A stretch of DNA of 64,000 nucleotides, from the IMG/VR virus record IMGVR_UViG_3300042691_020576; one strand, 5' to 3'. Both the position numbers and the translations under genes were made by a program. The notes under the pieces were generated by a model that had not been told where the DNA came from, ran no database searches, and worked only from the letters and a program-made list of their open reading frames with translations. Of the stretch, positions 1 to 64,000 are shown piece after piece (position 1 is the first letter of the stretch; every line of letters begins with the position of its first letter). This stretch comes from a virus (Duplodnaviria; Heunggongvirae; Uroviricota; Caudoviricetes).

Positions 1-526
1 TCTTATTGAACTCATCCACTTGCTCAATCTTACCATGTTGCAAAGCATGTGCTTTTAGTTCCTTGGCAATACCTACAGCATTCTCTGGACCATCAATGAT
101 TGTAATCACCTCATCCATCATTCCCATATAGTCCTCATACATCAGGAACAAATCATGCTCATCTGGTGTCATTTTATCGTTCCAGCCCAAGAGTTTGCTT
201 ACGGGGATGATAAATCCATGGTCTAGAAATATCTTCCTACTCACCCACTTGGCTAGTTTGTAGGTTCTGGAACGCTCCATTGAACGATATATGATGCGTA
301 ACTTGATACTTTGTTCCTTCTGACCGATAAACCAGTCAAAAGGGTTGAGTACAAACGCATCATCAATGAAGCTAGTTTTACCTGAGCCTGTTAAACCACC
401 TACAAGGAAATACAAAGACTTTCTGATACCAATATACCTATTCAACCTGTTAAATCCCATAGGAATACCACCATTTCTACCAGTTAAGCCTCGTTCAACT
501 TCATGTTTAAGTAGTTCAAAACTCAT
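1..526 (-). CDS. DnaB-like / RecA-fold replicative helicase (partial; continues beyond window start)
   Basis: Minus-strand translation starts MSFELLKHEVERGLTGRNGGIPMGFNRLNRYIGIRKSLYFLVGGLTGSGKTSFIDDAFV. The GxxGxGKT Walker A, preceded by the G(I/F)xxLDxxxGG(L)xxGxL pattern, is typical of the DnaB/T7 gp4 helicase C-terminal domain. The ATG at 526 overlaps the upstream stop (ATGA). Not in the ORF track because it runs off the window. Confidence 0.5.
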   Translation of the reverse strand, partial: MSFELLKHEVERGLTGRNGGIPMGFNRLNRYIGIRKSLYFLVGGLTGSGKTSFIDDAFVLNPFDWFIGQKEQSIKLRIIYRSMERSRTYKLAKWVSRKIFLDHGFIIPVSKLLGWNDKMTPDEHDLFLMYEDYMGMMDEVITIIDGPENAVGIAKELKAHALQHGKIEQVDEFNK

Positions 527-702
527 AGTTCTTGTATTAATTCTTCAATACTGTTGTAACAAAGCAGTCTTTCGTTTTCTGGACTACCACCTTCTTCCAT
601 CTCAGTTAAATAGAGATTGTAAAAATCTTCAATCTCTGTTTTCAGATTAGGATGTTTCTCGACTTGTTCACTAACGTATTCTGAAAGTTGTTCATGTGTC
701 AT
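523..702 (-). CDS. hypothetical small protein (59 aa)
   Basis: ATG at 702 overlaps the stop of the upstream gene (ATGA). Its stop overlaps the helicase start (ATGA). Translation: MTHEQLSEYVSEQVEKHPNLKTEIEDFYNLYLTEMEEGGSPENERLLCYNSIEELIQEL. Confidence 0.35.
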   Translation of the reverse strand: MTHEQLSEYVSEQVEKHPNLKTEIEDFYNLYLTEMEEGGSPENERLLCYNSIEELIQEL

Positions 703-1322
703 ATATCTGTTCCTCCAACAATTTTAGGAGCTTCTTCTACAGTGTTCCCTTCTTTAATCAACTCTATGAATGGTTCATAGCTACGCTGATTGAGATATGT
801 GAGACTGTTTTGCATGTAGCTCAGTTTGTTTGTAGATGTCTTTACAGAATTCTCTTTCTTCTGATTGACATCAAATAGCAATGCATCAATGAGATCTTTG
901 GCTGTATATTCGCCTTCTAGCAAAATCTTGTTGAATTTGATTCTGCATTCATCTTTATTCTGTCTCAAACCTCTGTTGCCTGAGAACTTTTTACCATTAT
1001 GAGTGAATGTGTCTGTACCTGGATAGACTTTCCACCATTCTTCAAACTCTGTAGTGTCAGCTTTCTTCTTGACAATCTTCTTTGGTTCCTTTGTATCAAT
1101 GAACACCAGAAGTTCTCTACCAAGCGTGGTGATTTTGTCTTCTGTTTCTGTAATGAGCCCTTTTCTGATCAAATTCTGATGCATTGCTTTGATCTTCATG
1201 CTTGATTCACACATGGGAGCAATGTCAAACTGCTCGTCTATGAGCTTCAAGAGGAACAATGAATCAAGAGAATATCCTTTCTTAATAAGTTCCTCAAAAT
1301 GGTAAGCTGTTAGTTTTTTCAT
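699..1322 (-). CDS. hypothetical protein (207 aa)
   Basis: Long minus-strand ORF in the tightly packed early operon. No recognisable motif. Confidence 0.5.
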   Translation of the reverse strand: MKKLTAYHFEELIKKGYSLDSLFLLKLIDEQFDIAPMCESSMKIKAMHQNLIRKGLITETEDKITTLGRELLVFIDTKEPKKIVKKKADTTEFEEWWKVYPGTDTFTHNGKKFSGNRGLRQNKDECRIKFNKILLEGEYTAKDLIDALLFDVNQKKENSVKTSTNKLSYMQNSLTYLNQRSYEPFIELIKEGNTVEEAPKIVGGTDI

Positions 1323-1497
1323 GTTCTACTACTGGGGTTACTAGTTCAACTTTTGCTGGCAATCTATGCTCTTCTTCGTTAATCTCTGCCATTATTCTTT
1401 GTTCTTCTTCAGCCTGCTGAGCCTGCAAATATACTACATCCTTAAGATGTTCTCTCTCATAATCCTCGTTATTAATGAAAGGTTTTAGTCTTTTCAT
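1294..1497 (-). CDS. hypothetical small acidic protein (67 aa)
   Basis: Minus-strand ORF with a short overlap to the downstream gene. Glu-rich. Confidence 0.3.
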   Translation of the reverse strand: MKRLKPFINNEDYEREHLKDVVYLQAQQAEEEQRIMAEINEEEHRLPAKVELVTPVVEHEKTNSLPF

Positions 1498-1657
1498 AGT
1501 TAAGGTTTTGTGTCTGGATAATAATCATCATCGTGCCATTCAGTAGTGATAGGAGGTTCATCACTTTTATTAAGAAATGGCGCACGACTAATTTCATAGG
1601 CCATCCATGCCCATAGTGCTACTAGGACAGAAATAAAAATGTAGGGGAACATAAGGG

Positions 1658-2116
1658 TTAGTTTTTAATGCGAAGACCGTATGCCAGATTGAACCATTCA
1701 AATGTCTGCTCAGCCTTAGCTTTATTGAATTTGAATACCTTTTTCAACAGGGGAATGGCGTATGCTTTAAATAGCTCATGTTGCTTTTCAGTCATGGTGT
1801 TATTGTAATACCATTCTTCATCATCCTTAATATCATCTGTTGTCTTACCAATCATATTCAATTGATATTCAACAAGATGATCTTGTATGTTTCTTCTGTT
1901 AATGACAACCTTAGGCTCTTGGAAGAATCTGTTGCCCTGGATTTCAGAAATGAACTCTTTCTTATCCCAAACTTCTACAAATGAAGGAGTTTGTATGAAT
2001 GTAAGCTTCACTACATCATCCTTGATGTAGCTAATGAAACAGAGACTACCCATGTAGTCTCTGAATCTATCTCCTTTACTCAGTTTCATGTTGTTAAGTT
2101 TTTTCGATATTCCCAC
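1658..2116 (-). CDS. hypothetical protein (152 aa)
   Basis: Minus-strand ORF. No recognisable motif. Confidence 0.45.
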   Translation of the reverse strand: MGISKKLNNMKLSKGDRFRDYMGSLCFISYIKDDVVKLTFIQTPSFVEVWDKKEFISEIQGNRFFQEPKVVINRRNIQDHLVEYQLNMIGKTTDDIKDDEEWYYNNTMTEKQHELFKAYAIPLLKKVFKFNKAKAEQTFEWFNLAYGLRIKN

Positions 2117-2304
2117 ACGGAAAAAGATTTACGTTTACCTCTCTTTCTTTTCTCCTCTTTCTTTTTCATCTGATTAAGGATTTCTTGGTTAGCTTCATCT
2201 TTTCTTACAGGAAGTGGATTATAGCTTGGAAAGGTTATGCCTCTTTGTCTAACAAGAGCTAGCTCGTTCTTCACTCTTTCTCTAGGGTGTGCTTTACGTG
2301 CCAT
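2086..2304 (-). CDS. small basic protein (72 aa)
   Basis: Lys/Arg-rich (KKKEEKRKRGKRK). Overlaps the next gene by 31 nt. Confidence 0.35.
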   Translation of the reverse strand: MARKAHPRERVKNELALVRQRGITFPSYNPLPVRKDEANQEILNQMKKKEEKRKRGKRKSFSVWEYRKNLTT

Positions 2305-2308
2305 AAGC

Positions 2309-4267
2309 TTAAAATAAAGAAAGCTGGTTAGGATTTACAACCACCTTACGTTTCTTACCACCAGATTCTATCTTGCTGATGATTTTCTCTGCACGCTCTA
2401 TGTAATAGGCATAATTGATGTTATCCAGAGGATGGTCTTTGCTCAGTTTATTACAAACTGTTGCTAACCATTCACCAGCTTCCACTTGAGAAATATCCGC
2501 AGCACCACTATCACTATCTTCATTCTTAACCTTTAGAAGCTTCTCACCTGTATTTGATACATAATAACGAATTAGCTTATTGTAGATTGTTTTCTCACCA
2601 CTTGCTCTATTAATACCTTCATAATGAAAATCTCTGCTGGCTTTCTGTCTTATGCAGAAGTCAAAGATAGATAGATGAGACTTAATAGTATGGTCAACAG
2701 GTATATTATGAACAAAATATTGTTCGAGAGCCAGAGGTACAATTCTTGCTGATTTGTTCTTATGAAGCTCGAAATCCGTGAGGAAATCGCCTTTCTTCTT
2801 GATTTCTCCATCTGTTTTTATTGCAAGATAGTCATTTACAGTGGAAAATATAATCTTTTGATAATCAGCTCTTTCTAGTTCATACTTTGTAAGGTCACAC
2901 CACCACTTATTGATTTCATGCATTTTGTCAACCAGAGACTTCTTAATTCTGATTGTAACACCATCCGTGTTAGCACTGATTACATGAATACCAGCAAGTT
3001 CATATGCCTCAATAAGCATCATTAGGCTTAATTCCCCTGTAATAGTGGTGAACATAGTGAGCTGTCTGTCATATATCCAGGACTGCATGTCTGAGCTTTT
3101 ACCATAAACAGAGTTTACAGCAAGCTTCAGTGCACCAACAATACCCTTGATGCGCTTGTCTTTCTTAGCTAAAGGCTTGAGTTCCAATCTTCTATTAAAC
3201 ATTTCCTTGTAACCACGGAGGAATTCTTTACCCAAATGGAAAGGATAGCGCTCATTATTGATGATGATGGCTGGATAGTAACTAGACACGTCCCAATCAA
3301 TGATGAGATATTCATCATCAGCTTCAAAGATTTCAGGTTTGTTCTCTGTGTGCAAGCCACCTTTCATGAAAGAATATACATTCCCATAGAAATGCAGTTC
3401 TTCTTTGAAATCATCCTGCATACCAAGCTCAATACCTTTGATGCGTTTGAGGAATTCTTTCAGTTCAGGGGTTTGAAATACTACATAGTTAGCAATGCAA
3501 TGTTTCACCTTGACAGATTTTCTGAAGAATCCCTTCTTTGGGAGCTCTTTATACTCAATCTTCTTCTGCTCACAGTAGAACTTCTTAATCATCTCATCCC
3601 CAATCTTACTATCTGAATAGTTCAAGCAAGGAATTCCAAACTCCTTCTCAATATCCAGTCTAAGTTCGATCTGGTTGTTTTGCTTATACAGAGGATGATC
3701 AGTTTCTCCTGTAGTGACCTTATAGAACTGATACGTGGCGTGCACATCATTCCTACAATAATCCTTGGTGATTTGAATATCCTGAGGTGTCATGTCTACA
3801 GCATCATGATGTATAGGCATTTCCTCAATGTTCTCCAAGTTCATCTCAAACTCTAGTCTTTTCAAGCTCACCATACGATTCTTATTATCGTAGTGATTGA
3901 TCTTGAAGAGATCTAACTGTTTGAGAGTCAAGTCACTTTCTCTATATTCAGGGAACACATCAAAGTTTGCATCATGGATTACATCTTGAGCCTTCTGACT
4001 AATCTTTCCAGTGATTTCCAATCCTGACAAATCATGCCAATAGTCATAATTCCTCAATACCCACTCAATCACTTGAGAGTCAAATCGTAGGTTATTGTAG
4101 CCCACCCAATAACGGTCTTTGAACAATTCTGTAAATTTTACAAACTTGTCCAAATCATTATTGTACCTACTCACCTCAAACTCAAAGTATGTATCTGCTT
4201 CTGGTACATAAGCACCTACAAGAAATAACTCTTTGAGTGTTTCTATATCGTAAATGATTACATTCAT
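2309..4267 (-). CDS. DNA polymerase, family B, with 3'-5' proofreading exonuclease
   Basis: Exo I IIYDIETL; Exo II GYNNLRFD; Exo III YCRNDVHATYQFY; pol motif A DWDVSSYYPAII (Dx2SLYPS-like); motif B KLAVNSVYGK (KxxxNSxYG); motif C SANTDGV (DTD). Confidence 0.9.
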   Translation of the reverse strand: MNVIIYDIETLKELFLVGAYVPEADTYFEFEVSRYNNDLDKFVKFTELFKDRYWVGYNNLRFDSQVIEWVLRNYDYWHDLSGLEITGKISQKAQDVIHDANFDVFPEYRESDLTLKQLDLFKINHYDNKNRMVSLKRLEFEMNLENIEEMPIHHDAVDMTPQDIQITKDYCRNDVHATYQFYKVTTGETDHPLYKQNNQIELRLDIEKEFGIPCLNYSDSKIGDEMIKKFYCEQKKIEYKELPKKGFFRKSVKVKHCIANYVVFQTPELKEFLKRIKGIELGMQDDFKEELHFYGNVYSFMKGGLHTENKPEIFEADDEYLIIDWDVSSYYPAIIINNERYPFHLGKEFLRGYKEMFNRRLELKPLAKKDKRIKGIVGALKLAVNSVYGKSSDMQSWIYDRQLTMFTTITGELSLMMLIEAYELAGIHVISANTDGVTIRIKKSLVDKMHEINKWWCDLTKYELERADYQKIIFSTVNDYLAIKTDGEIKKKGDFLTDFELHKNKSARIVPLALEQYFVHNIPVDHTIKSHLSIFDFCIRQKASRDFHYEGINRASGEKTIYNKLIRYYVSNTGEKLLKVKNEDSDSGAADISQVEAGEWLATVCNKLSKDHPLDNINYAYYIERAEKIISKIESGGKKRKVVVNPNQLSLF

Positions 4268-4464
4268 TTCTTCTCTTTTGGAACTCGTTTAATAAAGTCT
4301 TCTCCTTTGTTGATGAGTTCAATCAACGTAGGCATTTCACTAGACTTTAATACTCCAGGAACATGTTTCTTTGAAAAGTAGTCCTGATACTTTTCTCTTG
4401 GGATGGCATTCCACAATCCTGTATAGTGATTGTAATGGAACACGTAATTGTAGGTCTTTTCCAT
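4264..4464 (-). CDS. hypothetical small protein (66 aa)
   Basis: ATGA overlap with the polymerase start. Confidence 0.4.
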   Translation of the reverse strand: MEKTYNYVFHYNHYTGLWNAIPREKYQDYFSKKHVPGVLKSSEMPTLIELINKGEDFIKRVPKEKK

Positions 4465-4514
4465 GTAATAAGTTTTAAATGCCCCACTCTCATAGAGAGC
4501 AGGGCACTACAAAT

Positions 4515-4823
4515 TTACTTAACTCTGCGAAAACGTACAACATATTTCTTGTACTCATCAGATGGTTGGTAGTACATTTTATTGCCACTACGAACCAATC
4601 TACCTGTTCGCATCTTCGTTTTGAAAATCGAATCAACCAATCTATTGACAGAATCAATGTTTGTATCGTCTGTGTAAACCAATGGTTTAACTTGGCTCCA
4701 AGAGGAGCGATAAACTAATATAGCTGCCATGGTGATGAGGTTTTGGATGTGATTAAAGGTAGATTCTGATGTGATCCTTATGCTTTTCAACTCTGGTGAT
4801 AACTTTTGAAATCTCCAATTCAA
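4515..4823 (-). CDS. hypothetical protein (102 aa)
   Basis: Minus ORF. Overlaps 4753..5040 by about 70 nt; the true start may be the internal Met near 4730. Confidence 0.35.
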   Translation of the reverse strand: MNWRFQKLSPELKSIRITSESTFNHIQNLITMAAILVYRSSWSQVKPLVYTDDTNIDSVNRLVDSIFKTKMRTGRLVRSGNKMYYQPSDEYKKYVVRFRRVK

Positions 4824-5040
4824 CAGATGCAGCTTTTCTGCTGCGTCTCTTTGGACCTTTCCATTCAGCTATCTTGTACGTGCGCTTGGCTAAGTTGTAC
4901 AATGTTACACGAAATGATGTTTCGGGTTTTTTGTACACTGGTGCAAGTCTTTCAGCAATAAAACAGATGGGTTCACCTGTACGAATTACATTTTTCAACT
5001 CTTGCACCTGTTCCTTGGTAAGACGACTTTTCTTTGTCAT
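4753..5040 (-). CDS. hypothetical basic protein (95 aa)
   Basis: Minus ORF in the early operon. Confidence 0.4.
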   Translation of the reverse strand: MTKKSRLTKEQVQELKNVIRTGEPICFIAERLAPVYKKPETSFRVTLYNLAKRTYKIAEWKGPKRRSRKAASVELEISKVITRVEKHKDHIRIYL

Positions 5041-5070
5041 GAGGTTTGGTTTTAAACAATGATGAATGAT

Positions 5071-5262
5071 TTAGTATTCTTTGTCTGGTCCTAAAACTTC
5101 TACGATGAGACCATTACCGTCAATTGTGGGAACATATTCTGTCACCCAAACGTTTGGACCTTGTTCTCTGATTACTTTTGATCGAATAGAATCTCTTTTT
5201 GAGTTCCATTCTTCTACTGATTTCACTTGCTTTAAGCTTTCTACTGCTTGTTCTAGCGTCAT
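5071..5262 (-). CDS. hypothetical small protein (63 aa)
   Basis: Minus ORF. Confidence 0.35.
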   Translation of the reverse strand: MTLEQAVESLKQVKSVEEWNSKRDSIRSKVIREQGPNVWVTEYVPTIDGNGLIVEVLGPDKEY

Positions 5263-5272
5263 GTTACTTGAT

Positions 5273-5497
5273 TTAGAAATTAAAAATGGTTTTCACTATG
5301 TCCTTGAATGTCAATCTCTTAGGTGTGACATACTGTTGCATCATTTCATTTGCTCTGATAATGCCACTTCTGTCTACATAAAGTCTGCCTACATGCATCT
5401 CTTCCATCCATGCACAAAATTGAGGATCATCTGATAACACTGCTCGTTCAGCTTCAATCTGTTGAAGTCTTTCTATACCAATTTGATTTAATGTCAT
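5273..5497 (-). CDS. hypothetical small protein (74 aa)
   Basis: Minus ORF. Stop/start overlap with the neighbouring gene. Confidence 0.4.
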   Translation of the reverse strand: MTLNQIGIERLQQIEAERAVLSDDPQFCAWMEEMHVGRLYVDRSGIIRANEMMQQYVTPKRLTFKDIVKTIFNF

Positions 5498-5862
5498 AAT
5501 TCAATGTTTAGTTCTTCGCCTGTTAATGCGAAATAAAGGTTTTGGAGTTGGTGGAGGTATTGAAACCCTTTAGGCATAATTTTATCATCATGCAATATGC
5601 AATATGTTTTTCTGTTTGCATTAACATAAGAGCCTGTTCCCCCAATAACTAACGGGTCGTATATTTTATAGCTATACGATATAATCCAGCCTTCCCTATC
5701 TCTTTTCAACCCCGCCCTCTCCAATAATTCAGGTGTTATTGGGATGGGGGAAAACCCATCAACACCCATTAAAATATCAATCAATACATGAACATCTACC
5801 TCAATCAATGTTTCATCAAGATAGATTAAATTTCCAATCCTTAATTCGTTTGGCTGTATCAT
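5494..5862 (-). CDS. hypothetical protein (122 aa)
   Basis: Minus ORF. Confidence 0.45.
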   Translation of the reverse strand: MIQPNELRIGNLIYLDETLIEVDVHVLIDILMGVDGFSPIPITPELLERAGLKRDREGWIISYSYKIYDPLVIGGTGSYVNANRKTYCILHDDKIMPKGFQYLHQLQNLYFALTGEELNIEL

Positions 5863-5873
5863 ACATGTTAGAT

Positions 5874-6380
5874 TTATTCTGTAATATTATCTTCATGAGA
5901 GAATCCAGCTCCATCAAATTCAGGACCTTCATCATCATCCTCTTCCTCTTCTTCCTCTTCTTCCTCATAAGGAAGGGCGAGAGTGACTTTGTTGTCATAG
6001 AGGATTGGATTGATTTCATCTTCTTCTTCAAAAGTTTCATCATCTATGTCCAAATATACAGCTCCATCCCATTCATTGAGAATGTAATTGATGTCTTTGA
6101 GAGTGATGTCTCTTAGTTCATCCACATGATCACCTTCATCCCACCAGCCAATTTCTTCTGGTTCAGCTACAATTAATTCATCATAGATGAGATAGGGCTC
6201 AACAGGTGCACCATGTTTTGTAACAAACTCTTCTAGGGACTCAAAAGGCACCTTTTCAAGTGCCCATATTTCAACCTGTTCTTTGATTGTACCCTGATGC
6301 AGTTTGTTAATGAACCACATACCAGGTTCTAGTTGCTTAGGCATATAGCTCTTAAGCACCAATTCGACTGGATAGTACAT
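5874..6380 (-). CDS. hypothetical protein with poly-acidic C-terminal tail (EEEEEEEEEDDDEGPEFDG)
   Basis: The ORF track gives 5874..6461. The internal Met at 6380 (MYYPVELVLK) avoids the overlap with 6382..6597 and is the likelier start. Confidence 0.45.
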   Translation of the reverse strand: MYYPVELVLKSYMPKQLEPGMWFINKLHQGTIKEQVEIWALEKVPFESLEEFVTKHGAPVEPYLIYDELIVAEPEEIGWWDEGDHVDELRDITLKDINYILNEWDGAVYLDIDDETFEEEDEINPILYDNKVTLALPYEEEEEEEEEDDDEGPEFDGAGFSHEDNITE

Positions 6381-6381
6381 G

Positions 6382-6597
6382 TTAGTCTTTTTTGAGGTGA
6401 GAGAGAATGTCCTTCTCCTTAAATGTTCGCTTCTGAGGATTAGCTGCAAGCATGGGATCATCTGTATTGTCTATACGTACACACAGGTAAATATCATCTC
6501 CCTGATGAGAAATTACCTTCCATGTCTGTTCCATAGACTTACCTGCTGTTCCCATTTCATGTCTTTCAACCTTCTTGGTGAATACTGTTCCTACCAT
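6382..6597 (-). CDS. hypothetical small protein (71 aa)
   Basis: Minus ORF. Confidence 0.4.
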   Translation of the reverse strand: MVGTVFTKKVERHEMGTAGKSMEQTWKVISHQGDDIYLCVRIDNTDDPMLAANPQKRTFKEKDILSHLKKD

Positions 6598-6600
6598 AAC

Positions 6601-6858
6601 TTATTGATTTTCAAGTAAAAGTTGTCCTTCAAAGTCATAAAATGAATACATAATAAAATCATTATGAAATAATTTAAAATTTTGACTGATTGTACCATTA
6701 CATCCTTCAGGAAATCCGCTTATTCTTAATACTTCCCAATCTTCTCCATTATGTTTTCCTGTAGCAAACACTATTCTTCCATCTTTGGATTTCATCAATT
6801 TTGGAAAAGGTTTTCCAGTTTTGTTTTCTGATTCTTTAGTTTTAACTATGATTGCCAT
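6601..6858 (-). CDS. hypothetical small protein (85 aa)
   Basis: Minus ORF. Confidence 0.4.
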   Translation of the reverse strand: MAIIVKTKESENKTGKPFPKLMKSKDGRIVFATGKHNGEDWEVLRISGFPEGCNGTISQNFKLFHNDFIMYSFYDFEGQLLLENQ

Positions 6859-7451
6859 AACTTATTGATTTTTAATACTTTGACTTTACCGTTAGTGAGT
6901 TTGGGTTGTTTACTGACAGGACGTGGGATAAATTCAGTACCTTCTAATTTATCCTCATATACGGTTTCCATCTCCACTTCTACTTCCCATGACTTAGGTT
7001 GAGATAGAGATTGAATGTATTCGTCTATATTCCCTTTAGTAGAAACTTGACTTCCGTATTTTTCGCCAGCTTTAAATGCGGTTTTTATATCCTCCAAAGT
7101 AAACCCTCCTAGAAGTTCTTGTGCTTTTCGGAAACCCTCTTGCCTTAGATAGTTATTGCATTCTTTTCTTGAAGGTATTGACATAGCTCCCCTTTTGCCT
7201 GCTGGGTATAACTCTTCAACATCAACCCATCCTATCTCTTTCTGGTCTTCAGGAGAGAGTGCGGAGAAGTCGAATTGGTCTTGTTGAGATATTACTTTTT
7301 TGAAATCTGCATTAAGTAAAAAAGAAGTATTATTATATTGAAGCAAATTTGATGTTGGTTCATAAAAACAATAATTGCCTTCTTTTATTTTTTCATCAGA
7401 AGTAAGTACGTACCCTTGTGGTAGTTTGTGTAGTGTGTATGTTGGTTTCAT
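6846..7451 (-). CDS. hypothetical protein (201 aa)
   Basis: Minus ORF. Confidence 0.45.
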   Translation of the reverse strand: MKPTYTLHKLPQGYVLTSDEKIKEGNYCFYEPTSNLLQYNNTSFLLNADFKKVISQQDQFDFSALSPEDQKEIGWVDVEELYPAGKRGAMSIPSRKECNNYLRQEGFRKAQELLGGFTLEDIKTAFKAGEKYGSQVSTKGNIDEYIQSLSQPKSWEVEVEMETVYEDKLEGTEFIPRPVSKQPKLTNGKVKVLKINKLWQS

Positions 7452-7583
7452 TTGGCTCTGATTTTAAAGATGGCAATGGTTGTATCGTATATTCTTAATG
7501 ATTCTATTGGATGAATAGATGTGCGTGAAATACAATCTGAGTAAGTTCTTGGCTTCCACACCTCAATAAAATGCGTAGCGGGT

Positions 7584-7970
7584 TTAAGATTGTTCTCTAG
7601 TATCATCGCTAATAATTTGAATAAGGTTATTAATACAAGCTAATTCTGCTTCTTCGTAAGAGCCGTTATACTTTATAGGATCAAGACCAAGTTCTTTCAT
7701 ACCTTGTTTATCGTAAATTTGATAAGTGTATTCTTGAGTTCCTATTTCAATAAGACCAGTTAACCTATATTTATTCCTAAACCATCTAAACACTTGTTGT
7801 TTGAGTGGTAGTGAGATATTCTTGTCTTCAGTGTACCCATTCCAATTATACTCTCCACCCTCCCATATTTCATCAACATCATCAACACTTACAAACCAAT
7901 TAACAGGCATATTGAAGCCTATTTTTTTAAGAGCTAAGGCTTGTTCGTGTGTTACAAATTCTTGTTTCAT
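7584..7970 (-). CDS. hypothetical protein, paralog of 8703..9089
   Basis: Shares the N-terminal pattern T(H/F)EQA(L/K)xLKxxxFN(M/V)P with 8703..9089. Confidence 0.5.
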   Translation of the reverse strand: MKQEFVTHEQALALKKIGFNMPVNWFVSVDDVDEIWEGGEYNWNGYTEDKNISLPLKQQVFRWFRNKYRLTGLIEIGTQEYTYQIYDKQGMKELGLDPIKYNGSYEEAELACINNLIQIISDDTREQS

Positions 7971-8422
7971 AGTTTTCCTTCATTATAAAGTTTAGCAAAA
8001 TCAGATACGGCTAAGAAGACTGCTTCCTTTTCAGAACTACAATTTTCACCTATAACGTAGTAGATGAATAGGTCTGTATTATCTTTATCAATCATTCTCC
8101 AACCTTTTTCTGTCCATTGAATTAATTTTATGTAATACGACTTTACCTTAAACTCCCATTCATCAATAAAGTATTCGTTTGTTTTAGCATTACTGCTATC
8201 TACCGACAACCTTGTATTTGCTTTTATGAACTCAACAGCTTCCATTAACCAGTTCCAGTCTGAATGAAACTTCATAGACATGGTTTCAATCATTTTTGGT
8301 ATCGCTCCGAATTTAGTGGGATATTCAAATATGTTAAAGTCTTTGTCTGCTGGAGTTGTATTTACATAACCAAGCATCAAAGCTATCTGCTCACTACGCT
8401 CTTGTATTTCTTGTTGTGTCAT
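7967..8422 (-). CDS. hypothetical protein (151 aa)
   Basis: Minus ORF with ATGA overlap. Confidence 0.45.
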   Translation of the reverse strand: MTQQEIQERSEQIALMLGYVNTTPADKDFNIFEYPTKFGAIPKMIETMSMKFHSDWNWLMEAVEFIKANTRLSVDSSNAKTNEYFIDEWEFKVKSYYIKLIQWTEKGWRMIDKDNTDLFIYYVIGENCSSEKEAVFLAVSDFAKLYNEGKL

Positions 8423-8706
8423 AACATCTTTTTAATCATATCTGAATTTAGTGGTTTACCATTATCATAAAACCCTTTTTCAAATAAGGTAACTTGATTA
8501 CCAGAACCATACATGAAATAATTACCTCTAATTGTAACACCTGCTGTAATTTTATAGGCACTATTTTCGGAATTAAAAAAGGTAATAGCTTCATCAATGT
8601 TATGAAAAGCTCGAAAATGAGAATTAACTTTTTTACCCTCACCGTAATTCTGTGTTTTATACCAAACATTAATAGTTATAAAAACTACTTCATGATTATT
8701 TTTCAT
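8419..8706 (-). CDS. hypothetical protein (95 aa)
   Basis: Minus ORF with ATGA overlap. Confidence 0.4.
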   Translation of the reverse strand: MKNNHEVVFITINVWYKTQNYGEGKKVNSHFRAFHNIDEAITFFNSENSAYKITAGVTIRGNYFMYGSGNQVTLFEKGFYDNGKPLNSDMIKKML

Positions 8707-9089
8707 ATCAAGTTGTTTAGTACGTAATCAAATGCTTCTGAGTAAGCTTCTTGTGGCGTGTTATAAAGAGTATTTTCATTATCTACAACACCACTAACTA
8801 CTCTCCTCCAATTAGATTTGAGCTTTTTAGCTTTACAGTAATATCTGTCACCGTTTATTTCACAATAGGCCCAAATACCATGTACCACTCTCAACCATTC
8901 TACTACTTGCCATTGTTCTGGTTTGCTATAACAATTATAGGTACAACAGTTGTAATCTATATCCCAATGCTCATCTTTATAATCTTGTCCTTTTAAATCA
9001 AAGGCCCATTGTGTAGGTACATTAAATTCTTTCTCTTTTAGCTTTTTAGCTTGCTCAAATGTTACGTATGTTGGTTTTATCTGTGTCAT
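8703..9089 (-). CDS. hypothetical protein, paralog of 7584..7970
   Basis: N-terminal TFEQAKKLKEKEFNVPTQW matches THEQALALKKIGFNMPVNW of 7584..7970. Confidence 0.5.
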   Translation of the reverse strand: MTQIKPTYVTFEQAKKLKEKEFNVPTQWAFDLKGQDYKDEHWDIDYNCCTYNCYSKPEQWQVVEWLRVVHGIWAYCEINGDRYYCKAKKLKSNWRRVVSGVVDNENTLYNTPQEAYSEAFDYVLNNLI

Positions 9090-9292
9090 GGTACAAATTT
9101 TACATCATTCTTAATGTAGCGAAATATATCATCCCAATTACATGGCAGTATTGCAAACACCACTATGTAAATGAGAGTGAATATTATGCTAATTACTATT
9201 GCTAATTCACTATCACGTTCATTATCAAAAAGGAACCAGATGAACATGAGAATTATGAAGTAGATGATGATGTCTGCGTAATGTATTGTCAT
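9086..9292 (-). CDS. small predicted membrane protein (68 aa)
   Basis: Two long hydrophobic stretches (IIIYFIILMFIWFLF and IVISIIFTLIYIVVFAIL). Confidence 0.4.
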   Translation of the reverse strand: MTIHYADIIIYFIILMFIWFLFDNERDSELAIVISIIFTLIYIVVFAILPCNWDDIFRYIKNDVKFVP

Positions 9293-9294
9293 GG

Positions 9295-9636
9295 TTATTC
9301 ATTTACGATTTGAAAATAAATGGTTTCAGGGTATTCCCCAAACACAAAGAGTGTCACAGGACATATCCAGAGGACATGATTAACAATTTCCTCATTGTAT
9401 TCATGTGCTATGTACGTAGCACCAAAGTCATCAATACCTATTCTTGTAATCTTGTTACTCAAAGGTTCCTGATGATCAAGCTCTAATGTGATGTTTGTTC
9501 CATTATTGGAAAGAAAGTCTAACCATGTGTCAGCACCAGCAACCATTTCACAATCTGCTTCTGTGCCACCTGCATGAATGTACTCTGGAAGGTCAGCATA
9601 CCATCTGCCCTCCTTCTTGTAGAAAGGTAATTTCAT
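9295..9636 (-). CDS. hypothetical protein (113 aa)
   Basis: First gene of the leftward block, downstream of the ORF-free region. Confidence 0.45.
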   Translation of the reverse strand: MKLPFYKKEGRWYADLPEYIHAGGTEADCEMVAGADTWLDFLSNNGTNITLELDHQEPLSNKITRIGIDDFGATYIAHEYNEEIVNHVLWICPVTLFVFGEYPETIYFQIVNE

Positions 9637-9803
9637 TTGATTTTTGATTTAATGATGACGTAATAACCTGTGTTTAAAGCACCAGGTTTTGTATTTGGTA
9701 GCCAATGGGCTATTGTGCTCACCGTACTTTCTGATGATCTGTAGGTGAGTATTGTACCAGCTCAAAGCGTTCTTTTGTGTTGGTAACATATTTGTTGTTT
9801 TAG

Positions 9804-9902
9804 TAGTCAGGACAGGATTCGAACCTGTACGTCAAGGTCAATGCATTTTCCAAGACACTTGAGATGAATCATAGCGCGTCTAGCCAGTTCCGCCACCTGA
9901 CT
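9804..9902 (-). tRNA. tRNA-like element, non-canonical (about 99 nt)
   Basis: On the minus strand the 7-bp acceptor stem AGUCAGG/CCUGACU encloses a canonical T-arm ACAGG-UUCGAAU-CCUGU. The D-arm GCG-GAACUGGCUAGA-CGC is also plausible. No canonical anticodon arm could be folded by eye. Between the D-arm and T-arm sits a long extended helix: UCAAG-u-GUC loop GAC-CUUGA. Either a class II/intron-containing or otherwise atypical tRNA, or a tRNA-like terminus of a larger RNA. Confidence 0.4.
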
Positions 9903-11090
9903 GTTTATTTAGCACCCTCTTGTCTTACAGAATCAGCCATCAAATTCATGACGTTGCATTTCATTCTGTAAGAGTAGGGTCACGTAGTTAATTACCTGTA
10001 CTTTGGGATACGACTTTGAACTTATCCGTTTTAACTACTTGCTGAGAACTTCTCACAGTAAACAGAGGCTTATCTCATACATCCTCACCTGTGGGTTATA
10101 TTACTATAACCTTCTAATTAACCGTTGGTAGATTTCAACGTGTATCTTGATAAATTTTTCATCAGATTAAAAAATAACTACTCCACCCATCATTTCTGAC
10201 TAGGGTAAGTAGAAGCACTCATTCGTGTTGTCAGGATAATGCCTAAGTAGTTTTAACCTGCTCTGTTATATTCCTTGCTCAAGGGAACAACACGTGTGGA
10301 TTACTCCGTTAATTTCCAGATTCACCCAAAGTTGCGAACTTTGCTAAGGCTCTTGGACATCAATTAACACCCTGTCAATTCAGGGTAACCTTCTTTGTTT
10401 AAAGTCGTATCAATGTTTAACGACTGACTGTTTAATGTGATTCACAGACAACATAGAAGATAACAACTACTGCCTTCTAAGTAGGGTAGTAAGCGTTGCT
10501 CATGTTGATTCATGATTAAGTTACCTCGGGTAACCGCTTGCCACATCGACTCAAACCACTCACATCTTAGAACTGTGAGATAACTCTCCTTACTCTGACA
10601 TGGTTAAGATTCATCCTGAACTATTTAGGATTTACAGCCGTTGATAACTGCTCAAGAGTATTGTTTGTAGTCAATCAGTAGTTGTTAAAGAACTTAAAAA
10701 AGCGTGGTTGGATTTATTATTAGGCTTTAACCACGTACAATTATTTCTAATTGGTAGCCATTCCACGCTTAAAAATGTAGTTGGTGGTAGGGGGATTCTC
10801 CCTACTTTTTAGGCAAAGACTAAATCATGGCTTGCAAGGTAGTTTTGCTTTTACACAACCCCACCGAGCCACACCAACTACAAAGAACTTAACAGGGCGC
10901 AATAATAGCAGGAATTGTATCCATCATCACTATCATCCTTTCCCTGTTTTTTATCTTAAAGAACTTATCTTATATATCTATGGGCTTTTGTGTGGGCTAT
11001 TCACTTGGTTTGCGTGTTTCCCAGAAACCCCAGTTGAAATTGTATTTATGGGCATCGCCCAACGCAATAAACACATACACCCATAGATAT
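9903..11090. ncRNA. ORF-free, hairpin-dense segment; candidate large structured ncRNA(s)
   Basis: About 1.2 kb with no ORF over 60 aa on the minus strand and only two weak plus ORFs. Many perfect local hairpins: CAAAGTT-gcg-AACTTTG around 10326; ACCCTG-tcaatt-CAGGGT around 10364; TTACC-tcg-GGTAA around 10525; CGTGGTT...AACCACG around 10703; AAGCGTGG...CCACGCTT around 10699-10773. Flanked by the tRNA-like element and the tmRNA. Confidence 0.3.
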
Positions 11091-11294
11091 TTAAGATTCT
11101 ACATAATCCATCATCTCTTTCATTTTCAATATCAACAGTTCCATTTCGTTCCTGTTGAGATAGAGTCTTGGACTTGGAGAATCATTCATTTCTTTTGCTT
11201 CAATAACAAGTCCATTAAATCCTTCTGTAGGATAGATTGAAACATTTTGATCTTCTGTTGCTATTTCAACTTTATGCCAAATTTTGTTTGTCAT
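11091..11294 (-). CDS. hypothetical small protein (67 aa)
   Basis: Minus ORF between the structured region and the tmRNA. Confidence 0.3.
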   Translation of the reverse strand: MTNKIWHKVEIATEDQNVSIYPTEGFNGLVIEAKEMNDSPSPRLYLNRNEMELLILKMKEMMDYVES

Positions 11295-11374
11295 ATCTTT
11301 TGATTAATGATTTAAAATTACCCCACCAGTATAGAAATACAGTGGGGTTTGTTACCAATCTACTAACAACTAAG

Positions 11375-11774
11375 TGGACCCGAAGGGAGTCGAACCCTTG
11401 TCCAAACAAATAGTTTGTACATACAACGTCTCACATGCTTAGTACTGCATTGCTGCTGCACCGTAAACACTCACTTATATCCTAAGAGTGCGGTAAGGAT
11501 TTTGGAGTCACTGGTTTGTGACTGCTCCACCACCTAGTTTTGAGAAAACCAGGAAAACAGTTTGTTCAGTTTATGTTGCCAGGTATGAACTACCCCGTAG
11601 GACTTAGGCAGCTACTGCTTCAGTCTGGAAGATAGAAGCCAGGATAGCTTCACCTTCTGCTACACGCTGAGAACGAGTCTTAGCATTTGTTTTTCGATAC
11701 AGTATTAAGAGACAGTATCATCTCTCTGCATGTGTACATACCCACTCCTTTGCTGTCAAAACCAATACGGGCCC
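11375..11774 (-). ncRNA. ssrA: tmRNA (transfer-messenger RNA, SsrA-like)
   Basis: Minus-strand 5' end GGGCCCG-UAUUGGUUUUGACAGC parallels E. coli GGGGCUG-AUUCUGGAUUCGACGGG. The 3' end has a T-arm AAGGG-UUCGACU-CCCUU followed by CGGGUCC-A. The acceptor pairs GGGCCCG/CGGGUCC with G3:U70, the alanine identity element. Internal tag-like ORF ...EGEAILASIFQTEAVAA followed by UAA. Length 400 nt. Confidence 0.75.
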
Positions 11775-11849
11775 ATATGCTTTTTGACAAAGATAATAAA
11801 AACAGCCCTATATTTCAAGGGCTGTTTTCTTCCTCATCATAACCCAAAT

Positions 11850-12212
11850 CTACATATGTTCTTTTACCAAAGTAGCAAGTTCTCTCACCTTGTCAAATGA
11901 GAAAGTTTGACAACCAACCTTCACCACATTTTCACTAGTGATGATTTTTGCTTCGTAATTATCTGTGAGTTGCATCTGAACCACTTTTGTCTGAACCATC
12001 AGTTTCAGAAATCTTTCAAAAGTGACAGTTTTGTAAGAAGTTGTGCTTCTTGATCCAAAGATTTCAGGAACTGCTAAGTTGAGAACACAAGTTGGATATT
12101 GTTCATATCCTTCTTCTAAGTAAGTGTTACAAAATTTAATTCCTTGAGCTTTTGCCAGTGCGACAATTGTTTCCCACTGATACTTTTCTGTAATTACAAA
12201 TGAGTATTCCAT
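11850..12212 (-). CDS. hypothetical protein, member of the VGCQK paralog family
   Basis: C-terminal NYEAKIITSENVVKVGCQTFSFDKVRELATLV matches the motif shared with 13408.., 14371.., 14757.. and 15155... Confidence 0.55.
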   Translation of the reverse strand: MEYSFVITEKYQWETIVALAKAQGIKFCNTYLEEGYEQYPTCVLNLAVPEIFGSRSTTSYKTVTFERFLKLMVQTKVVQMQLTDNYEAKIITSENVVKVGCQTFSFDKVRELATLVKEHM

Positions 12213-12278
12213 GTTATTTTCTTTTGTTGATGTGAATAGCTCCAGAGGATTGTTATTTCCTCTGGAGCATGAATTGAT

Positions 12279-13070
12279 TTACTTTCTGAAGAATTCCATC
12301 ACTTGACGACCACTGTGTTCTGAAACTCTCATTTCCCAGCCATCATTCACAACCAAGCACTCAAATTCTTTACCATCAGGTGCCCAACCTTGACCAATTA
12401 TAATTGGTTTGTCACCTTGATTACTTGTTGTAACTGTCCAAGACTTATCAAAATTAAATGGCTTTTTTACAATGGCTTCTGGAAACTTCTCCTTGATTTT
12501 TTGTTTCCATTCACTGCATGCTGAATCATAAGCTTCTTGAATGAATTTTTCACTCACTTCAAATGTTTTCATTTCTTCTTTGGGTTTTTGAGGTTTTGTA
12601 ATGTTGAATTCTAAAATTTCTGCTCCTGGAATGTAAGGAATGATGTCGTCTATCATGAAATAGTCTCCATACTTCTTCTCTTCTAAATAAGAAAGCACAT
12701 GGAAATTACGTGCTTTTTCTGTCTCAACATAATACAGAAAAGGTTGGTCTAATTTCTGAGCATCCTTCCAGTTTTCAGATCGCTCAAGTCCTTCATGTCC
12801 ATAAGCTGTTTTGTCAATTGGAGTGTATTTCTCCCCAACTTCCAGATACACTTCTACATCTTGAGGAAGAAAGAAATCTCCACCTGTACCCATTTTTTCT
12901 GTTAAAATGAGCACTTTTTCTCCGTCATGTGTTTTGTCAATACCTTTGAAGTAGAGAAATGGTTGACCTTTTTCTCTTGCTCTACGTAAAACGTTAGATT
13001 CATCAAAAGGATCTCCAACAGACTTACTTTTGGCGATATATTTACCGCCTACAACGAATTTGTTTTGCAT
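12279..13070 (-). CDS. hypothetical protein (263 aa) with internal QPFLY repeat and C-terminal KTFxV..FPEA module
   Basis: Internal duplication QPFLYFKGIDK.../QPFLYYVETEK.... C-terminal MKTFEVSEKFIQEAYDSACSEWKQKIKEKFPEA is paralogous to the N-terminus of 13966..14352. Confidence 0.55.
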   Translation of the reverse strand: MQNKFVVGGKYIAKSKSVGDPFDESNVLRRAREKGQPFLYFKGIDKTHDGEKVLILTEKMGTGGDFFLPQDVEVYLEVGEKYTPIDKTAYGHEGLERSENWKDAQKLDQPFLYYVETEKARNFHVLSYLEEKKYGDYFMIDDIIPYIPGAEILEFNITKPQKPKEEMKTFEVSEKFIQEAYDSACSEWKQKIKEKFPEAIVKKPFNFDKSWTVTTSNQGDKPIIIGQGWAPDGKEFECLVVNDGWEMRVSEHSGRQVMEFFRK

Positions 13071-13094
13071 GATTTGGGTTTTTGAATGAGAAAA

Positions 13095-13406
13095 TTACCA
13101 ATCACCAGATGCACCTGCTCCTCCAGAATCACCACCATCGAATCCTCCAAAGGTATCAGAAGATGAACTGCCATCACCACTGTCTCCACTACTGAAGGTG
13201 TTGAACAGAGATGAAACTGCTACAGCCGTATCAATGATACTACCAATACCACTATCATCATCATCATCTGATCTGCGTTCAGGCATGATAACGAAGTTTC
13301 TTTGTTCTAGAGAGGAAAGTTCTCTATATCCATACACGCTAACTGCTTGGTCTTTAACATATTGTCTACCATTACTTGCAGTGAAAGTTTTAATGCATTG
13401 ATACAT
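13095..13406 (-). CDS. hypothetical protein with Asp/Gly/Ser-rich low-complexity C-terminus
   Basis: DDDDDSGIGS...SGDSGDGSSSSDTFGGFDGGDSGGAGASGDW. Confidence 0.4.
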   Translation of the reverse strand: MYQCIKTFTASNGRQYVKDQAVSVYGYRELSSLEQRNFVIMPERRSDDDDDSGIGSIIDTAVAVSSLFNTFSSGDSGDGSSSSDTFGGFDGGDSGGAGASGDW

Positions 13407-13407
13407 G

Positions 13408-13911
13408 TTATTTGGTTTTTCTGAGTGAAAGCATTTTCTTATACACCTCTTCTACCTTCTTGAAAGGAATCTTCTGACAACCTACCTGAAGTTCATTACC
13501 ACTGTATTTAGCACCATAGGTACCCACTCTAATATCAAAAGTTGGTGGTGGATTCTTCAAGATGAATTTGTTACGATTTATATTCACCCATTTACCATCA
13601 GGCATTTTCAATTTTACAGATTCTGCACCTTCTTCAAATGCAAATACAACAAGTGCAAGTCTGGTGAGTGCTTCAAAATCATGATTTTTTGCTGTAGGCC
13701 AACTACCACCATGATGTCCATAACCATATACTTTTGATGCAAGTTTTTCTGCATCTAATCCCATTGCGGTAAATACAATACGATTGTTTGTTGAACGATT
13801 GAACATGATATAAGCATGTTCTACATATCCTACTCCACCTTTAAAAATGAGCTGATCATTTGCTTTTAACGTCTTACTGTTAAGACTATTGAATGATTCA
13901 TACACTGCCAT
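13408..13911 (-). CDS. hypothetical protein, VGCQK paralog family
   Basis: C-terminal YGAKYSGNELQVGCQKIPFKKVEEVYKKM. Confidence 0.55.
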   Translation of the reverse strand: MAVYESFNSLNSKTLKANDQLIFKGGVGYVEHAYIMFNRSTNNRIVFTAMGLDAEKLASKVYGYGHHGGSWPTAKNHDFEALTRLALVVFAFEEGAESVKLKMPDGKWVNINRNKFILKNPPPTFDIRVGTYGAKYSGNELQVGCQKIPFKKVEEVYKKMLSLRKTK

Positions 13912-13965
13912 AAAATGAAATTTAAAAAGGGCTCGAAGGCCCTTTATTTGTTATTGAATGCTGTG

Positions 13966-14352
13966 TTAAACGTAATGTTTGATGTTTACGAGCTGATAGG
14001 TTTCACCATCCATGTACTTTTCGTGATCGTTAACTTCACTAAGATATTGCTTACCATGAACAGGATATGCTTCAGGAAACTTGGTACACACATCGTTGAT
14101 GAATGCGAAGTTTTCCATAGACCATTCTCTGTTAGCAGTAGGCATTCTCACTGCCAGATAACCATTTTGGATGAAAATGTATTGTTTTGAATGATCGTAT
14201 GGCTCTTTATTCACTGTTTTGTAAATTTTGTCCAAGAAGGTTTCCTTCTTAAACGCCTCTGGAAATTGTTCTTCCAGTTTCTCTCTCCATTCTCTGTTTG
14301 CAACTTTGTATGCTTCTTTAATAAATGCTTCGTCTACTTTAAACGTTTTCAT
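13966..14352 (-). CDS. hypothetical protein with N-terminal KTFxV..FPEA module
   Basis: N-terminal MKTFKVDEAFIKEAYKVANREWREKLEEQFPEAFKKETF is paralogous to the C-terminus of 12279..13070. Confidence 0.55.
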   Translation of the reverse strand: MKTFKVDEAFIKEAYKVANREWREKLEEQFPEAFKKETFLDKIYKTVNKEPYDHSKQYIFIQNGYLAVRMPTANREWSMENFAFINDVCTKFPEAYPVHGKQYLSEVNDHEKYMDGETYQLVNIKHYV

Positions 14353-14370
14353 GATTTGTGGTTTTTGAGA

Positions 14371-14754
14371 TTATTGATTGATGTTTTTTTCTAGTTCGAG
14401 AATCTTTTCAAAAGGAATAGTCATTCCCCCGTTCACAACAACTGTCTTAGTCTCATAATTGATGACAGCTTTGTAACCCTCATTAAGCTGTATTTCCTGT
14501 AAATGAGATTCCAAGAAGAATGCAACAAATTCAGCAATGGTTGAGACAGTTTTATATTTGCCAGTACCATACTTTGTTTGCACAATCTTTGTTCCAGTCC
14601 AATAGATGTATGGATATTCATCATCAGGAAATTCTGTGCCAGCATAAATGCAGACCCCATACTTGCGTAAGAGGTCCACTAATGCTTCCTGTTCAATTGC
14701 GCTTGGATTATTAAATCCAATACTGAATTCAGGCAAGTGCTTTTTCAGCTTCAT
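14371..14754 (-). CDS. hypothetical protein, VGCQK paralog family
   Basis: Motifs PDDEYPYIYWTG and YKAVINYETKTVVVNGGMTIPFEKILELEKNI. Confidence 0.6.
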   Translation of the reverse strand: MKLKKHLPEFSIGFNNPSAIEQEALVDLLRKYGVCIYAGTEFPDDEYPYIYWTGTKIVQTKYGTGKYKTVSTIAEFVAFFLESHLQEIQLNEGYKAVINYETKTVVVNGGMTIPFEKILELEKNINQ

Positions 14755-14756
14755 AA

Positions 14757-15143
14757 TTACGATTTTGTGTTATCTACAATTTTTGCAAGCTCCATGATCT
14801 TTTCAAAAGGAATTTCCTCACTGCCAATGGTAACTATTTCCTTTTTAGGATCAATGTATGCTGTATATTCTTCATTCAATTGCAATGATGGATAGTAGCT
14901 GAAGAACAGCTCCAGAAACTCCTCAACAGTGTCAACAACTTTCTTATCATCAAAATCTGATGTCTGACACAAATGCAAATCTTCACCATCCCAATACAAA
15001 TAGGGATATTCAGGATCAAATTGGGTGGTTTCTTCATAAACTTCAATGCGATTTGCTCTGAAGAAATTAATAACTGCATTTTGTGCAATTGCTGACTTAA
15101 CAGACAATGCGATATTCTCGCTTGGTAGTAAACGCTTTTTCAT
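14757..15143 (-). CDS. hypothetical protein, VGCQK paralog family
   Basis: Motifs DPEYPYLYWDG and YTAYIDPKKEIVTIGSEEIPFEKIMELAKIV. Confidence 0.6.
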   Translation of the reverse strand: MKKRLLPSENIALSVKSAIAQNAVINFFRANRIEVYEETTQFDPEYPYLYWDGEDLHLCQTSDFDDKKVVDTVEEFLELFFSYYPSLQLNEEYTAYIDPKKEIVTIGSEEIPFEKIMELAKIVDNTKS

Positions 15144-15154
15144 GTAGTTTGATT

Positions 15155-15679
15155 TTATGATTTTGTTTTATTGTAATACTCTGTTGTGAGTTTTTTGTGC
15201 AACGAAGACCAATAGTCATGTCCTTCTTCTGTTGCGCACCATGTAAATGCACCATGCAAAGCTTCATGTAAAGTTTTAACACCACTTTTACACTTATTAG
15301 GATCTTTTCTTACATATTTCAATGCACTTTCAACATAGTGATGTGGAAGAAAAGTCATCCATTCTTCATATGTCATTTCTTTTATTAATGGAATCTCTTT
15401 ATTAACTATTCCATCATACAACTCTTTGACTTTTTCAAAAGCAATTTTCTGACAACCCACTTCTACAACTTTTTCATCATAATTGATTTTAGCTGTATAT
15501 TGATCGTTGAGAATCACTGTTTTCTCAGATGTTGTAAACAATGAAATGAATTCTGTAATGGATGTCACTGTACGATCATAATGCAGTTGACCTTTTGTTT
15601 GAACCAAATGTTTTCCATCCCAACATATATAGGGATAATTTTCATCTGGAAATTTTAAATTTACCCCAAACAGGAACAC
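15155..15679 (-). CDS. VGCQK paralog family member, apparently frameshifted (N-terminal part in 15642..15767)
   Basis: PDENYPYICWDG and YTAKINYDEKVVEVGCQKIAFEKVKELY motifs. Immediately upstream, a 41-aa ORF (15642..15767) in another frame encodes MTKLPLLTILLENKNHVEQEAALELLRKKGV. This matches the N-termini of paralogs 14371.. and 14757.. (AIEQEALVDLLRKYGV). The frame switch lies near the homopolymers GCGTAAAAAAGG / TTTGGGGTAAA. Confidence 0.5.
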   Translation of the reverse strand: MFLFGVNLKFPDENYPYICWDGKHLVQTKGQLHYDRTVTSITEFISLFTTSEKTVILNDQYTAKINYDEKVVEVGCQKIAFEKVKELYDGIVNKEIPLIKEMTYEEWMTFLPHHYVESALKYVRKDPNKCKSGVKTLHEALHGAFTWCATEEGHDYWSSLHKKLTTEYYNKTKS

Positions 15680-15868
15680 CTTTTTTACGCAAAAGCTCTA
15701 ACGCTGCTTCTTGCTCTACATGATTTTTGTTTTCTAGCAAGATGGTAAGTAGTGGTAACTTTGTCATGATTATAAAAGTTTATTTTTTGATTAAAAATGG
15801 TGTGTGAGTGCTTTCATAATTACTCCCAATTATCTGCGCCAACGTTGGGCACACCATTTAGTGGATTG

Positions 15869-16309
15869 CTACATCCCCTGTTTTGACAGTTTTTTGATAT
15901 GTTTCTTAATCCAACGTTCTCTTGGCCACCACCAACCTAGTGGATACCAATAATTGGGCTTGCAAAGCAAATCTTTGTACACATCATAGAAGAAATTCTT
16001 TGGTGCATGATCGTCAATATAACAAAGCAATGCGTCTTCTTCTTCAGCTGTGATGATTTTTGCATAATAAAGTCGAATGATTAATCCACATAAGCCAGTT
16101 CCAAAGAACTTTTTATTTTGAAGTATTACTTCTAGTAGATCGCTTAACTTTCTCATTTTCAAGTAGTTGAATGTGTTTTTTAATCCAGTTGATTCGTGGC
16201 TTGATTGATCCTCTTTTCCAAAAATATATCTCATCCACAAACTTTTTGGGCTCATGTCTATCAATATATCTATGCACTTTCCATTTCTCATCCAAAGTGA
16301 AATAATCAT
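15869..16309 (-). CDS. GLCxW/WIKKHI tandem paralog 5
   Basis: C-terminal MRKLSDLLEVILQNKKFFGTGLC...RERWIKKHIKKL. The likely true start is the internal Met near 16156, because the ORF-track start overlaps the neighbouring paralog. Confidence 0.5.
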   Translation of the reverse strand: MIISLWMRNGKCIDILIDMSPKSLWMRYIFGKEDQSSHESTGLKNTFNYLKMRKLSDLLEVILQNKKFFGTGLCGLIIRLYYAKIITAEEEDALLCYIDDHAPKNFFYDVYKDLLCKPNYWYPLGWWWPRERWIKKHIKKLSKQGM

Positions 16310-16433
16310 GGTAGTACATTTCTGTCACCCACATACATAAACCAGTGGAAAATAAATCCTTTCGTTCAAGCAGCATTTTCAACAGCTCACGAACAGGTAG
16401 ATTTCTTTTACTATCAAGATAAACTTTTTCCAT
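16113..16433 (-). CDS. GLCxW/WIKKHI tandem paralog 4
   Basis: LPVRELLKMLLERKDLFSTGLCMWV...PRINWIKKHIQLL. The ORF track extends it to 16511; the internal Met at 16433 abuts the upstream paralog's stop. Confidence 0.5.
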   Translation of the reverse strand: MEKVYLDSKRNLPVRELLKMLLERKDLFSTGLCMWVTEMYYHDYFTLDEKWKVHRYIDRHEPKKFVDEIYFWKRGSIKPRINWIKKHIQLLENEKVKRSTRSNTSK

Positions 16434-16435
16434 GG

Positions 16436-16819
16436 CTATTTCTTTTTGGTGAGGAGATTGATGTGCCTTTTGATCCAACGTCTTCTTGGAGCTATTTCTC
16501 CATATTCCCAATAAAACCCATCACTATCACCAGGCCAATACCATATTCTATCAAAACTCCATTTGCTTGGTGGATTGTCAAGAATGAATTTGCTCAAAAG
16601 CTGGTGTTCCTCAAACGTGATTGTTTTATAGACAAGCAATGTTTGCGCCCATGTACACAACCCAAGATAGAACCTATGCTCGTTTTCGAGCATAAGTTCT
16701 AAGAGTTCAACGATATTTCTCATGTTCAAGCTTTTTAATGTGACGTAATAACCATTGGATTCTTGGTTCTGGATCTCCTTTTTTCCAATAGAATGGTGCT
16801 GATATTCCGAAAAAGGCAT
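16436..16819 (-). CDS. GLCxW/WIKKHI tandem paralog 3
   Basis: MRNIVELLELMLENEHRFYLGLCTWA...PRRRWIKRHINLL. The internal Met at 16723 is a possible alternative start. Confidence 0.5.
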   Translation of the reverse strand: MPFSEYQHHSIGKKEIQNQESNGYYVTLKSLNMRNIVELLELMLENEHRFYLGLCTWAQTLLVYKTITFEEHQLLSKFILDNPPSKWSFDRIWYWPGDSDGFYWEYGEIAPRRRWIKRHINLLTKKK

Positions 16820-16994
16820 TCCATGAAGAGAACGTTGACGGTTTGTTATCCTTGATGTATGTCTTCAAGAGGAAATACTCTTGTGAATCAATCAGATCAC
16901 ATCCATACAAATCAAGAGCCCAGTGGCACAATCCATCTCTAAAGAGGTGACGATTCTGATTCATCACCTCTAATAGCTCTAATACTGTTCTCAT
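16707..16994 (-). CDS. GLCxW/WIKKHI tandem paralog 2
   Basis: MRTVLELLEVMNQNRHLFRDGLCHWA...PRIQWLLRHIKKL. Confidence 0.55.
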   Translation of the reverse strand: MRTVLELLEVMNQNRHLFRDGLCHWALDLYGCDLIDSQEYFLLKTYIKDNKPSTFSSWNAFFGISAPFYWKKGDPEPRIQWLLRHIKKLEHEKYR

Positions 16995-16998
16995 GTCA

Positions 16999-17364
16999 TC
17001 AATCTTTTAGGAGTGATTTAATATGTTTCTTGAGCCAACGCTTTCTTGGGCCCAGTTCAAATGTTTTCCAGTAGTAAACACTGTCTGGTCCATTCTGATA
17101 AAACAGAGCATCATAAGTCCATCTCTCTGTAGGTCTATTTCTGCCAATGTAATCTCGTACATCAAATTCTTCTCTAGCTGTAAAATAACCAGCAGTTTCC
17201 ATACTTGCTGCCCACATGCACAAGCCTACATTAAATAGTTCTTCATGGTCTAACATTCTCTGTAACAGAGCAGCCATACGTTTTCTTTCAGCTTTCATGA
17301 TTGTCTTGTTTTTTGGTGAGGAATTCAAATGCAATTCCACCGAAGATGTAAATTGCAAATGCAA
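16999..17364 (-). CDS. GLCxW/WIKKHI tandem paralog 1
   Basis: AALLQRMLDHEELFNVGLCMWA...PRKRWLKKHIKSL. The internal Met at about 17295 is a possible true start. Confidence 0.5.
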   Translation of the reverse strand: MHLQFTSSVELHLNSSPKNKTIMKAERKRMAALLQRMLDHEELFNVGLCMWAASMETAGYFTAREEFDVRDYIGRNRPTERWTYDALFYQNGPDSVYYWKTFELGPRKRWLKKHIKSLLKD

Positions 17365-17605
17365 GAGAGAGACTTACAACCAAACCTGCTTGACCTGTTT
17401 TCTCCAGTTGGAAATAACTGAAATAGTTATCATATATCACTGGTGAGGTGAACATAATAACAAATGCGATTAGTAAGGAAATTGCTCCAATGATTTTGTT
17501 TTTCACGTTGTTAGTTTTTAGAGATGTAAAAAAGTGATGGCATTCCATTAGGATAGACGACAACAGCAGCATCAAAAGTTGGATTGAGTGCTGATGGGTA
17601 CACAT
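17288..17605 (-). CDS. predicted membrane protein (105 aa)
   Basis: Hydrophobic segments LLMLLLSSILM and IIGAISLLIAFVIMF and LVVSLSLAFAIYIFGGIAF. Confidence 0.45.
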   Translation of the reverse strand: MCTHQHSIQLLMLLLSSILMECHHFFTSLKTNNVKNKIIGAISLLIAFVIMFTSPVIYDNYFSYFQLEKTGQAGLVVSLSLAFAIYIFGGIAFEFLTKKQDNHES

Positions 17606-17666
17606 CTGTTACTCTGAACGTAGTGTACATGGTGATAAATTCGTACATGTTAGTAGACGTTTTAGA

Positions 17667-17960
17667 TTATGGGTGAAGATCCATTGGTGCAACAATCCAG
17701 CTCTGGTCAGAATACATGAAGTGAACACCTCCTTCATATAGAAGATAATCTTCATATGATGTACAATCCTCATCATCCTGTTGAGCATAATATTCCTCTC
17801 TGGACATAGGATTGAACTTGGCTTCTTCTGTTCTCTGTTCAGCATATGCTCTAGCTGATTCTTCTGTAGCAAACACTTTCTCAACATAATGATGGTGTTC
17901 ATCGTGGTTTAGTCCATTGTCATAGATAACAAGGAACACTTTTGGTAAAGTTTCTGACAT
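17667..17960 (-). CDS. hypothetical acidic protein (97 aa)
   Basis: First gene of a leftward unit, downstream of a 400-bp noncoding gap. The overlapping 17609..17902 ORF in another frame is treated as a shadow. Confidence 0.45.
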   Translation of the reverse strand: MSETLPKVFLVIYDNGLNHDEHHHYVEKVFATEESARAYAEQRTEEAKFNPMSREEYYAQQDDEDCTSYEDYLLYEGGVHFMYSDQSWIVAPMDLHP

Positions 17961-18347
17961 ATAGATTGGTTTTTGAGTTTAGCAATAAATTGCCCTTCTG
18001 CAACTCAGTTGTAATAGTAGTATGATTTCATGTAGTCTCATGTAGAGTCCACTACAGCCTGAACTAAATCAGGATAACATCGACCTCAGTTGGGTTCTAT
18101 TACAACTGCTCTTCCTTAGGAGCTGATTAAATGATTAGTGTTTCTACTTCGCAATTAAGCACTCTTAAGTAACTAATCCGTTGACCTATTACTAGGTATC
18201 TGTATTCTGCTGCAGATTTATAATTAATCAGGTGGTTTCACATCTTACTCTCCATTTTACAGGAACATTACAGGTACGCTCTTCTGCGCTTTGATACCTT
18301 TTTTGTAAGAAGTCTTTATATCCACAAGAGTTATGGTGCATTAACAA

Positions 18348-18370
18348 AAAGAGCCCTTAATGGGCTCTTT
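18348..18370 (-). terminator. hairpin terminator overlapping the stop of 18357..18593
   Basis: Perfect palindrome AAAGAGCCC-ttaat-GGGCTCTTT, followed on the minus strand by TTTGTT. Confidence 0.45.
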
Positions 18371-18593
18371 GTTCTTGTAATTCCTCAAGAGCAGCATCAT
18401 ATGCCTTGAGATGCCTTTTGGCTATCCCAGCACGTGAATAAATGAGCTCTTCCATTGTATACACGCACATATATATCATCATGTGTCGTGAAGACATGTG
18501 GAATTCCTCATTAATAATCATTGTGAGCATATTTACAGGTCTTGGTGGTGTAGCTACAGCATTCACCAGTCCAATTTTTGGAATTGTTTGCAT
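18357..18593 (-). CDS. hypothetical small protein (78 aa)
   Basis: Minus ORF. Confidence 0.4.
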   Translation of the reverse strand: MQTIPKIGLVNAVATPPRPVNMLTMIINEEFHMSSRHMMIYMCVYTMEELIYSRAGIAKRHLKAYDAALEELQEQRAH

Positions 18594-18604
18594 AACTGAT
18601 TGAT

Positions 18605-18853
18605 TTAGAAGTTATAGTCATATAAATCAAATTCCAATTGCTGCTCACGCTCATAATTGCGTTGATCAGCTTCATCCTCCAGAGCTTGTCTGTTAGAGCT
18701 TGTGTCTACAACAGAGCCCATAGACTGATTCTCAAACCATGTTTCGTACAGTGTCACAACAAAACCACTGCTTGTTAACACTAATGCATATCTTTCCATA
18801 ACGTTGTTAGCGGCTGTATACAGCCATTTTATAGATTGGGATAATAAGGACAA
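18605..18853 (-). CDS. hypothetical small protein (82 aa)
   Basis: Minus ORF. Confidence 0.4.
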   Translation of the reverse strand: MSLLSQSIKWLYTAANNVMERYALVLTSSGFVVTLYETWFENQSMGSVVDTSSNRQALEDEADQRNYEREQQLEFDLYDYNF

Positions 18854-18870
18854 AAGAAAAAAGAACCCTG

Positions 18871-19113
18871 TTACAGGTTCTTATAATTAATACCATAGTT
18901 TAACAATGTTTCTCTATCCAAGGGAAAATTCTCCCAACACCATTGTCTAACACCATTCAATTCCTCCATAAAGGGAACTTTAAATAAATTAGTGTATAGA
19001 CTAATGACAATCACTCTATCTCCATTGTCTAACATTTCATCTAATACAGCACTAGGAAAACTATCTTCATGTAAATACCTAGTTTGCTTGGTTTTGTTAA
19101 TGATGATGTACAT
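18871..19113 (-). CDS. hypothetical small protein (80 aa)
   Basis: Minus ORF. Confidence 0.4.
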   Translation of the reverse strand: MYIIINKTKQTRYLHEDSFPSAVLDEMLDNGDRVIVISLYTNLFKVPFMEELNGVRQWCWENFPLDRETLLNYGINYKNL

Positions 19114-19394
19114 AAAGCTATATTTATTGCGTGTTATTTCTTGTTTGTTTGTGGCTCTTACAAAAGCCTTTTATATCCATGATGGTATCTACCACAACTC
19201 TCACTCTCACACAAATTTTCTCATAACTAATTGATTATCAATGACATTTGATAACAATGAGCTTTCCATGTATATTATTTTGTTTAACGACAACATCAAA
19301 AAACCCCGTAAAAAGTTATTTAACGTTAAACAAAATGTTTACTTTTTCAATAACCCACCCTGATGTCTTATGACCCACCCTATATATAAGAAGA

Positions 19395-19418
19395 AGAGAG
19401 CCCCCGAAGGAGCTCTCT
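19395..19418 (-). terminator. rho-independent-type hairpin downstream of 19426..19821
   Basis: AGAGAGC-ccccgaagga-GCTCTCT, followed on the minus strand by a T-rich tract. Confidence 0.45.
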
Positions 19419-19425
19419 TACAATC

Positions 19426-19821
19426 TTAGAACGCAACATCTTCCCAGCTGAGTTCTTCACTCTTAGCAAGGCTGTCAACAGCAAATGCTTCAAGTTGGTC
19501 ACCAGCAGGTTGCATCACGAAGTAGCGCTCACCATCTTCACTCTGGAACACGTTGAGCTTAGCAATGACACTTAACACATCACGCTGACTCTTGCCGCCT
19601 TCCAAAGCTTTGCGAATCACCTTACTAAGTGGCTCACTACAAGGCAGGATGAATTCTTTATCACCCTTCTTAGCAATCAGAGTGACACGCTTGTCACTAG
19701 CGAGATTCTTCTTAGTGAATCTCAAGGAATGACCCTTGAAGTTGCTAGCTACTGTTCCCATGTCTTCGAATGTGAAGTCACCAGTCCCCTGGTACTCGAC
19801 CTTTTTGTAATTTAACGCCAT
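19426..19821 (-). CDS. hypothetical protein (131 aa), first gene of the leftward block
   Basis: Minus ORF abutting the divergent regulatory region. Confidence 0.55.
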   Translation of the reverse strand: MALNYKKVEYQGTGDFTFEDMGTVASNFKGHSLRFTKKNLASDKRVTLIAKKGDKEFILPCSEPLSKVIRKALEGGKSQRDVLSVIAKLNVFQSEDGERYFVMQPAGDQLEAFAVDSLAKSEELSWEDVAF

Positions 19822-19956
19822 TTTGATTTTGATTTTAATGATTAATGATTGGGGAGGCTACCCCAACTCGCTAAATCATGCGTGGGGTTGCTGTTGGAAG
19901 TACCCTCCTCCCCCTTTCACACAAAAGATTTTGCCACAGGAATGTTCCACGTGAAA

Positions 19957-20009
19957 TGTCAGGGTGTAGCCTGACACAGGGGGGAGGTTTGTCAGGGAAT
20001 AGCCTGACA
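19957..20009. promoter_or_regulatory. two tandem 20-bp palindromic operator-like sites in the divergent intergenic region
   Basis: TGTCAGGGtgtaGCCTGACA (19957-19976) and TGTCAGGGaataGCCTGACA (19990-20009), 33 bp apart. Each is an inverted repeat GTCAGG-N6-CCTGAC. Confidence 0.45.
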
Positions 20010-20212
20010 GAGGGGAGTGTTTTATATAAGGTTGTTCACTATTGGGGGATTGTTATGGGAAAAATATTTGGATGGTGTTATGGAGGATCTTTAACTTTGG
20101 GGTGGTTGGGTGGGGATGGATAACAGATTGTTGTTCCTCCTGATAGAATGGAAAAAGTGCATAATATAGCAATTGGGTAAAATATTGTATTTGAATGTGT
20201 TATAATAAGGTC

Positions 20213-20220
20213 TATTTTTG
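20213..20220 (+). promoter_or_regulatory. TAnnTTTG (Bacteroidota sigma-A -7-like) motif upstream of the first rightward gene
   Basis: TATTTTTG 13 nt upstream of the ATG at 20233. Confidence 0.25.
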
Positions 20221-20232
20221 TAGGAATTACAT

Positions 20233-20577
20233 ATGAAGATTATATTACAGAAATTGAAAAAGGCAGAAGTGGACAACTATCTCTTAGCTGAGAGGTATTA
20301 CACTGTATTGTCTGCTGTAAATGATTTGAAGCTAACAAGGAGAGAGATTGAATTGGTGGCTTATACAGCTGTTAGAGGAAACATTTCATATGCCAACATT
20401 CGGAAAGATTTCTGTGAGAAGTACAAAACCACCAATCCGTCTATTAACAATCTCATCTCTAAGTTGAAGAGGATGGGAGTGTTGGTGAAGGATGCTTCTA
20501 AGATAAAGGTGAATCCACAAATCCTGTTAAACTTTGAACATGACATTACGCTTGAGCTCAGACTTGTTCACGGATAA
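20233..20577 (+). CDS. hypothetical protein (114 aa), possible HTH regulator
   Basis: First rightward gene. C-terminal SINNLISKLKRMGVLVK resembles a recognition helix. Weak. Confidence 0.4.
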   Translation: MKIILQKLKKAEVDNYLLAERYYTVLSAVNDLKLTRREIELVAYTAVRGNISYANIRKDFCEKYKTTNPSINNLISKLKRMGVLVKDASKIKVNPQILLNFEHDITLELRLVHG

Positions 20578-21013
20578 GCCCATAAATCTTTCTGTGAAGG
20601 ACTACCTGATCAGGAAGATGGCTGTCAAAATGATGGTGAGTGAGAAGACCATTGAGGCTGTTGTCAATCACCAGTTTCAAAGTGCAAATGAAGCGCTGGC
20701 TACAAGTAAGAGCTTGGAAATCAGTGGGTTTGGAAAGTTTTATTTCAACGAGAAGAAGGCACATAAGTTGCTGGAAAAGCTGGAAAGTATTAAAGCTCTG
20801 TTTGAAAAGAAGCTGCAAGATCCAAATTTGACAGGTGCCAGAAGGTATATGGCAGAGTTCAAGCTTAAACTGGCAGCAGACGCAATTGTTGATTTAAAAC
20901 CAAGATTATATGATTTCTCAGATTTACGAGGGTTGGAGGAACAATCTTCTTCCACCGAAGGAACTGAAGGAGCTGATCAAGAAAACCAGCAAGGAGAGGC
21001 TAGCAATTTGTGA
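20534..21013 (+). CDS. HU/IHF-like (bacterial histone-like fold) protein
   Basis: SVKDYLIRKMAVKMMVSEKTIEAVVNHQFQSANEALATSKSLEISGFGKFYFNEK aligns with the HU pattern KxELIxxxAxxxxLSKKxxxxAVDxxxxxIxxALxxGxxIxLxGFGxFxV. The canonical RxGRNPxTG beta-arm is not evident. The C-terminus is acidic. Confidence 0.45.
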   Translation: MNMTLRLSSDLFTDKPINLSVKDYLIRKMAVKMMVSEKTIEAVVNHQFQSANEALATSKSLEISGFGKFYFNEKKAHKLLEKLESIKALFEKKLQDPNLTGARRYMAEFKLKLAADAIVDLKPRLYDFSDLRGLEEQSSSTEGTEGADQENQQGEASNL

Positions 21014-21200
21014 GGCTTGTGAACACCACTCCAAGAATAAAGAGAATTACAAAACCTTGAGGGTGGACGATCATTGTACAAATTGTGGATGTACGCTCTC
21101 AGCTAAAACAAAATGTCTTTCTTGTGCTTGTCCATTGAATAAATGGTTACATTTGGTGACACCAGATGAGGAAGACGAAATAAAAGGAAATGGAAAATAA
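20910..21200 (+). CDS. small Cys-rich zinc-ribbon-like protein (96 aa)
   Basis: CEACEHH...CTNCGC...CLSCAC. Overlaps the 3' end of the HU-like ORF by about 100 nt in another frame; the start is uncertain. Confidence 0.35.
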   Translation: MISQIYEGWRNNLLPPKELKELIKKTSKERLAICEACEHHSKNKENYKTLRVDDHCTNCGCTLSAKTKCLSCACPLNKWLHLVTPDEEDEIKGNGK

Positions 21201-21459
21201 CATCACATTAAAGAAAATCCCAGTGTGGGCGCTGATAGAAATTCTGACAGCTGCCTGGGATAGAGGTGCCAATTATGTGGACATTGTGGGGATTCCCAAT
21301 GAAAACCAGGACACCATTAGAGTGGTGATCAATCCAGAATACTTTGAGCACGAAGGTGCAAAATTGATGAGGATTACAGGACAAGAAGTGGATGACGAAG
21401 ATGTTTCTGACAGTCAGAAAGAACAGTCAGATGAGGATAAATTCATGGATTTAATTTAG
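21190..21459 (+). CDS. hypothetical acidic protein (89 aa)
   Basis: Plus ORF. Confidence 0.4.
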   Translation: MENNITLKKIPVWALIEILTAAWDRGANYVDIVGIPNENQDTIRVVINPEYFEHEGAKLMRITGQEVDDEDVSDSQKEQSDEDKFMDLI

Positions 21460-21463
21460 GGGA

Positions 21464-21736
21464 ATGAGTAATTACAATAAGGTCATACAGATTCTGCAAG
21501 ATTTGCACACAGCCTATCCAAATTACAATATGGGAAGGCACTTAGCAACAGCCCTCGATGGATATGGTGATATATGGGGATTGACAGACAAAGAGCTGCT
21601 ATTTGCTTTAGAAAAATACAAGGCCCAGCTAGAAATGGATATTCCTCATACAGATGATGAGGAGATTAAGAAAATCATCAAAGAGGGCATGGACCTAAGC
21701 AACATTTTAAAAGAGGAAGATGGCGAAGACTACTAA
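21464..21736 (+). CDS. hypothetical protein (90 aa)
   Basis: Plus ORF. Confidence 0.4.
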   Translation: MSNYNKVIQILQDLHTAYPNYNMGRHLATALDGYGDIWGLTDKELLFALEKYKAQLEMDIPHTDDEEIKKIIKEGMDLSNILKEEDGEDY

Positions 21737-22031
21737 AACTACATACATAAATGCTGAGCTTGACTGGGCTGAACAGCAATTAGCGTCCTGGAAGGCTTAT
21801 GTGGATGCAAATCCCTTGCATGAGCTGACGGACAGAATTGAATGGAAGCCTACAGCCAAGGGTGGATTGATGCCTATGGTGATTGCGTCTATTGAAGCAC
21901 AGGGTAAGTTCATTCAAGAAACGATGAAAAACTACCTAGCCTTACTAGAAGTGGTGGAAAAACTTCGTGAAAAAGAAGAAGCTAAGAAAGAAGCAAGAGG
22001 ATCTGGCGAGGTTCCTGCTAGAATGATGTGA
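21720..22031 (+). CDS. hypothetical protein; possible small terminase subunit by position
   Basis: 103-aa helical/charged protein immediately upstream of the large terminase. The call rests on position only. Confidence 0.3.
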   Translation: MAKTTKTTYINAELDWAEQQLASWKAYVDANPLHELTDRIEWKPTAKGGLMPMVIASIEAQGKFIQETMKNYLALLEVVEKLREKEEAKKEARGSGEVPARMM

Positions 22032-22032
22032 T

Positions 22033-24063
22033 ATGGAAATTAAATCTTCAGAGTTCTTTAGAAATATGAAAACTCTTCCACCTCCTGGTACGGAAGAGTT
22101 TCGTCAATTAATAAAGTGGGAAGAAGAGAAGATTTTGGGTGGTGTCACTATCAACGGTGTGTACATTTCAGGATGGTTATATTGGCATCTCAATCACTGG
22201 TGGATTAGAATTGATGATGTGGATGATTATGGAAACGATGTTCGTAGAGAACTTCTTCCAGAACTCCGTGATAATGAATGGATTAGAGCAGAAGCACTTG
22301 AAGCTGCAAAAACTAAGAGACAGGGATATATAGAAGTGGGTGGACGACAGGGTGGTAAATCTGAAATGGAAGCTTCTTATTTTGGAATGAATGCCACAAT
22401 GTTTGAAAACACACAGAATGTAATTGTCTGTGGTAATGATAATGACTTGTCCTTGTTGAAGGATAAAGTGGACTTTGGTTTGAGAAAGTTGTGGAAAGGC
22501 TTAGCCATTCCAAGACTGGACAAAACCTGGAGGTCCAACCAGGTGAGACTTGGTTATAAAACCCCTGATGGAGATGATCGAATTTGGAGTTACATCATTA
22601 TTCGTAACGCTAAGGATGGTCACAACACGGAAGTTGCTGCAGGTACCACCGCAAAGTCTTTCATCATGGATGAGGTTGGTAAGTATGCTTTTTCAGCTGC
22701 ATTCAAAGCTGCCGAACCTGCATTTAAGGGTAAGAATGGCTGGAGAGCTGTTCCTATTCTTGTTGGTACAGGTGGATCTTTTGATAATGGAAAGGATGCT
22801 GAGAACTTTTTCTATAATCCTGATGCAAACAACTTCCTAGGGTTTGAACAGGAAGATGGTAGCAAAACAGGTTTATTTCTGTCTGGCTTGTATAGACAAG
22901 ACTGTAAATACAAAACTACGTTAGCTGACTACCTGGTCAACGTTAGAGGAATGAAGATTGATGATGTTTCAGAACTGTCTAAGGTTGAGATGTATGTTTC
23001 AGACAAGGACAAGGCTCTGGAAAAAATCTATCAAGAGAGAGAATCGGCTAAGAAAAACCCTGATAGAACACTCTACCTGAAACAGGTGATGTACTATCCC
23101 ATCACAGTGGATGAATGTTTTCTGTCTGCAAGTGAGAACATCTTTGATATTGAAGGTGCCAAGAGACAGAAACAAAGACTCCTTAATCAGGGAAGAACAG
23201 GTACGCCTGTTATATTGTTTCATGATGGAGAGAAGATTAATCACGAGTTTACAGACAAACTTCCCATCTCAAACTTCCCCCTGAAAACTGATGATTCCAA
23301 AGATGCTCCTGTAGTGATATATGAGTTTCCCATGGAAAATCCTCCATATGGATTATATGTGGCTGGAGTCGATCCATACAGACAAGGACAAGCTGCTTAC
23401 AGTTCATCCTTAGGATCAGTGTACATTTATAAACGAATGCACGACATCACTGGTGAGAAATATCAAGATATGTTCGTAGCTTCGTATTGTGCAAGACCTG
23501 ATAAGAAGGAAACTTGGGAAGAACAAGCTAGACTGCTTATTAAGTATTATAATGCACGAACGCTCTGTGAAAATGATGATATTTCCTTTATTGAGTATAT
23601 GAAAGCTAAGGGGGATGCTCATTATTTAGAGAAACAACCTGAATGGCTGAAAGAGGTGGTACCAGGAACTACAGTGAAACGTGATTATGGTGTGCACCGT
23701 TCAGCTGAAAAGATTAGGGACTTTCTCCACACATGCTTGAAGAAGTATATGGAGCAAGTGATATACATAGAGAAAGATGAGCAAGGAAATGTCATCAAAG
23801 AAGTAACTGGTGTGTCAAAGATATTTGATCCTGTTCTGTTGGAAGAAATCGTCCAATACAATGAGACTGGTAACTTTGACCGTGTTGTGGCAGCAGAACT
23901 TGCAATTGCTCAAGCTATGAAAATGGATCCCATCCATGGTAAAATCAATGGTAGTGCTGATCCAAGAATAGCTGCAATATTCAAACCCAACAAGAACAAC
24001 CAACTCTTCACTGAGTCAAGAGGATTATTTAACAAAAGGAAACCGAATAAACTGTTTTCATAA
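22033..24063 (+). CDS. terL: terminase large subunit
   Basis: Walker A VGGRQGGKSE (the RQxGK[ST] form typical of T4-like TerL). Walker B SFIMDEVGK. C-terminal nuclease-like VAGVDPYRQGQ. Confidence 0.8.
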   Translation: MEIKSSEFFRNMKTLPPPGTEEFRQLIKWEEEKILGGVTINGVYISGWLYWHLNHWWIRIDDVDDYGNDVRRELLPELRDNEWIRAEALEAAKTKRQGYIEVGGRQGGKSEMEASYFGMNATMFENTQNVIVCGNDNDLSLLKDKVDFGLRKLWKGLAIPRLDKTWRSNQVRLGYKTPDGDDRIWSYIIIRNAKDGHNTEVAAGTTAKSFIMDEVGKYAFSAAFKAAEPAFKGKNGWRAVPILVGTGGSFDNGKDAENFFYNPDANNFLGFEQEDGSKTGLFLSGLYRQDCKYKTTLADYLVNVRGMKIDDVSELSKVEMYVSDKDKALEKIYQERESAKKNPDRTLYLKQVMYYPITVDECFLSASENIFDIEGAKRQKQRLLNQGRTGTPVILFHDGEKINHEFTDKLPISNFPLKTDDSKDAPVVIYEFPMENPPYGLYVAGVDPYRQGQAAYSSSLGSVYIYKRMHDITGEKYQDMFVASYCARPDKKETWEEQARLLIKYYNARTLCENDDISFIEYMKAKGDAHYLEKQPEWLKEVVPGTTVKRDYGVHRSAEKIRDFLHTCLKKYMEQVIYIEKDEQGNVIKEVTGVSKIFDPVLLEEIVQYNETGNFDRVVAAELAIAQAMKMDPIHGKINGSADPRIAAIFKPNKNNQLFTESRGLFNKRKPNKLFS

Positions 24064-26666
24064 TGGCTATTATTAGATATACGAAAGATGCTACCATTAG
24101 GTATGCCTATCTCAACATATTTCCTGACCAGTTCAAAACTGAAAAAGAAAAACAGGACGAGAGCTGGATGAAAAATACCATGGACTACTTTGCAAACAAG
24201 GCTTATGCTGAGTTTGTAAAGAATCGTGATACGTTTGTAAAGAACTACGATCTCATGAAAGGTATCCTGAGGATGGAAGATTTCTATCAGGAACCAGAGG
24301 TGAGAAGCTTTACAGATGTCCTCACGGCAGATTTACAGCTTCCATCATACGTGAAGATGTATTCCATCATGACCACACCAGTGAACAATCTGGTGGGTGA
24401 AATCACTAAGCGCCCTGATACATTCAGAGTGAAAGCGTTTGATGATGATAGTAAAGCTGAAGAGTTACAGTTCAAAACTGAGATTCTTCAGGAATACGTG
24501 CTTAGTAAAGCAAAGCAAGAGATTTTGCAGAAAGCAGCTATGCAGGGTGTGGAAATTGATGAAGAAGAGCTGAACCAGATGAGTTTTGATCAAGTGAAAG
24601 AAAGTCTGGACAGTTACACATCAGTGGCTGAGAAATGGGCTAACCATGTTCTCACCTGTCAGAAAGCTGAGTTCAATCTGAAGGAAAAATCTGAAGATGC
24701 CTTCAGAGACCTGCTGATTTCAGCAAGAGAATTCTATCACATATATGAAGATAACTCTAAGCTCGGTTTTAATGTCGAAGTGGCTAACCCTAAGAACACT
24801 TGGTTTCTTACAACTCCTGATAGAAAGTGGATCAGTGATCCTACAGGTAGAGCTCAGGGTGCTTATGCCGCTGGTACAGTGCAAGTTATGGAGCTTTCAG
24901 AAATCATTGAGAGCATTCCTGATTTAACCAAAGAAGAGATTGACCATCTCAGAAGTTCTCTCCAAGACTATGGACTTATTAACGTCCGTGAATCAAATTT
25001 AGGTAACCCTAACGTTAGTCCTGGTATTGACTCAGTGCAATACGACACATTTGATCCACTGGTCCTTCAAACTCGTATGATTATCGAAAGTGAAATGAAG
25101 GAGAATAACGATGGTCTCAAAGATTTCTTGGGCCTTACATCCAATGTTTCTTCTTTTGGTTACAAGTATGTAGTGGTGAGAGCTTATTGGATTAGTAAGA
25201 GAAAGATCGGTAAGCTCATCTATCTGGATGAACTGGGTAATGAGCAATCTGTACTGGTTGATGAGAACTACAAGTCAGGCACTATTCCTACACAACAGTC
25301 GCTGGAATGGGGCTGGATTAACGAATGGTACCAAGGTATTAAGATTGGTCCAGACATCTATCACGTGAAACCTTACAAGCTTCTGAACTACTGTCCTATT
25401 ATTGGTACTACGTTTGAAGTGAAAAACACTGAAGCCAAGAGTCTGGTAGACTTGATGAAACCTTTCCAAGTGCTGTATAATGTGTGTATGAACCAGTTGT
25501 ACAAACTGTTAGAGAAGGAAGTTGGTAAGGTGTATTTAACATCCATTAGACACATTCCTGTTCCTAAGGATGGTGATGCGCAGGATGCATTGGATATTTG
25601 GGAAATGGAAGCACGTAATCGTGGTGTTGTGTTTATTGATGACAGTCCTGAAAACTTGAAGAGTCCTTCAAGCTTCAACCAGTTTAGAGACATTGACCTT
25701 ACACGTACGCAGGAAATTCAATCTCGTTACACGCTGGCCCAGCAATTGAAGAATGAATGTTGGGAATTGATTGGTATTACAAGACAGAGATTGGGCTCTG
25801 TTCAGGCTAGTGAGTCTGCAACAGGTACAAACATGGCTGTTCAACAATCGTATGCGCAGACAGAACCACTATTTGTTGCACACGAATATGTACTTGGTCA
25901 ACTCTATCAAGCGATTATTGATGCTGCGCTCTACGTAGAATCAAAGAAACCACAATCCACCCTGAGCTACATTACATCAGAAGGAGAATCTGCTTTTGTG
26001 TCTGTGAATGGTTCAGACCTAAAATTCCGTGACCTGAAAGTATTCTTGACAAATCGTCCTGAGGATACACAGATGTTCAACGAGTTACGTCAGTTGGCAC
26101 AACCGTTGATGCAGAATGGTGGTAGTTTGTACGATGTGATTGAACTGTATAGCACTAAGTCTATGAGAGAGATGAAGAAAGTGTTCAAAGATTTGAGAGA
26201 TAGACAGTTCCAGCAGCAAGATCAACAACAACAGATTCAGCAACAGCAGCTTGAGCAACAACAGCAAATTGCTGCTGCTCAACTTGAGCAGGCTCAATTA
26301 CAGCATGAGCAAGAGATGGCCAACCAGAACTACCAGAACGAAATGGATAGACTCAACAAGAAAGAGATTGCACTCATCAACGCTGAGTCTAAAACCATGG
26401 GTGCAGGTCTGCCTGATGCAGATGCATCTGGTGTTCCTGATGTATTGGAAATCAATAAGATAGCTGCAGAGCAAACGAAGCTCACAAAAGATTATGAGCT
26501 CAGAATGGCTGACATCAATTCTAAGATGATCCAGAACTCACAGAAGCTGGATATTGAAAGAGAAAAATTGAAAGTGGCTAGAGAGAATCAGAAGAATGAT
26601 TTGGAGATTGCAAAGTTGAATGCTAAGAACAGGAAGCAGCAGCAAGCTAAAAAACCCACTAAGTAA
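24063..26666 (+). CDS. portal protein (867 aa) with Q-rich coiled-coil C-terminus
   Basis: Immediately follows TerL with an ATGA-type overlap. The size fits crAss-like portals. C-terminal QQQDQQQQIQQQQLEQQQQIAAAQLEQAQLQ resembles a portal barrel. Confidence 0.55.
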   Translation: MAIIRYTKDATIRYAYLNIFPDQFKTEKEKQDESWMKNTMDYFANKAYAEFVKNRDTFVKNYDLMKGILRMEDFYQEPEVRSFTDVLTADLQLPSYVKMYSIMTTPVNNLVGEITKRPDTFRVKAFDDDSKAEELQFKTEILQEYVLSKAKQEILQKAAMQGVEIDEEELNQMSFDQVKESLDSYTSVAEKWANHVLTCQKAEFNLKEKSEDAFRDLLISAREFYHIYEDNSKLGFNVEVANPKNTWFLTTPDRKWISDPTGRAQGAYAAGTVQVMELSEIIESIPDLTKEEIDHLRSSLQDYGLINVRESNLGNPNVSPGIDSVQYDTFDPLVLQTRMIIESEMKENNDGLKDFLGLTSNVSSFGYKYVVVRAYWISKRKIGKLIYLDELGNEQSVLVDENYKSGTIPTQQSLEWGWINEWYQGIKIGPDIYHVKPYKLLNYCPIIGTTFEVKNTEAKSLVDLMKPFQVLYNVCMNQLYKLLEKEVGKVYLTSIRHIPVPKDGDAQDALDIWEMEARNRGVVFIDDSPENLKSPSSFNQFRDIDLTRTQEIQSRYTLAQQLKNECWELIGITRQRLGSVQASESATGTNMAVQQSYAQTEPLFVAHEYVLGQLYQAIIDAALYVESKKPQSTLSYITSEGESAFVSVNGSDLKFRDLKVFLTNRPEDTQMFNELRQLAQPLMQNGGSLYDVIELYSTKSMREMKKVFKDLRDRQFQQQDQQQQIQQQQLEQQQQIAAAQLEQAQLQHEQEMANQNYQNEMDRLNKKEIALINAESKTMGAGLPDADASGVPDVLEINKIAAEQTKLTKDYELRMADINSKMIQNSQKLDIEREKLKVARENQKNDLEIAKLNAKNRKQQQAKKPTK

Positions 26667-27196
26667 TGTTTGATAAACTTATAGAACTTATTACCAACTG
26701 GATTGAGCAAGTCCTTCCAGTGTTTATAGTTCGTCAATATGAAATGGCCGTAGTGCTCAGGAATGGTAAGTACAAAAAAACTTACCATCCTGGCATTTAC
26801 TATAAAAGACCTTTTTTCGATGAGGTGATTACGCAGCACGTGGTGATAACTACACTCAGTCTGCCCTCCCAATCATTGTATACAAAGGATAAACAAAACA
26901 TTGTTGTAAAAGGTGTGGTAAAATACAAAATTGCTGATGTCAAAACATTCCTTTTGGAAGTGTACGATGCTCAGGATGCCATATCTGATATGACTCAGTC
27001 CATCATCAAGAATATTGTGATGGGCAAGACTCTAGACGAGTGTGTTGATTCTGAGATAGACAATACACTCAGTAAAAAAGCAAGGGTTGAAGCAAAGAAA
27101 TGGGGAGTGGATATTCAACAAGTGACACTCACAGACCTTGCTCCAATTAAATCTTTCAGGATCATAAACGATACGATTTTAAACAAACTTGATTAG
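26666..27196 (+). CDS. SPFH / band-7 (stomatin-prohibitin-HflK/C) domain protein
   Basis: FIVRQYEMAVVLRNGKYKKTYHPGIYYKRPFFDEVI...LYTKDKQNIVVKGVVKYKIADV...AKKWGVDIQQVTLTDL matches the SPFH pattern V.ere.gVv.rfGk...l.PGlhf.iPf.d.v..qevlTkDnv.v.vdavv.yri.D...WGi.v..V.i.di. Confidence 0.65.
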   Translation: MFDKLIELITNWIEQVLPVFIVRQYEMAVVLRNGKYKKTYHPGIYYKRPFFDEVITQHVVITTLSLPSQSLYTKDKQNIVVKGVVKYKIADVKTFLLEVYDAQDAISDMTQSIIKNIVMGKTLDECVDSEIDNTLSKKARVEAKKWGVDIQQVTLTDLAPIKSFRIINDTILNKLD

Positions 27197-27319
27197 AGTA
27201 AAAAATATTAATGCTATATTATCTGGCAAAAACCTCTATATAGTGTTCTAACTCTTTGCTATTCAATCGCTTTCGTATAGTTTTACTCACAATAAACCAA
27301 TAATTAAAATTAACTACAT

Positions 27320-28609
27320 ATGGCTGACAACCTTGAAACGCCATCTTTTGGCAACTTTAGTATTGAAACTACTATGGAAATGGGCCCTGGTGGAGCAGAA
27401 TTACTCAGTGATTTGCTAGCTCCTGAAACATCAACAGGTGATCCTGACAGTATTCAAAAGATTGTAAAGGAAGTAGAAGATCCTGCACCAGCACCTAAAC
27501 CTGCTGCCGCACCTGCTAAAAAACCAGCAGCTGCTGCTTCTGCAGAAGGTGATGATGATCCTCCTGCTCCTTCTGGCAAAGAACTTATCTCAAGCTTCCT
27601 TGGTGGTGATGATGATGAAGATGACACAGAGGAAGATGAAGATGATACTGCTGGTGCTAAACCTCCAGCAAAAACTGCCAAACCTGCTGATGAAGAGGCT
27701 AATGATGATGATCCCGCTACTGGTGATAATCAATTTTCTGCTCTCTCACGTGACTTATTCAAGCTAGGTGTATTCTCTAAAGATGATGATGAAGAAGATG
27801 TAGATATTTCAACCCCTGAACAGTTTCTGGAAAAATTCCAGAATGAAAAGAAGAAGGGAGCAATTGAAATGGTGAACAACTTCATCGGTCAATTTGGTGA
27901 TGATTATCAAAAAGCGTTTGAGGCCATATATGTTAAGGGAGTGGATCCAAAAGACTACTTCACAACTTACAACAACGCTGTGAACTTCGCTGAGATGGAT
28001 TTATCTCAAGAGAACAACCAAGTAACAGTTATCAGACAAGCACTGGCAGACCAAGGCTTTGAAGCTGAAGACATTGATACAGAGGTTGAGCGCCTGAAGA
28101 ATTACGGTGATCTGGAAACAGTGGCAACCAAACACCACAAAGTGTTGGTTAAGAAGGAAGCTCAGAAGCTAGCCAAAATGGAAGAGCAAGCTGAGCGAGA
28201 GCTGCAACAGAAACAAGCAATTAAAGGTCAATACATCAACAATGTTCAGCAGATCCTTCAAGAGAAGCTGAAGACAAAAGAGTTTGATGGCATTCCCATC
28301 AACCCAAAGTTGGCTAACGAACTACAAGACTTCCTGCTAGTGGACAAGTACAAGACTGCATCTGGCGAAACTCTTACAGATTTCGATAAGACCATCTTGG
28401 AATTGAAGAAGCCTGAGAACCATGCTATGAAAGTGAAGGTTGGCTTACTGCTCAAGATTTTGGAGAAAGATCCATCATTGTCCACAATTCAAAAAACAGG
28501 TGTAACGAAGAAATCTGATACACTGTTTGGAGAAGTTGCTAGACATGTAACAAAAAAGACAGGAAGCGGAAGTGCTAAGCCAGCACAAGCTAATTCATGG
28601 TTCATATAA
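27320..28609 (+). CDS. scaffolding-like protein (acidic, Ala/Pro-rich N-terminus, coiled-coil C-terminus)
   Basis: Lies between portal/SPFH and the capsid gene. Low-complexity PAPAPKPAAAPAKKPAAAASAEGDDDPP and DDDEDDTEEDEDD. C-terminal heptad-like EQAERELQQKQAIKG. Confidence 0.5.
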   Translation: MADNLETPSFGNFSIETTMEMGPGGAELLSDLLAPETSTGDPDSIQKIVKEVEDPAPAPKPAAAPAKKPAAAASAEGDDDPPAPSGKELISSFLGGDDDEDDTEEDEDDTAGAKPPAKTAKPADEEANDDDPATGDNQFSALSRDLFKLGVFSKDDDEEDVDISTPEQFLEKFQNEKKKGAIEMVNNFIGQFGDDYQKAFEAIYVKGVDPKDYFTTYNNAVNFAEMDLSQENNQVTVIRQALADQGFEAEDIDTEVERLKNYGDLETVATKHHKVLVKKEAQKLAKMEEQAERELQQKQAIKGQYINNVQQILQEKLKTKEFDGIPINPKLANELQDFLLVDKYKTASGETLTDFDKTILELKKPENHAMKVKVGLLLKILEKDPSLSTIQKTGVTKKSDTLFGEVARHVTKKTGSGSAKPAQANSWFI

Positions 28610-28635
28610 ATTTTTAATAAAAAAAGGATAACAAA

Positions 28636-30189
28636 ATGGCAATTCAAACAATCCCAGGTCTAACTGGCTTTACGTATGCTCGTGTCGCCTCTATGGACAA
28701 GCGTGCTGTAGGTAAGCTTACCGACGCTAACCACCTGGAGAGCTTCCACTCTACTGAGCCTGCTGATTACGATAAGAAAATCATCAGTCTCTATACACAG
28801 AGCTCTCTGTACAGCAATGACTTCCTTGACATGATCAACAAGAGCACGCCTTATTACATTGATAATAATAGCGATGCTTGGAAATGGCAAGTAGCTGTTC
28901 CGTACAAATTCCCTAAGATCATTGATGTTCCAAACGCTACGCTCGATCTGAGCAAGGTTGGTATTGATGGTCAAGAGTTCCAATTGGTGCTTGACACAAA
29001 CGAGTTCTCTAAGAACGCAATCGTTTCTGTAGGTAGCCGTCAATATGGTCCTCGCTTCTATGTAATCAAGGATCCAGTTCCTTGGAACATGGGCTTCTTG
29101 TACACGTTCACATTAGTAAGTGACAACCCAACTGTAGACTTCGTAAGTCCTACATTCTTGCAGGTTGGTATTGAGCTGGAACTGGTAGATGCTGCAATCG
29201 GTGAATTCGATCAGGATCTGTTAGGTCTGCCTCGTTTGGGCGAGCAAATCACTATGTTTGAATCTTTGGGTTCTGCATATGGTTTCGAGCACAAAATTAC
29301 TGAGTGGGCTGATGACAAAATGATGCGTGATGCTTCAGGTCGTCCTTTGGACATCCTGGTGTATGCACCTCAGCGTAGAAACCAGCTCCCTTTAACTCGT
29401 AACGATGTTAAGTGGGAACCATTCATCGAATTCTGGATGCGTAAGAGCATGTTGGAACTGAAGGTGAAGCGTATGATTTGGAGCAAGCCTGGTACTGTTA
29501 AGACTAACGGTAGCAAGCAAGAACTGAAGCGTACATCTGCTGGTGTTTACCACCGTATGCGTAACAACGGTAACTTGGTTCAATACAACCGTGGTGAATT
29601 CACTGCAAACCTGATTCGTTCAGTGTTCGGTGACTTGTTCTATCGTCGTGTTGATGTTAAGGACCGTCGTGTTAAAATGTACACAAACGAAGCTGGTTTT
29701 GACGTGTTCCAGCAGGCTTTGAAGAATGACGCTTTGAACAGCGGTCTTACCTTCATGGCTGATAGTGGTAACCGTTACCTGCAGGGCGAAGGTCAGCACA
29801 TCACTTATAACTTTGCATTCGATGCAATGGTTACACGTGAAACAGGCCGTGTTGAACTGATTCACCTGAAGGAACTTGACCTGCCTCAATCTAATCTGGA
29901 ATTCGGTCAGAACAAGAAGAGTACACCAGTATTTATGGTATTCGATGTGTCTCCAATGTCTGATGGTTCTATGATTAACAACATCCGCGAAGTTCGTATG
30001 AAGGGTGCACCTTCTATGACTTGGGGTTATATTGACGGTACTCGTCACCACTTAGGCTTTGCTAAGTCTCAGGGTATGAGTTCTGCAAACAAATTCCCAG
30101 GCTACGAAATCTGGATGAAGGATCGTTGCGATGTATTCATTGAAGACCTGTCTCGTACAGTGTTGATTGAAGAGATCCCACAATTCTAA
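28636..30189 (+). CDS. major capsid protein (517 aa)
   Basis: Position after the scaffold. Strongly shifted codon usage (CGT Arg, CTG Leu, GGT Gly, GAC/TTC) typical of a highly expressed structural gene. Followed by three tandem hairpins. Confidence 0.6.
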   Translation: MAIQTIPGLTGFTYARVASMDKRAVGKLTDANHLESFHSTEPADYDKKIISLYTQSSLYSNDFLDMINKSTPYYIDNNSDAWKWQVAVPYKFPKIIDVPNATLDLSKVGIDGQEFQLVLDTNEFSKNAIVSVGSRQYGPRFYVIKDPVPWNMGFLYTFTLVSDNPTVDFVSPTFLQVGIELELVDAAIGEFDQDLLGLPRLGEQITMFESLGSAYGFEHKITEWADDKMMRDASGRPLDILVYAPQRRNQLPLTRNDVKWEPFIEFWMRKSMLELKVKRMIWSKPGTVKTNGSKQELKRTSAGVYHRMRNNGNLVQYNRGEFTANLIRSVFGDLFYRRVDVKDRRVKMYTNEAGFDVFQQALKNDALNSGLTFMADSGNRYLQGEGQHITYNFAFDAMVTRETGRVELIHLKELDLPQSNLEFGQNKKSTPVFMVFDVSPMSDGSMINNIREVRMKGAPSMTWGYIDGTRHHLGFAKSQGMSSANKFPGYEIWMKDRCDVFIEDLSRTVLIEEIPQF

Positions 30190-30195
30190 GCCCCT

Positions 30196-30279
30196 CTAGG
30201 GATAGTCAATCCCTAGTTTGCTTCCTCTGGAAGCTAGTCAAATACCGAGGAGAGAATGCCCCCCACTTCAGGGTGGGGG
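30196..30279 (+). terminator. cluster of three hairpins downstream of the capsid gene
   Basis: CTAGGGAT-agtca-ATCCCTAG (30196-30216) followed by TTTG. GCTTCC-tct-GGAAGC (30220-30234). CCCCCCAC-ttcag-GGTGGGGG (about 30258-30280). Confidence 0.5.
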
Positions 30280-30379
30280 AGCTCTTCTCAAACTACAGAG
30301 TGTTGAACTTGGGTTATTTCCAGTTGCAACTCCCTTCGATGGGAAACACTCTGCGATAAAACCAAATAAAAAACTACAT

Positions 30380-31348
30380 ATGGGTAAGTTAGGCAAAATT
30401 TCGACTATTAAGAAAGAGTATCAAAACTCTCAACTTCAGACAATGCAAGGTGGTCTTGCACTGAAAGGTTTGACAAGGATTCCTGGTACAGGTGTATTCA
30501 AGTACCCCTACAAGGAGTTGGATGGTAAGTACAGAACAGGTTTAGATCCAGATGCTGCTTATATCAGAAGGATTGCTGATCCTCTTGAGAAAGAACTGGA
30601 GATTGAACGTGTTACAAAACTGAAAGCCAAGTTACAAGCTGCGCTGGGTGATATTGATTTGGGCCCTCGTTCTCAGTTCTGGAACTATGGTTTGTCAACC
30701 TCTACAGATGATGTACTCCATGTACAGCCTGTAAAGTTACTTGATGGCGATAACTACTTTGATCTTGCTGTTCCTCTTCAGGAACTTGCATTCTCTTGGT
30801 TGCGTGTTCACCCTACCATCGCTTCATCCCTGCAAGCATATGAGCGTGGTGAGTTCCCTGCAGATACACAGTTTTATGTAGCTGATGAGGAAATTGAAAA
30901 CGCAGTGTTATTCAAGAAGAAGCAGCTCATCAACAAAGCAATCATGAAGTTTGAGCAAATGACTCCTGAAAAGAGGAAGAAGGTAGCTCGTCTGTTAGGA
31001 TTGCCTGTTACAGAGGATACTAAGGAAGAAACAGTTTACAATCTTGTAGACAATATCCTGAAACAAACCGAATTCAAAAGCGGTAAGTATCAAGGTCTGA
31101 ATCCTGTTGAAGTGTTCACACGCTTTGCAGACATGAAAGATAACTTACTCCATATCAAAGACTTAGTGAAACAAGCTTTGACACATTCAATCTATAGAGC
31201 GAAACCTAACGGTAAGATCTATGAAGGTGAGTTTGAAGTAGCTAAGGATGAAGACGATTTAATTAAAATGCTGGCTGACGATGATAATCAGGACATGCTT
31301 CTGACTCTCGAAGGCAAGCTGAAATCTAAGAAATTAGCTGCAGTATGA
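30380..31348 (+). CDS. hypothetical structural protein (323 aa)
   Basis: The ORF track starts at 30218, but that stretch is occupied by terminator hairpins. The Met at 30380 has the same AACTACATATGG context as the scaffold gene start. Confidence 0.5.
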   Translation: MGKLGKISTIKKEYQNSQLQTMQGGLALKGLTRIPGTGVFKYPYKELDGKYRTGLDPDAAYIRRIADPLEKELEIERVTKLKAKLQAALGDIDLGPRSQFWNYGLSTSTDDVLHVQPVKLLDGDNYFDLAVPLQELAFSWLRVHPTIASSLQAYERGEFPADTQFYVADEEIENAVLFKKKQLINKAIMKFEQMTPEKRKKVARLLGLPVTEDTKEETVYNLVDNILKQTEFKSGKYQGLNPVEVFTRFADMKDNLLHIKDLVKQALTHSIYRAKPNGKIYEGEFEVAKDEDDLIKMLADDDNQDMLLTLEGKLKSKKLAAV

Positions 31349-32076
31349 TACCAGTAGATAGTTTATTGTACAAGATTGACCAGAAACTAAATAAGCTATC
31401 AACTAACATACATCAGCAGATAAACTTGGAAGACAAAATTCTGGCGCTCAATGAGAACCAGATCAGACTGATAAAACAAAAGGTTGATGGTTTTAGTGTG
31501 GTAAGTGGGATGGGTTTGGATGCTTTTAAGAAGCGTTACGAAGACCTGCAAAGCTTGGTTATTACGTACAACCATCAACCTCTTGAACTTAAAATAAAGA
31601 ATCCTGAACTAAATCAGTGGTTTGCTAAACTTCATGAACTTGTGCCTAAGTACATGTTCTATCTTGATAGTTACATACTGGCTGATAAGGGTAAGTGCAA
31701 AGATAGAAGGATTTGGATTAACAGAGACTTGGCCAAGCATGGTGATCTTCAGTTCATCCTGAACAATGACCATTACAAACCAAGCTTTGAGTACCAAGAA
31801 ACCTTCAATGTCTTGTCCTCAGATGAGATCAGTATTTTTACAGATGGCACATTCATACCATCAAAGATCTGCATCTCTTACATGAGATATCCTGTGTATA
31901 TTGATAAAGCAGGTTATGTAAGACTTGACGGTACAGATTCATTCGACCAAGATTGTGAACTTGAGTTGTATCTTGAGGATGAATTGGTAGACTTGACAGT
32001 ACAAAGCTTAGCAATGTACACAGAAAACTCTGCAGCCGTGCAAAGTGCACAGTTCAGAATACAAACAGGTGAGTAA
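31345..32076 (+). CDS. hypothetical structural protein (243 aa)
   Basis: ATGA overlap with the upstream gene. Confidence 0.45.
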   Translation: MIPVDSLLYKIDQKLNKLSTNIHQQINLEDKILALNENQIRLIKQKVDGFSVVSGMGLDAFKKRYEDLQSLVITYNHQPLELKIKNPELNQWFAKLHELVPKYMFYLDSYILADKGKCKDRRIWINRDLAKHGDLQFILNNDHYKPSFEYQETFNVLSSDEISIFTDGTFIPSKICISYMRYPVYIDKAGYVRLDGTDSFDQDCELELYLEDELVDLTVQSLAMYTENSAAVQSAQFRIQTGE

Positions 32077-32102
32077 TTTTTTAACATCAAAAATAAAGCA
32101 AA

Positions 32103-33272
32103 ATGGCTGATTTTTCTTTAACTACGCTCTTTGTAGTACCAGTAGGGCAAACTGCGCTCCCTAGCTCTGGATCTACACAAGACTTAACTCCTGGCCAAGT
32201 TGGTATTTTCAAGAATGATTATACCTTGGCTACAGCTGGCAACATTGCTGCTGCTCCTTACTTTTACATTGCGCAGGGCCGTCAAAACACTTATCTGCAA
32301 GGCTCTAAGCGTTCTGATAAGATCAAAGGTTGTCCTTCAGGTGCTGGTTGCAACAGCAACGTAACTGAGTGGTACAAAGTGAATGGTTGTCCTACGCCTG
32401 TAACTCAGGTTACAGATGTAGCAAACTTCAACGTAAAGTGTGGTGATGTTCTCACTGTAACTCTGCGTGCTCACTCTAGCTACCTGGACACTCTGTATTT
32501 CAACGGTTTCACTCGTTCAGTAACTGTACAAGCACCTTGTTGCGAGTGTGGTGGTGATCCTTGTGATCTGGTTGACGTACCTGCTTTGATCGACAGCATT
32601 ATTGCTAAGTTCTTGCAAAGTGCTCCTGGTAACAACCCTGACAACATCACTTTCTCTGATTTCTATCAGTTCCAGAGAATTGGTAACAACCAAAACGCTA
32701 TCTTGCGTATCACTGGTAAGCCTCTTACCAAATATGGTCAGCCTTGTGATGTGGCAGCTTTTCCTTTCGAGTATGACAGAATGTGGTTCCGTACATTCGT
32801 GTACAGTGGCCCAGCAACTACAGCTGACTTCATCGTGGCTGATGCTTGTAACATTGTAGCTGATGCTACTGTTATTCAGCGTTCTTCTTATGCGGTGGGT
32901 ACTTCTGCTGAAATTGCTCAGTTGGAAAAGAACTTCTACAGCTACCAAGCTGGTTATCTGAAGCACTTGTACAGAATGGCTGGTTATAACGAGAACTTTG
33001 AAAGCTGGGTATCTGATGGTACTACCTACGATACCTACTACATCAGGTTCAATGAGTATGACAAGGCCAATTATGTATGGGGTGACTACATCAAAGAAGA
33101 TAGCACTGTAATCATCGCTGCCCCTGCTGGTAGTGCAATTGCAACTGCTATTGAAACTGTTCTTGAAGCAGGTTTGGGTGCTGTGGCTGGTGGTAACTCT
33201 TGTATCACTACTACCTCAACTACCACAACTGTATGGCCAACTACTACTACTACATCAACTTTGATTCCGTAA
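32103..33272 (+). CDS. abundant Cys-rich structural protein with C-terminal poly-Thr tail
   Basis: Same high-expression codon signature as the capsid gene. Ends ITTTSTTTTVWPTTTTTSTLIP. Followed by a strong terminator. Confidence 0.5.
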   Translation: MADFSLTTLFVVPVGQTALPSSGSTQDLTPGQVGIFKNDYTLATAGNIAAAPYFYIAQGRQNTYLQGSKRSDKIKGCPSGAGCNSNVTEWYKVNGCPTPVTQVTDVANFNVKCGDVLTVTLRAHSSYLDTLYFNGFTRSVTVQAPCCECGGDPCDLVDVPALIDSIIAKFLQSAPGNNPDNITFSDFYQFQRIGNNQNAILRITGKPLTKYGQPCDVAAFPFEYDRMWFRTFVYSGPATTADFIVADACNIVADATVIQRSSYAVGTSAEIAQLEKNFYSYQAGYLKHLYRMAGYNENFESWVSDGTTYDTYYIRFNEYDKANYVWGDYIKEDSTVIIAAPAGSAIATAIETVLEAGLGAVAGGNSCITTTSTTTTVWPTTTTTSTLIP

Positions 33273-33300
33273 TAGTAGAAGAAACCTAGATTTATAACCT

Positions 33301-33348
33301 AAGCCAGAGGTGAGAGGATTCAAACTCAATCCTCTGGCTTAATTTTTT
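33301..33348 (+). terminator. rho-independent terminator
   Basis: AAGCCAGAGG-tgagaggattcaaactcaat-CCTCTGGCTT followed by AATTTTTT. Confidence 0.65.
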
Positions 33349-33355
33349 AAACAAC

Positions 33356-33955
33356 ATGAGTACAACAACAACGACTACCACAACAGCGTTGCCTATTCCA
33401 CTGAAGTTAGATATATTGGTGATTCCTACGTACAACACTCTTACGCTAGGTGTTGCTGATGCATCTCTCTATCCAACATTCCCTCCTGTTGTTTCTGGAG
33501 CTACAATTGAGATCAATGTTCCTAGCTTTGGTATTGTAACAAAACCATTCAATGTCAATGACTTCAATGTATACACTACAGCAAACCTGGGCATAACACC
33601 TATCGGTGTTAATCAGCCTCTTCCTGATGGCGTGTACCATTTAAAATATTCTGTTGCACCTTCTTCTGTAAACTTTGTAAAGAAATCCATCATGCGTGTA
33701 GAAAAACTGCAAGAGAAATTTGATGGAGCGTTCATGAAGCTTGATATGATGGAATGTGATAGAGCTATCAAAACACAGGCAAAAGTGGATTTGAACTCCA
33801 TCTATTTCTTTATCCAAGGTTCAATTGCTGCAGCTAACAACTGCGCTACCCAAGAAGCTATGAAACTTTACAATCAGGCAGATAGAATGCTGGACAACTT
33901 TCTTAAAAACAATTGTGGTTGTTCTGGAAACAACTATGTCGTAAACTTCTACTAG
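33356..33955 (+). CDS. structural protein with N-terminal poly-Thr (MSTTTTTTTTALP)
   Basis: Plus ORF in the late module. Confidence 0.5.
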   Translation: MSTTTTTTTTALPIPLKLDILVIPTYNTLTLGVADASLYPTFPPVVSGATIEINVPSFGIVTKPFNVNDFNVYTTANLGITPIGVNQPLPDGVYHLKYSVAPSSVNFVKKSIMRVEKLQEKFDGAFMKLDMMECDRAIKTQAKVDLNSIYFFIQGSIAAANNCATQEAMKLYNQADRMLDNFLKNNCGCSGNNYVVNFY

Positions 33956-33956
33956 T

Positions 33957-34109
33957 ATGGCAAAGTGTAAAAATTGCGGAGCTAATGTTGGGTGCGGATG
34001 TAATTTAGTTAACGGTCTTTGTGCAGCTTGTAATGGAGCTGTCAAACAAGGAAAAAACTTATTCAAACATGTTATCACCCAGGCTTACAAACTGTCCAGA
34101 ATGCTCTAA
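33957..34109 (+). CDS. possible 50-aa Cys-rich peptide
   Basis: MAKCKNCGANVGCGCNLVNGLCAACNGAV... Below the ORF-track length cut-off. Overlaps the 5' extension of 34021..34335. Confidence 0.2.
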   Translation: MAKCKNCGANVGCGCNLVNGLCAACNGAVKQGKNLFKHVITQAYKLSRML

Positions 34110-34335
34110 CATTCCATCTCTGATTGCAGAGATTGATTGTAAACTAGCAGAGCTGGCAGGTAATCTATACAACAATGTTGTATTTATGCTCAACCAACCT
34201 GTTCCTGGTGGAACAATGTTGGACCTTCTGAACTACAGAAGAATTCTTACGTACAAATACTGTAATCCTCATTACAATGCTGAGTTCACGGTAAACATGA
34301 TCGCCAGCAGAGTCAAACTCTTAAAATTCAAATAA
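34069..34335 (+). CDS. hypothetical small protein
   Basis: The ORF track gives 34021..34335. The internal Met MLSPRLTNCPECSN at 34069 is the likelier start. Confidence 0.35.
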   Translation: MLSPRLTNCPECSNIPSLIAEIDCKLAELAGNLYNNVVFMLNQPVPGGTMLDLLNYRRILTYKYCNPHYNAEFTVNMIASRVKLLKFK

Positions 34336-35412
34336 ATGGGCTGTTCAAATTGCTATAATGGTTGTGTAGAGATAACTTCTGATCAATGTATTCGCTATAC
34401 GGGTATAGATGTTCCTGTTCTTGGTATCAAGAATGGTGATTCTCTTTCCTATGTAGAACAAGCGTTGATTGAGTTTCTGACATCAACTCTTGATGGTACA
34501 GGTATCAAACTAACCATCAACCCTGCAATCATTTGTGAGATTGTAGAAAAGAACTTAGTTCAGTGTGAAGACATCACGCTGGTAAATATTATCAATGCTC
34601 TCATCGAAGCAACTTGTGAACTTGATCAAAGACTCAGTGCTGTAGAGGGAGAGATCGAAGCTTTAGAAGGATCCTACACTGTAGGTTGTCTAGAGGATGT
34701 AACTTCTTCCTCTGGAACACATGAAATCCTTCAGGCTGCAATTAACAAGATTTGTGGCTTAGAAGTATCCTTGGATGCACTTGCTTTAAATGTAGACACA
34801 AACTATGTAAAGCTAGCAGATCTTAATGATTTGATTGCTGCTTATTTAGCCTCACAAGGTGTTAGTACCAAATTCTATAATCGCATGGTTCCGTACACAG
34901 TTGTGGAATTCTATGGTGATATTGCTGGTAAGTTTGACACCACTGGTGCAGGTTTAGGTGATTGGGAGAAAATCTATCTCTGTAATGGTAACAACGGAAC
35001 CCCTGATAAAAGAGGTAGAGTTGCTGTAGGTGTTACATCTGGTATGGGTGGTGGTCCACTAAGTCCAGCTGTAGACCCAGCTGTTTCTACTAATCCATCA
35101 TATACTCTCTTAGGTACTCAAGGTTCTAATAGTGTAGTATTATCAGTGGGTCAGTTACCTAGTCACACACACTCAGCAACTTCAACTGTTACAGATCCTG
35201 GTCACAGTCACGTTGCATCAAATACATCTGGTGGTATTACTGGTGGCGGTAAGTTTGCAATGGGTAATGAATCTCCTGAAGGTAATCCCTCTGTGGATAA
35301 TGCTGTTACAGGAATAAGTGTTTCAACATCAATCAGTTCTACTGGTGGTGGTTTAGGTCACCCTAACTATCAACCTGGTATCGGTTGCTACTACATTATG
35401 TATATTCCTTAA
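34336..35412 (+). CDS. tail fiber protein with phage tail-collar domain
   Basis: IYLCNGNNGTPDKRGRVAVGV...GQLPSHTHSATSTVTDPGHSHV matches the tail-collar signature (CNG..GTPDLRGR..G then an H.H cluster). N-terminal coiled-coil-like region. Confidence 0.65.
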   Translation: MGCSNCYNGCVEITSDQCIRYTGIDVPVLGIKNGDSLSYVEQALIEFLTSTLDGTGIKLTINPAIICEIVEKNLVQCEDITLVNIINALIEATCELDQRLSAVEGEIEALEGSYTVGCLEDVTSSSGTHEILQAAINKICGLEVSLDALALNVDTNYVKLADLNDLIAAYLASQGVSTKFYNRMVPYTVVEFYGDIAGKFDTTGAGLGDWEKIYLCNGNNGTPDKRGRVAVGVTSGMGGGPLSPAVDPAVSTNPSYTLLGTQGSNSVVLSVGQLPSHTHSATSTVTDPGHSHVASNTSGGITGGGKFAMGNESPEGNPSVDNAVTGISVSTSISSTGGGLGHPNYQPGIGCYYIMYIP

Positions 35413-35436
35413 TAAGTATCTGAAAATCAACAATTT

Positions 35437-36360
35437 ATGACGGTATTGATCACGTTAACAACAGCTGGTACTGACTCAGGACCATTTAATCTCTACTCAA
35501 ATGTAGATGGATATGTATCAGCTTTTGAGACAGGAGTAAGTAAATCTGCTCTTCTGGCTGGTTATTCATCAGCTCTTGTACCAAATGGTAGTACAACAAT
35601 TAGAGTAAAATCTACAGGAGTTTGTACAAACTATATTGACATTACACTTGTAACAACAACTACTACAACTACAACTGCTGCACTTCCAACTATTTCGTTA
35701 GGTTCTCCGCTTTGTAGAAACAACAATTGTAATGATAATGCGTTCTGTAGCGTTGTTTATAACATCAATACTACAAACGCACCAGTAGGTTCTTATATCA
35801 CTGTTCAGACTGACCCGCCACCATCTGGTGCAAGTGTGTCAATTCAGGATAACAACCCTGCGTCTGGTAAATTGTACTATCAAGAGCCAAACGGTTTACA
35901 GCCTGCGGTATTCTTTACATTACAGTTGAGAGATTCTGGCGGTAGTGTAATTGCATCAAGTTCAACCAGCTTGATACGACAATCTTTCTGGCAGTTCCTG
36001 CCGCTGTGTAGTTCAATTACTACAACAACAACTACAACAACTACAGCTGCTCCTTCTCTTTCTATAAGTAGTTTATCTTACACAATTGAACAAGTTAACG
36101 TTACAGACTGTCAGGCTCAATTTACAATTACATTACTTGGAGGAAATGTAAGTCAGAACACTGATTTTGATTTCCAATACCAACTTTTCTCTACAGGCTC
36201 AACTCTGTATTTTGGAACAGTTACTATTTTGGCTGGACAGAATTCAGGAACTGCACTAGTAGGTGGTGCATCACCATCACTTTGTGAAGATGCTATCACA
36301 AGTGCGTGTGTAAACACTGTAACAGGAGATCCTGTATCTATTGGCGGATTTTCCTGTTAA
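35437..36360 (+). CDS. Thr-linker-containing structural/adhesin-like protein (307 aa)
   Basis: Two poly-Thr linkers (VTTTTTTTTAALP and SSITTTTTTTTTAAPS) separate beta-rich modules. Confidence 0.45.
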   Translation: MTVLITLTTAGTDSGPFNLYSNVDGYVSAFETGVSKSALLAGYSSALVPNGSTTIRVKSTGVCTNYIDITLVTTTTTTTTAALPTISLGSPLCRNNNCNDNAFCSVVYNINTTNAPVGSYITVQTDPPPSGASVSIQDNNPASGKLYYQEPNGLQPAVFFTLQLRDSGGSVIASSSTSLIRQSFWQFLPLCSSITTTTTTTTTAAPSLSISSLSYTIEQVNVTDCQAQFTITLLGGNVSQNTDFDFQYQLFSTGSTLYFGTVTILAGQNSGTALVGGASPSLCEDAITSACVNTVTGDPVSIGGFSC

Positions 36361-36537
36361 AATATTAAAAGCCTTGTTTGTTGGTTTTCAAGGCTTACTC
36401 CTGGGAGTTTCTACTCCTGGGAGTTTTTATTTATAACAAGATTGGTTAGAATAGATAACCAAAGTGGTTAAATTAATTTGGAAATTATCAAAAAAGCTTC
36501 GTACCTTTACTGTAATTTTAACCAAATGTAACGGTAA

Positions 36538-37791
36538 ATGCCTGATAATCAATCCCTTCTTCGCCAACTTGAACAACTTTTGAGTTGGAAGAAGAGTAAA
36601 AAGTTCTATGCAGAAAAGCTAAACATTTCAGAAGATGAGGTTGAAGCTCTGCTGAAAGAACTGAGATCTTCAGAAAATACAAATAAAGATGCTGAAACTG
36701 CAACATACATTGGTGAACTAGAGCAAATAGCCATTAAACATTTCACAGAAGATGTTGCAAAAGGAACGGGAGAGGTTATTTTTCACACAGATGAAGAAAT
36801 CAAGACTCTTGATGAATTAATTCAGAAGTGTAAAATTGATACAGAGAAATGGGAAATTAGCAAATACGTCCAGAATTACTGGGGAAATGCTGAAAAACCA
36901 TATTACCAAGTGAAAGCTTGGTTAACAAAAAAGAAAGACGAACAACTGTTTCAGAACTCCTTCATGGAGTTTTTGACTAGATATAAGCCCGAAGCAAAAG
37001 AGATTTCTCTACCAAGATTTAAACCAGGACATACAGATGCTGCATTGGTGATTAATAAGCAGGATCCTCATTACAACAAGTTGGATGTAAATGGTGAAAA
37101 TGACACGTTTGCTAGATTTTCAACAATTTCATATAAAATAGAACTTATTCTTGAACAAGCTACACTGTCTAACAACTTGGAAAAAATTATCTACATAGTT
37201 GGCTCAGATGAGTTTAACAGTGAGTTTACAGGAACCACTACAAAAGGAACTCCTCAACAGAATACCAAAAGCTATCATGAATCATTTGAAGAGATATGTG
37301 CTCATGAGGTGGCTATGATTGAAATGTTGCTCACCTACTCTAGAAAAGTAGAAATTGTCTATGTTCCTGGTAATCATGATGAGTATGTAGGATGGCACTT
37401 GATAAATTGGTTACAGACATATTTCAGAAACATTGATAGACTGACATTTGATTGTTCTCCAAAATACAGGAAGTATATAAGTTATGGTTTTACAGCAATG
37501 ATGTTTAACCATGGTGATGCAATTAAACCTGCAAAGCTTGCTGGAATATTTCCAATGGAGTTTAAAGAAAGTTGGTCAGATCACGAATTTTTCTATATAT
37601 TCACAGGTGATAAACATCATGAACTGAGTCAAGATTTCAATGGTATCAAGTTCTACCAAGTTCCTGCTTTCTCCACTGCAAAGAGTGGTTGGGACGAAAA
37701 GAATGGCTACACTTGTGCTAAAGGGGAAGTAACAGCTTTCCTTGTTGACAGGTTCTATGGAATGACAAACATATTCAAACAGTATTTATAA
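36538..37791 (+). CDS. calcineurin-like metallophosphoesterase domain protein
   Basis: VYVPGNHDEYVGW (GNH[DE] motif), MFNHGDA and TGDKHHE. Follows a terminator and a short direct repeat; probably starts a new transcription unit. Confidence 0.45.
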   Translation: MPDNQSLLRQLEQLLSWKKSKKFYAEKLNISEDEVEALLKELRSSENTNKDAETATYIGELEQIAIKHFTEDVAKGTGEVIFHTDEEIKTLDELIQKCKIDTEKWEISKYVQNYWGNAEKPYYQVKAWLTKKKDEQLFQNSFMEFLTRYKPEAKEISLPRFKPGHTDAALVINKQDPHYNKLDVNGENDTFARFSTISYKIELILEQATLSNNLEKIIYIVGSDEFNSEFTGTTTKGTPQQNTKSYHESFEEICAHEVAMIEMLLTYSRKVEIVYVPGNHDEYVGWHLINWLQTYFRNIDRLTFDCSPKYRKYISYGFTAMMFNHGDAIKPAKLAGIFPMEFKESWSDHEFFYIFTGDKHHELSQDFNGIKFYQVPAFSTAKSGWDEKNGYTCAKGEVTAFLVDRFYGMTNIFKQYL

Positions 37792-38516
37792 TGTCTACTT
37801 ATAGGAAACTTATTTCAGACGTAAGATCAATGCATAAACTGTTATCAACTGATAGTTTGATAACAGATAGAGCTATTATGTCTGAGATTAAAAACAACGC
37901 TTTCTTACTAATTAAGCGTGAAACAAACCTCAGAAAACTGTGGGCCACTGATACAGTTTTTACCACCATTCCTTGTTTGGAGATGGTGGAAGTTCCTATT
38001 TCAGAATGTTGTGAATACTCAGACCCTTGTTCTGTAGCAAGAACAAAATTTAAACTTCCTCGCATCACTGAAGGTAACTATCAATATGTTATTCAAGGTG
38101 TCTACTCAATCAATGCGATGAGTGGTCAGGGTAAGAAGTTAAAAGAAATAACCATCAACAGATACATTAACCTACTGAAACTCCCAATCGTCAAGAAGGA
38201 AGAGTACTATTGGATTTCCAATGGCTATCTCTATGTGAACAATCCTCTTCTGAAAGCAATTAGACTAGTTGCATTATTTGAAGAAGATGTTCCTAATGAC
38301 ATCATGTATCCTGAGTGCGGTTGTGGAAAAGAGTATACAGTAGATGAGCTTTGCAAAAATCCTCTGGATAAGGAGTCTCCTGTTCCTGGGTATTTGGAAA
38401 AGCAGGTTTTGGAATTAACGTCACAGAAACTTCTGTCTACATACTTCAATATCAAGACAGATATTACAAGTGATGGAGTTGATGGTCAAGCACCTAATGC
38501 TCCAAACTTGAGATAA
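37791..38516 (+). CDS. hypothetical structural protein (241 aa), Cys-containing
   Basis: ATGA-type junction with the upstream gene. Confidence 0.45.
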   Translation: MSTYRKLISDVRSMHKLLSTDSLITDRAIMSEIKNNAFLLIKRETNLRKLWATDTVFTTIPCLEMVEVPISECCEYSDPCSVARTKFKLPRITEGNYQYVIQGVYSINAMSGQGKKLKEITINRYINLLKLPIVKKEEYYWISNGYLYVNNPLLKAIRLVALFEEDVPNDIMYPECGCGKEYTVDELCKNPLDKESPVPGYLEKQVLELTSQKLLSTYFNIKTDITSDGVDGQAPNAPNLR

Positions 38517-38992
38517 TGAGAGTGAAGATAGATTGGCGAAGCGCAAGTAAAGAAAACTACAATAACTTTTGTAAAAAGAATCCCTCAATAAAGCTGAGCT
38601 TTGACGAGTGGAGAAACATTATTTACACTTTCAACGAGTCTTTCAAAGAATACATCCTTGAGACAGGTGAAAGAGCAAAGCTTCCATATGGATTTGGTGA
38701 CTTCTCCATTAATAAGAAGAAGCGTAGAAAAATAAAAGGTGTGGATGGTAAAGAGTTTATCAATCTTCCTATTGACTGGAAAAAGACAAAAGAGAAAGGT
38801 AAACGCATCTACAACTTCAACTTCCATACAGAAGGTCATTTCTTTGGATGGATGTGGTTTAAAGAAACTGCAAGGCTCAAGTTCTCGCAATTGTGGTATT
38901 TCAAACCATCCAGAAACACTTCTAGACTACTATCTCATTATCTAAAAGCCAGCGATAAATATCAACACATTTATCACACATGGAAAATTTAA
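38516..38992 (+). CDS. basic protein (158 aa)
   Basis: Lys/Arg-rich NKKKRRKIKGVDGKEF and KTKEKGKRIY. Possible nucleic-acid-binding virion protein. Confidence 0.4.
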   Translation: MRVKIDWRSASKENYNNFCKKNPSIKLSFDEWRNIIYTFNESFKEYILETGERAKLPYGFGDFSINKKKRRKIKGVDGKEFINLPIDWKKTKEKGKRIYNFNFHTEGHFFGWMWFKETARLKFSQLWYFKPSRNTSRLLSHYLKASDKYQHIYHTWKI

Positions 38993-38997
38993 AATAG

Positions 38998-39969
38998 ATG
39001 TCATACTATTACAAATATAACTTCATTTCTCCTGATATTATCTATTCAACTGTAAAGGAAGAGTTTAAAAGCTACTTCGATACAGGTGCAATAGATGATT
39101 TGATGTTTCCTACCTATCTCGACAAGTGTCTAAGAAAACTGGGCAGGGCAACCTATGTCATTCAAGAGGAAGTGTTGTACATCAATGATTACGAAGCTAG
39201 ACTTCCAGACAACTTCTATGCTGTTCGTGAGGCATGGCTTTGTACAGCAATTAATGGTTTTCCATATCAACAGGCAAATTCATTCTACTCACAAGCTGCA
39301 ACAGAAACAACTATTCAAGTGAGTCCAATTGTAACAGATTGTGCAATTCCTAGTCCTTGTTGTGGAAATGTGGGTTGTGATGGTAGCTGTATGCCTGAGT
39401 TGATCCAGACAGTGTACAAGACTAATAACGAAGCTCCTGTACTATATCGTAGACAATATTTACTAAAACCTGGTAACATATCTGCTCAAAAGAACTGTGC
39501 TGTAGATTACACAAGTAACTGGGAATTCTATCAGGAAGCTCCTCCTCTTCGTGAATTTACACCTGGTTCTGCTGGTTATGATAGCTTTGACATCAGAGAC
39601 AATAAGTTTGTAACAAACTTCCGCAATGGAGTGGTGCACTTGATTTTCTATGCAACTGAGTATGACAATCTAGGAAATCAGCTAATTCCAGACAACTTTC
39701 GTGTGAGAGAATATGTTGAGGCATTCATCAAGTATAAGATGATGGAAACCCTCACGAACCAAACTAATGATGAGACATTTAATCAGCTACAGCAAAAGCT
39801 TATTTACTACAAACAACAAGCTGAAGAAGCTTTCATCATGGCTGATATTGAAATCAAGAAGCAAGATCCTTGGGCCAAACAGCGTAGGATAAAGAATGAC
39901 TTGAACAGATTTAATATGTACGAATTACCTAACCGTATTAACAGATATGGTTGGAGAAGAAATAATTAA
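38998..39969 (+). CDS. hypothetical structural protein (323 aa)
   Basis: Plus ORF in the tail module. Confidence 0.45.
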   Translation: MSYYYKYNFISPDIIYSTVKEEFKSYFDTGAIDDLMFPTYLDKCLRKLGRATYVIQEEVLYINDYEARLPDNFYAVREAWLCTAINGFPYQQANSFYSQAATETTIQVSPIVTDCAIPSPCCGNVGCDGSCMPELIQTVYKTNNEAPVLYRRQYLLKPGNISAQKNCAVDYTSNWEFYQEAPPLREFTPGSAGYDSFDIRDNKFVTNFRNGVVHLIFYATEYDNLGNQLIPDNFRVREYVEAFIKYKMMETLTNQTNDETFNQLQQKLIYYKQQAEEAFIMADIEIKKQDPWAKQRRIKNDLNRFNMYELPNRINRYGWRRNN

Positions 39970-39975
39970 TAAGAC

Positions 39976-42900
39976 ATGGCTGAACAAGAACAAGGTAACA
40001 TAAGACAAGAGTATAACAATGCTACCACTGGTCTTAACATGGACCAGACTGTCAACCAGATCCCTAAGGGTAAGTTGACATATGCATTGAATGCTGTTGT
40101 CGAGAATTATGATGCTAATTCTGTAAACTATCAGAATGAGCCTGGGAATGAACTTTGCGTTACATTCCCTTCTGGCTTTGTGCTTATAGGTAGTCACTTT
40201 ATTCAAGAGAAGAACAAACACATATTCTTTATTACAAATCCAGATGATGGTGCTAGCCAGATTGGATATATGGAGAATAATGATTGTGTCTATCGTGTGC
40301 TTGCTAGTGCACCTTGTCTTAATTTTAATGTAAACTACCCCATCCATAAGATTGCACACAAGATTACAAACTGTACAACTGAAATCTATTGGACTGATGG
40401 ATATAATCCTAGAAGATACATGGATATTGAGAATGTTCCAAAGGTAATTACTCCTGGAACATCTCTTTGTGATCCTGATTATACAGAGGAACTTGATTGT
40501 AACAAACTGAAACTTCAGCCTAATTTCAAGATTCCAGAACTTGAAGTAGTTAATGTTAGTAGCACAGGTAATCTGGAAGCTGGTACATATCAGTTTGCTA
40601 TTCAATATTGTGATCCTCAAGGTAATCCGTATACATCATATTATTCAGTTACCAATCCCACTCCTATTGCTGACCCAGCAATTACAAGTGTAAACTTCAA
40701 TTATCCAGTCGGTAAGTCTATCGTTCTGAGTGTCAAGAACTTAGAGGATAGTGGTTTGTATCAATACTTCAATCTTGCAGTGATACAAACTGTAAATGCC
40801 ATCACTTCCGTTGAGCTTATCGGTACATACTATATTGATAGTCCTCAGAAGGAAATCACGTACACTGGCCAGAATGTTAGTCAGATTCGATTGAGCATCA
40901 ATGATATATTTGAGAAGTTTCCTTTTTATGATATTGCACAAGATTTGACAAATGTGCAAGATGTTCTGGTTTGGGACAATCTTACTTCTATTGATAGAAT
41001 CAACTATCAGAGCATTGCTAGTAAGATAGAATTGATGTGGGAAACATGGAGAATCCCTGCAACAGAAAACTATGCAGATGAGTTAAATGCTACGAATCTC
41101 AGAAGTTACTTGAGAGATGAGGTATATCCTTTTGAAATAGTTTTCTTACTCAGAAACGGTAAGCAAACAGACGGTTTCCATATTCCTGGTAGAGTTAAAA
41201 ATAATTCTGAACTTTCACAACCAGATGTACCGAATACTAATCCTGATTTTATAGGTGAACCTGATTACACATCAGGAGGAATAGGTTATAGCTCATATTG
41301 GAAAATCTATAATACAGGTTCTGTAACAGGATTTTCCTCTGGTTATTCCCCTGCTCCTGAATACAAGGGACCATATCAATATGGTGAATTTGCTTATTGG
41401 GAATCTATAGAGACATATCCTTGTAATGAAAGTGTATGGGGTGACTTAGCTGGTCAGCCTATCAGACATCATAAGTTTCCTGACATTAACATTAGTCCAG
41501 CTTATGAATCTAAGTTGTTTACAACAGCTGCTGGAATGGTGATGGGTAATGATGCTGTATTTCCAATTGGTGTACGTATTGATGTTCAACAAGTTGCATC
41601 ATTAATTGAAACATCCAATCTTACACGTGAACAGAAAGATGATATTGTAGGATTCAAGATTATTCGTGGTGATCGTGGAACAAACAAGTCTATTGTTGCC
41701 AAAGGTATTCTGAGAAACGTAAACACGTATGAAAGAGAGAAGCAAACATATTTCTATCCTAACTATCCATACAATGATCTGAATTCAGATCCATTTCTCA
41801 ATGTGAACAATAATGCATGGTCACAGCTTTGTGAATCGTACCAAGTTGTTATTAACACTTTAGGTCCTGATTCAACTGCTGAAGTGCAATATGTTGATTG
41901 TAACACTAACAAACAGGCTAAGATTAAGTATACACTCACTGGAACATATAATCTTTGCTCTATAGGTAAGCCTGTTGTACTTCCTCCTGCTACAGGTGGG
42001 GTTGGTGTTTCTACATATGAACTTTGGACAGTACAAGTTTGTCCTGGTTTATTTCCTCCAGGTGCACGTGTAGCATGGAATGATATATTCATGGGTCCAT
42101 CTGAAAGATGGGTAGATGGTTGGCCAAGTAGACCAACTCTAACTTTGTATGTGGTTCCTGGTTCAGGTGCTCCTCAGAAAGTTGGTGGTTCAGGTGATTT
42201 GTGTATCAATGGACCAGTAATTGTTACAGGTCCTGATTGTAAAGCAGAAACTCCTCAACCTGGTTTTACAGAGAAGTATAGACAAGTGTTCAATTCTCCT
42301 GAAACATCCTTTGGACAACCATTCTTAGGTAATGTTCTGAAGCTGGAGAGTGTGATGTTTGGTAAAGGTAAGGCTCACTTTGTTGAAGTGAAAGGTAATG
42401 CCAAGTATAAATTATTGACAGAAGAAGCTCAACGTGATGCGTTGGATAGTTCAAATGAGCTTGGTAACAAAACTACGCCATTTAATGCTTCAGCAATGTT
42501 TGCTGCATACCAGGCATATCTAACCATCTATATCAATGGTATTACAAGAAAGAATTATGCATACTCTTTCAACTCTGTTGCTGATTACAACTATGGTGTT
42601 GGAGTTCCTGATAACCAAGGTGTTAAGCAGAGAAATCTTGACATTGCTAGATATTTGATTCCTGGTGTACAGAACGTTAATGATACATACAACATTAACA
42701 ACTTCCAAAGAGAATCATCTGTCTATCTGAGAACTGATTTAAACAAACCAGCTCTTCCTTTTGCAAATGAAAGTCCTAACGTAATTCCTACAGGAGTTAC
42801 AGATAGATCAAGATTTACTATATCTAGCATAGGTAACTGTGATGCTCCTGCTAAAGAAGAAGATATTACAGTAGTTTCTTACTACGCATCTATCAAGAAT

Positions 42901-44955
42901 GTATTCTTAAATCAGTATGGACAAATCTACTCATACGATACTGTAGATACTGGATTTCAATATCTAATTGGCTCAGGAGGAACAAGTGAACAAGTAGTAT
43001 TTGGTGGTGATACATTCATCAGCAGATTTGCTTTCAAGACAAAGCTTCCATTCTTCATTGACAATAGAGTGAATGCTCCTGATGATAGTGACATATTCTA
43101 TGATGAGATTGGTAACATTGCCTATCCAAAGTATTGGCACTCAGCACGTTCTATTCTGAAAGATTACACAAGTGCTGGTGGTGTGCTTTCAAATATCATT
43201 TCATACAAGGCACACAACTTTGATTGTCCAAATAGTCAAGAGCCTGGTCCAAACTCTGTACCTCCTGTAGCTGCAGATAAGAATCCTAACAGAACATTCT
43301 ATGATGGATATTTCTATCTGTTTGCTTATGGCATTCCTAATTTCTATTGTGAGAGCTCATACAACTTAGACTTACGTCAAGCTTTCAACAATAGAGAGGG
43401 TGACTTCTGGCCACACGTGAGTACAGGTATTCCTGACAACTGGTTACAAGAAAACTTTGTGTCAATTGCTCAGGACAACACTTACTACTATAATACAACA
43501 TTCTCTAAGCAAAACAGAGAAAATACATTTACACACCTTCCAATTGATTGGGACAAACCTTGTTATACATTCTATCCATTCAGAGCAATCTATTCTGATT
43601 CTCAGAATATTGATGCTGACAATAGAGTGAATAGCTGGTTGATTTATAGAGCTGCTTCATATTTTGATTTCCCTCAGAACTATGGAAATCTTATCTCTTT
43701 GGATGGTATTCAGAACAGAGCAGTGTTGGCTAGATTTGAGAATAAGACGTTGATGTACAACAACTTATTGACAATTGACACCAGCAACCCTCAAGCTGCA
43801 TACGTAGGTAATCCGATGTTGTTCAGAGGTGCACCTCCAATTGACTTTGCTGAAACTGATTTGGGATATGTAGGAACTCAAAACAAGATGCTCCTCAAGA
43901 TTCCTCAGGGACAGATAACTATTGATGCTAAGCGTGGTCAAGTGTTCTTGATTAGTGGAACAGATGCGGTTGATTTGTCAGGATTTGGTTCTGGTCTGAA
44001 CAGGTTCTTTACAGATCACTTAGCGTTTGAGATATTGCGCTACTTCCCTAATGTTCCTACAGACAACCATTTCACTGGTGTAGGTTTACATGGTGTATAC
44101 GATTCTAAATATGATCGTGTATTAATTACCAAACTTGATTACATTCCTAAAGTTGACAATATCATATACGATGAAACCGATAGACAGTTTTATCTTGTAA
44201 ATACTGTTAACGGTTTGACTGTCAAGAATTTAGTATATTTGACAGATGAAGAATACTTCTGCAATAAAAGCTGGACTGTTTCTTTCAACTTCAATACAAA
44301 GAGTTGGATAAGCTTCCACACCTACCTACCTAACTGGTATATTGGTGAGAACAACTTCTTCTATTCTGGTGTAAACGGTTGTTGTGAAGATATTGATATA
44401 ATTGTTGGTACAGTTGGACCTATTCCAACCACAACCACAACGACAACTATTGCTCCTCCAACAACCACTACAACTACAACAATTGCTATTGATTGTGATC
44501 TTGATGGTGTAGCAATTGAGACTAATTGTGAATTTTCTGGAACAGCAATTATAACTGTACCTCCTCCTGAGCCTCCTTGCGAAAGACCTTCTGGTTTAAT
44601 TACTGAGGTGTTTTACACAGGATATGATATCACATCTCCACCTTCTAATGTTGTTTCTACAGGAAGTTCAGAAGATGCATGTGATGCAGTGTCCTATCTT
44701 AATGAGAACATTGTTGATGGAGAATATGTAAATGTTATTCCTACTTATCAAGTTATTGAGTATCAAGGGTTGGTATTAGGTTCTGAAGTGTATTTGTCCA
44801 ATGGTTTAAATAATTGTGAGACAATTCCTGACGGATGGTATTTTACAGGAGCTTCCCAAAATAGTGGTGTAGTTTTCCAGGTGGTAAATGGACTAATTAT
44901 GAATATTGTAAATTGTTTTCCTACAACAACTACTACCACTACAATTATCAGTTAA
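39976..44955 (+). CDS. large tail structural protein (1659 aa) with C-terminal poly-Thr linkers
   Basis: Very long beta-rich ORF. The C-terminal region carries PIPTTTTTTTIAPPTTTTTTTIAIDCDLDG and ends FPTTTTTTTIIS. The size fits the large tail 'muzzle' or fiber proteins of crAss-like podoviruses. Confidence 0.55.
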   Translation: MAEQEQGNIRQEYNNATTGLNMDQTVNQIPKGKLTYALNAVVENYDANSVNYQNEPGNELCVTFPSGFVLIGSHFIQEKNKHIFFITNPDDGASQIGYMENNDCVYRVLASAPCLNFNVNYPIHKIAHKITNCTTEIYWTDGYNPRRYMDIENVPKVITPGTSLCDPDYTEELDCNKLKLQPNFKIPELEVVNVSSTGNLEAGTYQFAIQYCDPQGNPYTSYYSVTNPTPIADPAITSVNFNYPVGKSIVLSVKNLEDSGLYQYFNLAVIQTVNAITSVELIGTYYIDSPQKEITYTGQNVSQIRLSINDIFEKFPFYDIAQDLTNVQDVLVWDNLTSIDRINYQSIASKIELMWETWRIPATENYADELNATNLRSYLRDEVYPFEIVFLLRNGKQTDGFHIPGRVKNNSELSQPDVPNTNPDFIGEPDYTSGGIGYSSYWKIYNTGSVTGFSSGYSPAPEYKGPYQYGEFAYWESIETYPCNESVWGDLAGQPIRHHKFPDINISPAYESKLFTTAAGMVMGNDAVFPIGVRIDVQQVASLIETSNLTREQKDDIVGFKIIRGDRGTNKSIVAKGILRNVNTYEREKQTYFYPNYPYNDLNSDPFLNVNNNAWSQLCESYQVVINTLGPDSTAEVQYVDCNTNKQAKIKYTLTGTYNLCSIGKPVVLPPATGGVGVSTYELWTVQVCPGLFPPGARVAWNDIFMGPSERWVDGWPSRPTLTLYVVPGSGAPQKVGGSGDLCINGPVIVTGPDCKAETPQPGFTEKYRQVFNSPETSFGQPFLGNVLKLESVMFGKGKAHFVEVKGNAKYKLLTEEAQRDALDSSNELGNKTTPFNASAMFAAYQAYLTIYINGITRKNYAYSFNSVADYNYGVGVPDNQGVKQRNLDIARYLIPGVQNVNDTYNINNFQRESSVYLRTDLNKPALPFANESPNVIPTGVTDRSRFTISSIGNCDAPAKEEDITVVSYYASIKNVFLNQYGQIYSYDTVDTGFQYLIGSGGTSEQVVFGGDTFISRFAFKTKLPFFIDNRVNAPDDSDIFYDEIGNIAYPKYWHSARSILKDYTSAGGVLSNIISYKAHNFDCPNSQEPGPNSVPPVAADKNPNRTFYDGYFYLFAYGIPNFYCESSYNLDLRQAFNNREGDFWPHVSTGIPDNWLQENFVSIAQDNTYYYNTTFSKQNRENTFTHLPIDWDKPCYTFYPFRAIYSDSQNIDADNRVNSWLIYRAASYFDFPQNYGNLISLDGIQNRAVLARFENKTLMYNNLLTIDTSNPQAAYVGNPMLFRGAPPIDFAETDLGYVGTQNKMLLKIPQGQITIDAKRGQVFLISGTDAVDLSGFGSGLNRFFTDHLAFEILRYFPNVPTDNHFTGVGLHGVYDSKYDRVLITKLDYIPKVDNIIYDETDRQFYLVNTVNGLTVKNLVYLTDEEYFCNKSWTVSFNFNTKSWISFHTYLPNWYIGENNFFYSGVNGCCEDIDIIVGTVGPIPTTTTTTTIAPPTTTTTTTIAIDCDLDGVAIETNCEFSGTAIITVPPPEPPCERPSGLITEVFYTGYDITSPPSNVVSTGSSEDACDAVSYLNENIVDGEYVNVIPTYQVIEYQGLVLGSEVYLSNGLNNCETIPDGWYFTGASQNSGVVFQVVNGLIMNIVNCFPTTTTTTTIIS

Positions 44956-44973
44956 TATAATTCAAAGTAACAA

Positions 44974-45840
44974 ATGTCTAAATCAATTGTCATAAAATTA
45001 ACAAGTTCAGGTCCTAAAGCTGGTCCTTTCACAATCAGTGATGAGTTCAAGAACATCATAGCAACTGATGTTACTAAAGCTCAATTGATTGAAGGGGTGA
45101 GTTATAGTGTTGGCGATAATGTTACAATGGTGACTCTTGAATCTACTGGTAAGTGTAAAGTGAAGAAGACTTTTCCCATCACTGTTACAAATCCAGTAGA
45201 ACTTGCTGCAGCTGAATACAAACAAATCACAACAGCATGTATCTGGAGGCATTTAAAGAACCCAGTGATTTACAATCTGTTTTATAATAACGTAGAGCCA
45301 TATATTATTGAATATCCATTTGTATATCAATACAATGATCAAATTTTACAATCTGTACAGGATTACACTAAAGCCTACAGATACTTTATTGATCCAGACG
45401 GTATCTCAGATGACAATAGAAAGGTGGAAACAGACAACCTCTGGTTCAACAAAGCCATTCTATACAACGGACAGCAGTCTACAGGAGTTTTGGAATTGGT
45501 ACCCAAGCCTATAAACAACCTGAAGGAATATATGAAATATCCTGTATATAAGAATGACTCTAAGGTGATTACGTTCACTAAGAGTGATAACTTCTATCAG
45601 TATAACACTTTCTGGTCATTAGTGAGGAATAAACAGGAACCTTTGTTTGTACGTACATGTGAGAACTTATCTTTGGACAAGGTGGTGAATCAAACAAATA
45701 TGGACTATGGTAAGAGATCTTTCAAGAAGGAACCTCTGAGAGCTAAGGAATTGAAGGTTAGACATATTCTTGACAATCGCTCGGATGTGCATTTGGTTAG
45801 TCAGTTTATTTATACACCAGCTCAAATTTCTTATAAGTAA
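44974..45840 (+). CDS. hypothetical tail protein (288 aa)
   Basis: Plus ORF. Confidence 0.45.
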   Translation: MSKSIVIKLTSSGPKAGPFTISDEFKNIIATDVTKAQLIEGVSYSVGDNVTMVTLESTGKCKVKKTFPITVTNPVELAAAEYKQITTACIWRHLKNPVIYNLFYNNVEPYIIEYPFVYQYNDQILQSVQDYTKAYRYFIDPDGISDDNRKVETDNLWFNKAILYNGQQSTGVLELVPKPINNLKEYMKYPVYKNDSKVITFTKSDNFYQYNTFWSLVRNKQEPLFVRTCENLSLDKVVNQTNMDYGKRSFKKEPLRAKELKVRHILDNRSDVHLVSQFIYTPAQISYK

Positions 45841-47147
45841 TGAAAAAGTGGTTAGATAAATATATTCCAAAAGCACAGAATGGTATTGAGGGAACTATGG
45901 GTGGCCTTACAGATAAAGGTTTCAATTACAATGGTGCCTGGGGTGGAACTATGCAAGATGGTGGTTATGTAGATAGTGTGCTAAACGCTAATAAGAATTT
46001 AGACTGGGTGAAAAGACTGTATGAAAAGAACACTCCTTCTATTCAAATTCCTGGTCAGAAAGGTAGAAGTACACACTTTATGGAGTCTGCTGATGGTAGA
46101 GTGTACCCCACTGTTGTAAGACTGCCTGGTGGTAAAATGAAGTATTTAGGAAAAGATGCATATGATTATGCAGACAAGACCAAAACATATATTCAGTTTC
46201 CTTCAGACAAAGAGGCTCAATGGTTTGGTGAGAATTACAAGAAAGGAAAAGGTGTGTTAGGAAACTTTGCAGTGGGTGGTAGTCTTCCTGGTACTGTAGG
46301 ATTCACATATGCACGTACAGCTGGAGCTGCTCCATCCAATGGGCCCTATGCTAAGAAGACAAAGGCTAGTGCACAATTTGGTGACAGTGTGAAAAAATAT
46401 CAAAAGCCAACTCTGAAGGAAATTAGTAAGATTCCAGGAAGAAAAGTGAAAGAAGATTCAAATCTTGAAAACATTTTTGAGATTGTAGATCCTACTGGCA
46501 TATCATCATGGGATGATATTAAACGTTCTTATGATGAGACTGGCTGGTCTCCTCAAACAGCATTGGAAGTTTTTGGTGCAATTCCTCTTCTTGGAAAAGT
46601 TGGAAAGGTTGGAAAAATTGCCAAAGAAGCAGGTAAGGTTTTTGCAATTACTGCAAGACAAGCTAGAAATGCAAGAGTTGCTGGCGAAACATTAAGTGCT
46701 ATTGGTAAATATGGACCCGCAGCAGGAAGAGCCACTGATACTTATCAGGCTTATGATGAGTTTCAGAATGGTGGTGAAATGAAATATTATCAGGAAGGAT
46801 TGGATTTCAAACCAAAGACCATTAGTCAAGATGGTACAGTGATTGATCCTGAGGGATATTGGAATCCTGAGAACTGGGGAAAGGCTGTTGTTATTCCTTC
46901 CAACATCATCACGATGGAGGGGGTTGATCAACCTCTTATTGGTATTTCTGATACAGGTGATGTTCAGTATATGGAGCCTGGAGAAAACTATGAATTTGAT
47001 GGTGAGTATGTAACAGAAATGCCTGTTGCAAAAGGTGGTGTGAGTGTGAACAATGTTGATGCTCAACCACTTAAGAAGTTGGATCAATTGCTTAACTTTA
47101 CAAACTATAACAAACCAACCACTGGCGGCTGGTTAGATAAATATTAA
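45840..47147 (+). CDS. hypothetical protein (435 aa) with a WLDKY motif at both termini
   Basis: Begins MKKWLDKYIPK and ends TTGGWLDKY. ATGA junction with the upstream gene. Confidence 0.45.
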   Translation: MKKWLDKYIPKAQNGIEGTMGGLTDKGFNYNGAWGGTMQDGGYVDSVLNANKNLDWVKRLYEKNTPSIQIPGQKGRSTHFMESADGRVYPTVVRLPGGKMKYLGKDAYDYADKTKTYIQFPSDKEAQWFGENYKKGKGVLGNFAVGGSLPGTVGFTYARTAGAAPSNGPYAKKTKASAQFGDSVKKYQKPTLKEISKIPGRKVKEDSNLENIFEIVDPTGISSWDDIKRSYDETGWSPQTALEVFGAIPLLGKVGKVGKIAKEAGKVFAITARQARNARVAGETLSAIGKYGPAAGRATDTYQAYDEFQNGGEMKYYQEGLDFKPKTISQDGTVIDPEGYWNPENWGKAVVIPSNIITMEGVDQPLIGISDTGDVQYMEPGENYEFDGEYVTEMPVAKGGVSVNNVDAQPLKKLDQLLNFTNYNKPTTGGWLDKY

Positions 47148-47150
47148 AAT

Positions 47151-49991
47151 ATGAAGAAAGAGATTCTTAAAATTGCTGGTGTCAAGTCTGAAAAGGAATT
47201 CTACAAGAAGTTTCCTACAGAAGAAGCATTTATGAAAGTTCATGGTAAGGCTTTCAAAAAAGCTCAAGTAGGCTTGAATGCAACATCTTTAAAATCTATT
47301 GAAAATCCAGCTATTGATATTGAAGAAAAGACTGGTGGCGGTAGTAACTTACTTAAAACAATAGGTGAGCAAGCTGGTCCTGCTGGCAAATTAATACAAG
47401 GTTTTCAACAGTTGAGAGATGAAAAGAGAGCATTGCAAAGAGCTGAGCAGTCAAAAGCTGTGAGCGATGTAATGTTGCAAGCTTCTAGAACTCGTCCAGA
47501 ACAAACCCAACGTAGATATGTTCGTCCTGAGGATGTAACAAATACTGGTGAGGAATTCTTCCCTATCTATGGTGTAGGTACAAATGTACTTGCAAGAGAT
47601 GGTAAAACAATTGGCGGCATTCCTGGCGAGATAGCTAATACATTCGCTCCCAATACATTATATGATGATTTGGGATATGAACCATTAGAAGATAGTGATC
47701 GCTACAAACAATTTATGCATGGTGGTAAAATGCATAAAGCTGCAACTGGACTAGAAGCATTTGCAGACGCTGGTGGTGGTGACCTTTTAGGTAATATAAT
47801 CACTGGTATTGGTGGTGAAAATGCTGGTGGTAACATTGGTAGTACAATTGGTGGTGCTGTTGGTAATGCCATTCTCCCTGGTGTTGGTGGAATGATTGGT
47901 CAAGTTGGTGGTCAATTGATTGGAGGTTTGATTAACAGAAAACCTCAAAAAACTAAACAAGCTCAACAAGCTACACAACGGAATATTCAAAACATGGCTT
48001 TTCAACAAGGTATGGAAGGTCTACAGAATCAAAATACATCATTCATGAAAAATGGTGGTGAAGCTTCTGATTATAAATGGATTAGCCATACATGGCAACC
48101 TCAGAAGATTGTAAAGTTTGGTGAGCACAATTTGAAAGATTTACTCAAACCTCCTCATGATGCAGATATGCTTAGAGCTGGTGGTCATTTGAAGGAATAC
48201 ACTCCTCCTAGCGCTAGAGCTATGTCTACAGAAAGACCAGATATGGAAGTGGGTGGTGAGCTTAAAATTCATTGGGGCGGAGATGCTGAACCAATGTCTT
48301 ACAATCCATTCTTACCAGACGGTGGTGAAACAATCATGTTCAAAGGTCAGTCTCACGAGGAATCTGATGGAAAAGGTAACACTGGCATTGGTATCACATT
48401 TGGTAACAACCCTGTAGAAGTTGAAAGAGGTGAGCCTGCTGTGAAGCTGAAAGATGGTGGCATGGCTGGTGATTCTAGCTTGGTGGTATTTGGTAATCTG
48501 AAGATTCCTGATCAACTGCTGGGTGATCCAAAAGCAAAAGGTAAAAACTTCAAAAGATATGTAGCTGAGCTTTCTGAAAAAGAAGGTAAACAGAACAAGC
48601 TGGTTGAAAAGTCTGTTTCTGCTCTGGATGATGTAGAACTCATCACTCCTTTTGATAGATTGAAATTCAATGCGTTACAAGCAAATATGACTGGTGCTAA
48701 TATGAAACTAAAAGACATAGCTCAAAAGAAAATGGATGCTGCTGCTCTGCAAAGCGCCATGAATGATACTGTTGAGGAATATGGATTAAAAACCACAGAC
48801 AAAGGTAATATTATTGCCAAGCTTGGCGCTAGTATTATGAAGGCACAAGATGGTATTAAGAGTTTGGAAGCTTCTACTCTTCCTTCTGGTAAACAGAAGA
48901 GTGTGAAGGGTTTGTACGGTGGTGTTACAGAACAAGATATTGAAGCAATGAAAGCCAACAACTCTTGGTATAATTGGAAAGGATTTGATCCTCGTAAGAA
49001 AGCAGATGTTGAAAATTTCCAGAAAGCATTCAACAAGAAAGCTGAAGAAGTTGGTGTGAAATCTCGCATGTCTGTAGATGGTAAGTTGGGTAAACAAACC
49101 GTTAGTAGCAAGGCTTTGTATAACGCTGCTGATAAAACTCCTACATTCTCTTCTAGAATGGAGAAAGGAGAACCTGTTGCATTTAGTAAAGGTATTACAC
49201 CAGGTCTTGTAAATGTTGGTCCATTGAGAAACACTCCTGCTGCTGTTCCTTTTGAAGATCTTGAAAGTAAAGAGCAGAAGAGTACAAAGTTCCCATGGAA
49301 GGAGCTTTTGAACAGTGCCCTGCCTTATTTGAGACCTACAGATGCTGAGCCTCTAGATCCAAATCAATTAATGGGTGAAATGCTTGCTTTGTCTCAGAAT
49401 CAGCTAGAGCCTGTAAGAGCACAATTGTTCCAACCAGAACTCAGTGTTCCTTATGATATGTCTCTTCAGGACATTATGAATGAGAACGAAGCTACGTTCA
49501 GAGCTCAACAGAGAATGGTAGGTTACAATCCAGCTATGCAAAGTCAACTGGCTGCTCAAAAGTATGCTGCCAATCAAAAAGTGCTGGGTGAACAATTCCG
49601 TCTCAATCAGGCTATGAAGGATCAGGTTTATAGAGAGAACAGAAACCTCTTGAACCAGGCCAAGCTTCAGAATTTGGGAATTCTGGATCAGCAATATGTA
49701 AGACAAGAGCAAGCTAGGTCAAACACCAAAGCCACTACTCAAGCTGCACTTAATTCAATTGCTGCTAAATATGCTCAGAACCAATTGGAAAACAGGACAT
49801 TACAAGCTTACGAGAATTTGTACAACTATCGTTTCGATCCTAGGTTTAGAGCTATGAACATGAACCCTTTAGTAGATTTTGAATCAATGGTAGCTAATGC
49901 TGATCCCAATTCAACGATGGAAACTGGTGCTTCAACCAAATCGAAAATTTCCAAAAACGGTTCAATTGTCAAAGCTCTAAAAAATATATAA
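47151..49991 (+). CDS. Gly-rich 946-aa virion protein with peptidoglycan-binding domain
   Basis: VENFQKAFNKKAEEVGVKSRMSVDGKLGKQTVSSKALYNAA matches the PG_binding_1 pattern (LQ..L...G.....DG.fG..T..A...FQ). Long Gly-rich tract GGGDLLGNIITGIGGENAGGNIGSTIGGAVGNAILPGVGGMIGQVGG. Confidence 0.5.
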   Translation: MKKEILKIAGVKSEKEFYKKFPTEEAFMKVHGKAFKKAQVGLNATSLKSIENPAIDIEEKTGGGSNLLKTIGEQAGPAGKLIQGFQQLRDEKRALQRAEQSKAVSDVMLQASRTRPEQTQRRYVRPEDVTNTGEEFFPIYGVGTNVLARDGKTIGGIPGEIANTFAPNTLYDDLGYEPLEDSDRYKQFMHGGKMHKAATGLEAFADAGGGDLLGNIITGIGGENAGGNIGSTIGGAVGNAILPGVGGMIGQVGGQLIGGLINRKPQKTKQAQQATQRNIQNMAFQQGMEGLQNQNTSFMKNGGEASDYKWISHTWQPQKIVKFGEHNLKDLLKPPHDADMLRAGGHLKEYTPPSARAMSTERPDMEVGGELKIHWGGDAEPMSYNPFLPDGGETIMFKGQSHEESDGKGNTGIGITFGNNPVEVERGEPAVKLKDGGMAGDSSLVVFGNLKIPDQLLGDPKAKGKNFKRYVAELSEKEGKQNKLVEKSVSALDDVELITPFDRLKFNALQANMTGANMKLKDIAQKKMDAAALQSAMNDTVEEYGLKTTDKGNIIAKLGASIMKAQDGIKSLEASTLPSGKQKSVKGLYGGVTEQDIEAMKANNSWYNWKGFDPRKKADVENFQKAFNKKAEEVGVKSRMSVDGKLGKQTVSSKALYNAADKTPTFSSRMEKGEPVAFSKGITPGLVNVGPLRNTPAAVPFEDLESKEQKSTKFPWKELLNSALPYLRPTDAEPLDPNQLMGEMLALSQNQLEPVRAQLFQPELSVPYDMSLQDIMNENEATFRAQQRMVGYNPAMQSQLAAQKYAANQKVLGEQFRLNQAMKDQVYRENRNLLNQAKLQNLGILDQQYVRQEQARSNTKATTQAALNSIAAKYAQNQLENRTLQAYENLYNYRFDPRFRAMNMNPLVDFESMVANADPNSTMETGASTKSKISKNGSIVKALKNI

Positions 49992-50056
49992 CTAACTCAG
50001 TTAGAGCGATTTACCGAAAGTTGTTACAACTCTTGGAATTTATAATTATTCATATT

Positions 50057-50064
50057 AAATTTGC
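50057..50064 (+). promoter_or_regulatory. TAnnTTTG promoter-like motif
   Basis: TAAATTTG 14 nt upstream of the ATG at 50079, in the 87-bp gap after 49991. Confidence 0.25.
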
Positions 50065-50078
50065 TAACTTAACGCACC

Positions 50079-52694
50079 ATGGCTTCATTTACTGACATTA
50101 TCCCCCAATTTAACCCGTACATCCAGCAGCTTCCTGTGGAGGCTATGGTGTCTGTGGGCATGGAAAAGCAAAGGCGCTATGATGAAGGTCTTCAAAAGAT
50201 TCAAGGTCAAATTGACAGAATTGCTGGTCTTGACATCATTCAGCCTGAGCAGCGAAAGTATCTGCAGTCCAAACTGGATGAGCTTGGTAATAACCTCAAA
50301 ACTGTAGCTGCTGGGGACTTCTCAAACTTCCAATTGGTTAATTCTGTTGGGGACATGGCTAATCAAATTGGAAAAGATTCACGTATTCTGAATGCGGTTT
50401 CATCAACCAAGGCTTATAGAAAAGCTCTGCAAGACAAGGAAACCTACACAAAGGAGGGCAAGTCTTCAGCATCAAACGACTGGGACTTTGCTCAACAGGC
50501 AAATAGCTGGTTGAATGGTGACGTTGATGCTTCATTCAGTGGAACCTACAATCCATATACCAACTACAGAAAGAATGCCCTTGAGGTGATCAAGGCTCTT
50601 ACCAAGAACAAGACTATCACAGAAGACGCTTTTGATTTTGACAAGAATGGTAGAATGATCATCAAGGATGCTATTGTTCGTGAGGAGTTATCTGGTATTT
50701 CCCCTGAGCAAATCCAAGAAGCTCTGATGGCAGGTCTGACTCCTAACGATTGGAAGCAGATTGAGATTGATGGTAGATACAACTATTCAAATGTTCCACC
50801 ATCAGACTTTGTGAAAAGCATAGAGTCTACGTACAAAAATAACGTTGATGCTTTCAATAAGCAACGCACTATTCTTGAGAATGCCAAGAGCTCTACATCA
50901 TCTGCTGTAGAGAAAGCTGCTTTGGATAACAAAATCAAAGCTATTGACAAGGTGTTAGGCAAAATCAATGGTGAGTACGGAAGTATTTCCAAGATGTTTG
51001 CAAGTGGTAACATTGAAGCTGCAAAGGCTCAATTGTTCACAAACAACTTCATGAACACTTTCTCTAACGCATTCTCATTTACAGAAACAACACAGGAATA
51101 TAAATCAAATCCTTTGGCTCAAGCTGAGCAGTGGAGACAAAATAAAGATCAAGAATGGAAAAAGATCATGCTTGATTACAATTTAGGTTTAGCAAATCTC
51201 CAAGTTAGAAAAGAAGAACTGGCTGAAAAGAGAGAAGCTAATCGTATAGCAAGACTTGGTGTTGAAGGATATGGACCAATAGCTGGTCCTGTTGATGCTA
51301 ACACGCTTCCTAAAGTTGCTCTTGATACTGTAGTTGGCCAGACCAATTCGTATCTGCAGGGTGTACAGAAAATGGATAGTGATTTTGCAGCTAGTCAGGG
51401 AAAAGACCAAGCTTGGCTGAATCAACAGAAAGAAGCTTACTTGAAATCTCCTAATGGAGTGGATCCTGTTGTTAAACAACACTTTGACAATACACAAGGT
51501 GCACGAAGATTAGCTGAAGAGAACCAAGTGATGGTTACTCAAATTGCTAGCGAGGCTGATAGAAGATTTGGTACAATTGACAAGTATATTCCTAAGACTG
51601 CTCCAAACTTGACATATAGAGATGGAAAAGGAAATATATACACATACACTCCAACTGAGCTTGTTAACTTCAATTCAAAACTGAAGAACTATAAGCCTGA
51701 AGTGTATAAACCATCTCCTGATAGACCTGGTGCCCCATCACTTTCAACCACCTACGATGATGAGAAGGCTAAAAAGGAACTGAGTCCTAAAGAGTATCTG
51801 TTGTATGAAATATCAAAAGCTGGTACTAAGAACACAGGTGCAAACAAAGTGATTTGGGAAAATCTGAAGAACTATGACAAGAATGTAAATGCTGTGTACG
51901 GAAAAGTGATTGCTGAAAAGAACAACTTCATTGGTGAAGAAGTGAAACGAAGATTGCTTGCTGCTCAAGGTGTTTCTTACAGTATTCCTACAGGAACCAA
52001 AGAACAGAAAGAAAGTCTTGCTGGTATATTTTCTTCAATAGCAGACATGGCTGATAAACAAGGAGGAATTGCTTTATCCCCAGGACTAGACAAGGATGTT
52101 CTTAGAAAACTTGCTGAGAGTGGAGATGTTGAAGCAAATATCACTGTGATAGAGGGTACAGAATTTGCACCTACTATGTACCAAGTTACAGCAAGAGGTA
52201 AAGCTGGCACCACCACTTTTAACCTCACTCCTGAACAAAAGAGACTTGCGTTCCAAGATAGATTTGAACCTTCTCCTGCAGTGAGAGCTTTCAGACCTTA
52301 TCAAGCGATGATGCAAAAGTATAGCAGTCAAGATCCTACCACTGGTACAACAAGCAACTTCTTATCAACCAATCCTACAAAAGGTCCAATCACTTTCCAA
52401 AACTCATCATTAAACTCCACTGATTTTCCAGGTATAAAATCTTATGGAGTTACAGGTGCAGTGATTTCAAACGATGGTGGTAAGACTTATTCTGTAAGGT
52501 TTAATCTATACGATCCTATTACAAGAACATTCCACAATGATATTCCTTATTTCAGAATGCTTAGTGAGGAAGAGGTAGTTCCTGTAATGTCTCAAATCAC
52601 AGATGCTGCTGTGTATGAGCTGTTGAATGACGGTAAAAAAGCTACCAAAGCACAATTAGAATTATTGCAAAGAGCTTCTAAAAAACCATTATAA
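50079..52694 (+). CDS. hypothetical large virion protein (871 aa)
   Basis: Plus ORF. Its stop overlaps the start of the giant ORF (TAATG). Confidence 0.5.
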   Translation: MASFTDIIPQFNPYIQQLPVEAMVSVGMEKQRRYDEGLQKIQGQIDRIAGLDIIQPEQRKYLQSKLDELGNNLKTVAAGDFSNFQLVNSVGDMANQIGKDSRILNAVSSTKAYRKALQDKETYTKEGKSSASNDWDFAQQANSWLNGDVDASFSGTYNPYTNYRKNALEVIKALTKNKTITEDAFDFDKNGRMIIKDAIVREELSGISPEQIQEALMAGLTPNDWKQIEIDGRYNYSNVPPSDFVKSIESTYKNNVDAFNKQRTILENAKSSTSSAVEKAALDNKIKAIDKVLGKINGEYGSISKMFASGNIEAAKAQLFTNNFMNTFSNAFSFTETTQEYKSNPLAQAEQWRQNKDQEWKKIMLDYNLGLANLQVRKEELAEKREANRIARLGVEGYGPIAGPVDANTLPKVALDTVVGQTNSYLQGVQKMDSDFAASQGKDQAWLNQQKEAYLKSPNGVDPVVKQHFDNTQGARRLAEENQVMVTQIASEADRRFGTIDKYIPKTAPNLTYRDGKGNIYTYTPTELVNFNSKLKNYKPEVYKPSPDRPGAPSLSTTYDDEKAKKELSPKEYLLYEISKAGTKNTGANKVIWENLKNYDKNVNAVYGKVIAEKNNFIGEEVKRRLLAAQGVSYSIPTGTKEQKESLAGIFSSIADMADKQGGIALSPGLDKDVLRKLAESGDVEANITVIEGTEFAPTMYQVTARGKAGTTTFNLTPEQKRLAFQDRFEPSPAVRAFRPYQAMMQKYSSQDPTTGTTSNFLSTNPTKGPITFQNSSLNSTDFPGIKSYGVTGAVISNDGGKTYSVRFNLYDPITRTFHNDIPYFRMLSEEEVVPVMSQITDAAVYELLNDGKKATKAQLELLQRASKKPL

Positions 52695-55600
52695 TGGCAG
52701 AAAATCCGCAAACTCCCCTTCTTGATAGAGCTAGTTTAGAAGAGCAATTCACTGGTTATACGCCTCCCGCTGCTCCAGATCCTCTACCCAACATTCCTTT
52801 CAGAGGACTTAACAATCCTATGCCTGGTGGTGTTGCAGGTGATGGAGAATCTGTATCTGCTCTTCAAGCACTTGATGCTTCTGTAAGAAAACCTACAGGT
52901 AAAATGAGGGGTGGTTCCATCATGCGTCCTCTTAGTGAAATGAGTAATCCTAGATATGATTCTTTTGTACCTGGTGATTACAATAACGAAGATGCGTATG
53001 GTCAAGGTCAAGGATGGACTTCAAAAATGGTTAATGGTGTTGGTAAGGGACTCGCTCTTACGGGCACTACTTTCTTGCAGGGTACAGTGGGTTTGGTGAA
53101 CGGTGTAGGTAATTGGATTGCCACTGGTAATTTCAGTTCTTTCTATGATAATCCATTGAATAGAGCTCTGGATGATTTCAATAAAAAGTTGGATGATGAA
53201 CTTCTTCCCAACTACTATACAGATGCTGAAAGCACTGCTGCTTGGTATTCTCCTAAGAACCTCTTCACTGCTAACTTCCTCTGGAATGGTATTGTGAAGA
53301 ACTTAGGTTTTGCTGCTGGTGCTGCATTATCTGGAGGCGTATATGCTTCAGGTATCAAAGCGTTAAGTTCACTCCCTGGTATTGCTAGACTTGTATCACT
53401 TGGTAAGCAAGCTGAAGTGATTGCTGCTACAGAAGCCTCTTTACTGTCTGCTAATAAGGTTGCTGATACATACGGCAAAATCAAATCTCTTTCTGACAGA
53501 TTCCTTTCTTCTTACAAACTTCTCAATCCTGCTCAAAGAGCTGTTGTTGCTGGTTTGGCTACAACAGGTGAAGCTGGATTTGAAGCTTTGCAACATTTGA
53601 ATGAAGAGAGAACCAAGTTGATTGATGAATATATGGCTACCAATAATGGACTCTATCCTACTGGTGCAGCTATGGATGAAATCAACAGAAAGGCTGAACA
53701 GATTGGTGATTCATCCTTCTTAGCTAACGTTGCATTGTTGACAGCAACCAACTATATTCAGTTTCCTAAAATCTTAGGTTCTTCTTTCAAAGCAGAGAAG
53801 GGAATGATTAACTCTCTGCAGAGTGAAACAAAAGAGATTGTTCAAGAAGCTGGTAAGTTCATTGCAAAGCCTGCCGCTGGTGGTAAGATATTGGGAACCC
53901 TCAACAAGATTAGACCGTACACATTCTCTGTATCTGAAGGATTTGAAGAAGGTGCACAGTATGCTATTGGTGTAGGTACCAAAGACTACTTTAACAAGAA
54001 GAATAACAACGAAGCTACAAGCTTCCTTGATAGCCTATCAGAAGGATTCATCAACACATTCACTACCGATGAGGGTATGGAGAATGTGTTAATCGGTAGT
54101 CTGTCTGGTTCTATTATGCAGGCTAGAGGAAGATACAGAGAGCAACGAGAGCGCACTAAGAACACGGCTGAAGCTATTGAGAAGCTGAACAATTATAAAC
54201 TGTCTGATTTCACCAAGGCTACAATTGATTCTGTCAATCGTGGAACTGTTCTTCAACAGGAGAGAGAAGCTCTTTTGAAGAGAGGTGATGTGCTGAACAG
54301 TAAAGACAAGGAAGCAGATTATGTAATCAACTATCTGTCTCCACGTATCAAGTATGGTAGATTTGATCTTGTACAGGCTGACATCAATGACTACAGAGCA
54401 TTGGCTAGTACAGATGAAGGCTTTGCTCAACTTGTAGCTGAAGGTAAAGCTCTTGCTACAGATACAAGAGAAGCTTTCCTTGCACGTGTTGAGAACTTAC
54501 AACAGACTGCAAACAATGTGAAATCATTGTATCAGTCTATCAACTTACGTTATGCTGGTGCAGTGGATGAGAAAGGTAATCCTGCCTATTCACCTGCTGT
54601 AATTGACCAGATGGTATATGCTGCTTCTAAGGTGGCTGATTATGATGTTCGTATTCCTAAACTGAGTCCTAAACTGATTGCTGCTGGTATTAATGTTGAT
54701 CAGGTGGTAAAAGATGTTGTTGAGGGCAAGGTTGAAAGTTTCAACGATGCTGTTAATACCATCAAAGGAATGAAAGACATCACTGTTGATCAACAGGAAG
54801 ATCTTGGTCAAGCTCTGGAAGATGTTGCTGAAATGAGCATTCGTAGAGACAAGTTCCTGAACGAGTATAACGAGATGAAGCAATCTCCTGACAAGTTCAA
54901 GGAAGTCACTCCTGAAGAAGCTCAAGGCCCTGTACCTGCAGTGAAGGAAACTATCAAGGTAAAGGTTCAGAACAGAGAAAAAGAGATTGAGATTGGTACA
55001 GAATATTATATTGGTAAGGGTGTAGACTATGACAAGGATGGATTGGAAGTTCCTATCGAAGTGTCTATGCTCACTGTTCTTGGTGAGAACGCTGATGGTA
55101 CTCTGAGAATCAGAGATAACAAAGGTGTTGAAAGAAATATCTCTAAGGAGAAACTTGAGGATTACAAACTCTTCAAGGCTTCAGACTTGCGTAGTAACAA
55201 GACTGCTAACTATTTCTACAGACACAGAAATGAAGTGTTTGAATACAACTTTGGTAGTGGAAAGAGAACAGGTAGACTTGAATATGATAAGGGTAAGTTG
55301 TTCTTTGTATATAAAAATGACAAGGGTAAGATTGTAAGAAAACTAGTTGATAATCGTCATTTTACTCCTCAAGGAGAATACACAGAACCTCGTATCAGAA
55401 AGGTTGGTGAAATTGAGAATGCAGAACAGAAAACTGCTAGAGAAGAGTTTACATCTGCAGAAGAAATCAAAAGACAAGAGGCAACTCTTGCAAAGAATAA
55501 AGACGCACGTCTTGAAATTATTACAGAGCTCCAGAGAGAATCGTCTGAACGTCTTGATCAAGTGAATAAAAAGCTTGAAAGCAAGAAGAAAGAACTGGAT

Positions 55601-58600
55601 AGTATTCAAAAGGATCTGGATAAGATAGGTGATGAAGTGAGAGTGTCTGAACCTCGTACAAAAAGAGAGAAGGCACTTGAAGCTAAGTATCCTGAAATGA
55701 GCCGTCAGAAAGCTAAGTTTGGTAGAGTGTTCTCAACCACAAGCAAGGCTTTGACAAAACTCTCTCGCATGAGAGAAGCTGTACAGGATGAGATTGCTCA
55801 ACTTGAAGCTGAAAAGAATGAGCTTGAGTTCAACCTTTTATACTTCCAAGACTTTGGACAGAACCTTGATGAGCTTCCAGAAAACTCTGGTGAATTCCTG
55901 AAAGAACTCAAAGACCAAGTTAAGTGGTTGGAGATGTTGGTGAAGGAAACTGGAGATAACATCAACGTACTGGCTAAGCTGAGCAAGACTATTGAACAAG
56001 CTATCAAAGATTTTGCTGACCTGTTGGAAAGCTCTTTGAGCAAGTTTGATGCTGATTATCCTCAGTACATCAAGGATAAGCTGGCTGAAATCAAGGATGG
56101 TACATTTACCATCAAGAATTTTGCTGACCTGAAAGATTATCTGGCAGACTACGCTATGTTGGAAGATCTTCAAAAAGAGATCAGTGTAAACGAGAACAAG
56201 CTGCAAGATGCTGAAGATCAGATAAAGAAGTTGTATCAACAGCTTGATGAACTGGGCAACCAACATAATGCCAAGAAGCAAATTCTTGACAGGTTCCAGT
56301 CTATTGCTGATTCATATCAAGCAAGAAAAGCTGAAGAGGATGCAATCTCTAACAATGAGCAATTAATCAAAGAAGCATTGGGCACTGCTGATACAAGCGT
56401 GCAAACTGCTGAGTTTGATAAAGAATACGAACCTGCAGCTAAGAAAGCTGATGATATTTTACCAAGAGCCACAATTGGTGTGAACAGAGGTAAAGCTCAT
56501 CAGGTGAGAGCTAACAACTTTGGTTTCAATCTGAACAAGTTTGAGAACAGGGATAGGATCCGTGGTGTGTATGTTACATCCAAGAATGAAGATCAAATCG
56601 TTCCAGGATTAACTGACATGCTGAGAATGGATGAAGCAGGTGTAATCAATGAGGACATCAATAAGGATGAGATCATCGCTATGGTGATGGTTGAAGAGGG
56701 TGATGATGGTAAGATCAGAGTGGTTGGTGAAGATGGTGTACCTCTGCCTGATGGTGCAAATCCTCTGGACTTTGCTGTATTCCAGGTGTTCCCTGATGCT
56801 GATTTGAAATGGGGTGCTGAGTTTAACAACGAGAGCATGTTCCGTAAGGACACTCCTCAAGAAGTTAGAGACTCTATCACTGAACAATACAAGGCATGGA
56901 GAAAGTCTGTCCTTGAGAATCCTAGCTTGGATGAAAGACATGAAATCGAAGCGTCGTTTGGTAGAATAGAAAATGTTACAGATGAAACTGGTAAGATTGA
57001 CTATAACACCAGAACATCTGTTGTGGATTCAAATCTTGTAACTGCTGATGATCTTGAGGCATCTCAAGTGATCAATATTCCAAAACTCCCTTCAGGAGAT
57101 GGAAAACTTGCTGTTGAAAGCAAGGGTACAGTATCATTCAGAGTACCTGTAGGTACAGTGTTGTTGGAAACTGCTAATGGTCTGGTTAAACTGCAGAACA
57201 GAAATCTTAGTGAGAAAGAAGCTGAGACAGTGTACAACGCTATTCTGCAAATAGCCAAGAACATGCTCAACCCTGAGATTGGTATAAAGGATCCAAGATC
57301 AGAGCGTCTGTTGAGCTGGTTGAGATCTATTGTGTATTGGGGTATTCCTAAAGACCAAAGTGAGAATAGAAAACCTAGTGCTTACAACAGTGTCTTCTTT
57401 GAGAAAGATGAAGAGACTGGTAAACTGATGTTGTTCATTTCTGGTAAGGGAATGAAGTTCAGATTTACACCAACATCTCTTGAAGAAAACAAAGACATTA
57501 TTGTAAACCTGTTGTCAAATCTGTACAACAACATCAACTCACACAAGTCTAAGTTGCTGAACGAGCCTTACGAAGAGATTCTTTCTATCTCTGAGACTGG
57601 CGAGGTTGAGGGTAGAATGTGGCCAAACTATCAGACTTATCTATTGTCAAACACAACTCCTGATGGTAAGAAAAGAAGCGGTGAAGAACTTCCTCTGTCC
57701 ACTACAGCCAAGCCTGTAGAAGATCCAAATGCTGTGAACAGAACAGCAATCTATTTCTACACTACAGACACAGCTGATGACTTTGTTGTTCCTGTAGTTG
57801 AAAAGAAAAGAACTGTTGTTCCTAAAACTCTTGCTCCTAAAGCTGCTGCACCTGCTGCAAAACCTGCTCCTAAGGCAACAGTTGTTCCAAAAACATATAA
57901 GCTAGACAATAAAACTCGTAACGTATATGTTTCTCCTGAGGGAAACAAGATCATCTTTGTTGCGAGCCCAAATACAAATGATAGCAACTTCTCAACTACA
58001 ATCAAGATTATCAAAGGTGGTGATCTGGATGCTGTAGTTGCTAAGATCAAAGCTGCAGGTATGGATCCTGCTACCGTGTTAAAGAAAAGAATTCTTCAAG
58101 AAATTAAACCACTTCTTCCAAAAGATGAGGATGAGTTTATTATTCCTGAAGATGAAGAAGAAGCACCATCTGTTGCTGAAGAGCAAGCTGAAGATGATGA
58201 AAGCTTTGTTATACTCGAAGAGGATGAAACTGAAGAAGTTATTCCTGAGGATGAAGAAAGTATCATCTTAGATGATGTTGAGAAAACCACTGGTAAGCCT
58301 GTAAGTCAGTCTATCCTGAATGCCATCAATAAGAAGATTGCTGATGATGAAGATGAGCCTCTGCGTGCAGTGCTTAAGCAAGAGTTGGAAAGCTTTGTTC
58401 CTGAAAACTGGAATGAGGTGGAAGCTTGGTTGAACAAGAATTTCCCTAACATTCCTGTATATCGTGTCAAGAACATCATTCAAGCTACCAATGGTAAGCA
58501 AGCTTGGGGTATGTTCAAGGATGGCGCTATTTACATCTATGAGAATGCAGAGGTGGGCACTGCCTACCATGAAGTGTTCCATGCTGTGTGGAGAATGTTC

Positions 58601-61600
58601 TCTACTCCTGAGGAACAACAATCTGTGTTGAAGGAAATGAGAGCTAGAAAGGGCAAATTCTTTGACAGAAGTAGCCTGAAAGATGTTAGCTACTCTGAAG
58701 CTACAGACACACAGCTTGAAGAAAAGCTGGCTGAAGAATTCAGAGACTATGTACAGTTCAAGAAGATTCCTGCAAAACCTGCAAGTGGTAGACCATTTGT
58801 ATTGAAGTTGTTTGCTGATTTAGTGACAGCCATCAAGAAGTTGTTCATGGAACCACAATCAGACTCTAAGGTTGAGGACATGTTCAAGAAAATCAACCAG
58901 GGTGGTTACAAAGCAATCATTCCTTATCAGAGCAACTTGGCTTTTGCTAATCAAGGTGTTATTGATATTGCTAGTGCATTTGCTGATGAGAACACTGCAT
59001 TGAGTCTTGCTGGTATCAATGATAGAGAAAGAAACGAGATCATTCAACACATGACCTACCTCACTCTTGCAAAGATGATCAAGACTGACAAGAGTCTGTT
59101 TGAGGTGGAGAAACAAAATAAGTCAGAGTTGTATGCATCACTTAAGGACGATGTTCTTCAAACAATAGCTAAGAAGATTCGTGTTGCTGAACAGCTTGTA
59201 AAGGATGGATCTTTCACTCAGAAAGAAGCTAATCCTGTAATAGCCACTACTATCCAGTTGATGCAAAGTGTTGAAGATCAATGGGATGTAATTTCTGCAA
59301 GACATCAAGAATATCTCAAGAGCTATCAGATTGAGTTTGATGAGAACGATCAGTTAACTTTACGTGATGAGAACAATAGTGGTAGAGGTGATTATCAAGA
59401 TGCTACCAAGATTGATAACTTCAAGAAAGCTCACAGCGCTATCAAACTGTTGCTAGCAACTATCCCTCAAGTGGATGCTAGTGGTAAAAGAGTTCCATCT
59501 TCTATTGGTGGTTCACAGTTATTGCCTTTGAGCAGAACATACATCACCCTTATGAACAGTCTACATGATGCTTCATCTGTAGAGGAAATGCTTGAGGGAT
59601 TGCGTCAGATTGCTATCAATGATGTAAACTACAGAACTCTGTACAAGAGAATCACCAAGAGAGCTTATAATGAAGCTGGTGTTGATATTTCTACAATTGA
59701 TACAGAACATGGTTTGCAACTGTTGAGTGCGTTCTGGAACACATTTAGAAAGCAGAGTCCTGATGTAAGGAACGTGTTTATTCTTGAGAATGGTGAGGTT
59801 GTAGTGGGTGAAGCAAATCTGTCTACAGCTGCACAAAACCTTAGAAGTCAATTCATTAACTCCATCATATTCAAATCAAAGTCAGGAGATGGCTACTTTA
59901 CATATGATGAGAAAGAGAAAGTGTACAAAGGTGATCCTGCAAAACTGCGTGGTGTTCAACTAGACAAGCCTGAACAGATCGTTGCTTTCCTGAACAAGAT
60001 GGGAATCTCTTTCACTATGAAGGAGGTGAAAAGTCTCACTCCTAGTCAGTACAACAAATTCAGAAGTGCTGCTAGAGGGATCAGAGAAAGTATTGCCAAA
60101 GCTGAAAAGATTGCTACATTCTCAGGAAAGTCTCTTGGAATGAGTGGTCGTTTGCTTGAGATTGCTTTGATAAAAGCTGCTGCAACAAACCCTGAATTCA
60201 GTAGCACATACTTCAACGTTTCTGGTGACCGTACACAGTCCTACATTGGTACAAACGCTGCAAGTGATTTGTATGACTTCTTGTCCAAGCTTACAAAGTT
60301 TGATAAGAACAGTTTGGGTGGTACATCTTACAGCTATCTGCTCACTGATTCTTTTGCAAAGAATTCCAATCTACTGAACAGAATGTTCACAACTGCTGGC
60401 ACACGCAAGCAGGGTAGTGAGGATCTGTTTAAGATAGGCTATGTAAGTGGTACAGTTAATGAAACAAAAGGTAAACGTAAAGAGTCATCTAAGCTCACAT
60501 TCAAAGAACGTCTGATTCAGGAATTGAATCTGAACTTATCAGGTTGGTATTTGAACCTGGTTCCTGGTGATGCATCTATTGAATGGATGATCAATATGGG
60601 CAACCCTATCTCTTTGGAATCTGCTAACAGAGGTATGGCTGAACTCAACTCTATCTTCAAGGGATATTTCTTGTCTGAGCTTGAACTGGCTAGAGAAAAT
60701 CGTCCTGTAGCAAAAGGTAGAAAGGCAAATGAAATGCGCTTCTTCTTAGGCATCCTTGGTGATAAACTCCATTCACAGATAATGAGTGATAAGAGATCTC
60801 CTGAGGAAGTGTACAAAACCTATGAGAAAGACATCAATCGTAGTCTTGAGAAGTTCATTGATGAACAAGTGACTTCTTTCAAAACTACACTGTCTCGCTA
60901 TGGTATTTTGAACCTTAGTGAAACAGGATATACATTTGACAGTGTAAACATTCCTCAAGATCTCAGTGAGAGTCAAGTGAATAGCTATCTGTTTGCCTCT
61001 ACAGCAAACTTCATGATTGCTAACATTGAAATGCATAAGCTTCTGTATTCTGATCCATATCAGTATTCAGATGAACTGAAGCGTATCAAAAACTTCAACT
61101 CTCCACGTCAGGCAATTATCAATAACTCTCCAAAGATGAACACTGCGTTCAACAAAGTTTGGAACAAGGGTTATGAGCGTAACGATATTGGTTATACTAA
61201 TTTCACACAAGATTACTTCCGCACTACAACACTTGCTGATGTTGATGGTGTGATTGATCTTCCTGGTTATGAAGACTTTAAGGAAACTGATGGTAGTGGT
61301 ATCATCACCATGAATGCTTACCGTCAGTTTAGAATCAGAGCTAGTCAATGGAATAGTGATGAAGAACGTCAGTATAGATATGACATTGCTTTTGAAAAGA
61401 AAGACAAGGGCCTCAAGCTTTCTCAAGAGGAAACTAAGTTGTTGAAAGCTGGTAACCCTGGCATCAAGAGTACATACACTCCTTTGAAGCCAATTGTGTC
61501 TGGTAGTAAACTGGCTCAAGATGGTTCTGCTAGCAGCTTCAATAATATCGTATTGGATAAGTTTGCCCTTTATCCATTGTCATATCGCATCATGAAAGAA

Positions 61601-64000
61601 ATCAATGCGGATTCAAATGCAGTGAAACTCTATAACAAGATGCAGAAAGAATCCATTGATTATGTGGTGTTTGCAAGTGGTAGAAAGGTAGGTGCTAGAA
61701 CTCCACATGCTACATACAATGCAGATGGTTCATTCAACGATGCTCCTTATGAAGCAGTGGATAATATACCATTCTCCATCATGAGCATTCAGGCAGAGGT
61801 TCCTTCTAAAGAAGATAGCTATGTGACAAGAGGTAGCCAGATTACAAAACTGATTACTCTTGATTTCATGGAAGCTGGTGTTCCTGTAGACTATCAGGAG
61901 GGTAAATCTTTTGAAGAAAGATACAAAGCTTGGTATGCATTGGATGAAGCTGCTAAACTGAAAGCTTCTGAACTGTACAGAGAAATCAAGAACAACCAAG
62001 ACTTGCTTGGTGCACTTATTGACGAAGGTTACAGATCTACATTGAGCAGACTGGGCATTGCTGAGACTGTTGAAAGAGATGGTAGCAAGAGTTATACAAT
62101 CACAGACTTGTCTAAGGCTGGCCAAACTTTGCGTGATGAAATCTTGAAGAGAGAGGTGAATGATAACATTTCTTCTGCCCTTATTGGTTTCTTGGAAGGC
62201 AAGGTTGTTATTGAAGCAACTCCTGCATATCAGCAAGTTAGAAACATCATCTACTCAATTGCAGACAAAGAGTTCATTTCTCCAAAGATGAATGGTGGTA
62301 TGAAGGTTCAGATTCCTTCTACCTTCCTGGAAAGCAACCGTGTTGCTATGACAGAGATCAATGGTAAGAAAGGATATACATCTGATGTTCTGAAGTTCTA
62401 TGAGAAAGATGGTAAACGTGTAGCTGAAGTGATGATTGGTAGATGGTTTGACAGTGATATGTCTGATGATGAACTGCTTGACTATCTGAACAATACAGAA
62501 GAAGGACAGAAGATTCTGGCTGGTGTAGGTTTTCGTATTCCTACACAGAAACAAAACTCCATTGATGCAATCGTTATCAAGAAGTTCCTTCCTAAGGAAT
62601 TTGGTGATAGTGTTGTAATCCCTGCTGCTTTGGTTGCCAAGGCTGGATCTGACTTTGATATAGATAAACTTTCATTGTATTTGAAGAATGTCTATGTAAA
62701 GAACGGTAAGCCTAAGCTGATTCCATACTTTGGAAAAGGTGAAGAGGCTTTGGCAAAGTTTGAAGAACTGTTTGATAAAGGAGAGTTTTTATCTGATGAA
62801 GAGCTGAAAGAGCTTGATAGATACATTGCTGAGGAGCAAGACAGACTTCAGGACATTGCTGAAGAATCTGCAGGCGGTAAATTGTTAACATCTATCTTTG
62901 AAAAACTTTTCTCTGAAGAAGAAATCACAAGAGATTTTGTAAAAGAAATTCCTGCTAGAGAACAGATTATCAATAAGTTATATAAAAAGAGTTTGGAGAA
63001 TGCGTACATAGAGAGCATGGAGAATCTAATCACTCACCCTGCAAACTATGACAATCTCATCAAGCCTAACTCTGCAGAACCTTTGAAAGAGTTGGCAGAA
63101 TTTATTGCTGAGAAAACCATTGGTCAGACATTTGACTACAAGGATGTAAAGAACATGCTTGATAGAAGCTTCATGTCAAGATTGCGTCATGCGTTTGTAA
63201 GTGGTAAATATGCCATCGGTATTGCTGCTGTTAACCAGACAAACCACTCATTGAACCAACGTCAACCTATCTACATAGATAAGGACAGACTTGCAAATGT
63301 TTCTGATGAGGATAGATTCTGGTTGGGTAATGCTGATATCAAGTTTGAAAAATACAATTCGATTGAGATTGATGGTAAGATGGTGCCCACCCTGTCTATG
63401 ATTAAGAACAAGGCTGGTGAGTTCATCTCTGACATCATTGGTATGTTCATTGATGGATATGTGGATATTTCTAAGGGCCCGTGGATTATGGAACTTGGTG
63501 CAACGCCTAACGTGGCTAGCACATGGTTGTTCTTAATGAAACTGGGTGTTCCTATGAAGACTGTAACATACTTCATGAACCAGCCAATTATTCGTGACTA
63601 TCTGCGTACTATTGAGAACGCTGGTTATTCATGGCTGTTTATTGATCAGTTTGTGGATAGCATGTATGATCTGTACGATCCAGGTTTACCAGGAGAACAA
63701 GTAAAAAGTAGAACAGCTGCATTCAAGATTCCTTCAGAATCAGTGTTGAAAAACAATGTGGGTAAGGATTCTACAAAGATGAGTGCTCAAGAGAAGCTGG
63801 ATCAGTATCTGATGCTCCAAGAGTTCTTGAAGTATGCTAAGATGGCTGAACATATGTTCCATGTCACTCAAGGTTCTAACTATGATACAGCTACATTCAA
63901 TGATCCTTTCTTGATATACAAAAAGCAGATGCAGCAAATCAAAGCACAGAACACCATCGTTAGCTCTGTCGATGATTTGTTAGCAAACTCTTTTGTAGGT
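52694..64000 (+). CDS. giant multidomain protein, partial (>3768 aa); putative virion RNA polymerase polyprotein with zincin-like motif
   Basis: ATG at 52694 overlaps the upstream stop. The frame was verified open at several spot checks and runs to the window end; it is not in the ORF track because it has no stop in the window. Contains AYHEVFHAVW (HExxH, 58568-58582) and the acidic repeat EDEDEFIIPEDEEEAPSVAEEQAEDDESFVILEEDETEEVIPEDEES (about 58126-58260). Contains KAGSDFDIDKLS (62651-62665), which resembles the DxDGD/NADFDGD catalytic motif of DPBB RNA polymerases. Confidence 0.6.
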   Translation, partial: MAENPQTPLLDRASLEEQFTGYTPPAAPDPLPNIPFRGLNNPMPGGVAGDGESVSALQALDASVRKPTGKMRGGSIMRPLSEMSNPRYDSFVPGDYNNEDAYGQGQGWTSKMVNGVGKGLALTGTTFLQGTVGLVNGVGNWIATGNFSSFYDNPLNRALDDFNKKLDDELLPNYYTDAESTAAWYSPKNLFTANFLWNGIVKNLGFAAGAALSGGVYASGIKALSSLPGIARLVSLGKQAEVIAATEASLLSANKVADTYGKIKSLSDRFLSSYKLLNPAQRAVVAGLATTGEAGFEALQHLNEERTKLIDEYMATNNGLYPTGAAMDEINRKAEQIGDSSFLANVALLTATNYIQFPKILGSSFKAEKGMINSLQSETKEIVQEAGKFIAKPAAGGKILGTLNKIRPYTFSVSEGFEEGAQYAIGVGTKDYFNKKNNNEATSFLDSLSEGFINTFTTDEGMENVLIGSLSGSIMQARGRYREQRERTKNTAEAIEKLNNYKLSDFTKATIDSVNRGTVLQQEREALLKRGDVLNSKDKEADYVINYLSPRIKYGRFDLVQADINDYRALASTDEGFAQLVAEGKALATDTREAFLARVENLQQTANNVKSLYQSINLRYAGAVDEKGNPAYSPAVIDQMVYAASKVADYDVRIPKLSPKLIAAGINVDQVVKDVVEGKVESFNDAVNTIKGMKDITVDQQEDLGQALEDVAEMSIRRDKFLNEYNEMKQSPDKFKEVTPEEAQGPVPAVKETIKVKVQNREKEIEIGTEYYIGKGVDYDKDGLEVPIEVSMLTVLGENADGTLRIRDNKGVERNISKEKLEDYKLFKASDLRSNKTANYFYRHRNEVFEYNFGSGKRTGRLEYDKGKLFFVYKNDKGKIVRKLVDNRHFTPQGEYTEPRIRKVGEIENAEQKTAREEFTSAEEIKRQEATLAKNKDARLEIITELQRESSERLDQVNKKLESKKKELDSIQKDLDKIGDEVRVSEPRTKREKALEAKYPEMSRQKAKFGRVFSTTSKALTKLSRMREAVQDEIAQLEAEKNELEFNLLYFQDFGQNLDELPENSGEFLKELKDQVKWLEMLVKETGDNINVLAKLSKTIEQAIKDFADLLESSLSKFDADYPQYIKDKLAEIKDGTFTIKNFADLKDYLADYAMLEDLQKEISVNENKLQDAEDQIKKLYQQLDELGNQHNAKKQILDRFQSIADSYQARKAEEDAISNNEQLIKEALGTADTSVQTAEFDKEYEPAAKKADDILPRATIGVNRGKAHQVRANNFGFNLNKFENRDRIRGVYVTSKNEDQIVPGLTDMLRMDEAGVINEDINKDEIIAMVMVEEGDDGKIRVVGEDGVPLPDGANPLDFAVFQVFPDADLKWGAEFNNESMFRKDTPQEVRDSITEQYKAWRKSVLENPSLDERHEIEASFGRIENVTDETGKIDYNTRTSVVDSNLVTADDLEASQVINIPKLPSGDGKLAVESKGTVSFRVPVGTVLLETANGLVKLQNRNLSEKEAETVYNAILQIAKNMLNPEIGIKDPRSERLLSWLRSIVYWGIPKDQSENRKPSAYNSVFFEKDEETGKLMLFISGKGMKFRFTPTSLEENKDIIVNLLSNLYNNINSHKSKLLNEPYEEILSISETGEVEGRMWPNYQTYLLSNTTPDGKKRSGEELPLSTTAKPVEDPNAVNRTAIYFYTTDTADDFVVPVVEKKRTVVPKTLAPKAAAPAAKPAPKATVVPKTYKLDNKTRNVYVSPEGNKIIFVASPNTNDSNFSTTIKIIKGGDLDAVVAKIKAAGMDPATVLKKRILQEIKPLLPKDEDEFIIPEDEEEAPSVAEEQAEDDESFVILEEDETEEVIPEDEESIILDDVEKTTGKPVSQSILNAINKKIADDEDEPLRAVLKQELESFVPENWNEVEAWLNKNFPNIPVYRVKNIIQATNGKQAWGMFKDGAIYIYENAEVGTAYHEVFHAVWRMFSTPEEQQSVLKEMRARKGKFFDRSSLKDVSYSEATDTQLEEKLAEEFRDYVQFKKIPAKPASGRPFVLKLFADLVTAIKKLFMEPQSDSKVEDMFKKINQGGYKAIIPYQSNLAFANQGVIDIASAFADENTALSLAGINDRERNEIIQHMTYLTLAKMIKTDKSLFEVEKQNKSELYASLKDDVLQTIAKKIRVAEQLVKDGSFTQKEANPVIATTIQLMQSVEDQWDVISARHQEYLKSYQIEFDENDQLTLRDENNSGRGDYQDATKIDNFKKAHSAIKLLLATIPQVDASGKRVPSSIGGSQLLPLSRTYITLMNSLHDASSVEEMLEGLRQIAINDVNYRTLYKRITKRAYNEAGVDISTIDTEHGLQLLSAFWNTFRKQSPDVRNVFILENGEVVVGEANLSTAAQNLRSQFINSIIFKSKSGDGYFTYDEKEKVYKGDPAKLRGVQLDKPEQIVAFLNKMGISFTMKEVKSLTPSQYNKFRSAARGIRESIAKAEKIATFSGKSLGMSGRLLEIALIKAAATNPEFSSTYFNVSGDRTQSYIGTNAASDLYDFLSKLTKFDKNSLGGTSYSYLLTDSFAKNSNLLNRMFTTAGTRKQGSEDLFKIGYVSGTVNETKGKRKESSKLTFKERLIQELNLNLSGWYLNLVPGDASIEWMINMGNPISLESANRGMAELNSIFKGYFLSELELARENRPVAKGRKANEMRFFLGILGDKLHSQIMSDKRSPEEVYKTYEKDINRSLEKFIDEQVTSFKTTLSRYGILNLSETGYTFDSVNIPQDLSESQVNSYLFASTANFMIANIEMHKLLYSDPYQYSDELKRIKNFNSPRQAIINNSPKMNTAFNKVWNKGYERNDIGYTNFTQDYFRTTTLADVDGVIDLPGYEDFKETDGSGIITMNAYRQFRIRASQWNSDEERQYRYDIAFEKKDKGLKLSQEETKLLKAGNPGIKSTYTPLKPIVSGSKLAQDGSASSFNNIVLDKFALYPLSYRIMKEINADSNAVKLYNKMQKESIDYVVFASGRKVGARTPHATYNADGSFNDAPYEAVDNIPFSIMSIQAEVPSKEDSYVTRGSQITKLITLDFMEAGVPVDYQEGKSFEERYKAWYALDEAAKLKASELYREIKNNQDLLGALIDEGYRSTLSRLGIAETVERDGSKSYTITDLSKAGQTLRDEILKREVNDNISSALIGFLEGKVVIEATPAYQQVRNIIYSIADKEFISPKMNGGMKVQIPSTFLESNRVAMTEINGKKGYTSDVLKFYEKDGKRVAEVMIGRWFDSDMSDDELLDYLNNTEEGQKILAGVGFRIPTQKQNSIDAIVIKKFLPKEFGDSVVIPAALVAKAGSDFDIDKLSLYLKNVYVKNGKPKLIPYFGKGEEALAKFEELFDKGEFLSDEELKELDRYIAEEQDRLQDIAEESAGGKLLTSIFEKLFSEEEITRDFVKEIPAREQIINKLYKKSLENAYIESMENLITHPANYDNLIKPNSAEPLKELAEFIAEKTIGQTFDYKDVKNMLDRSFMSRLRHAFVSGKYAIGIAAVNQTNHSLNQRQPIYIDKDRLANVSDEDRFWLGNADIKFEKYNSIEIDGKMVPTLSMIKNKAGEFISDIIGMFIDGYVDISKGPWIMELGATPNVASTWLFLMKLGVPMKTVTYFMNQPIIRDYLRTIENAGYSWLFIDQFVDSMYDLYDPGLPGEQVKSRTAAFKIPSESVLKNNVGKDSTKMSAQEKLDQYLMLQEFLKYAKMAEHMFHVTQGSNYDTATFNDPFLIYKKQMQQIKAQNTIVSSVDDLLANSFVG

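Follow-up and report, generated by a model that had tools for sequence, protein, structure and literature searches.

Gene content and organization of the locus

The window analyzed here is a 64,000-nt stretch of a crAss-like phage (IMG/VR record IMGVR_UViG_3300042691_020576), on the minus strand of which an ORF-free stretch is flanked by a tmRNA gene on one side and by small early genes on the other (Table 1). The tmRNA gene, which the original prediction had placed on the flank opposite a tRNA-like element, was confirmed there by both ARAGORN and Rfam, and its tag is identical in the related locus L001 (L numbers denote related loci throughout). The 67-aa ORF that bounds the stretch upstream recurs at full length, with ~66-68% DNA identity, in L066, L032, and L059.

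The claim that the stretch holds no credible ORF held up: the longest ORF within 9790-11100 is 101 aa long, begins with TTG on the plus strand, and shows no coding conservation in L001, while reading through TAG, TGA, or TAA in the same interval opened no long frame. Since an ORF of more than 3,773 codons runs uninterrupted at 52682-64000, the phage uses the standard code, and a protein gene concealed by an alternative genetic code is rejected, with none of the three stop reassignments yielding an ORF. The reported density of hairpins was also substantiated. That is, the region holds perfect inverted repeats of 11-12 nt plus one of 27 nt, and the folding z-score is -3.8 for the minus strand of 9903-10430 (a value attained by none of 100 shuffles) and -6.9 for both strands of 10431-11100. 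The GGTAACC boxes described as repeated occur at chance level, with two copies in the region and five in the window vs. 3.0 expected, a count reached by 19 of 100 shuffles. None of the known RNA families considered for this place (GOLLD, ROOL, HEARO, group I/II introns, and RNase P RNA) matched at E <= 10 across 9600-11900, nor did the same Rfam families match at E <= 0.1 in seven related loci or at E <= 1 within positions 1200-4700 of Cellulophaga phage phi14:2; the 3.5-kb region showed no DNA similarity to GenBank phages. A simple promoter scan returned promoter-like sites at or below chance, and in a terminator scan terminator-like sites were enriched, which was uninformative.

Table 1. Features of the locus, listed in the direction of the minus strand (window coordinates)
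Feature	Position	Strand	Description
tmRNA gene (phage)	11372-11774	-	ARAGORN and Rfam RF00023, 78.5 bits; tag AKTRSQRVAEGEAILASIFQTEAVAA
67-aa ORF	11091-11294	-	Upstream boundary of ORF-free stretch
ORF-free stretch	9804-11090	-	Between tmRNA gene and small early genes
Long hairpin	10967-11097	-	27-nt arms, 85% complementary, 77-nt interior; inverted repeat I1
Domain 1	10891-10948	-	Hairpin AACAGGG...CCCUGUU; AAGUUCUUU direct repeats on flanks
Domain 2	10776-10882	-	11-bp perfect stem UGUAGUUGGUG/CACCAACUACA, 85-nt interior; inverted repeat I18
Domain 3	10696-10770	-	Terminator-like hairpin AAGCGUGG...CCACGC, then six U
Domain 4	10461-10687	-	12-bp perfect closing stem UAACAACUACUG/CAGUAGUUGUUA, 203-nt branched interior; inverted repeat I12
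Hairpin H	10404-10424	-	GUCGU-UAAACAUUGAU-ACGAC, then UUUAAAC
Hairpin H2	10369-10386	-	ACCCUG-AAUUGA-CAGGGU
M-long core	9903-10307	-	Structured RNA; profile matches both domains, all helices located
M-long P0	10298-10307	-	GGA-GUAA-UCC, GNRA-capped hairpin
M-long P1	10287-10293 with 10225-10231	-	
M-long P2	10272-10286	-	Hairpin
Extra M-long segment	10051-10216	-	~166 nt, between P1' and P4
M-long P4	5' strand within 10031-10049, partner 9984-9991	-	
M-long P5	9966-9983 with 9903-9930	-	
tRNA-like element	9804-9902	-	Rfam tRNA, 36.1 bits; family member
46-aa ORF	9649-9789	-	Start 14 nt past tRNA-like element
DUF6717 protein	9295-9636	-	Pfam PF20475, E = 1.5e-28

M-long, a structured RNA family of phages

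The part of the region next to the tRNA-like element contains a copy of an RNA family, for which we coin the name M-long, that consists of five helices and a loop pseudoknot. The family order is H - P0 - P1 - P2 - P1' - pseudoknot strand - P4 - P5 - UGCUAAA, and the window copy follows it. An nhmmer family profile located a single copy in the window, with the 5' domain at 10307-10217 (E = 7.5e-10) and the 3' domain at 10050-9905 (E = 1.4e-22), and the 3' end of this copy (...GAGGGUGCUAAAUAAAC) immediately precedes the tRNA-like element. Family members are typically ~215-290 nt long vs. ~405 nt in the window.

Covarying pairs were found in the related genomes: in a set of 39 sequences, pairing is kept in 94.5% of cells, and two-sided changes occur at 22 of the 45 pairs (120 cells), with P4 and P5 fixed there through the way the sequences were collected, whereas none of 500 shuffles reached 22 two-sided pairs and slid controls paired in 35-48%. 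At several positions the most frequent pair is G-U, which supports the minus strand as the RNA sense. The pseudoknot joins the P2 loop to the strand after P1' (UGAGAA/UUCUCA in the family) and is compensated in L145 (UGAAAA/UUUUCA), L019 (UGAUAA/UUAUCA), and L347 (UGAGCA/UGCUCA). In the window copy, the usual pseudoknot partner is split by the extra segment: UGCUUC, inside the GAGUGCUUC match (10212-10220), lies on one side of it and UUCUCA, inside the 10031-10049 match, on the other. The window P2 loop UGAGCA can pair at only five of six positions with either sequence, compared to six of six in L347. This segment is absent from the compact relatives L347 and L186 and shares 76-84% identity with L157, L123, L125, L171, and L126 and ~73% with L154.

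Two hairpins precede the core. The loop of H, together with a covarying stem (AGGU/ACCU, GUGC/GCAC, AACC/GGUU, GGG/CCC), lies 6-254 nt upstream of 69 of 87 M-long copies, and H2 occupies the equal relative position in phi14:2, L157, and L202. Reading H as a Bacteroidetes -7 promoter (TAnnTTTG) was rejected because its 'TAnn' part covaries with the 5' strand, and a hairpin promoter for a virion RNA polymerase is unlikely given that the copy listed in Table 1 is the only hairpin-forming one in the window.

A single copy of the 18-mer AACTACGTGACCCTACTC is present in each of 84 IMG/VR contigs, placing M-long in at least 84 contigs, as opposed to only four records among 185,579 bacterial and archaeal genomes; among GenBank phages, phi14:2 alone matches the family, and a search of Rfam 15 gave no match. 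One further informative relative, L347, came from a metagenome scan (L331 and L186 are the same contig), while a scan with TAAGTTCTTTNNNNNCTAC was unspecific and the resulting loci (L205 onward) were left out. M-long directly abuts the 5' end of a tRNA-like element in the window, L001, L041, and L198, and short M-long forms start 3-4 nt past one tRNA-like element and end 2-4 nt before the next; overall, about 11 of 85 copies have such an element <=450 nt downstream, and hence tRNA-assisted 3'-end formation is not a general rule for M-long. A general link with tmRNA was dismissed as well, with tmRNA present in only 7 of the 85 loci examined. The helix order and the lack of an Rfam match speak against a group I intron. 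Judged by its conservation and covariation, M-long is a conserved, phage-specific structured RNA family that is uncatalogued in Rfam 15.

tRNA-like elements related to tRNA-Leu

The original prediction described a tRNA-like element with an acceptor stem, D-arm, and T-arm but without an anticodon arm, and this description proved accurate. The element passes the gathering score of the Rfam tRNA model RF00005 (36.1 vs. 29 bits) and has a 7-bp acceptor stem (AGUCAGG/CCUGACU) followed by A73 and a C at position 9803, a tRNA-Leu-type D-arm (GCG-GAACUGGCUAGA-CGC) with G18G19, and the T-arm ACAGG-UUCGAAU-CCUGU. A 46-nt irregular hairpin takes the place of the anticodon and variable arms; in the Rfam alignment, a 36-nt stretch stands where an 11-nt anticodon hairpin is expected, flanked by three pairs, one of them mismatched. 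ARAGORN did not call positions 9804-9902 as an ordinary tRNA, and the Rfam tmRNA and Y-RNA models did not match the element.

The element belongs to a large family, with at least 162 copies in at least 120 contigs under a strict pattern and at least 220 distinct copies under a relaxed one. Members score 31-48 bits against the Rfam tRNA model vs. 50-73 bits for genuine tRNAs of related loci. The acceptor sequence AGUCAGG/CCUGACU, A73, and C74 are nearly invariant, and 11 of the 12 acceptor and T-stem pairs covary, whereas the middle is hypervariable (~10-130 nt) with no conserved anticodon loop, the shortest members lacking the arm entirely. ARAGORN misses most copies and otherwise reports inconsistent, implausible anticodons. 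At the same loci, the anticodon arms of genuine tRNA-Leu genes are normal, and their acceptor stems differ from that of the family. The family consensus GGUGGCGGAAUUGGUAGACGC matches the U8-to-C25 segment of E. coli tRNA-Leu, and elements known to be used by E. coli LeuRS are kept; the consensus showed no DNA similarity to GenBank phages. In the flanks of 220 copies, U-1 (78%), A-2 (71%), A-4 (69%), and C after A73 (97%) are preferred, a pattern that agrees with the leader preferences of bacterial RNase P; the window copy has C, not U, at -1. As read from these alignments, the elements are a family of tRNA-Leu-derived mimics in which a hypervariable insert replaced the anticodon arm. The near-invariant acceptor stem, which RNase P does not explain, implies a sequence-specific reader.

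Literature searches returned no prior description of M-long or of the tRNA-like family. A survey of candidate viral RNAs (PMC10690425) reports RNAs whose overlap with tRNA calls by ARAGORN is only occasional, and these candidates could contain the tRNA-like family described here.

Lineage-specific hairpin domains

The remainder, 10431-11100, consists of consecutive hairpin domains, each closed by a stem, that only close relatives share. Domain 4 shares 93.7% identity with L001, with one compensatory and three G-U-preserving changes, in the minus-strand sense only, and in L347 its stems are kept while the interior is partly replaced. The stem of Domain 2 is identical in L001 and L347 around a wholly different interior. 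Domains 1 and 3 are absent from both relatives, and Domain 3 is flanked by the direct repeat UUUUUAAG; the direct repeats around these two domains are 8-9 nt long. The long hairpin is ~91% conserved in L001, and the stop codon of the 67-aa ORF falls within it. Folding of the minus strand is more stable by 13 kcal/mol, and the few substitutions just described make an RNA-level function of this part a candidate one.

Taken together, 9804-11100 is a cluster of minus-strand RNA modules, not one demonstrated 1.3-kb RNA. Hence, the proposal of a large structured noncoding RNA stands insofar as a conserved structured RNA is present, yet the family-level fold spans ~520 nt (9903-10424), not 1.3 kb. 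A structured RNA adjoining a non-canonical tRNA-like element was borne out, as was the option that it might be a new one, given that the family is not in Rfam. Of the alternatives offered at the time, a multi-ncRNA locus describes the region best, because structure at the family level covers ~520 nt and the rest consists of lineage-specific hairpin domains.

The homologous region of phage phi14:2

Phage phi14:2 (NC_021806), also crAss-like, carries an M-long homolog at 3093-3367 on the plus strand (E = 2.5e-19 and 2.3e-29), between g004 and g006, where RefSeq has removed all small ORFs. The two regions are homologous: H (2911-2940), H2, and M-long lie in an ORF-free stretch of phi14:2 on the strand reportedly transcribed, and a tmRNA follows ~660 nt downstream of M-long. 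They differ in module order, the tmRNA of the window being upstream of M-long, and phi14:2 has neither the ~166-nt inner segment nor an AGUCAGG-type tRNA-like element after M-long. Drobysheva et al. (10.1101/2020.03.07.982082) reported that long intergenic regions of phi14:2, the source of its early 'long non-coding RNAs', are transcribed rightward, early, persistently, and above most genes, and that these transcripts remain abundant while other early transcripts drop. Their account concerns abundance and timing alone and does not describe structure, family, or function. Because it locates the transcripts by junction names (g004-g005, g005-g006) rather than coordinates, we infer, rather than read from it, that M-long itself is an abundant early RNA of phi14:2.

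A proposed mechanism and its alternatives

We favor, with a probability of about 0.6, the hypothesis that 9804-11100 is a minus-strand stable-RNA gene cluster, composed of M-long, the tRNA-Leu mimic, and the lineage hairpins, which is expressed early and processed, with M-long acting in trans. The cluster, co-oriented with the tmRNA gene and the small early genes, would be transcribed early as noncoding RNA, a step proposed because the homologous phi14:2 region reportedly gives abundant, non-declining early transcripts. Host tRNA-processing enzymes would cut the precursor into discrete stable RNAs: RNase P cleavage would generate the 5' end of the tRNA-like element and, in this phage, at the same time leave M-long with its 3' end, which lies one nucleotide further upstream, and the tRNA-like element would then be trimmed and receive a CCA end. 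Charging with leucine may be possible, since the element keeps features known to be used by E. coli LeuRS; the element cannot decode. M-long would work in trans through its fold, by binding some factor of the host or the phage; with no protein partner found conserved beside M-long, such a target is one that we purely infer.

It is tempting to go further and hypothesize, tentatively and with the odds against it, that environmental crAss-like and other large phages maintain a natural 'tRNA scaffold' system, in which a near-invariant tRNA-Leu-derived handle carries interchangeable, hypervariable RNA cargo in place of the anticodon arm and cassettes are gained and lost beside an early M-long that acts on a host factor. 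The handle (acceptor stem, D-arm, T-arm, A73, and C74) would secure processing, stability, and perhaps aminoacylation, and M-long would be made from the first minutes of infection.

Alternatively, M-long with H and H2 might be a cis-acting leader (a riboswitch, an antiterminator, or an RNA that modifies RNA polymerase) of the downstream early operon. M-long is always co-oriented with its downstream genes, in many loci the distance from its 3' end to an ORF start is no more than tens of nucleotides (for the commonest neighboring protein cluster, a median of +22 nt), and the window copy heads a block of small genes with a terminator-like hairpin upstream. However, the downstream element varies among unrelated ORFs, tRNA-like elements, and tmRNA, the M-long 3' end has no conserved expression platform (a terminator/anti-terminator pair), and the persistence of the phi14:2 intergenic transcripts as other early ones fall fits a stable product better, all of which makes a leader unlikely in our judgment. 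A further reading, also quite unlikely, takes the tRNA-like elements and hairpin domains for mobile repeats (tRNA-derived, SINE/MITE-like), selfish or neutral, that build up where noncoding sequence is tolerated and bring the phage no benefit. Close relatives do carry 0, 1, or 2 tRNA-like copies at the identical site, with up to six per locus, their ends are conserved around a hypervariable interior, and Domains 1 and 3, missing from relatives, lie between short direct repeats; against this, the full tRNA elbow (D-loop GG, UUCGAAU), A73, C74, and an RNase P-type leader are kept, and the conserved elbow with compensatory stem changes indicates selection on the tRNA-like RNA. Further, the signal of target-site duplication is weak (longest common flank of 4.00 nt vs. 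3.82 +/- 0.07 nt when permuted), and no transposase or reverse transcriptase is associated.

That 10431-11100 works at the DNA level is improbable, be it as an origin of replication or as an array bound by protein, with TAAAGAACTTA as iteron-like repeats and with palindromes that could form cruciforms. The repeat occurs three times on the plus strand; in phi14:2 it stands in tandem but turned the other way with respect to M-long, a hint at a DNA motif; and the two strands fold equally by z-score. Yet the cumulative GC skew has no inflection at 9.8-11.1 kb (its sole switch, at ~20 kb, accompanies a flip in gene orientation), which leaves the earlier suggestion of an origin unsupported; GC content (0.37-0.38) is not below that of neighboring sequence; and the minus strand is the more stable one, on which the substitutions relative to L001 keep G-U pairs. 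Still less probable is a ribozyme role for M-long or its short form, by which adjacent tRNA-like elements would be matured through self-cleavage or processing, even though the short forms sit 2-4 nt from such elements on either side, the core is pseudoknotted and conserved with invariant single-stranded stretches, and theta ribozymes abut phage tRNAs (PMC10879173). Inspection of the consensus for an HDV-like or theta identity did not recover the P1-P2-P3-P1'-P4-J4/2-P2' double pseudoknot: neither a P2 3' strand nor J4/2 follows the last hairpin, and a variable hairpin occupies the P3/L3 position. In addition, no Rfam ribozyme family matches, and most M-long copies have no adjacent tRNA-like element. 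Finally, we give almost no credence to a decoding tRNA, whether intron-containing or a UGA suppressor reading through the UCA triplet of AUUCAUC, despite the passing Rfam score. The element has no 5-bp anticodon stem, the family middle is hypervariable and confuses ARAGORN as described above, and the code of the phage is standard, its genes being free of in-frame stops, which led us to reject the earlier suggestion of an intron-containing or suppressor tRNA.

Broader significance

The crAss-like phages rank with the most abundant viruses known, and little of their early programme is understood. The present finding ties an early noncoding region of the phi14:2 type to a covariation-supported fold in at least 84 phage contigs, and because this fold is shared with phi14:2, the question becomes open to experiment in a phage that grows in culture. 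A large family of tRNA mimics, with an invariant acceptor stem and a core that is free to vary, comes to light as well. Since both families are missing from Rfam, they are mis-annotated as spurious small ORFs or odd tRNAs.

Comparison with known systems

Like GOLLD and ROOL, the RNAs described here are phage-borne, structured, near tRNA genes, and equipped with variable peripheral hairpins; however, M-long is smaller, and its helices and conserved strands are unrelated to theirs, in line with the lack of matches to their models. Theta (minimal HDV-like) ribozymes (PMC10879173) are likewise compact pseudoknotted RNAs abutting phage tRNA-type genes, whereas the topology of M-long is not HDV-like, and M-long is not known to cleave. 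The arrangement of a tRNA-like fold directly 3' of a long noncoding RNA, such that one RNase P cut would make both ends, recalls MALAT1/mascRNA and the tRNA punctuation of polycistronic transcripts, which belong to eukaryotes or organelles; in the phages it is optional, being found with ~11 of 85 M-long copies, and cleavage is a prediction. As in the tRNA-like domains of tmRNA and of the bacterial Y RNA YrlA, the elbow of acceptor, T-arm, and D-loop is kept, decoding is dropped, and the setting is a stable-RNA neighborhood of phages or bacteria, but the ends of YrlA form a Ro-binding stem rather than an acceptor stem, and the tRNA-like element implies no partner of the Ro or SmpB type. With bacterial type II tRNA-Leu, the family shares the GGUGGCGGAAUUGGUAGACGC segment, A73, a canonical T-arm, and 7/5 stacking of acceptor and T stems, while it differs in the missing anticodon arm, the hypervariable middle, and A1-U72 instead of G1-C72. 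Unlike the acceptor sequences of the genuine tRNA-Leu genes at the same loci, that of the tRNA-like elements is near-invariant across phages.

Genomic setting of the RNA cluster

The source of the window is a crAss-like phage, whose nearest large-terminase relatives are Leptolyngbya phage Lbo-JY46 (41%), Cellulophaga phages phi17:2 and phi4:1 (30%) and gut crAss-like phages, and whose proteins match the portal, major head and virion structural protein families of PHROG. Genes lie on the minus strand over 1-19.8 kb and on the plus strand beyond, and the sole GC-skew flip within the window is this gene-orientation junction (~19.8 kb). A single ORF of >3,773 codons (52682-64000, plus strand) continues past the window end and far exceeds the phi14:2 virion RNA polymerase (2,180 residues). 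Besides the DUF6717 protein (Table), nine other neighbouring proteins gave no match in a Pfam search.

The original prediction of a stretch with no credible ORF holds, since none was found between the two bounding ORFs, and readthrough of any single stop codon yields no ORF there either. Hairpin density was likewise borne out by folding versus shuffles (z = -3.8 for 9903-10430, minus strand; z = -6.9 for 10431-11100), and several perfect long-range inverted repeats lie within the stretch; the GGTAACC "boxes" also pointed out there occur at chance level. The tmRNA expected on the other flank is present and is the only ARAGORN call in the region, 9804-9902 (minus strand) remaining uncalled. Of the two proposals, a GOLLD/ROOL-type RNA or a new one, the new family stands and the known Rfam families do not, tRNA and tmRNA being the sole matches even at E <= 10.

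Features of the RNA cluster and its borders in the window
Feature	Coordinates	Strand	Remark
tmRNA	11372-11774	-	Rfam match
67-aa ORF	11091-11294	-	one boundary of the ORF-free stretch
Hairpin H	10404-10424	-	
Hairpin H2	10369-10386	-	
M-long 5' domain	10307-10217	-	profile E = 7.5e-10
M-long 3' domain	10050-9905	-	profile E = 1.4e-22
tRNA-like element	9804-9902	-	Rfam tRNA, 36.1 bits
46-aa ORF	9649-9789	-	other boundary of the ORF-free stretch
DUF6717 protein	9295-9636	-	E = 1.5e-28; first sizeable gene 3' of the RNA cluster

The M-long family

Two RNA families in the region, M-long and the tRNA-likes, are conserved and supported by covariation, both on the gene-sense strand. Compared with its close relative L001 (IMGVR_UViG_3300047551_001636), the window is a conservation mosaic, and short stretches of it reappear in numerous unrelated contigs. 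The 18-mer AACTACGTGACCCTACTC occurs once in each of 84 IMG/VR contigs and in just 4 of 185,579 genomes, three of these four being metagenome-assembled genomes. Alignment of 39 compact M-long copies gave the consensus AUUUACAUAAAGAUA-[P0, GNRA hairpin]-AU-[P1 GUGUUGU]-[P2 UUCC-CUUGAGAAA-GGAA]-[variable hairpin]-[P1' ACAACAC]-AAAUGAG-UUCUCA-GCAA-[P4 GUAGUUAA]-[variable hairpin]-[UUAACUAC]-GUGA-[P5 CCCUACUCUUAU]-[variable hairpin]-[AUAAGAAAGAGGG]-UGCUAAA. P0 and P1 were recovered by RNAalifold with many double changes, and the full structure, with the P2-loop pseudoknot counted in, is paired in 94.5% of alignment cells (35-48% in slid controls), with both-side changes at 22 pairs and in 120 cells, which none of 500 shuffles equaled. 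P4 and P5 are near-constant because the sequences were collected via exact match there. The pseudoknot is compensated in three loci (L145, L019 and L347). Some positions have G-U as their most frequent pair, and this establishes which strand is sense. Of 87 copies, 69 are preceded at a distance of 6-254 nt by hairpin H, which has the loop UAAACAUUGAAU and a stem that covaries. Some phages carry short M forms, consisting of P1, P2 and a local hairpin with UUCUCA, in the spaces between tandem tRNA-likes.

A family profile search found exactly one M-long copy in the window, its domains separated by ~166 extra nt, a variant common to several other contigs that L186 and L347, both compact relatives, lack. 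The copy ends in ...GAGGGUGCUAAAUAAAC and the tRNA-like begins one base further. The number of tRNA-likes at this same junction varies between relatives: none in L347 and L186 (GCUAAAC|AAAACAAC), one in the window and two, of 173 and 135 nt, in L001.

The tRNA-like family

The pattern CANGTTCGANTCNTGNNCTGACTA matched at least 120 IMG/VR contigs; among the matches listed were 162 strict-pattern copies, up to six per locus, 144 of which have the matching 5' strand AGUCAG(G/A) 54-361 nt upstream, all except four of the 144 within 191 nt. A relaxed search brought the number of distinct copies to 220, with a median length of 103 nt; 146 of them carry exact AGUCAGG/CCUGACU and 200 carry A73. The 5' part GGUGGCGGAAUUGGUAGACGC is a tRNA-Leu D-arm and the T-arm is canonical; the middle ranges from ~10 to 130 nt, lacks a conserved anticodon loop and forms no arm in the shortest members. 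In the window copy, a 36-nt stretch replaces the anticodon hairpin. A decoding tRNA is the only rival that we firmly reject. ARAGORN missed the majority of copies or gave inconsistent anticodons, and Rfam tRNA scores were 31-48 bits vs. 50-73 for genuine tRNAs of the same loci. The acceptor stems of genuine tRNA-Leu genes there differ from those of the family, and their anticodon arms are normal. Compensatory changes affect 11 of 12 acceptor and T-stem pairs; pairing was a condition for gathering the copies, so that the paired percentage is inflated and the double-change count is not. Blastn found no copies in GenBank phages.

The flanks are conserved as well: position -1 is U in 78% of copies, positions -2 and -4 favour A, and A73 is directly followed by C in 97%. 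Bacterial RNase P prefers U(-1) and A(-4) in leaders, and E. coli LeuRS recognizes A73 and the D/T tertiary core, the anticodon not being known as one of its identity elements. The near-invariant acceptor-stem sequence points to a putative sequence-specific reader.

Second T-arm-like hairpins (stem plus UUCGAAU-type loop) occur inside many of the variable cores (L027, L041, L025, L050, L077, L113, L120 and L030), indicating that T-loop modules are reused inside this "cargo", and likewise in the M-long P5 hairpin of L041, L130 and L146. The spacer between tandem tRNA-likes in L001 (5620-5699) and L005 (893-970) is conserved across these two unrelated contigs (GCAGUUUUUAGAAU...UUUCUGCGGAUACUAAAUUAAAAACUA) and is a further module, with closing stem CGCAG/CUGCG. 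Another conserved module of ~100 nt (CUAUUAGUGAACUUCGGUACCCAUAC...GGGAGUAGAA...) separates a short M form from the tRNA-like that follows it (L026, 2100-2200; L064, 460-558).

M-long in phage phi14:2

A typical M-long had a sole blastn match among GenBank phages, Cellulophaga phage phi14:2 (NC_021806), in which family profiles place M-long at 3093-3367 (plus strand) and H at 2911-2940. The RefSeq record has all small ORFs removed between g004 (end 2904) and g006 (start 4602); we infer that M-long lies in the first phi14:2 junction because it is 190 nt after g004. The same re-annotation left 1279-1983 ORF-free; in this stretch a T-arm-like hairpin GAAGGUUCGAAUCCUUC (~1818-1843) precedes a near-H motif, TAAACATTTA, at position 1869. 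A phi14:2 tmRNA (4031-4502; 46.0 bits, just below the Rfam gathering score of 47) is called by ARAGORN and absent from the annotation table. The window tmRNA gene does not encode CCA, and its tag (AKTRSQRVAEGEAILASIFQTEAVAA) is unusually long. Same-strand tmRNAs lie at 0.3-1.6 kb in 7 of 85 M-long loci vs. 3 of 117 other loci.

Interpretation and alternatives

The region would be transcribed as a noncoding precursor and cut by RNase P at the tRNA-like, the same cut probably also forming the M-long 3' end in the window; the non-decoding mimic would gain CCA and might be leucylated, and M-long may act in trans. That M-long is instead a cis-acting leader seems unlikely, and that it is a ribozyme highly improbable. 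Upstream, 10431-11100 is a series of stem-closed domains, in which the closing stems of domains 2 and 4 persist in L001 and L347 around replaced interiors. Hairpin units 10891-10948 (domain 1) and 10696-10770 (domain 3) are missing from both relatives and lie between short direct repeats (AAGUUCUUU and UUUUUAAG), resembling small insertion elements. That tRNA-likes and hairpin domains are altogether selfish tRNA-derived repeats is, in our view, a little less probable than the leader. Read on the minus strand, hairpin 10696-10770 also resembles an intrinsic terminator.

Domain 4 shows one compensatory and three G-U-preserving changes relative to L001 on the minus strand; since 10431-11100 is common to close relatives only, its status as a functional RNA is weaker. 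Three copies of the motif TAAAGAACTTA lie on the window plus strand (10687-10696, 10882-10891 and 10958-10967), antisense to M-long, and in phi14:2 the motif forms tandem repeats on the M-long sense strand (~3540-3585), opposite orientations that suggest a DNA-level site. That 10431-11100 is a DNA-level element we regard as improbable.

No Rfam 15 model matched M-long in the searches run, the tRNA-likes matched none beyond tRNA, and our literature search found no description of either family. The abundant early noncoding transcripts of phi14:2 were previously published (10.1101/2020.03.07.982082), and M-long is homologous to a phi14:2 region for which such transcription is reported.

Follow-up and report, generated by a model that had tools for sequence, protein, structure and literature searches.

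The question raised by this locus is whether an RNA gene of about 400 nt, carried on the minus strand of a 64,000-nt stretch of viral DNA (Caudoviricetes; the whole stretch is referred to here as the window), is a tmRNA gene of the phage itself, whether that gene is likely to work, and what the unusually long peptide tag that it encodes may be for. A first-pass annotation made from the letters of the sequence had placed a tmRNA at 11375-11774. ARAGORN calls a complete one-piece tmRNA of 401 nt at 11374..11774 on the minus strand, the sole tmRNA called in the window, and Rfam model RF00023 matches 11372..11774 on the same strand over model positions 1-374 of 374 with a score of 78.5 bits (E = 8.8e-29; gathering score, 47 bits). 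The two programs agree with the proposed identity, and the coordinates first given are at most one base off from those of ARAGORN. The elements that had been read by eye are likewise present in the sequence: the acceptor GGGCCCG/CGGGUCC with its G3:U70 pair and discriminator A, the T arm AAGGG-UUCGACU-CCCUU, an internal frame ending ...QTEAVAA-UAA, and a tRNA-like 5' motif, UGGUUUUGACAG, that aligns to the consensus uGGaUUCGAC. The window gene is a phage-encoded tmRNA, ordinary in architecture. Phage tmRNAs are already known, and the interest of this one lies in a phage-specific long tag conserved as a peptide, together with a cassette-like distribution among related phages. The fuller reading developed below, which we consider very probable from sequence comparison, is that the window encodes a functional one-piece tmRNA, borne in an accessory cassette of a virulent crAss-like phage that probably infects Bacteroidota.

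The features of the locus are as follows, where p counts tmRNA positions from the 5' end and equals 11775 minus the window coordinate.

11850..12212, minus strand: upstream neighbouring ORF of 120 aa without a family match, in the accessory zone
11798..11829, minus strand: intrinsic terminator of the upstream ORF, a 12-bp stem followed by a U run
11788..11795, minus strand: TATCTTTG, matching the -7 element TAnnTTTG of Bacteroidota promoters and lying 13 nt upstream of the mature 5' end
11768..11774, minus strand: 5' strand of the acceptor stem, GGGCCCG (p1-7, pairing with p393-399)
11728..11752, minus strand: 5' strand of the long helix 2 (p23-47), from a fold of the joined ends
11695..11727, minus strand: pseudoknot PK1 (p48-80)
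p48-52 with p63-67, minus strand: PK1 stem 1, AGAGA/UCUCU
p55-60 with p75-80, minus strand: PK1 stem 2, UGAUAC/GUAUCG
p81-90, minus strand: A-rich spacer of 10 nt from PK1 to the resume codon
11604..11684, minus strand: tag reading frame (p91-171), with the GCU resume codon at p91 and the UAA stop at p169-171
p91-168, minus strand: tag ORF of 26 codons, from ARAGORN and a tblastn self-hit
11439..11603, minus strand: post-tag region (up to p336), the site of PK2-PK4 in canonical tmRNAs, variable in length among homologues
11403..11438, minus strand: 3' strand of helix 2 (p337-372), with the conserved ACUAAGCAUGU block
11375..11399, minus strand: T arm (p376-392), 3' acceptor strand CGGGUCC (p393-399) and discriminator A (p400)
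11311..11347, minus strand: hairpin CCCCAC...GUGGGG followed by UAAUUUUAAA, read from the sequence, 27 nt after the tmRNA
11091..11294, minus strand: downstream neighbouring ORF of 67 aa without a family match

The structure of the RNA was assessed on homologues that were found in two ways, L145 through a tRNA-like-domain pattern that is independent of the tag, and L173, L174/L176, L177 and L178 through a 20-nt tag-core pattern. Two further hits of the tag-core search (L172 and L175) were discarded as coding sequences, not tmRNAs. Of the 40 pairs specified in the six-sequence alignment, 14 are altered on both sides, and overall pairing is 95%, a result equalled in 0 of 500 shuffles; slid controls are 37-50% paired. 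All seven acceptor pairs form in the six homologues, with pairs 4-6 changed on both sides; the alanine identity pair G3:U70 is G:U in every one of the six sequences, and the pairs next to it vary. All T-stem pairs also form throughout, with compensatory change in three of five, and the T loop conforms to GUUCGAnUC. Helix 2, which is built of four segments and replaces the anticodon arm, is 100% paired in six sequences in segments H2c (9 bp) and H2d (5 bp), five pairs being compensatory; the alignment of segments H2a and H2b is poor and unreliable. PK1 is an H-type pseudoknot that occurs in the same place, 10-12 nt before the resume codon, in five of five distinct subfamily members, with stems that differ in sequence. 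The post-tag region contains two hairpins, at p180-194 and p222-242, both with covariation; the posterior of the Rfam alignment is low there, and one homologue (L178) carries a 250-nt insertion in this region. The first-pass annotation had proposed folding for PK1 to PK4 as a check, and this succeeded in part: PK1 is found, and for PK2-PK4 manual and minimum-free-energy folding gave only competing pairings. CCA is absent from the gene, the discriminator being followed by CUU. These data demonstrate that tmRNA structure elements are maintained by compensatory evolution in phage-borne homologues, and by its predicted fold the window RNA has all of the sequence and structure elements for trans-translation.

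The tRNA-like domain also bears on the host. The pattern TGGTTTTGACAG...GGACNNGGGTTCGANTCCC, which joins the 5' motif to a generic T arm, matches more than 120 species genomes, nearly all of them Bacteroidota (Flavobacteriaceae, Bacteroidales, Chitinophagales and Prolixibacteraceae), and the domain is therefore of Bacteroidota type. The phage host is probably a member of the Bacteroidota, and SmpB and AlaRS would have to come from it; among the 60 window ORFs scanned, Pfam detected none that encodes SmpB, Clp or Lon. With bacterial RF00023 tmRNAs of this type the window RNA shares the 7-bp acceptor with G3:U70, the T arm, helix 2, PK1, the resume codon, the tag ORF and its stop, as well as the 5' motif, which in the genome scan is nearly confined to Bacteroidota, and a tag ending in two alanines. 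It differs from them in that its tag has 26 rather than 8-10 residues, its Rfam score is roughly half of the 132-145 bits reached by bacterial examples, its CCA is unencoded, and it is borne by a phage. Alignment to Bacteroidota tmRNAs, which had been suggested as a way of telling a host-derived gene from a divergent one, gives a divergent RNA that is ~36% identical (gapped, global) to that of any matched genome, where the mean among those genomes is 58%. A window-specific pattern, in which the 5' motif is combined with the AAGGG T arm, has no match in 185,579 species genomes, and no donor host was found. The low identity, the lower Rfam score and the empty search with the specific pattern together argue that the gene is not a recent capture, and a recently donating host is rejected because the pattern is absent from the species genomes. 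By global identity the window tmRNA is about equally far from other phage groups and from bacteria, and for that reason no claim of phage monophyly is made.

The tag called by ARAGORN for the window is AKTRSQRVAEGEAILASIFQTEAVAA, which has 26 residues and ends in AVAA; the first-pass description of a long, non-canonical tag is correct, and the length proves in addition to be a family trait. The corresponding tags of the subfamily, each of 26 codons, are the following.

L178: AMTKSERVAEGEAILASIFVDEAVAA
L173: AKTQSERVAEGEAILASIFADEAVAA
L145: DKTQSSRVAEGEAILASLFGEVAIAA
L174: AMTQSERVAEGEAILASIFGEVAVAA
L177: AMTQSERVAEGEAILASIFGEVAIAA

The tag is exactly 26 codons long in all six subfamily members, with neither an indel nor a premature stop. 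A core, RVAEGEAILAS(I/L)F, is kept in the peptide while the helices of the RNA vary by compensatory substitution, an invariance that is partly by construction, four of the six distinct subfamily tmRNAs having been recovered through the core and only L145 and L220/L224 being independent of it. The core stretch of the window tag reads RVAEGEAILASIF. Outside the 20-nt search pattern, variable sites fall at first, second and third codon positions in the proportions 6/19, 7/19 and 13/20, and six codons vary synonymously only. Between the window and the independently found L145, no region of the RNA is as well conserved as the tag ORF, at 73% compared with 48-67% elsewhere. The third-position bias and the high conservation of the tag ORF relative to L145 indicate selection on the peptide, and judged by this pattern of substitution the additional ~17 residues, which include the core RVAEGEAILAS(I/L)F, are evidently under peptide-level selection. 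When the tag was compared with the window in six frames, no similar peptide was found in any window ORF.

The length of the tag sets it apart from those of its likely hosts, which are about one third as long. Bacteroidota-type bacterial tags, according to canonical tag calls, comprise 8-10 residues (GENNYALAA and variants) in 108 of 109 genomes, and the sole exception, a tag of 25 residues, comes from a contig of 8.7 kb in a Peribacteria bin. In a set of 40 viral contigs sharing the Bacteroidota-type motif, tags of 17-28 residues (22 contigs; for example DVELSTMTFEDAMAFVGADYAVAA and ANVELSTWTFEDAMAFAEGELEMAA) outnumber host-type tags of 9 residues (eight contigs). The long tags follow a loose common plan, in which a polar start leads to an acidic-hydrophobic core such as E-[GD]-[EA]-A-[IM]-[LA]-[AF] and the ending is of the type (E/D)x[AVLI][AVLIM]AA. 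Some of the tags reported by ARAGORN, such as EPDYIRLVTEVAIKGS and AEYAVAA, were set aside as misplaced or truncated, and several tmRNAs detected by Rfam or nhmmer were missed by that program. The tmRNAs of these viral contigs are often situated inside tRNA arrays, and on metagenome contigs two such tmRNAs occur within ~1 kb of GOLLD RNA. Taken by itself the window gene is an ordinary-looking tmRNA; the significance of the comparison lies in the contrast between bacterial tags of 9 residues and phage-borne tags of 17-34 residues with peptide-conserved cores, attached to the same tRNA-like domain.

If the gene works as its parts suggest, it would be transcribed from a unit of its own between two terminators, and RNase P would trim the 5' end of the transcript. 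CCA would have to be added post-transcriptionally, because it is not encoded, after which the host AlaRS would charge the RNA with alanine through G3:U70, and host SmpB and EF-Tu would deliver the charged RNA to ribosomes halted on mRNAs that are broken or lack a stop codon. Translation would restart at the GCU codon 10 nt after PK1, the nascent chain would gain the 26-residue tag, and release would occur at UAA. The C-terminal AVAA or AIAA resembles the ALAA degron of the host, and by this analogy degradation is the most likely fate of tagged chains. The extension that precedes it probably adds a second recognition element, directing the chain to a particular protease or adaptor; candidate readers of the extension are possibly Lon, by analogy to Mycoplasma, or a Clp system chosen by the phage. 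The benefit to the phage would consist of freed ribosomes and recycled amino acids during infection.

The closest parallel for a tag of this length is the ssrA tag of Mycoplasma, which has 27 residues and is recognised mainly by Lon (PMC8403727). The two tags are alike in length, in a hydrophobic stretch before the C-terminal alanines and in being far longer than a ClpX-type tag, but sequence similarity between them is absent. Mycoplasma is without ClpXP, and Bacteroidota hosts are expected to have it. Among phages, tmRNAs have been described in huge phages, where they occur together with SmpB (PMC7162821), in phage G, with a 13-residue tag (PMC12484599), and in the OM43 phage Melnitz and pelagimyophages (PMC9004378). 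The window gene resembles these in being complete, in belonging to a lytic phage with no integrase nearby and in being accessory within its phage group, and the role proposed for them is likewise to maintain or exploit host translation. It differs in that the known carriers are jumbo or huge phages or T4-like myophages, whereas the present one is a crAss-like phage of ~113 kb whose tag belongs to a conserved family, and the tmRNA of Melnitz is moreover a two-piece molecule with a glutamine riboswitch. The first-pass remark that such genes are rare in phages matches the published count of 402 in 18,146 phage genomes, or 2.3% (PMC9004378). No description of a tmRNA in crAss-like phages was found in the literature searched, where the two terms are mentioned together only through the use of ARAGORN in methods sections or in reference lists. 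Phage tmRNAs are routinely annotated and almost never analysed, and in the present case a tmRNA is documented in a crAss-like lineage as a mobile accessory cassette of a plastic genome zone.

One alternative reading accepts a working tmRNA and places its main value to the phage outside quality control, in counter-defence or takeover of the host, or in a long tag that occupies or redirects proteases or adaptors. The core of the long tag is specific to phages and shows conservation at the peptide level, the gene lies in a hypervariable accessory zone of the type in which anti-defence genes gather, other long-tag phage tmRNAs count RNA-repair domains, ClpP and a ClpA/B-type ATPase among their neighbours, and similar speculation has been offered in the literature (PMC9004378, PMC7162821). 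However, no feature of the window ties the tmRNA to a defence or anti-defence system, the AVAA or AIAA ending is like that of ordinary degrons, and Clp and RNA-repair genes appear near such tmRNAs only in isolated instances, so that we regard this alternative as unlikely. An example of counter-defence or takeover of this kind would be the rescue of ribosomes after mRNA cleavage by host abortive-infection RNases or cleavage induced by the phage. As to the neighbouring genes themselves, on single contigs of other phage groups the distance from the tmRNA is 3.8 kb for a ClpP gene (L005) and 2 kb for a ClpA/B-type ATPase (L010), Clp genes being found near long-tag tmRNAs in only 2 of about 38 loci; the RNA-repair domains seen near other long-tag phage tmRNAs are HAD_SAK_2, cREC_REC and RNA_ligase. 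Such neighbours are leads rather than a pattern, and a guess that the conserved ORF directly downstream of the tmRNA in another phage group is ClpP was disproved. A broader and doubtful proposal is that phages of Bacteroidota-type hosts keep and exchange a tmRNA lineage of their own, whose tags of 23-34 residues would be more than degrons, namely phage-designed peptides that re-route trans-translation products to another protease or adaptor than the host's own tagging does, or that titrate host proteolysis; if this were true, trans-translation would be a tool of host takeover and not housekeeping. If the extension does change the protease or adaptor, phages would reprogram a central quality-control pathway. 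Long tags could also find use as orthogonal degrons, a purpose for which the Mycoplasma tag is already employed.

For the preferred reading of a functional tmRNA in an accessory cassette, the distribution of the gene among related phages and its immediate surroundings are informative. DNA polymerase relatives of the window phage in IMG/VR number 231 at 73-80% identity, on contigs of up to ~115 kb. Where the 10 kb upstream of the polymerase is available in full, 6 of 33 related loci contain a tmRNA (~18%), and a locus with a shorter flank (L224) likewise carries one, giving seven in total, of which five were found with ARAGORN and two more through 3' ends detected with nhmmer. All seven encode long tags; one tag type of the clade (VKSQSERVAEGASIIAMAFASEVAVAA) is related to that of the window, and the others are of different types. 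The window region from ~6.5 to 20 kb is a hypervariable zone, the core genes being common across the clade, and this zone measures 3.4 kb in the closest relative compared with 13.8 kb in the window. The position of the tmRNA within the zone differs in L220 and L226. Of the flanking ORFs, the one of 120 aa has a counterpart meeting the match criteria in 0 of 80 related phage loci, and the one of 67 aa has a counterpart in only one of 80 and in none of those with a full flank. The hypervariability of the zone, the rarity of the flanking ORFs and the shifting sites of the tmRNA together indicate an exchangeable accessory cassette.

The terminator at 11798..11829 and the hairpin at 11311..11347 set the tmRNA apart as a unit of its own, in the same orientation as the adjoining ORFs. 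From its sequence the hairpin is probably the terminator of the tmRNA, and a strict terminator scan made no call there. The match of TATCTTTG to the -7 element may be regarded as a weak lead only; it was not counted as promoter evidence, since TAnnTTTG is unenriched in the window (68 matches against 66 expected).

These observations also bear on the possibility that the gene is a decaying or non-functional passenger, a once-captured ssrA or a remnant related to attP, recognised as a tmRNA by its score but no longer working. Such a remnant might be expected from an Rfam score of 78.5 bits where bacterial tmRNAs reach 132-145, from the unencoded CCA, from PK2-PK4 pairings that were not identified and from the presence of the gene in only about 18% of related phages. 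Nevertheless, the gene is complete and not a 3' fragment, compensatory changes keep its helices across divergent homologues, PK1 persists at a near-constant distance from the resume codon, the tag frame is uninterrupted, free of indels and invariably 26 codons long, with most of its variation at third positions, and the tmRNA has its own flanking terminators; decay is accordingly very improbable.

The wider genome context places the gene in a phage. ORFs from ~20 kb on lie mostly on the plus strand and form a structural operon, within which PHROG matches from 22 kb on identify TerL (phrog_6681), portal (phrog_6547), major head protein (phrog_11589) and large virion proteins, and Pfam identifies CrAss_Ring_1 and CrAss_Ring_2 (PF24228 and PF25702) among the 60 window ORFs scanned. 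On the opposite flank of the tmRNA lies a DNA polymerase (phrog_1252, 2309-4267, E = 2e-140), on which side there is also a weak replication-initiator match, so that the tmRNA is located among leftward early or replication-side genes, outside the late operon. The purposes suggested in the first-pass annotation, ribosome rescue during late protein synthesis or the countering of host defences, are speculative. The giant ORFs mentioned in the first-pass annotation are real, one encoding 1659 aa at 39976-44955 and another being an open frame of more than 3773 aa that runs from ~52.7 kb to the window end. The TerL, portal and major capsid protein families, the tail ring proteins and the giant ORFs downstream of the structural block are hallmarks of crAss-like phages. 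The window TerL is only 25-41% identical to those of GenBank phages, with Leptolyngbya phage Lbo-JY46 as the best match and crAss-like phages of Cellulophaga next, at 30%, and by this gene content the window represents a divergent crAss-like lineage. The first 50 kb of Lbo-JY46, the closest cultured relative by TerL, contain no tmRNA, and GenBank phages show no DNA similarity to the tmRNA region or to the first 25 kb of the window.

tmRNA genes are classic integration sites, and a host ssrA at a prophage junction was named in the first-pass annotation as the finding that would overturn a phage origin. That the window spans a prophage-chromosome junction and the gene is the host's own ssrA is exceedingly improbable and is rejected: although eight viral contigs with the Bacteroidota-type motif carry the 9-residue host-type tags (GENNYALAA-like) that junctions or carry-over would produce, here phage genes flank the tmRNA on both sides, from the DNA polymerase to the structural operon, with host genes on neither, no integrase was found with Pfam among the 60 window ORFs scanned, the tmRNA 3' end has no second copy (att duplication) in the 64-kb window, GC content is uniform across it, the tag and RNA sequence are unlike those of any of ~120 Bacteroidota tmRNAs, the window-specific pattern is absent from species genomes, and synteny with another viral contig spans the tmRNA. 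That contig, IMG/VR 3300047551_001636, is syntenic on both sides of the gene at 70-97% nucleotide identity and carries a tmRNA identical to that of the window. Over 1079 nt the two contigs differ at one site only, within a patchwork of identical segments and segments of 75-90% identity, and this near-identity may reflect recent exchange rather than selection.

The tmRNA gene lies in a hypervariable zone of accessory genes (window positions 6500-20000), with the replication genes on one side and, on the other, the structural operon, which is transcribed divergently. This zone extends over 13.8 kb in the window, whereas L181, the closest relative, has 3.4 kb there, and most of its small ORFs are without a counterpart in the 80 related phages. 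Comparison with L002, the sequence of the syntenic IMG/VR relative, reveals a single difference in 1079 nt over window positions 10958-12036, flanked by segments of only 75-90% identity, and further identical tracts occur, for example 351 nt at 14582-14932. Such a mosaic is typical of related phages that have recently recombined.

Adjoining the tmRNA gene is a stretch of ∼1.2 kb (9903-11090, sense on the minus strand) that has no minus-strand ORF of 45 or more amino acids and is made up of modules that may be present in the window and absent from the IMG/VR relative, or the reverse. The following features were located in this stretch and immediately beyond it.

11090-10968, minus strand: element of ∼125 nt with an 11-bp closing stem, 100% conserved
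10958-10967, 10882-10891 and 10687-10696, minus strand: motif TAAGTTCTTT, three exact copies within 280 nt
about 10880-10790, minus strand: hairpin, stem kept but interior replaced
10365-10700, minus strand: structured RNA candidate, family unknown (also L001 2637-2964 and L180 4007-4222)
about 10290-10225, minus strand: hairpin, stem kept but interior replaced
9804-9902, minus strand: tRNA-like element, 36 bits against Rfam tRNA

The candidate RNA at 10365-10700 has a minimum free energy of -91.7 kcal/mol versus -73.8 kcal/mol for shuffled sequences (z = -3.75), and none of 100 shuffles is as low. It is closed by a 12-bp stem, UAACAACUACUG/CAGUAGUUGUUA, that does not vary among three sequences, and at least one compensatory change is found (AUCCU/AGGAU to ACCCU/AGGGU). 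A search of Rfam with this region gave no match at E ≤ 1; the core of the candidate is present too in L180, a viral contig otherwise unrelated to the window.

The exact copies of TAAGTTCTTT sit at the module junctions of the ORF-free stretch, and the motif also precedes the structured RNA candidate in both L001 and L180. Allowing up to one mismatch, the whole window contains 25 matches versus 11.3 expected, a count reached by none of 100 shuffles. It could serve as a promoter of the phage or as a site of recombination.

The tRNA-like element at 9804-9902 has good acceptor, D and T arms with a 36-nt stretch at the place of the anticodon loop, and ARAGORN run without its intron option calls no tRNA there. 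The relative L001 carries two longer versions in tandem (∼130 and 145 nt, at about 3270-3660), which share the acceptor AGUCAGG/CCUGACU with the window element. The elements of the window and L001 are not ordinary tRNAs.

Loci with long-tag phage tmRNAs contain further RNAs and protein genes, as follows.

L010 5416-5821, minus strand: GOLLD RNA (Rfam RF02032), 328 bits
L004 1-388, minus strand: GOLLD RNA (RF02032), 267 bits
L173 191-325: Hatchet ribozyme (RF02678), 82 bits
L178 4514-5172, plus strand: tmRNA in the same subfamily as that of the window, acceptor likewise GGGCCCG
L005 189-728: ClpP (PF00574, E = 2e-27)
L010 172-1935: ClpA/B-type ATPase (AAA_lid_9, AAA_2, ClpB_D2-small)
L178 6175-7212: AAA ATPase

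Both GOLLD RNAs, on metagenome contigs, lie no more than about 1 kb from long-tag phage tmRNAs, and the ClpP and two ATPase genes lie within 1-4 kb of such tmRNAs. In other loci, domains of RNA repair (HAD_SAK_2, cREC_REC and RNA_ligase) are among the neighbors. The L178 tmRNA has a 250-nt insertion inside a hairpin of the post-tag region; this insertion matches no Rfam intron family at the gathering threshold.

Among bacterial matches the sole long tag is ANSLKQAQDAEARSVFAGRGLALAA (25 amino acids; L042 3108-3515). The contig that carries it, 8.7 kb long, was binned as Candidatus Peribacteria; it could come from a phage and have been binned wrongly, or the long tag could be a true feature of CPR bacteria.

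In L145, whose tmRNA falls in the same subfamily as the window's, the DNA polymerase homologue is found in two halves (6210-9132; 70% and 80% identical to the window protein) parted by ∼1 kb, an arrangement suggestive of an inserted intein, intron or homing endonuclease. Leptolyngbya phage Lbo-JY46, the closest cultured relative by TerL, has a gene for a LAGLIDADG endonuclease after its DNA polymerase gene.

Follow-up and report, generated by a model that had tools for sequence, protein, structure and literature searches.

The 64,000-nucleotide window, meaning the whole stretch of DNA that was analysed, ends inside a giant open reading frame (ORF; 52694..64000, + strand). On sequence grounds, its product is very likely a virion fusion protein that combines relatives of two phage phi14:2 proteins, gp67 and the RNA polymerase (RNAP) gp66. 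The ORF is probably the 5′ 88% of a single crAss-like phage gene of roughly 4,250–4,350 codons, encoding a fusion protein that would be packaged in the virion. The head of its RNAP moiety carries a conserved HExx[H/E]...E module that has the features of a metal site.

The virion RNAP of crAss-like phages is a well-studied but unusual enzyme, a two-barrel polymerase related to the RNA-interference polymerases of eukaryotes. Fusions of such virion proteins with the RNAP have already been mentioned in the literature, and neither the giant fusion nor the RNAP assignment is new. The ORF described here adds a divergent member (its identity to gp66 is about 20%) of a clade whose RNAPs are, as a rule, fused to a gp67-like protein. 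It also places a conserved metal-site module just upstream of the segment that blocks the polymerase cleft, which offers H1959, E1960 and E2010 as mutable candidates for a role in activation.

Extent of the giant ORF

The sequence-only reading proposed that the ORF opens by a TAATG overlap with the preceding gene and then runs open to the end of the window, and both points hold. The upstream gene encodes 871 amino acids (50079..52694, + strand), and its TAA stop shares a nucleotide with the ATG that opens the giant ORF. The giant frame contains no stop over 3,769 codons, whereas the remaining forward frames contain 186 and 508. As that reading also recognized, the gene is missing from the ORF list for lack of a stop, because the list omits any ORF that continues past the end of the window. 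Homologs of the 871-amino-acid protein sit upstream of the giant gene in the relative L009 and in the Leptolyngbya phage Lbo-JY46. Within the window, the giant ORF comes after the terminase, portal, major head (capsid) and tail genes and closes that module.

The 3′ end of the gene was deduced from relatives, because the last 60 nucleotides of the window have no exact match in IMG/VR. Three complete relatives encode proteins of 4,256, 4,275 and 4,326 amino acids, and these extend 472–582 residues past the equivalent of the window end. On the basis of these lengths, about 470–580 further codons are expected beyond the window. A gp65/cr108_52-like ORF follows the giant gene in relatives, and the equivalent position here lies past 64000.

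Both motifs that drew attention to this ORF are present where the earlier reading placed them. HExxH occurs as a single copy at residues 1959–1963 (AYHEVFHAVW) and DFDID at residues 3320–3324 (GSDFDIDK). Among 20,000 shuffles of the giant ORF, HExxH appeared in 1.0% (expected 0.011 times by chance, given only 22 His residues) and DFD[IVG]D in 0.9%. The motif at the HExxH site and DFDID are both conserved in relatives.

A gp66-like polymerase behind a gp67-like moiety

Published work on phi14:2 established that gp65, gp66 and gp67 are virion proteins, and that gp66, a DNA-dependent RNAP with two barrels, leaves the virion together with the DNA and carries out transcription of the early genes. 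Its polymerase activity has been proven experimentally, with each Asp of its DFDID motif being essential. The suggestion that DFDID in the giant ORF marks an RNAP of the kind carried as virion cargo by crAss-like phages is borne out by homology to this protein. Residues 2156–3733 (59159..63892, + strand) align with gp66 residues 142–1748 over 1,427 matched columns at 20.3% identity. In the comparison with gp66 that the sequence-only reading had proposed as a check, gp66 (PDB 6VR4) matches the giant ORF by phmmer with E = 1.9e-17, as the sole sequence match in PDB. The ORF matches gp66 by blastp (E = 1.3e-27), and a profile of the family matches gp66 residues 143–1748 (E = 1.7e-43) and both exons of the cr108_1 homolog (E = 2.8e-106 and 5.4e-50). 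Scans of the whole ORF gave no matching family in Pfam and, in PHROGs, only a family of unknown function on the N terminus.

The functional elements defined in the phi14:2 work can be located by this alignment. DFDID (62651..62665, + strand) falls residue for residue on the catalytic motif at gp66 positions 1361–1365, and nearly all family members carry DFD[I/V]D. The equivalent of the inter-barrel connector (gp66 1095–1238) is predicted at residues 3028–3204 (61775..62305, + strand), that of the bridge helix (gp66 1529–1559) at residues 3490–3532 (63161..63289, + strand) and that of the trigger loop (gp66 1598–1636) at residues 3577–3615 (63422..63538, + strand). Thus, at the sequence level, the barrel, connector, bridge-helix and trigger-loop segments of gp66 are all within the alignment. 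Profile-based mapping assigns the cleft-blocking domain (gp66 196–233) to residues 2212–2246 (59327..59431, + strand), which form a conserved FDEND...KIDxFKKA block in the RNAP family. The likeness to gp66 comprises homology over about 1,600 residues, an identical DFDID and a shared gene location, where the structural module ends. However, gp66 is a separate protein of 2,180 amino acids, whereas the RNAP here is fused to 1,704 residues of gp67-like sequence.

That gp67-like moiety occupies residues 1–1704 (52694..57805, + strand). Residues 17–409 of gp67 match the giant ORF by blastp with E = 1e-10, the family profile matches gp67 with E = 3.6e-9, and a 1,751-amino-acid ORF of L009 is 41% identical to residues 5–1704. 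It contains a widely conserved N-terminal domain at about residues 87–732 (52952..54889, + strand; PHROG 32390, E = 9.3e-24), which includes a Gly-rich, uncharged stretch at residues 119–151. By tblastn, this domain matches 52 phage records labelled ‘putative RNA-polymerase subunit’ or ‘structural protein’. Homology to gp67 and to these proteins of cultured crAss phages spans roughly residues 90–730. In phi14:2, gp67 is a separate protein, whereas the gp67-like sequence here forms the N-terminal portion of a chain shared with the RNAP. The supposed ‘polyprotein’ is thus a fusion of the products of two neighbouring genes, of which the gp67-like one had been overlooked.

The fusion joint is a Pro/Ala/Lys-rich linker at residues 1706–1733 (57809..57892, + strand), with homology to the first ORF of L009 stopping at residue 1704. 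The linker DNA includes a 15-nucleotide near-repeat (57811–57841). A small domain separates this linker from an acidic low-complexity block at about residues 1811–1861 (58124..58276, + strand). The block had been described as an acidic repeat, of which the acidity is real (more than 40% Asp plus Glu in 40-residue windows). True repeats were not found: the peptide shows only loose quasi-repeats, and Tandem Repeats Finder detects no DNA tandem repeat in the block.

A conserved HExx[H/E]...E module

The 185-residue module that heads the RNAP moiety spans residues 1885–2070 (58346..58903, + strand) and is supported by alignment A3 and an AF2 model. It is matched at E ≤ 0.001 by 1,573 representative clusters, and its clade comprises more than 1,500 clusters at 50% identity from environmental crAss-like phages. 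Conservation was counted over about 168 sequences, mostly from clusters at 50% identity or less. In the HEVFH motif (residues 1959–1963; 58568..58582, + strand), H1959 and E1960 occur in all 168 sequences. Position 1963 is Glu in 113 of the 168 sequences (67%) and His in the other 55, with no further residue accepted. A candidate third metal ligand, E2010 (58721..58723, + strand), lies 51 residues past H1959 within a conserved KExLAEEF helix (helix 121–138 of the model) and is invariant in 169 of 169 sequences. A constant spacing of 1,326–1,475 residues also separates the motif from DFDID. We argue for a real metal site at HExx[H/E]...E because these His, Glu and Glu residues are strictly conserved in the sequences compared and the fifth motif position is limited to two metal-binding residues.

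The sequence-only reading took HExxH for a zincin protease signature. The motif is present and conserved, but no zincin or other peptidase family or fold was matched significantly in the searches made. The AF2 model of the module (pLDDT 83.2, pTM 0.76) is mostly helical and lacks the β-sheet that lies upstream of the motif in the zincin fold. This model was used for all fold searches in preference to a first one built for residues 1900–2320 from 15 sequences (mean pLDDT 56). Foldseek found nothing at E ≤ 0.001 in either PDB or BFVD. The faint BFVD matches are to an ART-PolyVal-like protein (E = 1.0) and a SprT-like protein (E = 2.6), and the zincins among the weak structural matches belong mostly to one subgroup.

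Sequence searches gave a similar picture. Among 41 diverse module sequences, no zincin family reached E < 1 in Pfam, and the lone match in NCBIfam (E = 0.019) was far below the cutoff. Pfam also yielded no match of the module to the polyvalent-protein metallopeptidase (MPTase-PolyVal) or SprT-like families. PDB sequence searches with module alignments A1 and A2 returned one chance match and designed helical proteins, and the module profile retrieved only same-family fragments from a word-indexed database, with no new architectures. The lethal-factor/MtfA-type gluzincins (anthrax lethal factor, MtfA and the Pro-Pro endopeptidases) differ from the module, which has no profile match to them, no upstream β-sheet and usually Glu in place of the second His. 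We know of no zincin signature with Glu at that position. The supposed protease motif thus marks a conserved metal-binding-type site, and the searches made do not demonstrate a protease fold.

Comparable motifs occur in other giant phage proteins. The same module (YHESFH, E = 2.7e-23) heads the RNAP moiety of gp054 plus gp053 in cr108_1 (Steigviridae, Pipoluvirus). Unlike the giant ORF, however, the cr108_1 gene is split within its catalytic motif by a group I intron, and its long N-terminal extension (1,457 amino acids) has no detectable similarity to the one described here. Residues 1–142 of gp66 do not match the module. The virion RNAP of phage N4 is of an unrelated, T7-like single-subunit type, and our searches detected no similarity between it and the giant ORF. 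The N4 protein (gp50) is also a giant ejected polymerase (about 3,500 amino acids). It has flanking non-polymerase domains and a conserved HExxH in one of them, but that HExxH is C-terminal to the polymerase whereas the motif here lies upstream of the RNAP region.

A zincin-like HExxH domain is likewise cited for gp65 and its orthologs in the phi14:2 preprint and has been proposed to activate the RNAP. This puts HExxH in one of three co-packaged giant proteins in that phage as well, although in a different protein encoded downstream of the RNAP. Comparison of the module with the gp65 HExxH region gave an HMM E value of 11 and an hhalign probability of 0.9%. A search of a large database with the gp65 region returned no homologs of it, and the gp65-like ORFs of relatives lack HExxH.

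Possible roles of the module

Under the model that we consider, the giant protein would enter the capsid at a late stage of infection, and after its ejection into a host cell its RNAP moiety would make the early transcripts. The module would bind metal, with H1959, E2010 and residue 1963 (H1963 here, but Glu in the majority of relatives) as ligands, and E1960 would serve as general base. As a hydrolase built into the fusion, the module would most likely cleave the chain to which it belongs. Such a cut could separate the RNAP from the gp67-like part, strip off the cleft-blocking segment, which lies some 150 residues further downstream, or do both. Cleavage of such fusions and possible removal of the cleft-blocking domain have been proposed in the phi14:2 preprint. 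Autoprocessing is plausible, although we hold this step only tentatively; gp66 of phi14:2, which has no such module, is active as an RNAP in vitro. If self-processing does occur, the module would be the missing switch of a packaged, self-inhibited polymerase. The fuller proposal, in which the module represents an undescribed, mostly helical metallohydrolase family that resembles zincins remotely or by convergence and serves as a self-cutting activation switch of the ejected RNAP, is speculative and on balance unlikely.

The module could quite conceivably be no protease at all, but a helical RNAP domain that binds a metal or another ligand for structural or regulatory purposes in a fusion that stays uncut. 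The gp67-like part might then tether the polymerase to the ejection apparatus. The all-helical model without a zincin β-sheet fits this alternative, as do the peptidase family and fold matches, all of which are below significance, and the replacement of the second His by Glu in most members. The N4 virion RNAP, with its HExxH subdomain, offers a parallel in an unrelated enzyme: the accessible part of that report mentions no protease activity for the subdomain, and its authors point out that HExxH also occurs in enzymes that are not proteases. However, an invariant His-Glu pair with an invariant distal Glu is a classic catalytic arrangement, and a structural site needs no Glu beside its first His, yet E1960 never varies. 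That the zincins among the weak structural matches come mostly from one subgroup also speaks against this alternative.

It is unlikely that the module is an active metal hydrolase directed at host targets, such as the peptides of peptidoglycan while the envelope is being crossed, or a host protein after entry into the cell. Peptidoglycan digestion was suggested as an alternative role for the zincin-like domain of gp65 in the phi14:2 paper, and the linker region does take other effector-type insertions, including a NADAR-like segment in L009 (Pfam, sub-threshold, E = 0.0058); the faint ART-PolyVal-like and SprT-like matches point the same way. Against such a role, the module shows no similarity to known cell-wall peptidases, and in all members it keeps a fixed place and spacing with respect to the RNAP core, which suggests a function tied to the polymerase.

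The fusion among relatives

Of the 105 family representatives, 94 are extended at the N terminus by 1,400 amino acids or more, and three independent relatives (52–78% identity) have uninterrupted ORFs of 4,256–4,326 amino acids. From these comparisons, the gp67–gp66 fusion is the usual state in the clade. That the long ORF is instead an assembly or sequencing artefact, joining separate gp67-like and RNAP genes through a lost stop or a compensating indel, is very improbable: phi14:2 does encode gp67 and gp66 separately, the fusion is missing from a few family members and L009 has a frame break near the joint, but the unbroken ORFs of the relatives, the prevalence of the fusion, the nature of the L009 break and the density of stops in the remaining frames of the window ORF all stand against it.

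L009 was considered as an unfused example and rejected. The switch between its two frames falls at an A-run, beyond which homology runs on in the new frame, so L009 is more likely itself a fused gene with an indel.

Members of the gp67 family are also found as stand-alone genes in phages without a detectable two-barrel RNAP. The gp67-like profile matches a separate, 1,552-amino-acid protein of Lbo-JY46 with E = 1.1e-40. The gene beside it resembles gp65 and is not matched by the RNAP profile or the module profile, which suggests that the gp67-like family is not an obligate polymerase subunit.

A giant fusion gene in the structural gene block

The largest gene of the window (52694–64000, + strand) is an open reading frame (ORF) that runs for 3,769 codons to the window end with no stop, whereas the other two forward frames of this stretch contain 186 and 508 stops. 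It is absent from the mechanical ORF list because ORFs leaving the window are unlisted. As the sequence-only reading had described, its ATG and the TAA stop of the 871-aa gene in front of it overlap as TAATG, and both proposed motifs are present: a single HExxH at amino acids 1959–1963 (AYHEVFHAVW) and DFDID at 3320–3324 (GSDFDIDK). Given the 22 His residues of the ORF, HExxH arises in roughly 1% of shuffled sequences; DFD[IVG]D arises in roughly 0.9%. The genes upstream, which encode the terminase large subunit, portal, major head protein, and tail and virion structural proteins, are a crAss-like structural module. Within this block, the giant ORF is a fusion of relatives of gp67 and gp66, two giant virion proteins of Cellulophaga phage phi14:2, and its catalytic core is intact.

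The polymerase does not include the first roughly 1,700 residues. Of these, 52–485 match phi14:2 gp67 (E = 1e-10; by profile, E = 3.6e-9), whose gene lies directly upstream of gp66; gp65, gp66 and gp67 are all virion proteins according to mass spectrometry. The conserved part of this gp67-like moiety (amino acids ~90–730) is found again in 52 phage records, labelled 'putative RNA-polymerase subunit' or 'structural protein'. In the closest cultured phage by terminase, the cyanophage Leptolyngbya phage Lbo-JY46 (41% identity), its homologue is a separate 1,552-aa protein (profile E = 1.1e-40). The next gene there is gp65-like (2,748 aa) and matches neither the RNA polymerase (RNAP) profile nor the HExxH module profile, and neither profile finds a match between the two genes. 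We therefore infer that the gp67-like moiety is a general virion or ejection protein rather than an obligate polymerase subunit. The two adjoining Lbo-JY46 genes (L011, PP438436.1, 15782–28688) are both annotated 'hypothetical protein'.

The fusion joint is a Pro/Ala/Lys-rich segment (amino acids 1706–1733), followed by a small domain, an acidic block and the HExxH module. The acidic block had been read as repetitive; amino acids ~1811–1861 are indeed acidic and of low complexity, but the repeats amount to loose peptide quasi-repeats, and no DNA tandem repeat was found in this stretch.

Relatives of the giant gene in IMG/VR share 52–78% identity. Three are complete (4,256, 4,275 and 4,326 aa), extending 472–582 residues past the point equal to the window end, and are followed by an ORF of 1,694–2,186 aa similar to cr108_52 of crAssphage cr108_1 and, weakly, to gp65. 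In an exhaustive profile search, 1,573 representative clusters matched. Both motifs are carried by 105 of the fetched proteins; 94 of these are extended at the N terminus by 1,400 aa or more, and just 4 seem to be unfused; that the giant ORF is an assembly artefact is essentially excluded. The phi14:2 paper reports that some crAss-like phages encode these proteins as one huge fused polyprotein, probably cleaved, and thus the architecture is already known in kind. The giant ORF is a new, divergent member of this known protein type.

One apparent two-gene relative (L009, ENA ERZ28603348 scaffold_36) was rejected. The seeming boundary between its 1,751-aa gene and its RNAP gene (~8636–8900) is where the frame changes, at an A-run (CCTAAAATATG); homology runs on in the new frame, and a fused gene carrying an indel is the likelier reading of L009. 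Its linker before the HExxE module holds a NADAR-like insert (Pfam E = 0.0058, below threshold).

The RNA polymerase moiety

The proposal that the DFDID region belongs to an RNAP is supported by searches of the translated ORF. Among all PDB chains, a plain sequence search returns one match, 6VR4, the phi14:2 gp66 virion RNAP (E = 1.9e-17), with GSDFDIDK aligned identically to gp66 1361-DFDID-1365, in which each Asp is required for RNA synthesis. A profile made from 35 family members matches gp66 residues 143–1748 (E = 1.7e-43) and the cr108_1 RNAP from end to end. Through this profile, the published elements of gp66 were placed on the giant ORF, all within the window: the cleft-blocking domain (amino acids 2212–2246), connector (3028–3204), DFDID (3320–3324), bridge helix (3490–3532) and trigger loop (3577–3615). 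Identity to gp66 is 20% over 1,427 matched columns, and homology to the solved structure predicts a two-barrel fold. If phi14:2 is a guide, the giant protein would be packaged, ejected and then transcribe early genes.

The RNAP of cr108_1 (L002, NC_055878.1) is annotated as two coding sequences broken within the catalytic motif ('...AKAGSD*' / 'LYDIDKMY...'). A group I intron (RF00028, 80 bits, E = 9.6e-21), unannotated in that record, accounts for the gap (18427–18745). In a more divergent lineage (L010, ENA ERZ2485795 contig_7001, 1695–8120), the module (HESFH) is called as its own 316-aa ORF, followed by overlapping ORFs of 1,068 and 761 aa, the last with DFD[IV]D; this set reflects either a split RNAP or frameshifts.

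A conserved module at the polymerase head

The HExxH module (amino acids 1885–2070) is part of the RNAP moiety. Unfused family members, proteins of 2,400–2,750 aa, carry it at residues ~100–650, and the HExxH-to-DFDID spacing is 1,326–1,475 residues in all 105 proteins; phi14:2 gp66 gave no match to it. Across about 168 family sequences, H1959, E1960 and E2010 (51 residues downstream) are invariant, and position 1963 is Glu in 113, His in 55 and nothing else. Both residues can bind metal, and exchanging them takes two nucleotide changes. This conservation favours a metal site under selection, with a putative catalytic Glu beside it. What is fresh here is the HExx[H/E]...E module itself, strictly conserved and placed at the polymerase head across a very large environmental clade; no description of it was found in the papers that were accessible to search.

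The sequence-only reading of a zincin protease with autoprocessing is only partly supported: the candidate metal-site residues are conserved, but neither a zincin family nor a zincin fold was recovered. None of 41 diverse module members matches a zincin family in Pfam or NCBIfam, and PDB sequence-profile searches returned nothing. A first structure model was poor; the one built on an alignment of 41 sequences was confident (pLDDT 83, pTM 0.76). It is predicted to be nearly all helical with no β-sheet ahead of the motif helix, and Foldseek found nothing for it in PDB or BFVD at E ≤ 0.001. Weak zincin hits fall mostly in one subgroup, whose ligand spacing resembles that of the candidate ligands of the module. 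A zincin fold is thus only weakly supported. The literature places a zincin-like domain in gp65; the module has no detectable relationship to the gp65 HExxH region, and the gp65-like ORFs of giant-gene relatives lack HExxH.

Quite possibly, the module is a non-proteolytic metal-binding domain in a chain that stays uncut, the main rival to self-cleavage. The N4 virion RNAP, although unrelated to that of the giant ORF, also carries an HExxH subdomain, for which the accessible parts of the N4 reports mention no protease activity. Somewhat more tentatively, the module could be a metal-dependent hydrolase that cuts its own chain. In gp66, the cleft-blocking segment plugs the RNA–DNA cleft and keeps DFDID in an inactive conformation; self-cleavage would part the two moieties, remove the corresponding segment ~150 residues downstream, or both. 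A third possibility is that the module acts as a hydrolase on host targets.

Over the motif region (window 58346–58963; module alignment A3), 9 of the 41 module sequences weakly match phrog_1365 (best E = 6.5e-4). This phage family, 127 positions long and of unknown function, may be a stand-alone relative of the module.

Other features of the window and its relatives

Amid the structural genes lies a DNA-repair exonuclease-type gene (36538–37791, +; phrog_704, E = 6.7e-50). A 1,659-aa ORF (39976–44955, +) and a 288-aa ORF (44974–45840, +) match the start and end of the phrog_15100 profile and consecutive parts of one 1,654-aa Lbo-JY46 protein, and may be one split or interrupted gene. The gp65-like ORF after the giant gene in one relative (L005, 13209–18482) has sub-threshold N-terminal GNAT acetyltransferase matches (Pfam E = 0.0014–0.003); this region aligns with the N terminus of the 2,748-aa Lbo-JY46 protein (L011, 20442–28688), which holds a GNAT-like 'YRGKGVG' stretch.

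A 99-nt tRNA-like element (9804–9902, −; RF00005, 36.1 bits, E = 0.00069), uncalled by ARAGORN, may represent a tRNA that carries an insertion or in which one arm is unusually long. The window also carries a full-length tmRNA gene (11372–11774, −; RF00023, 78.5 bits, E = 8.8e-29, model positions 1–374), with the ARAGORN-predicted tag peptide AKTRSQRVAEGEAILASIFQTEAVAA, a length unusual for a phage-encoded tmRNA.
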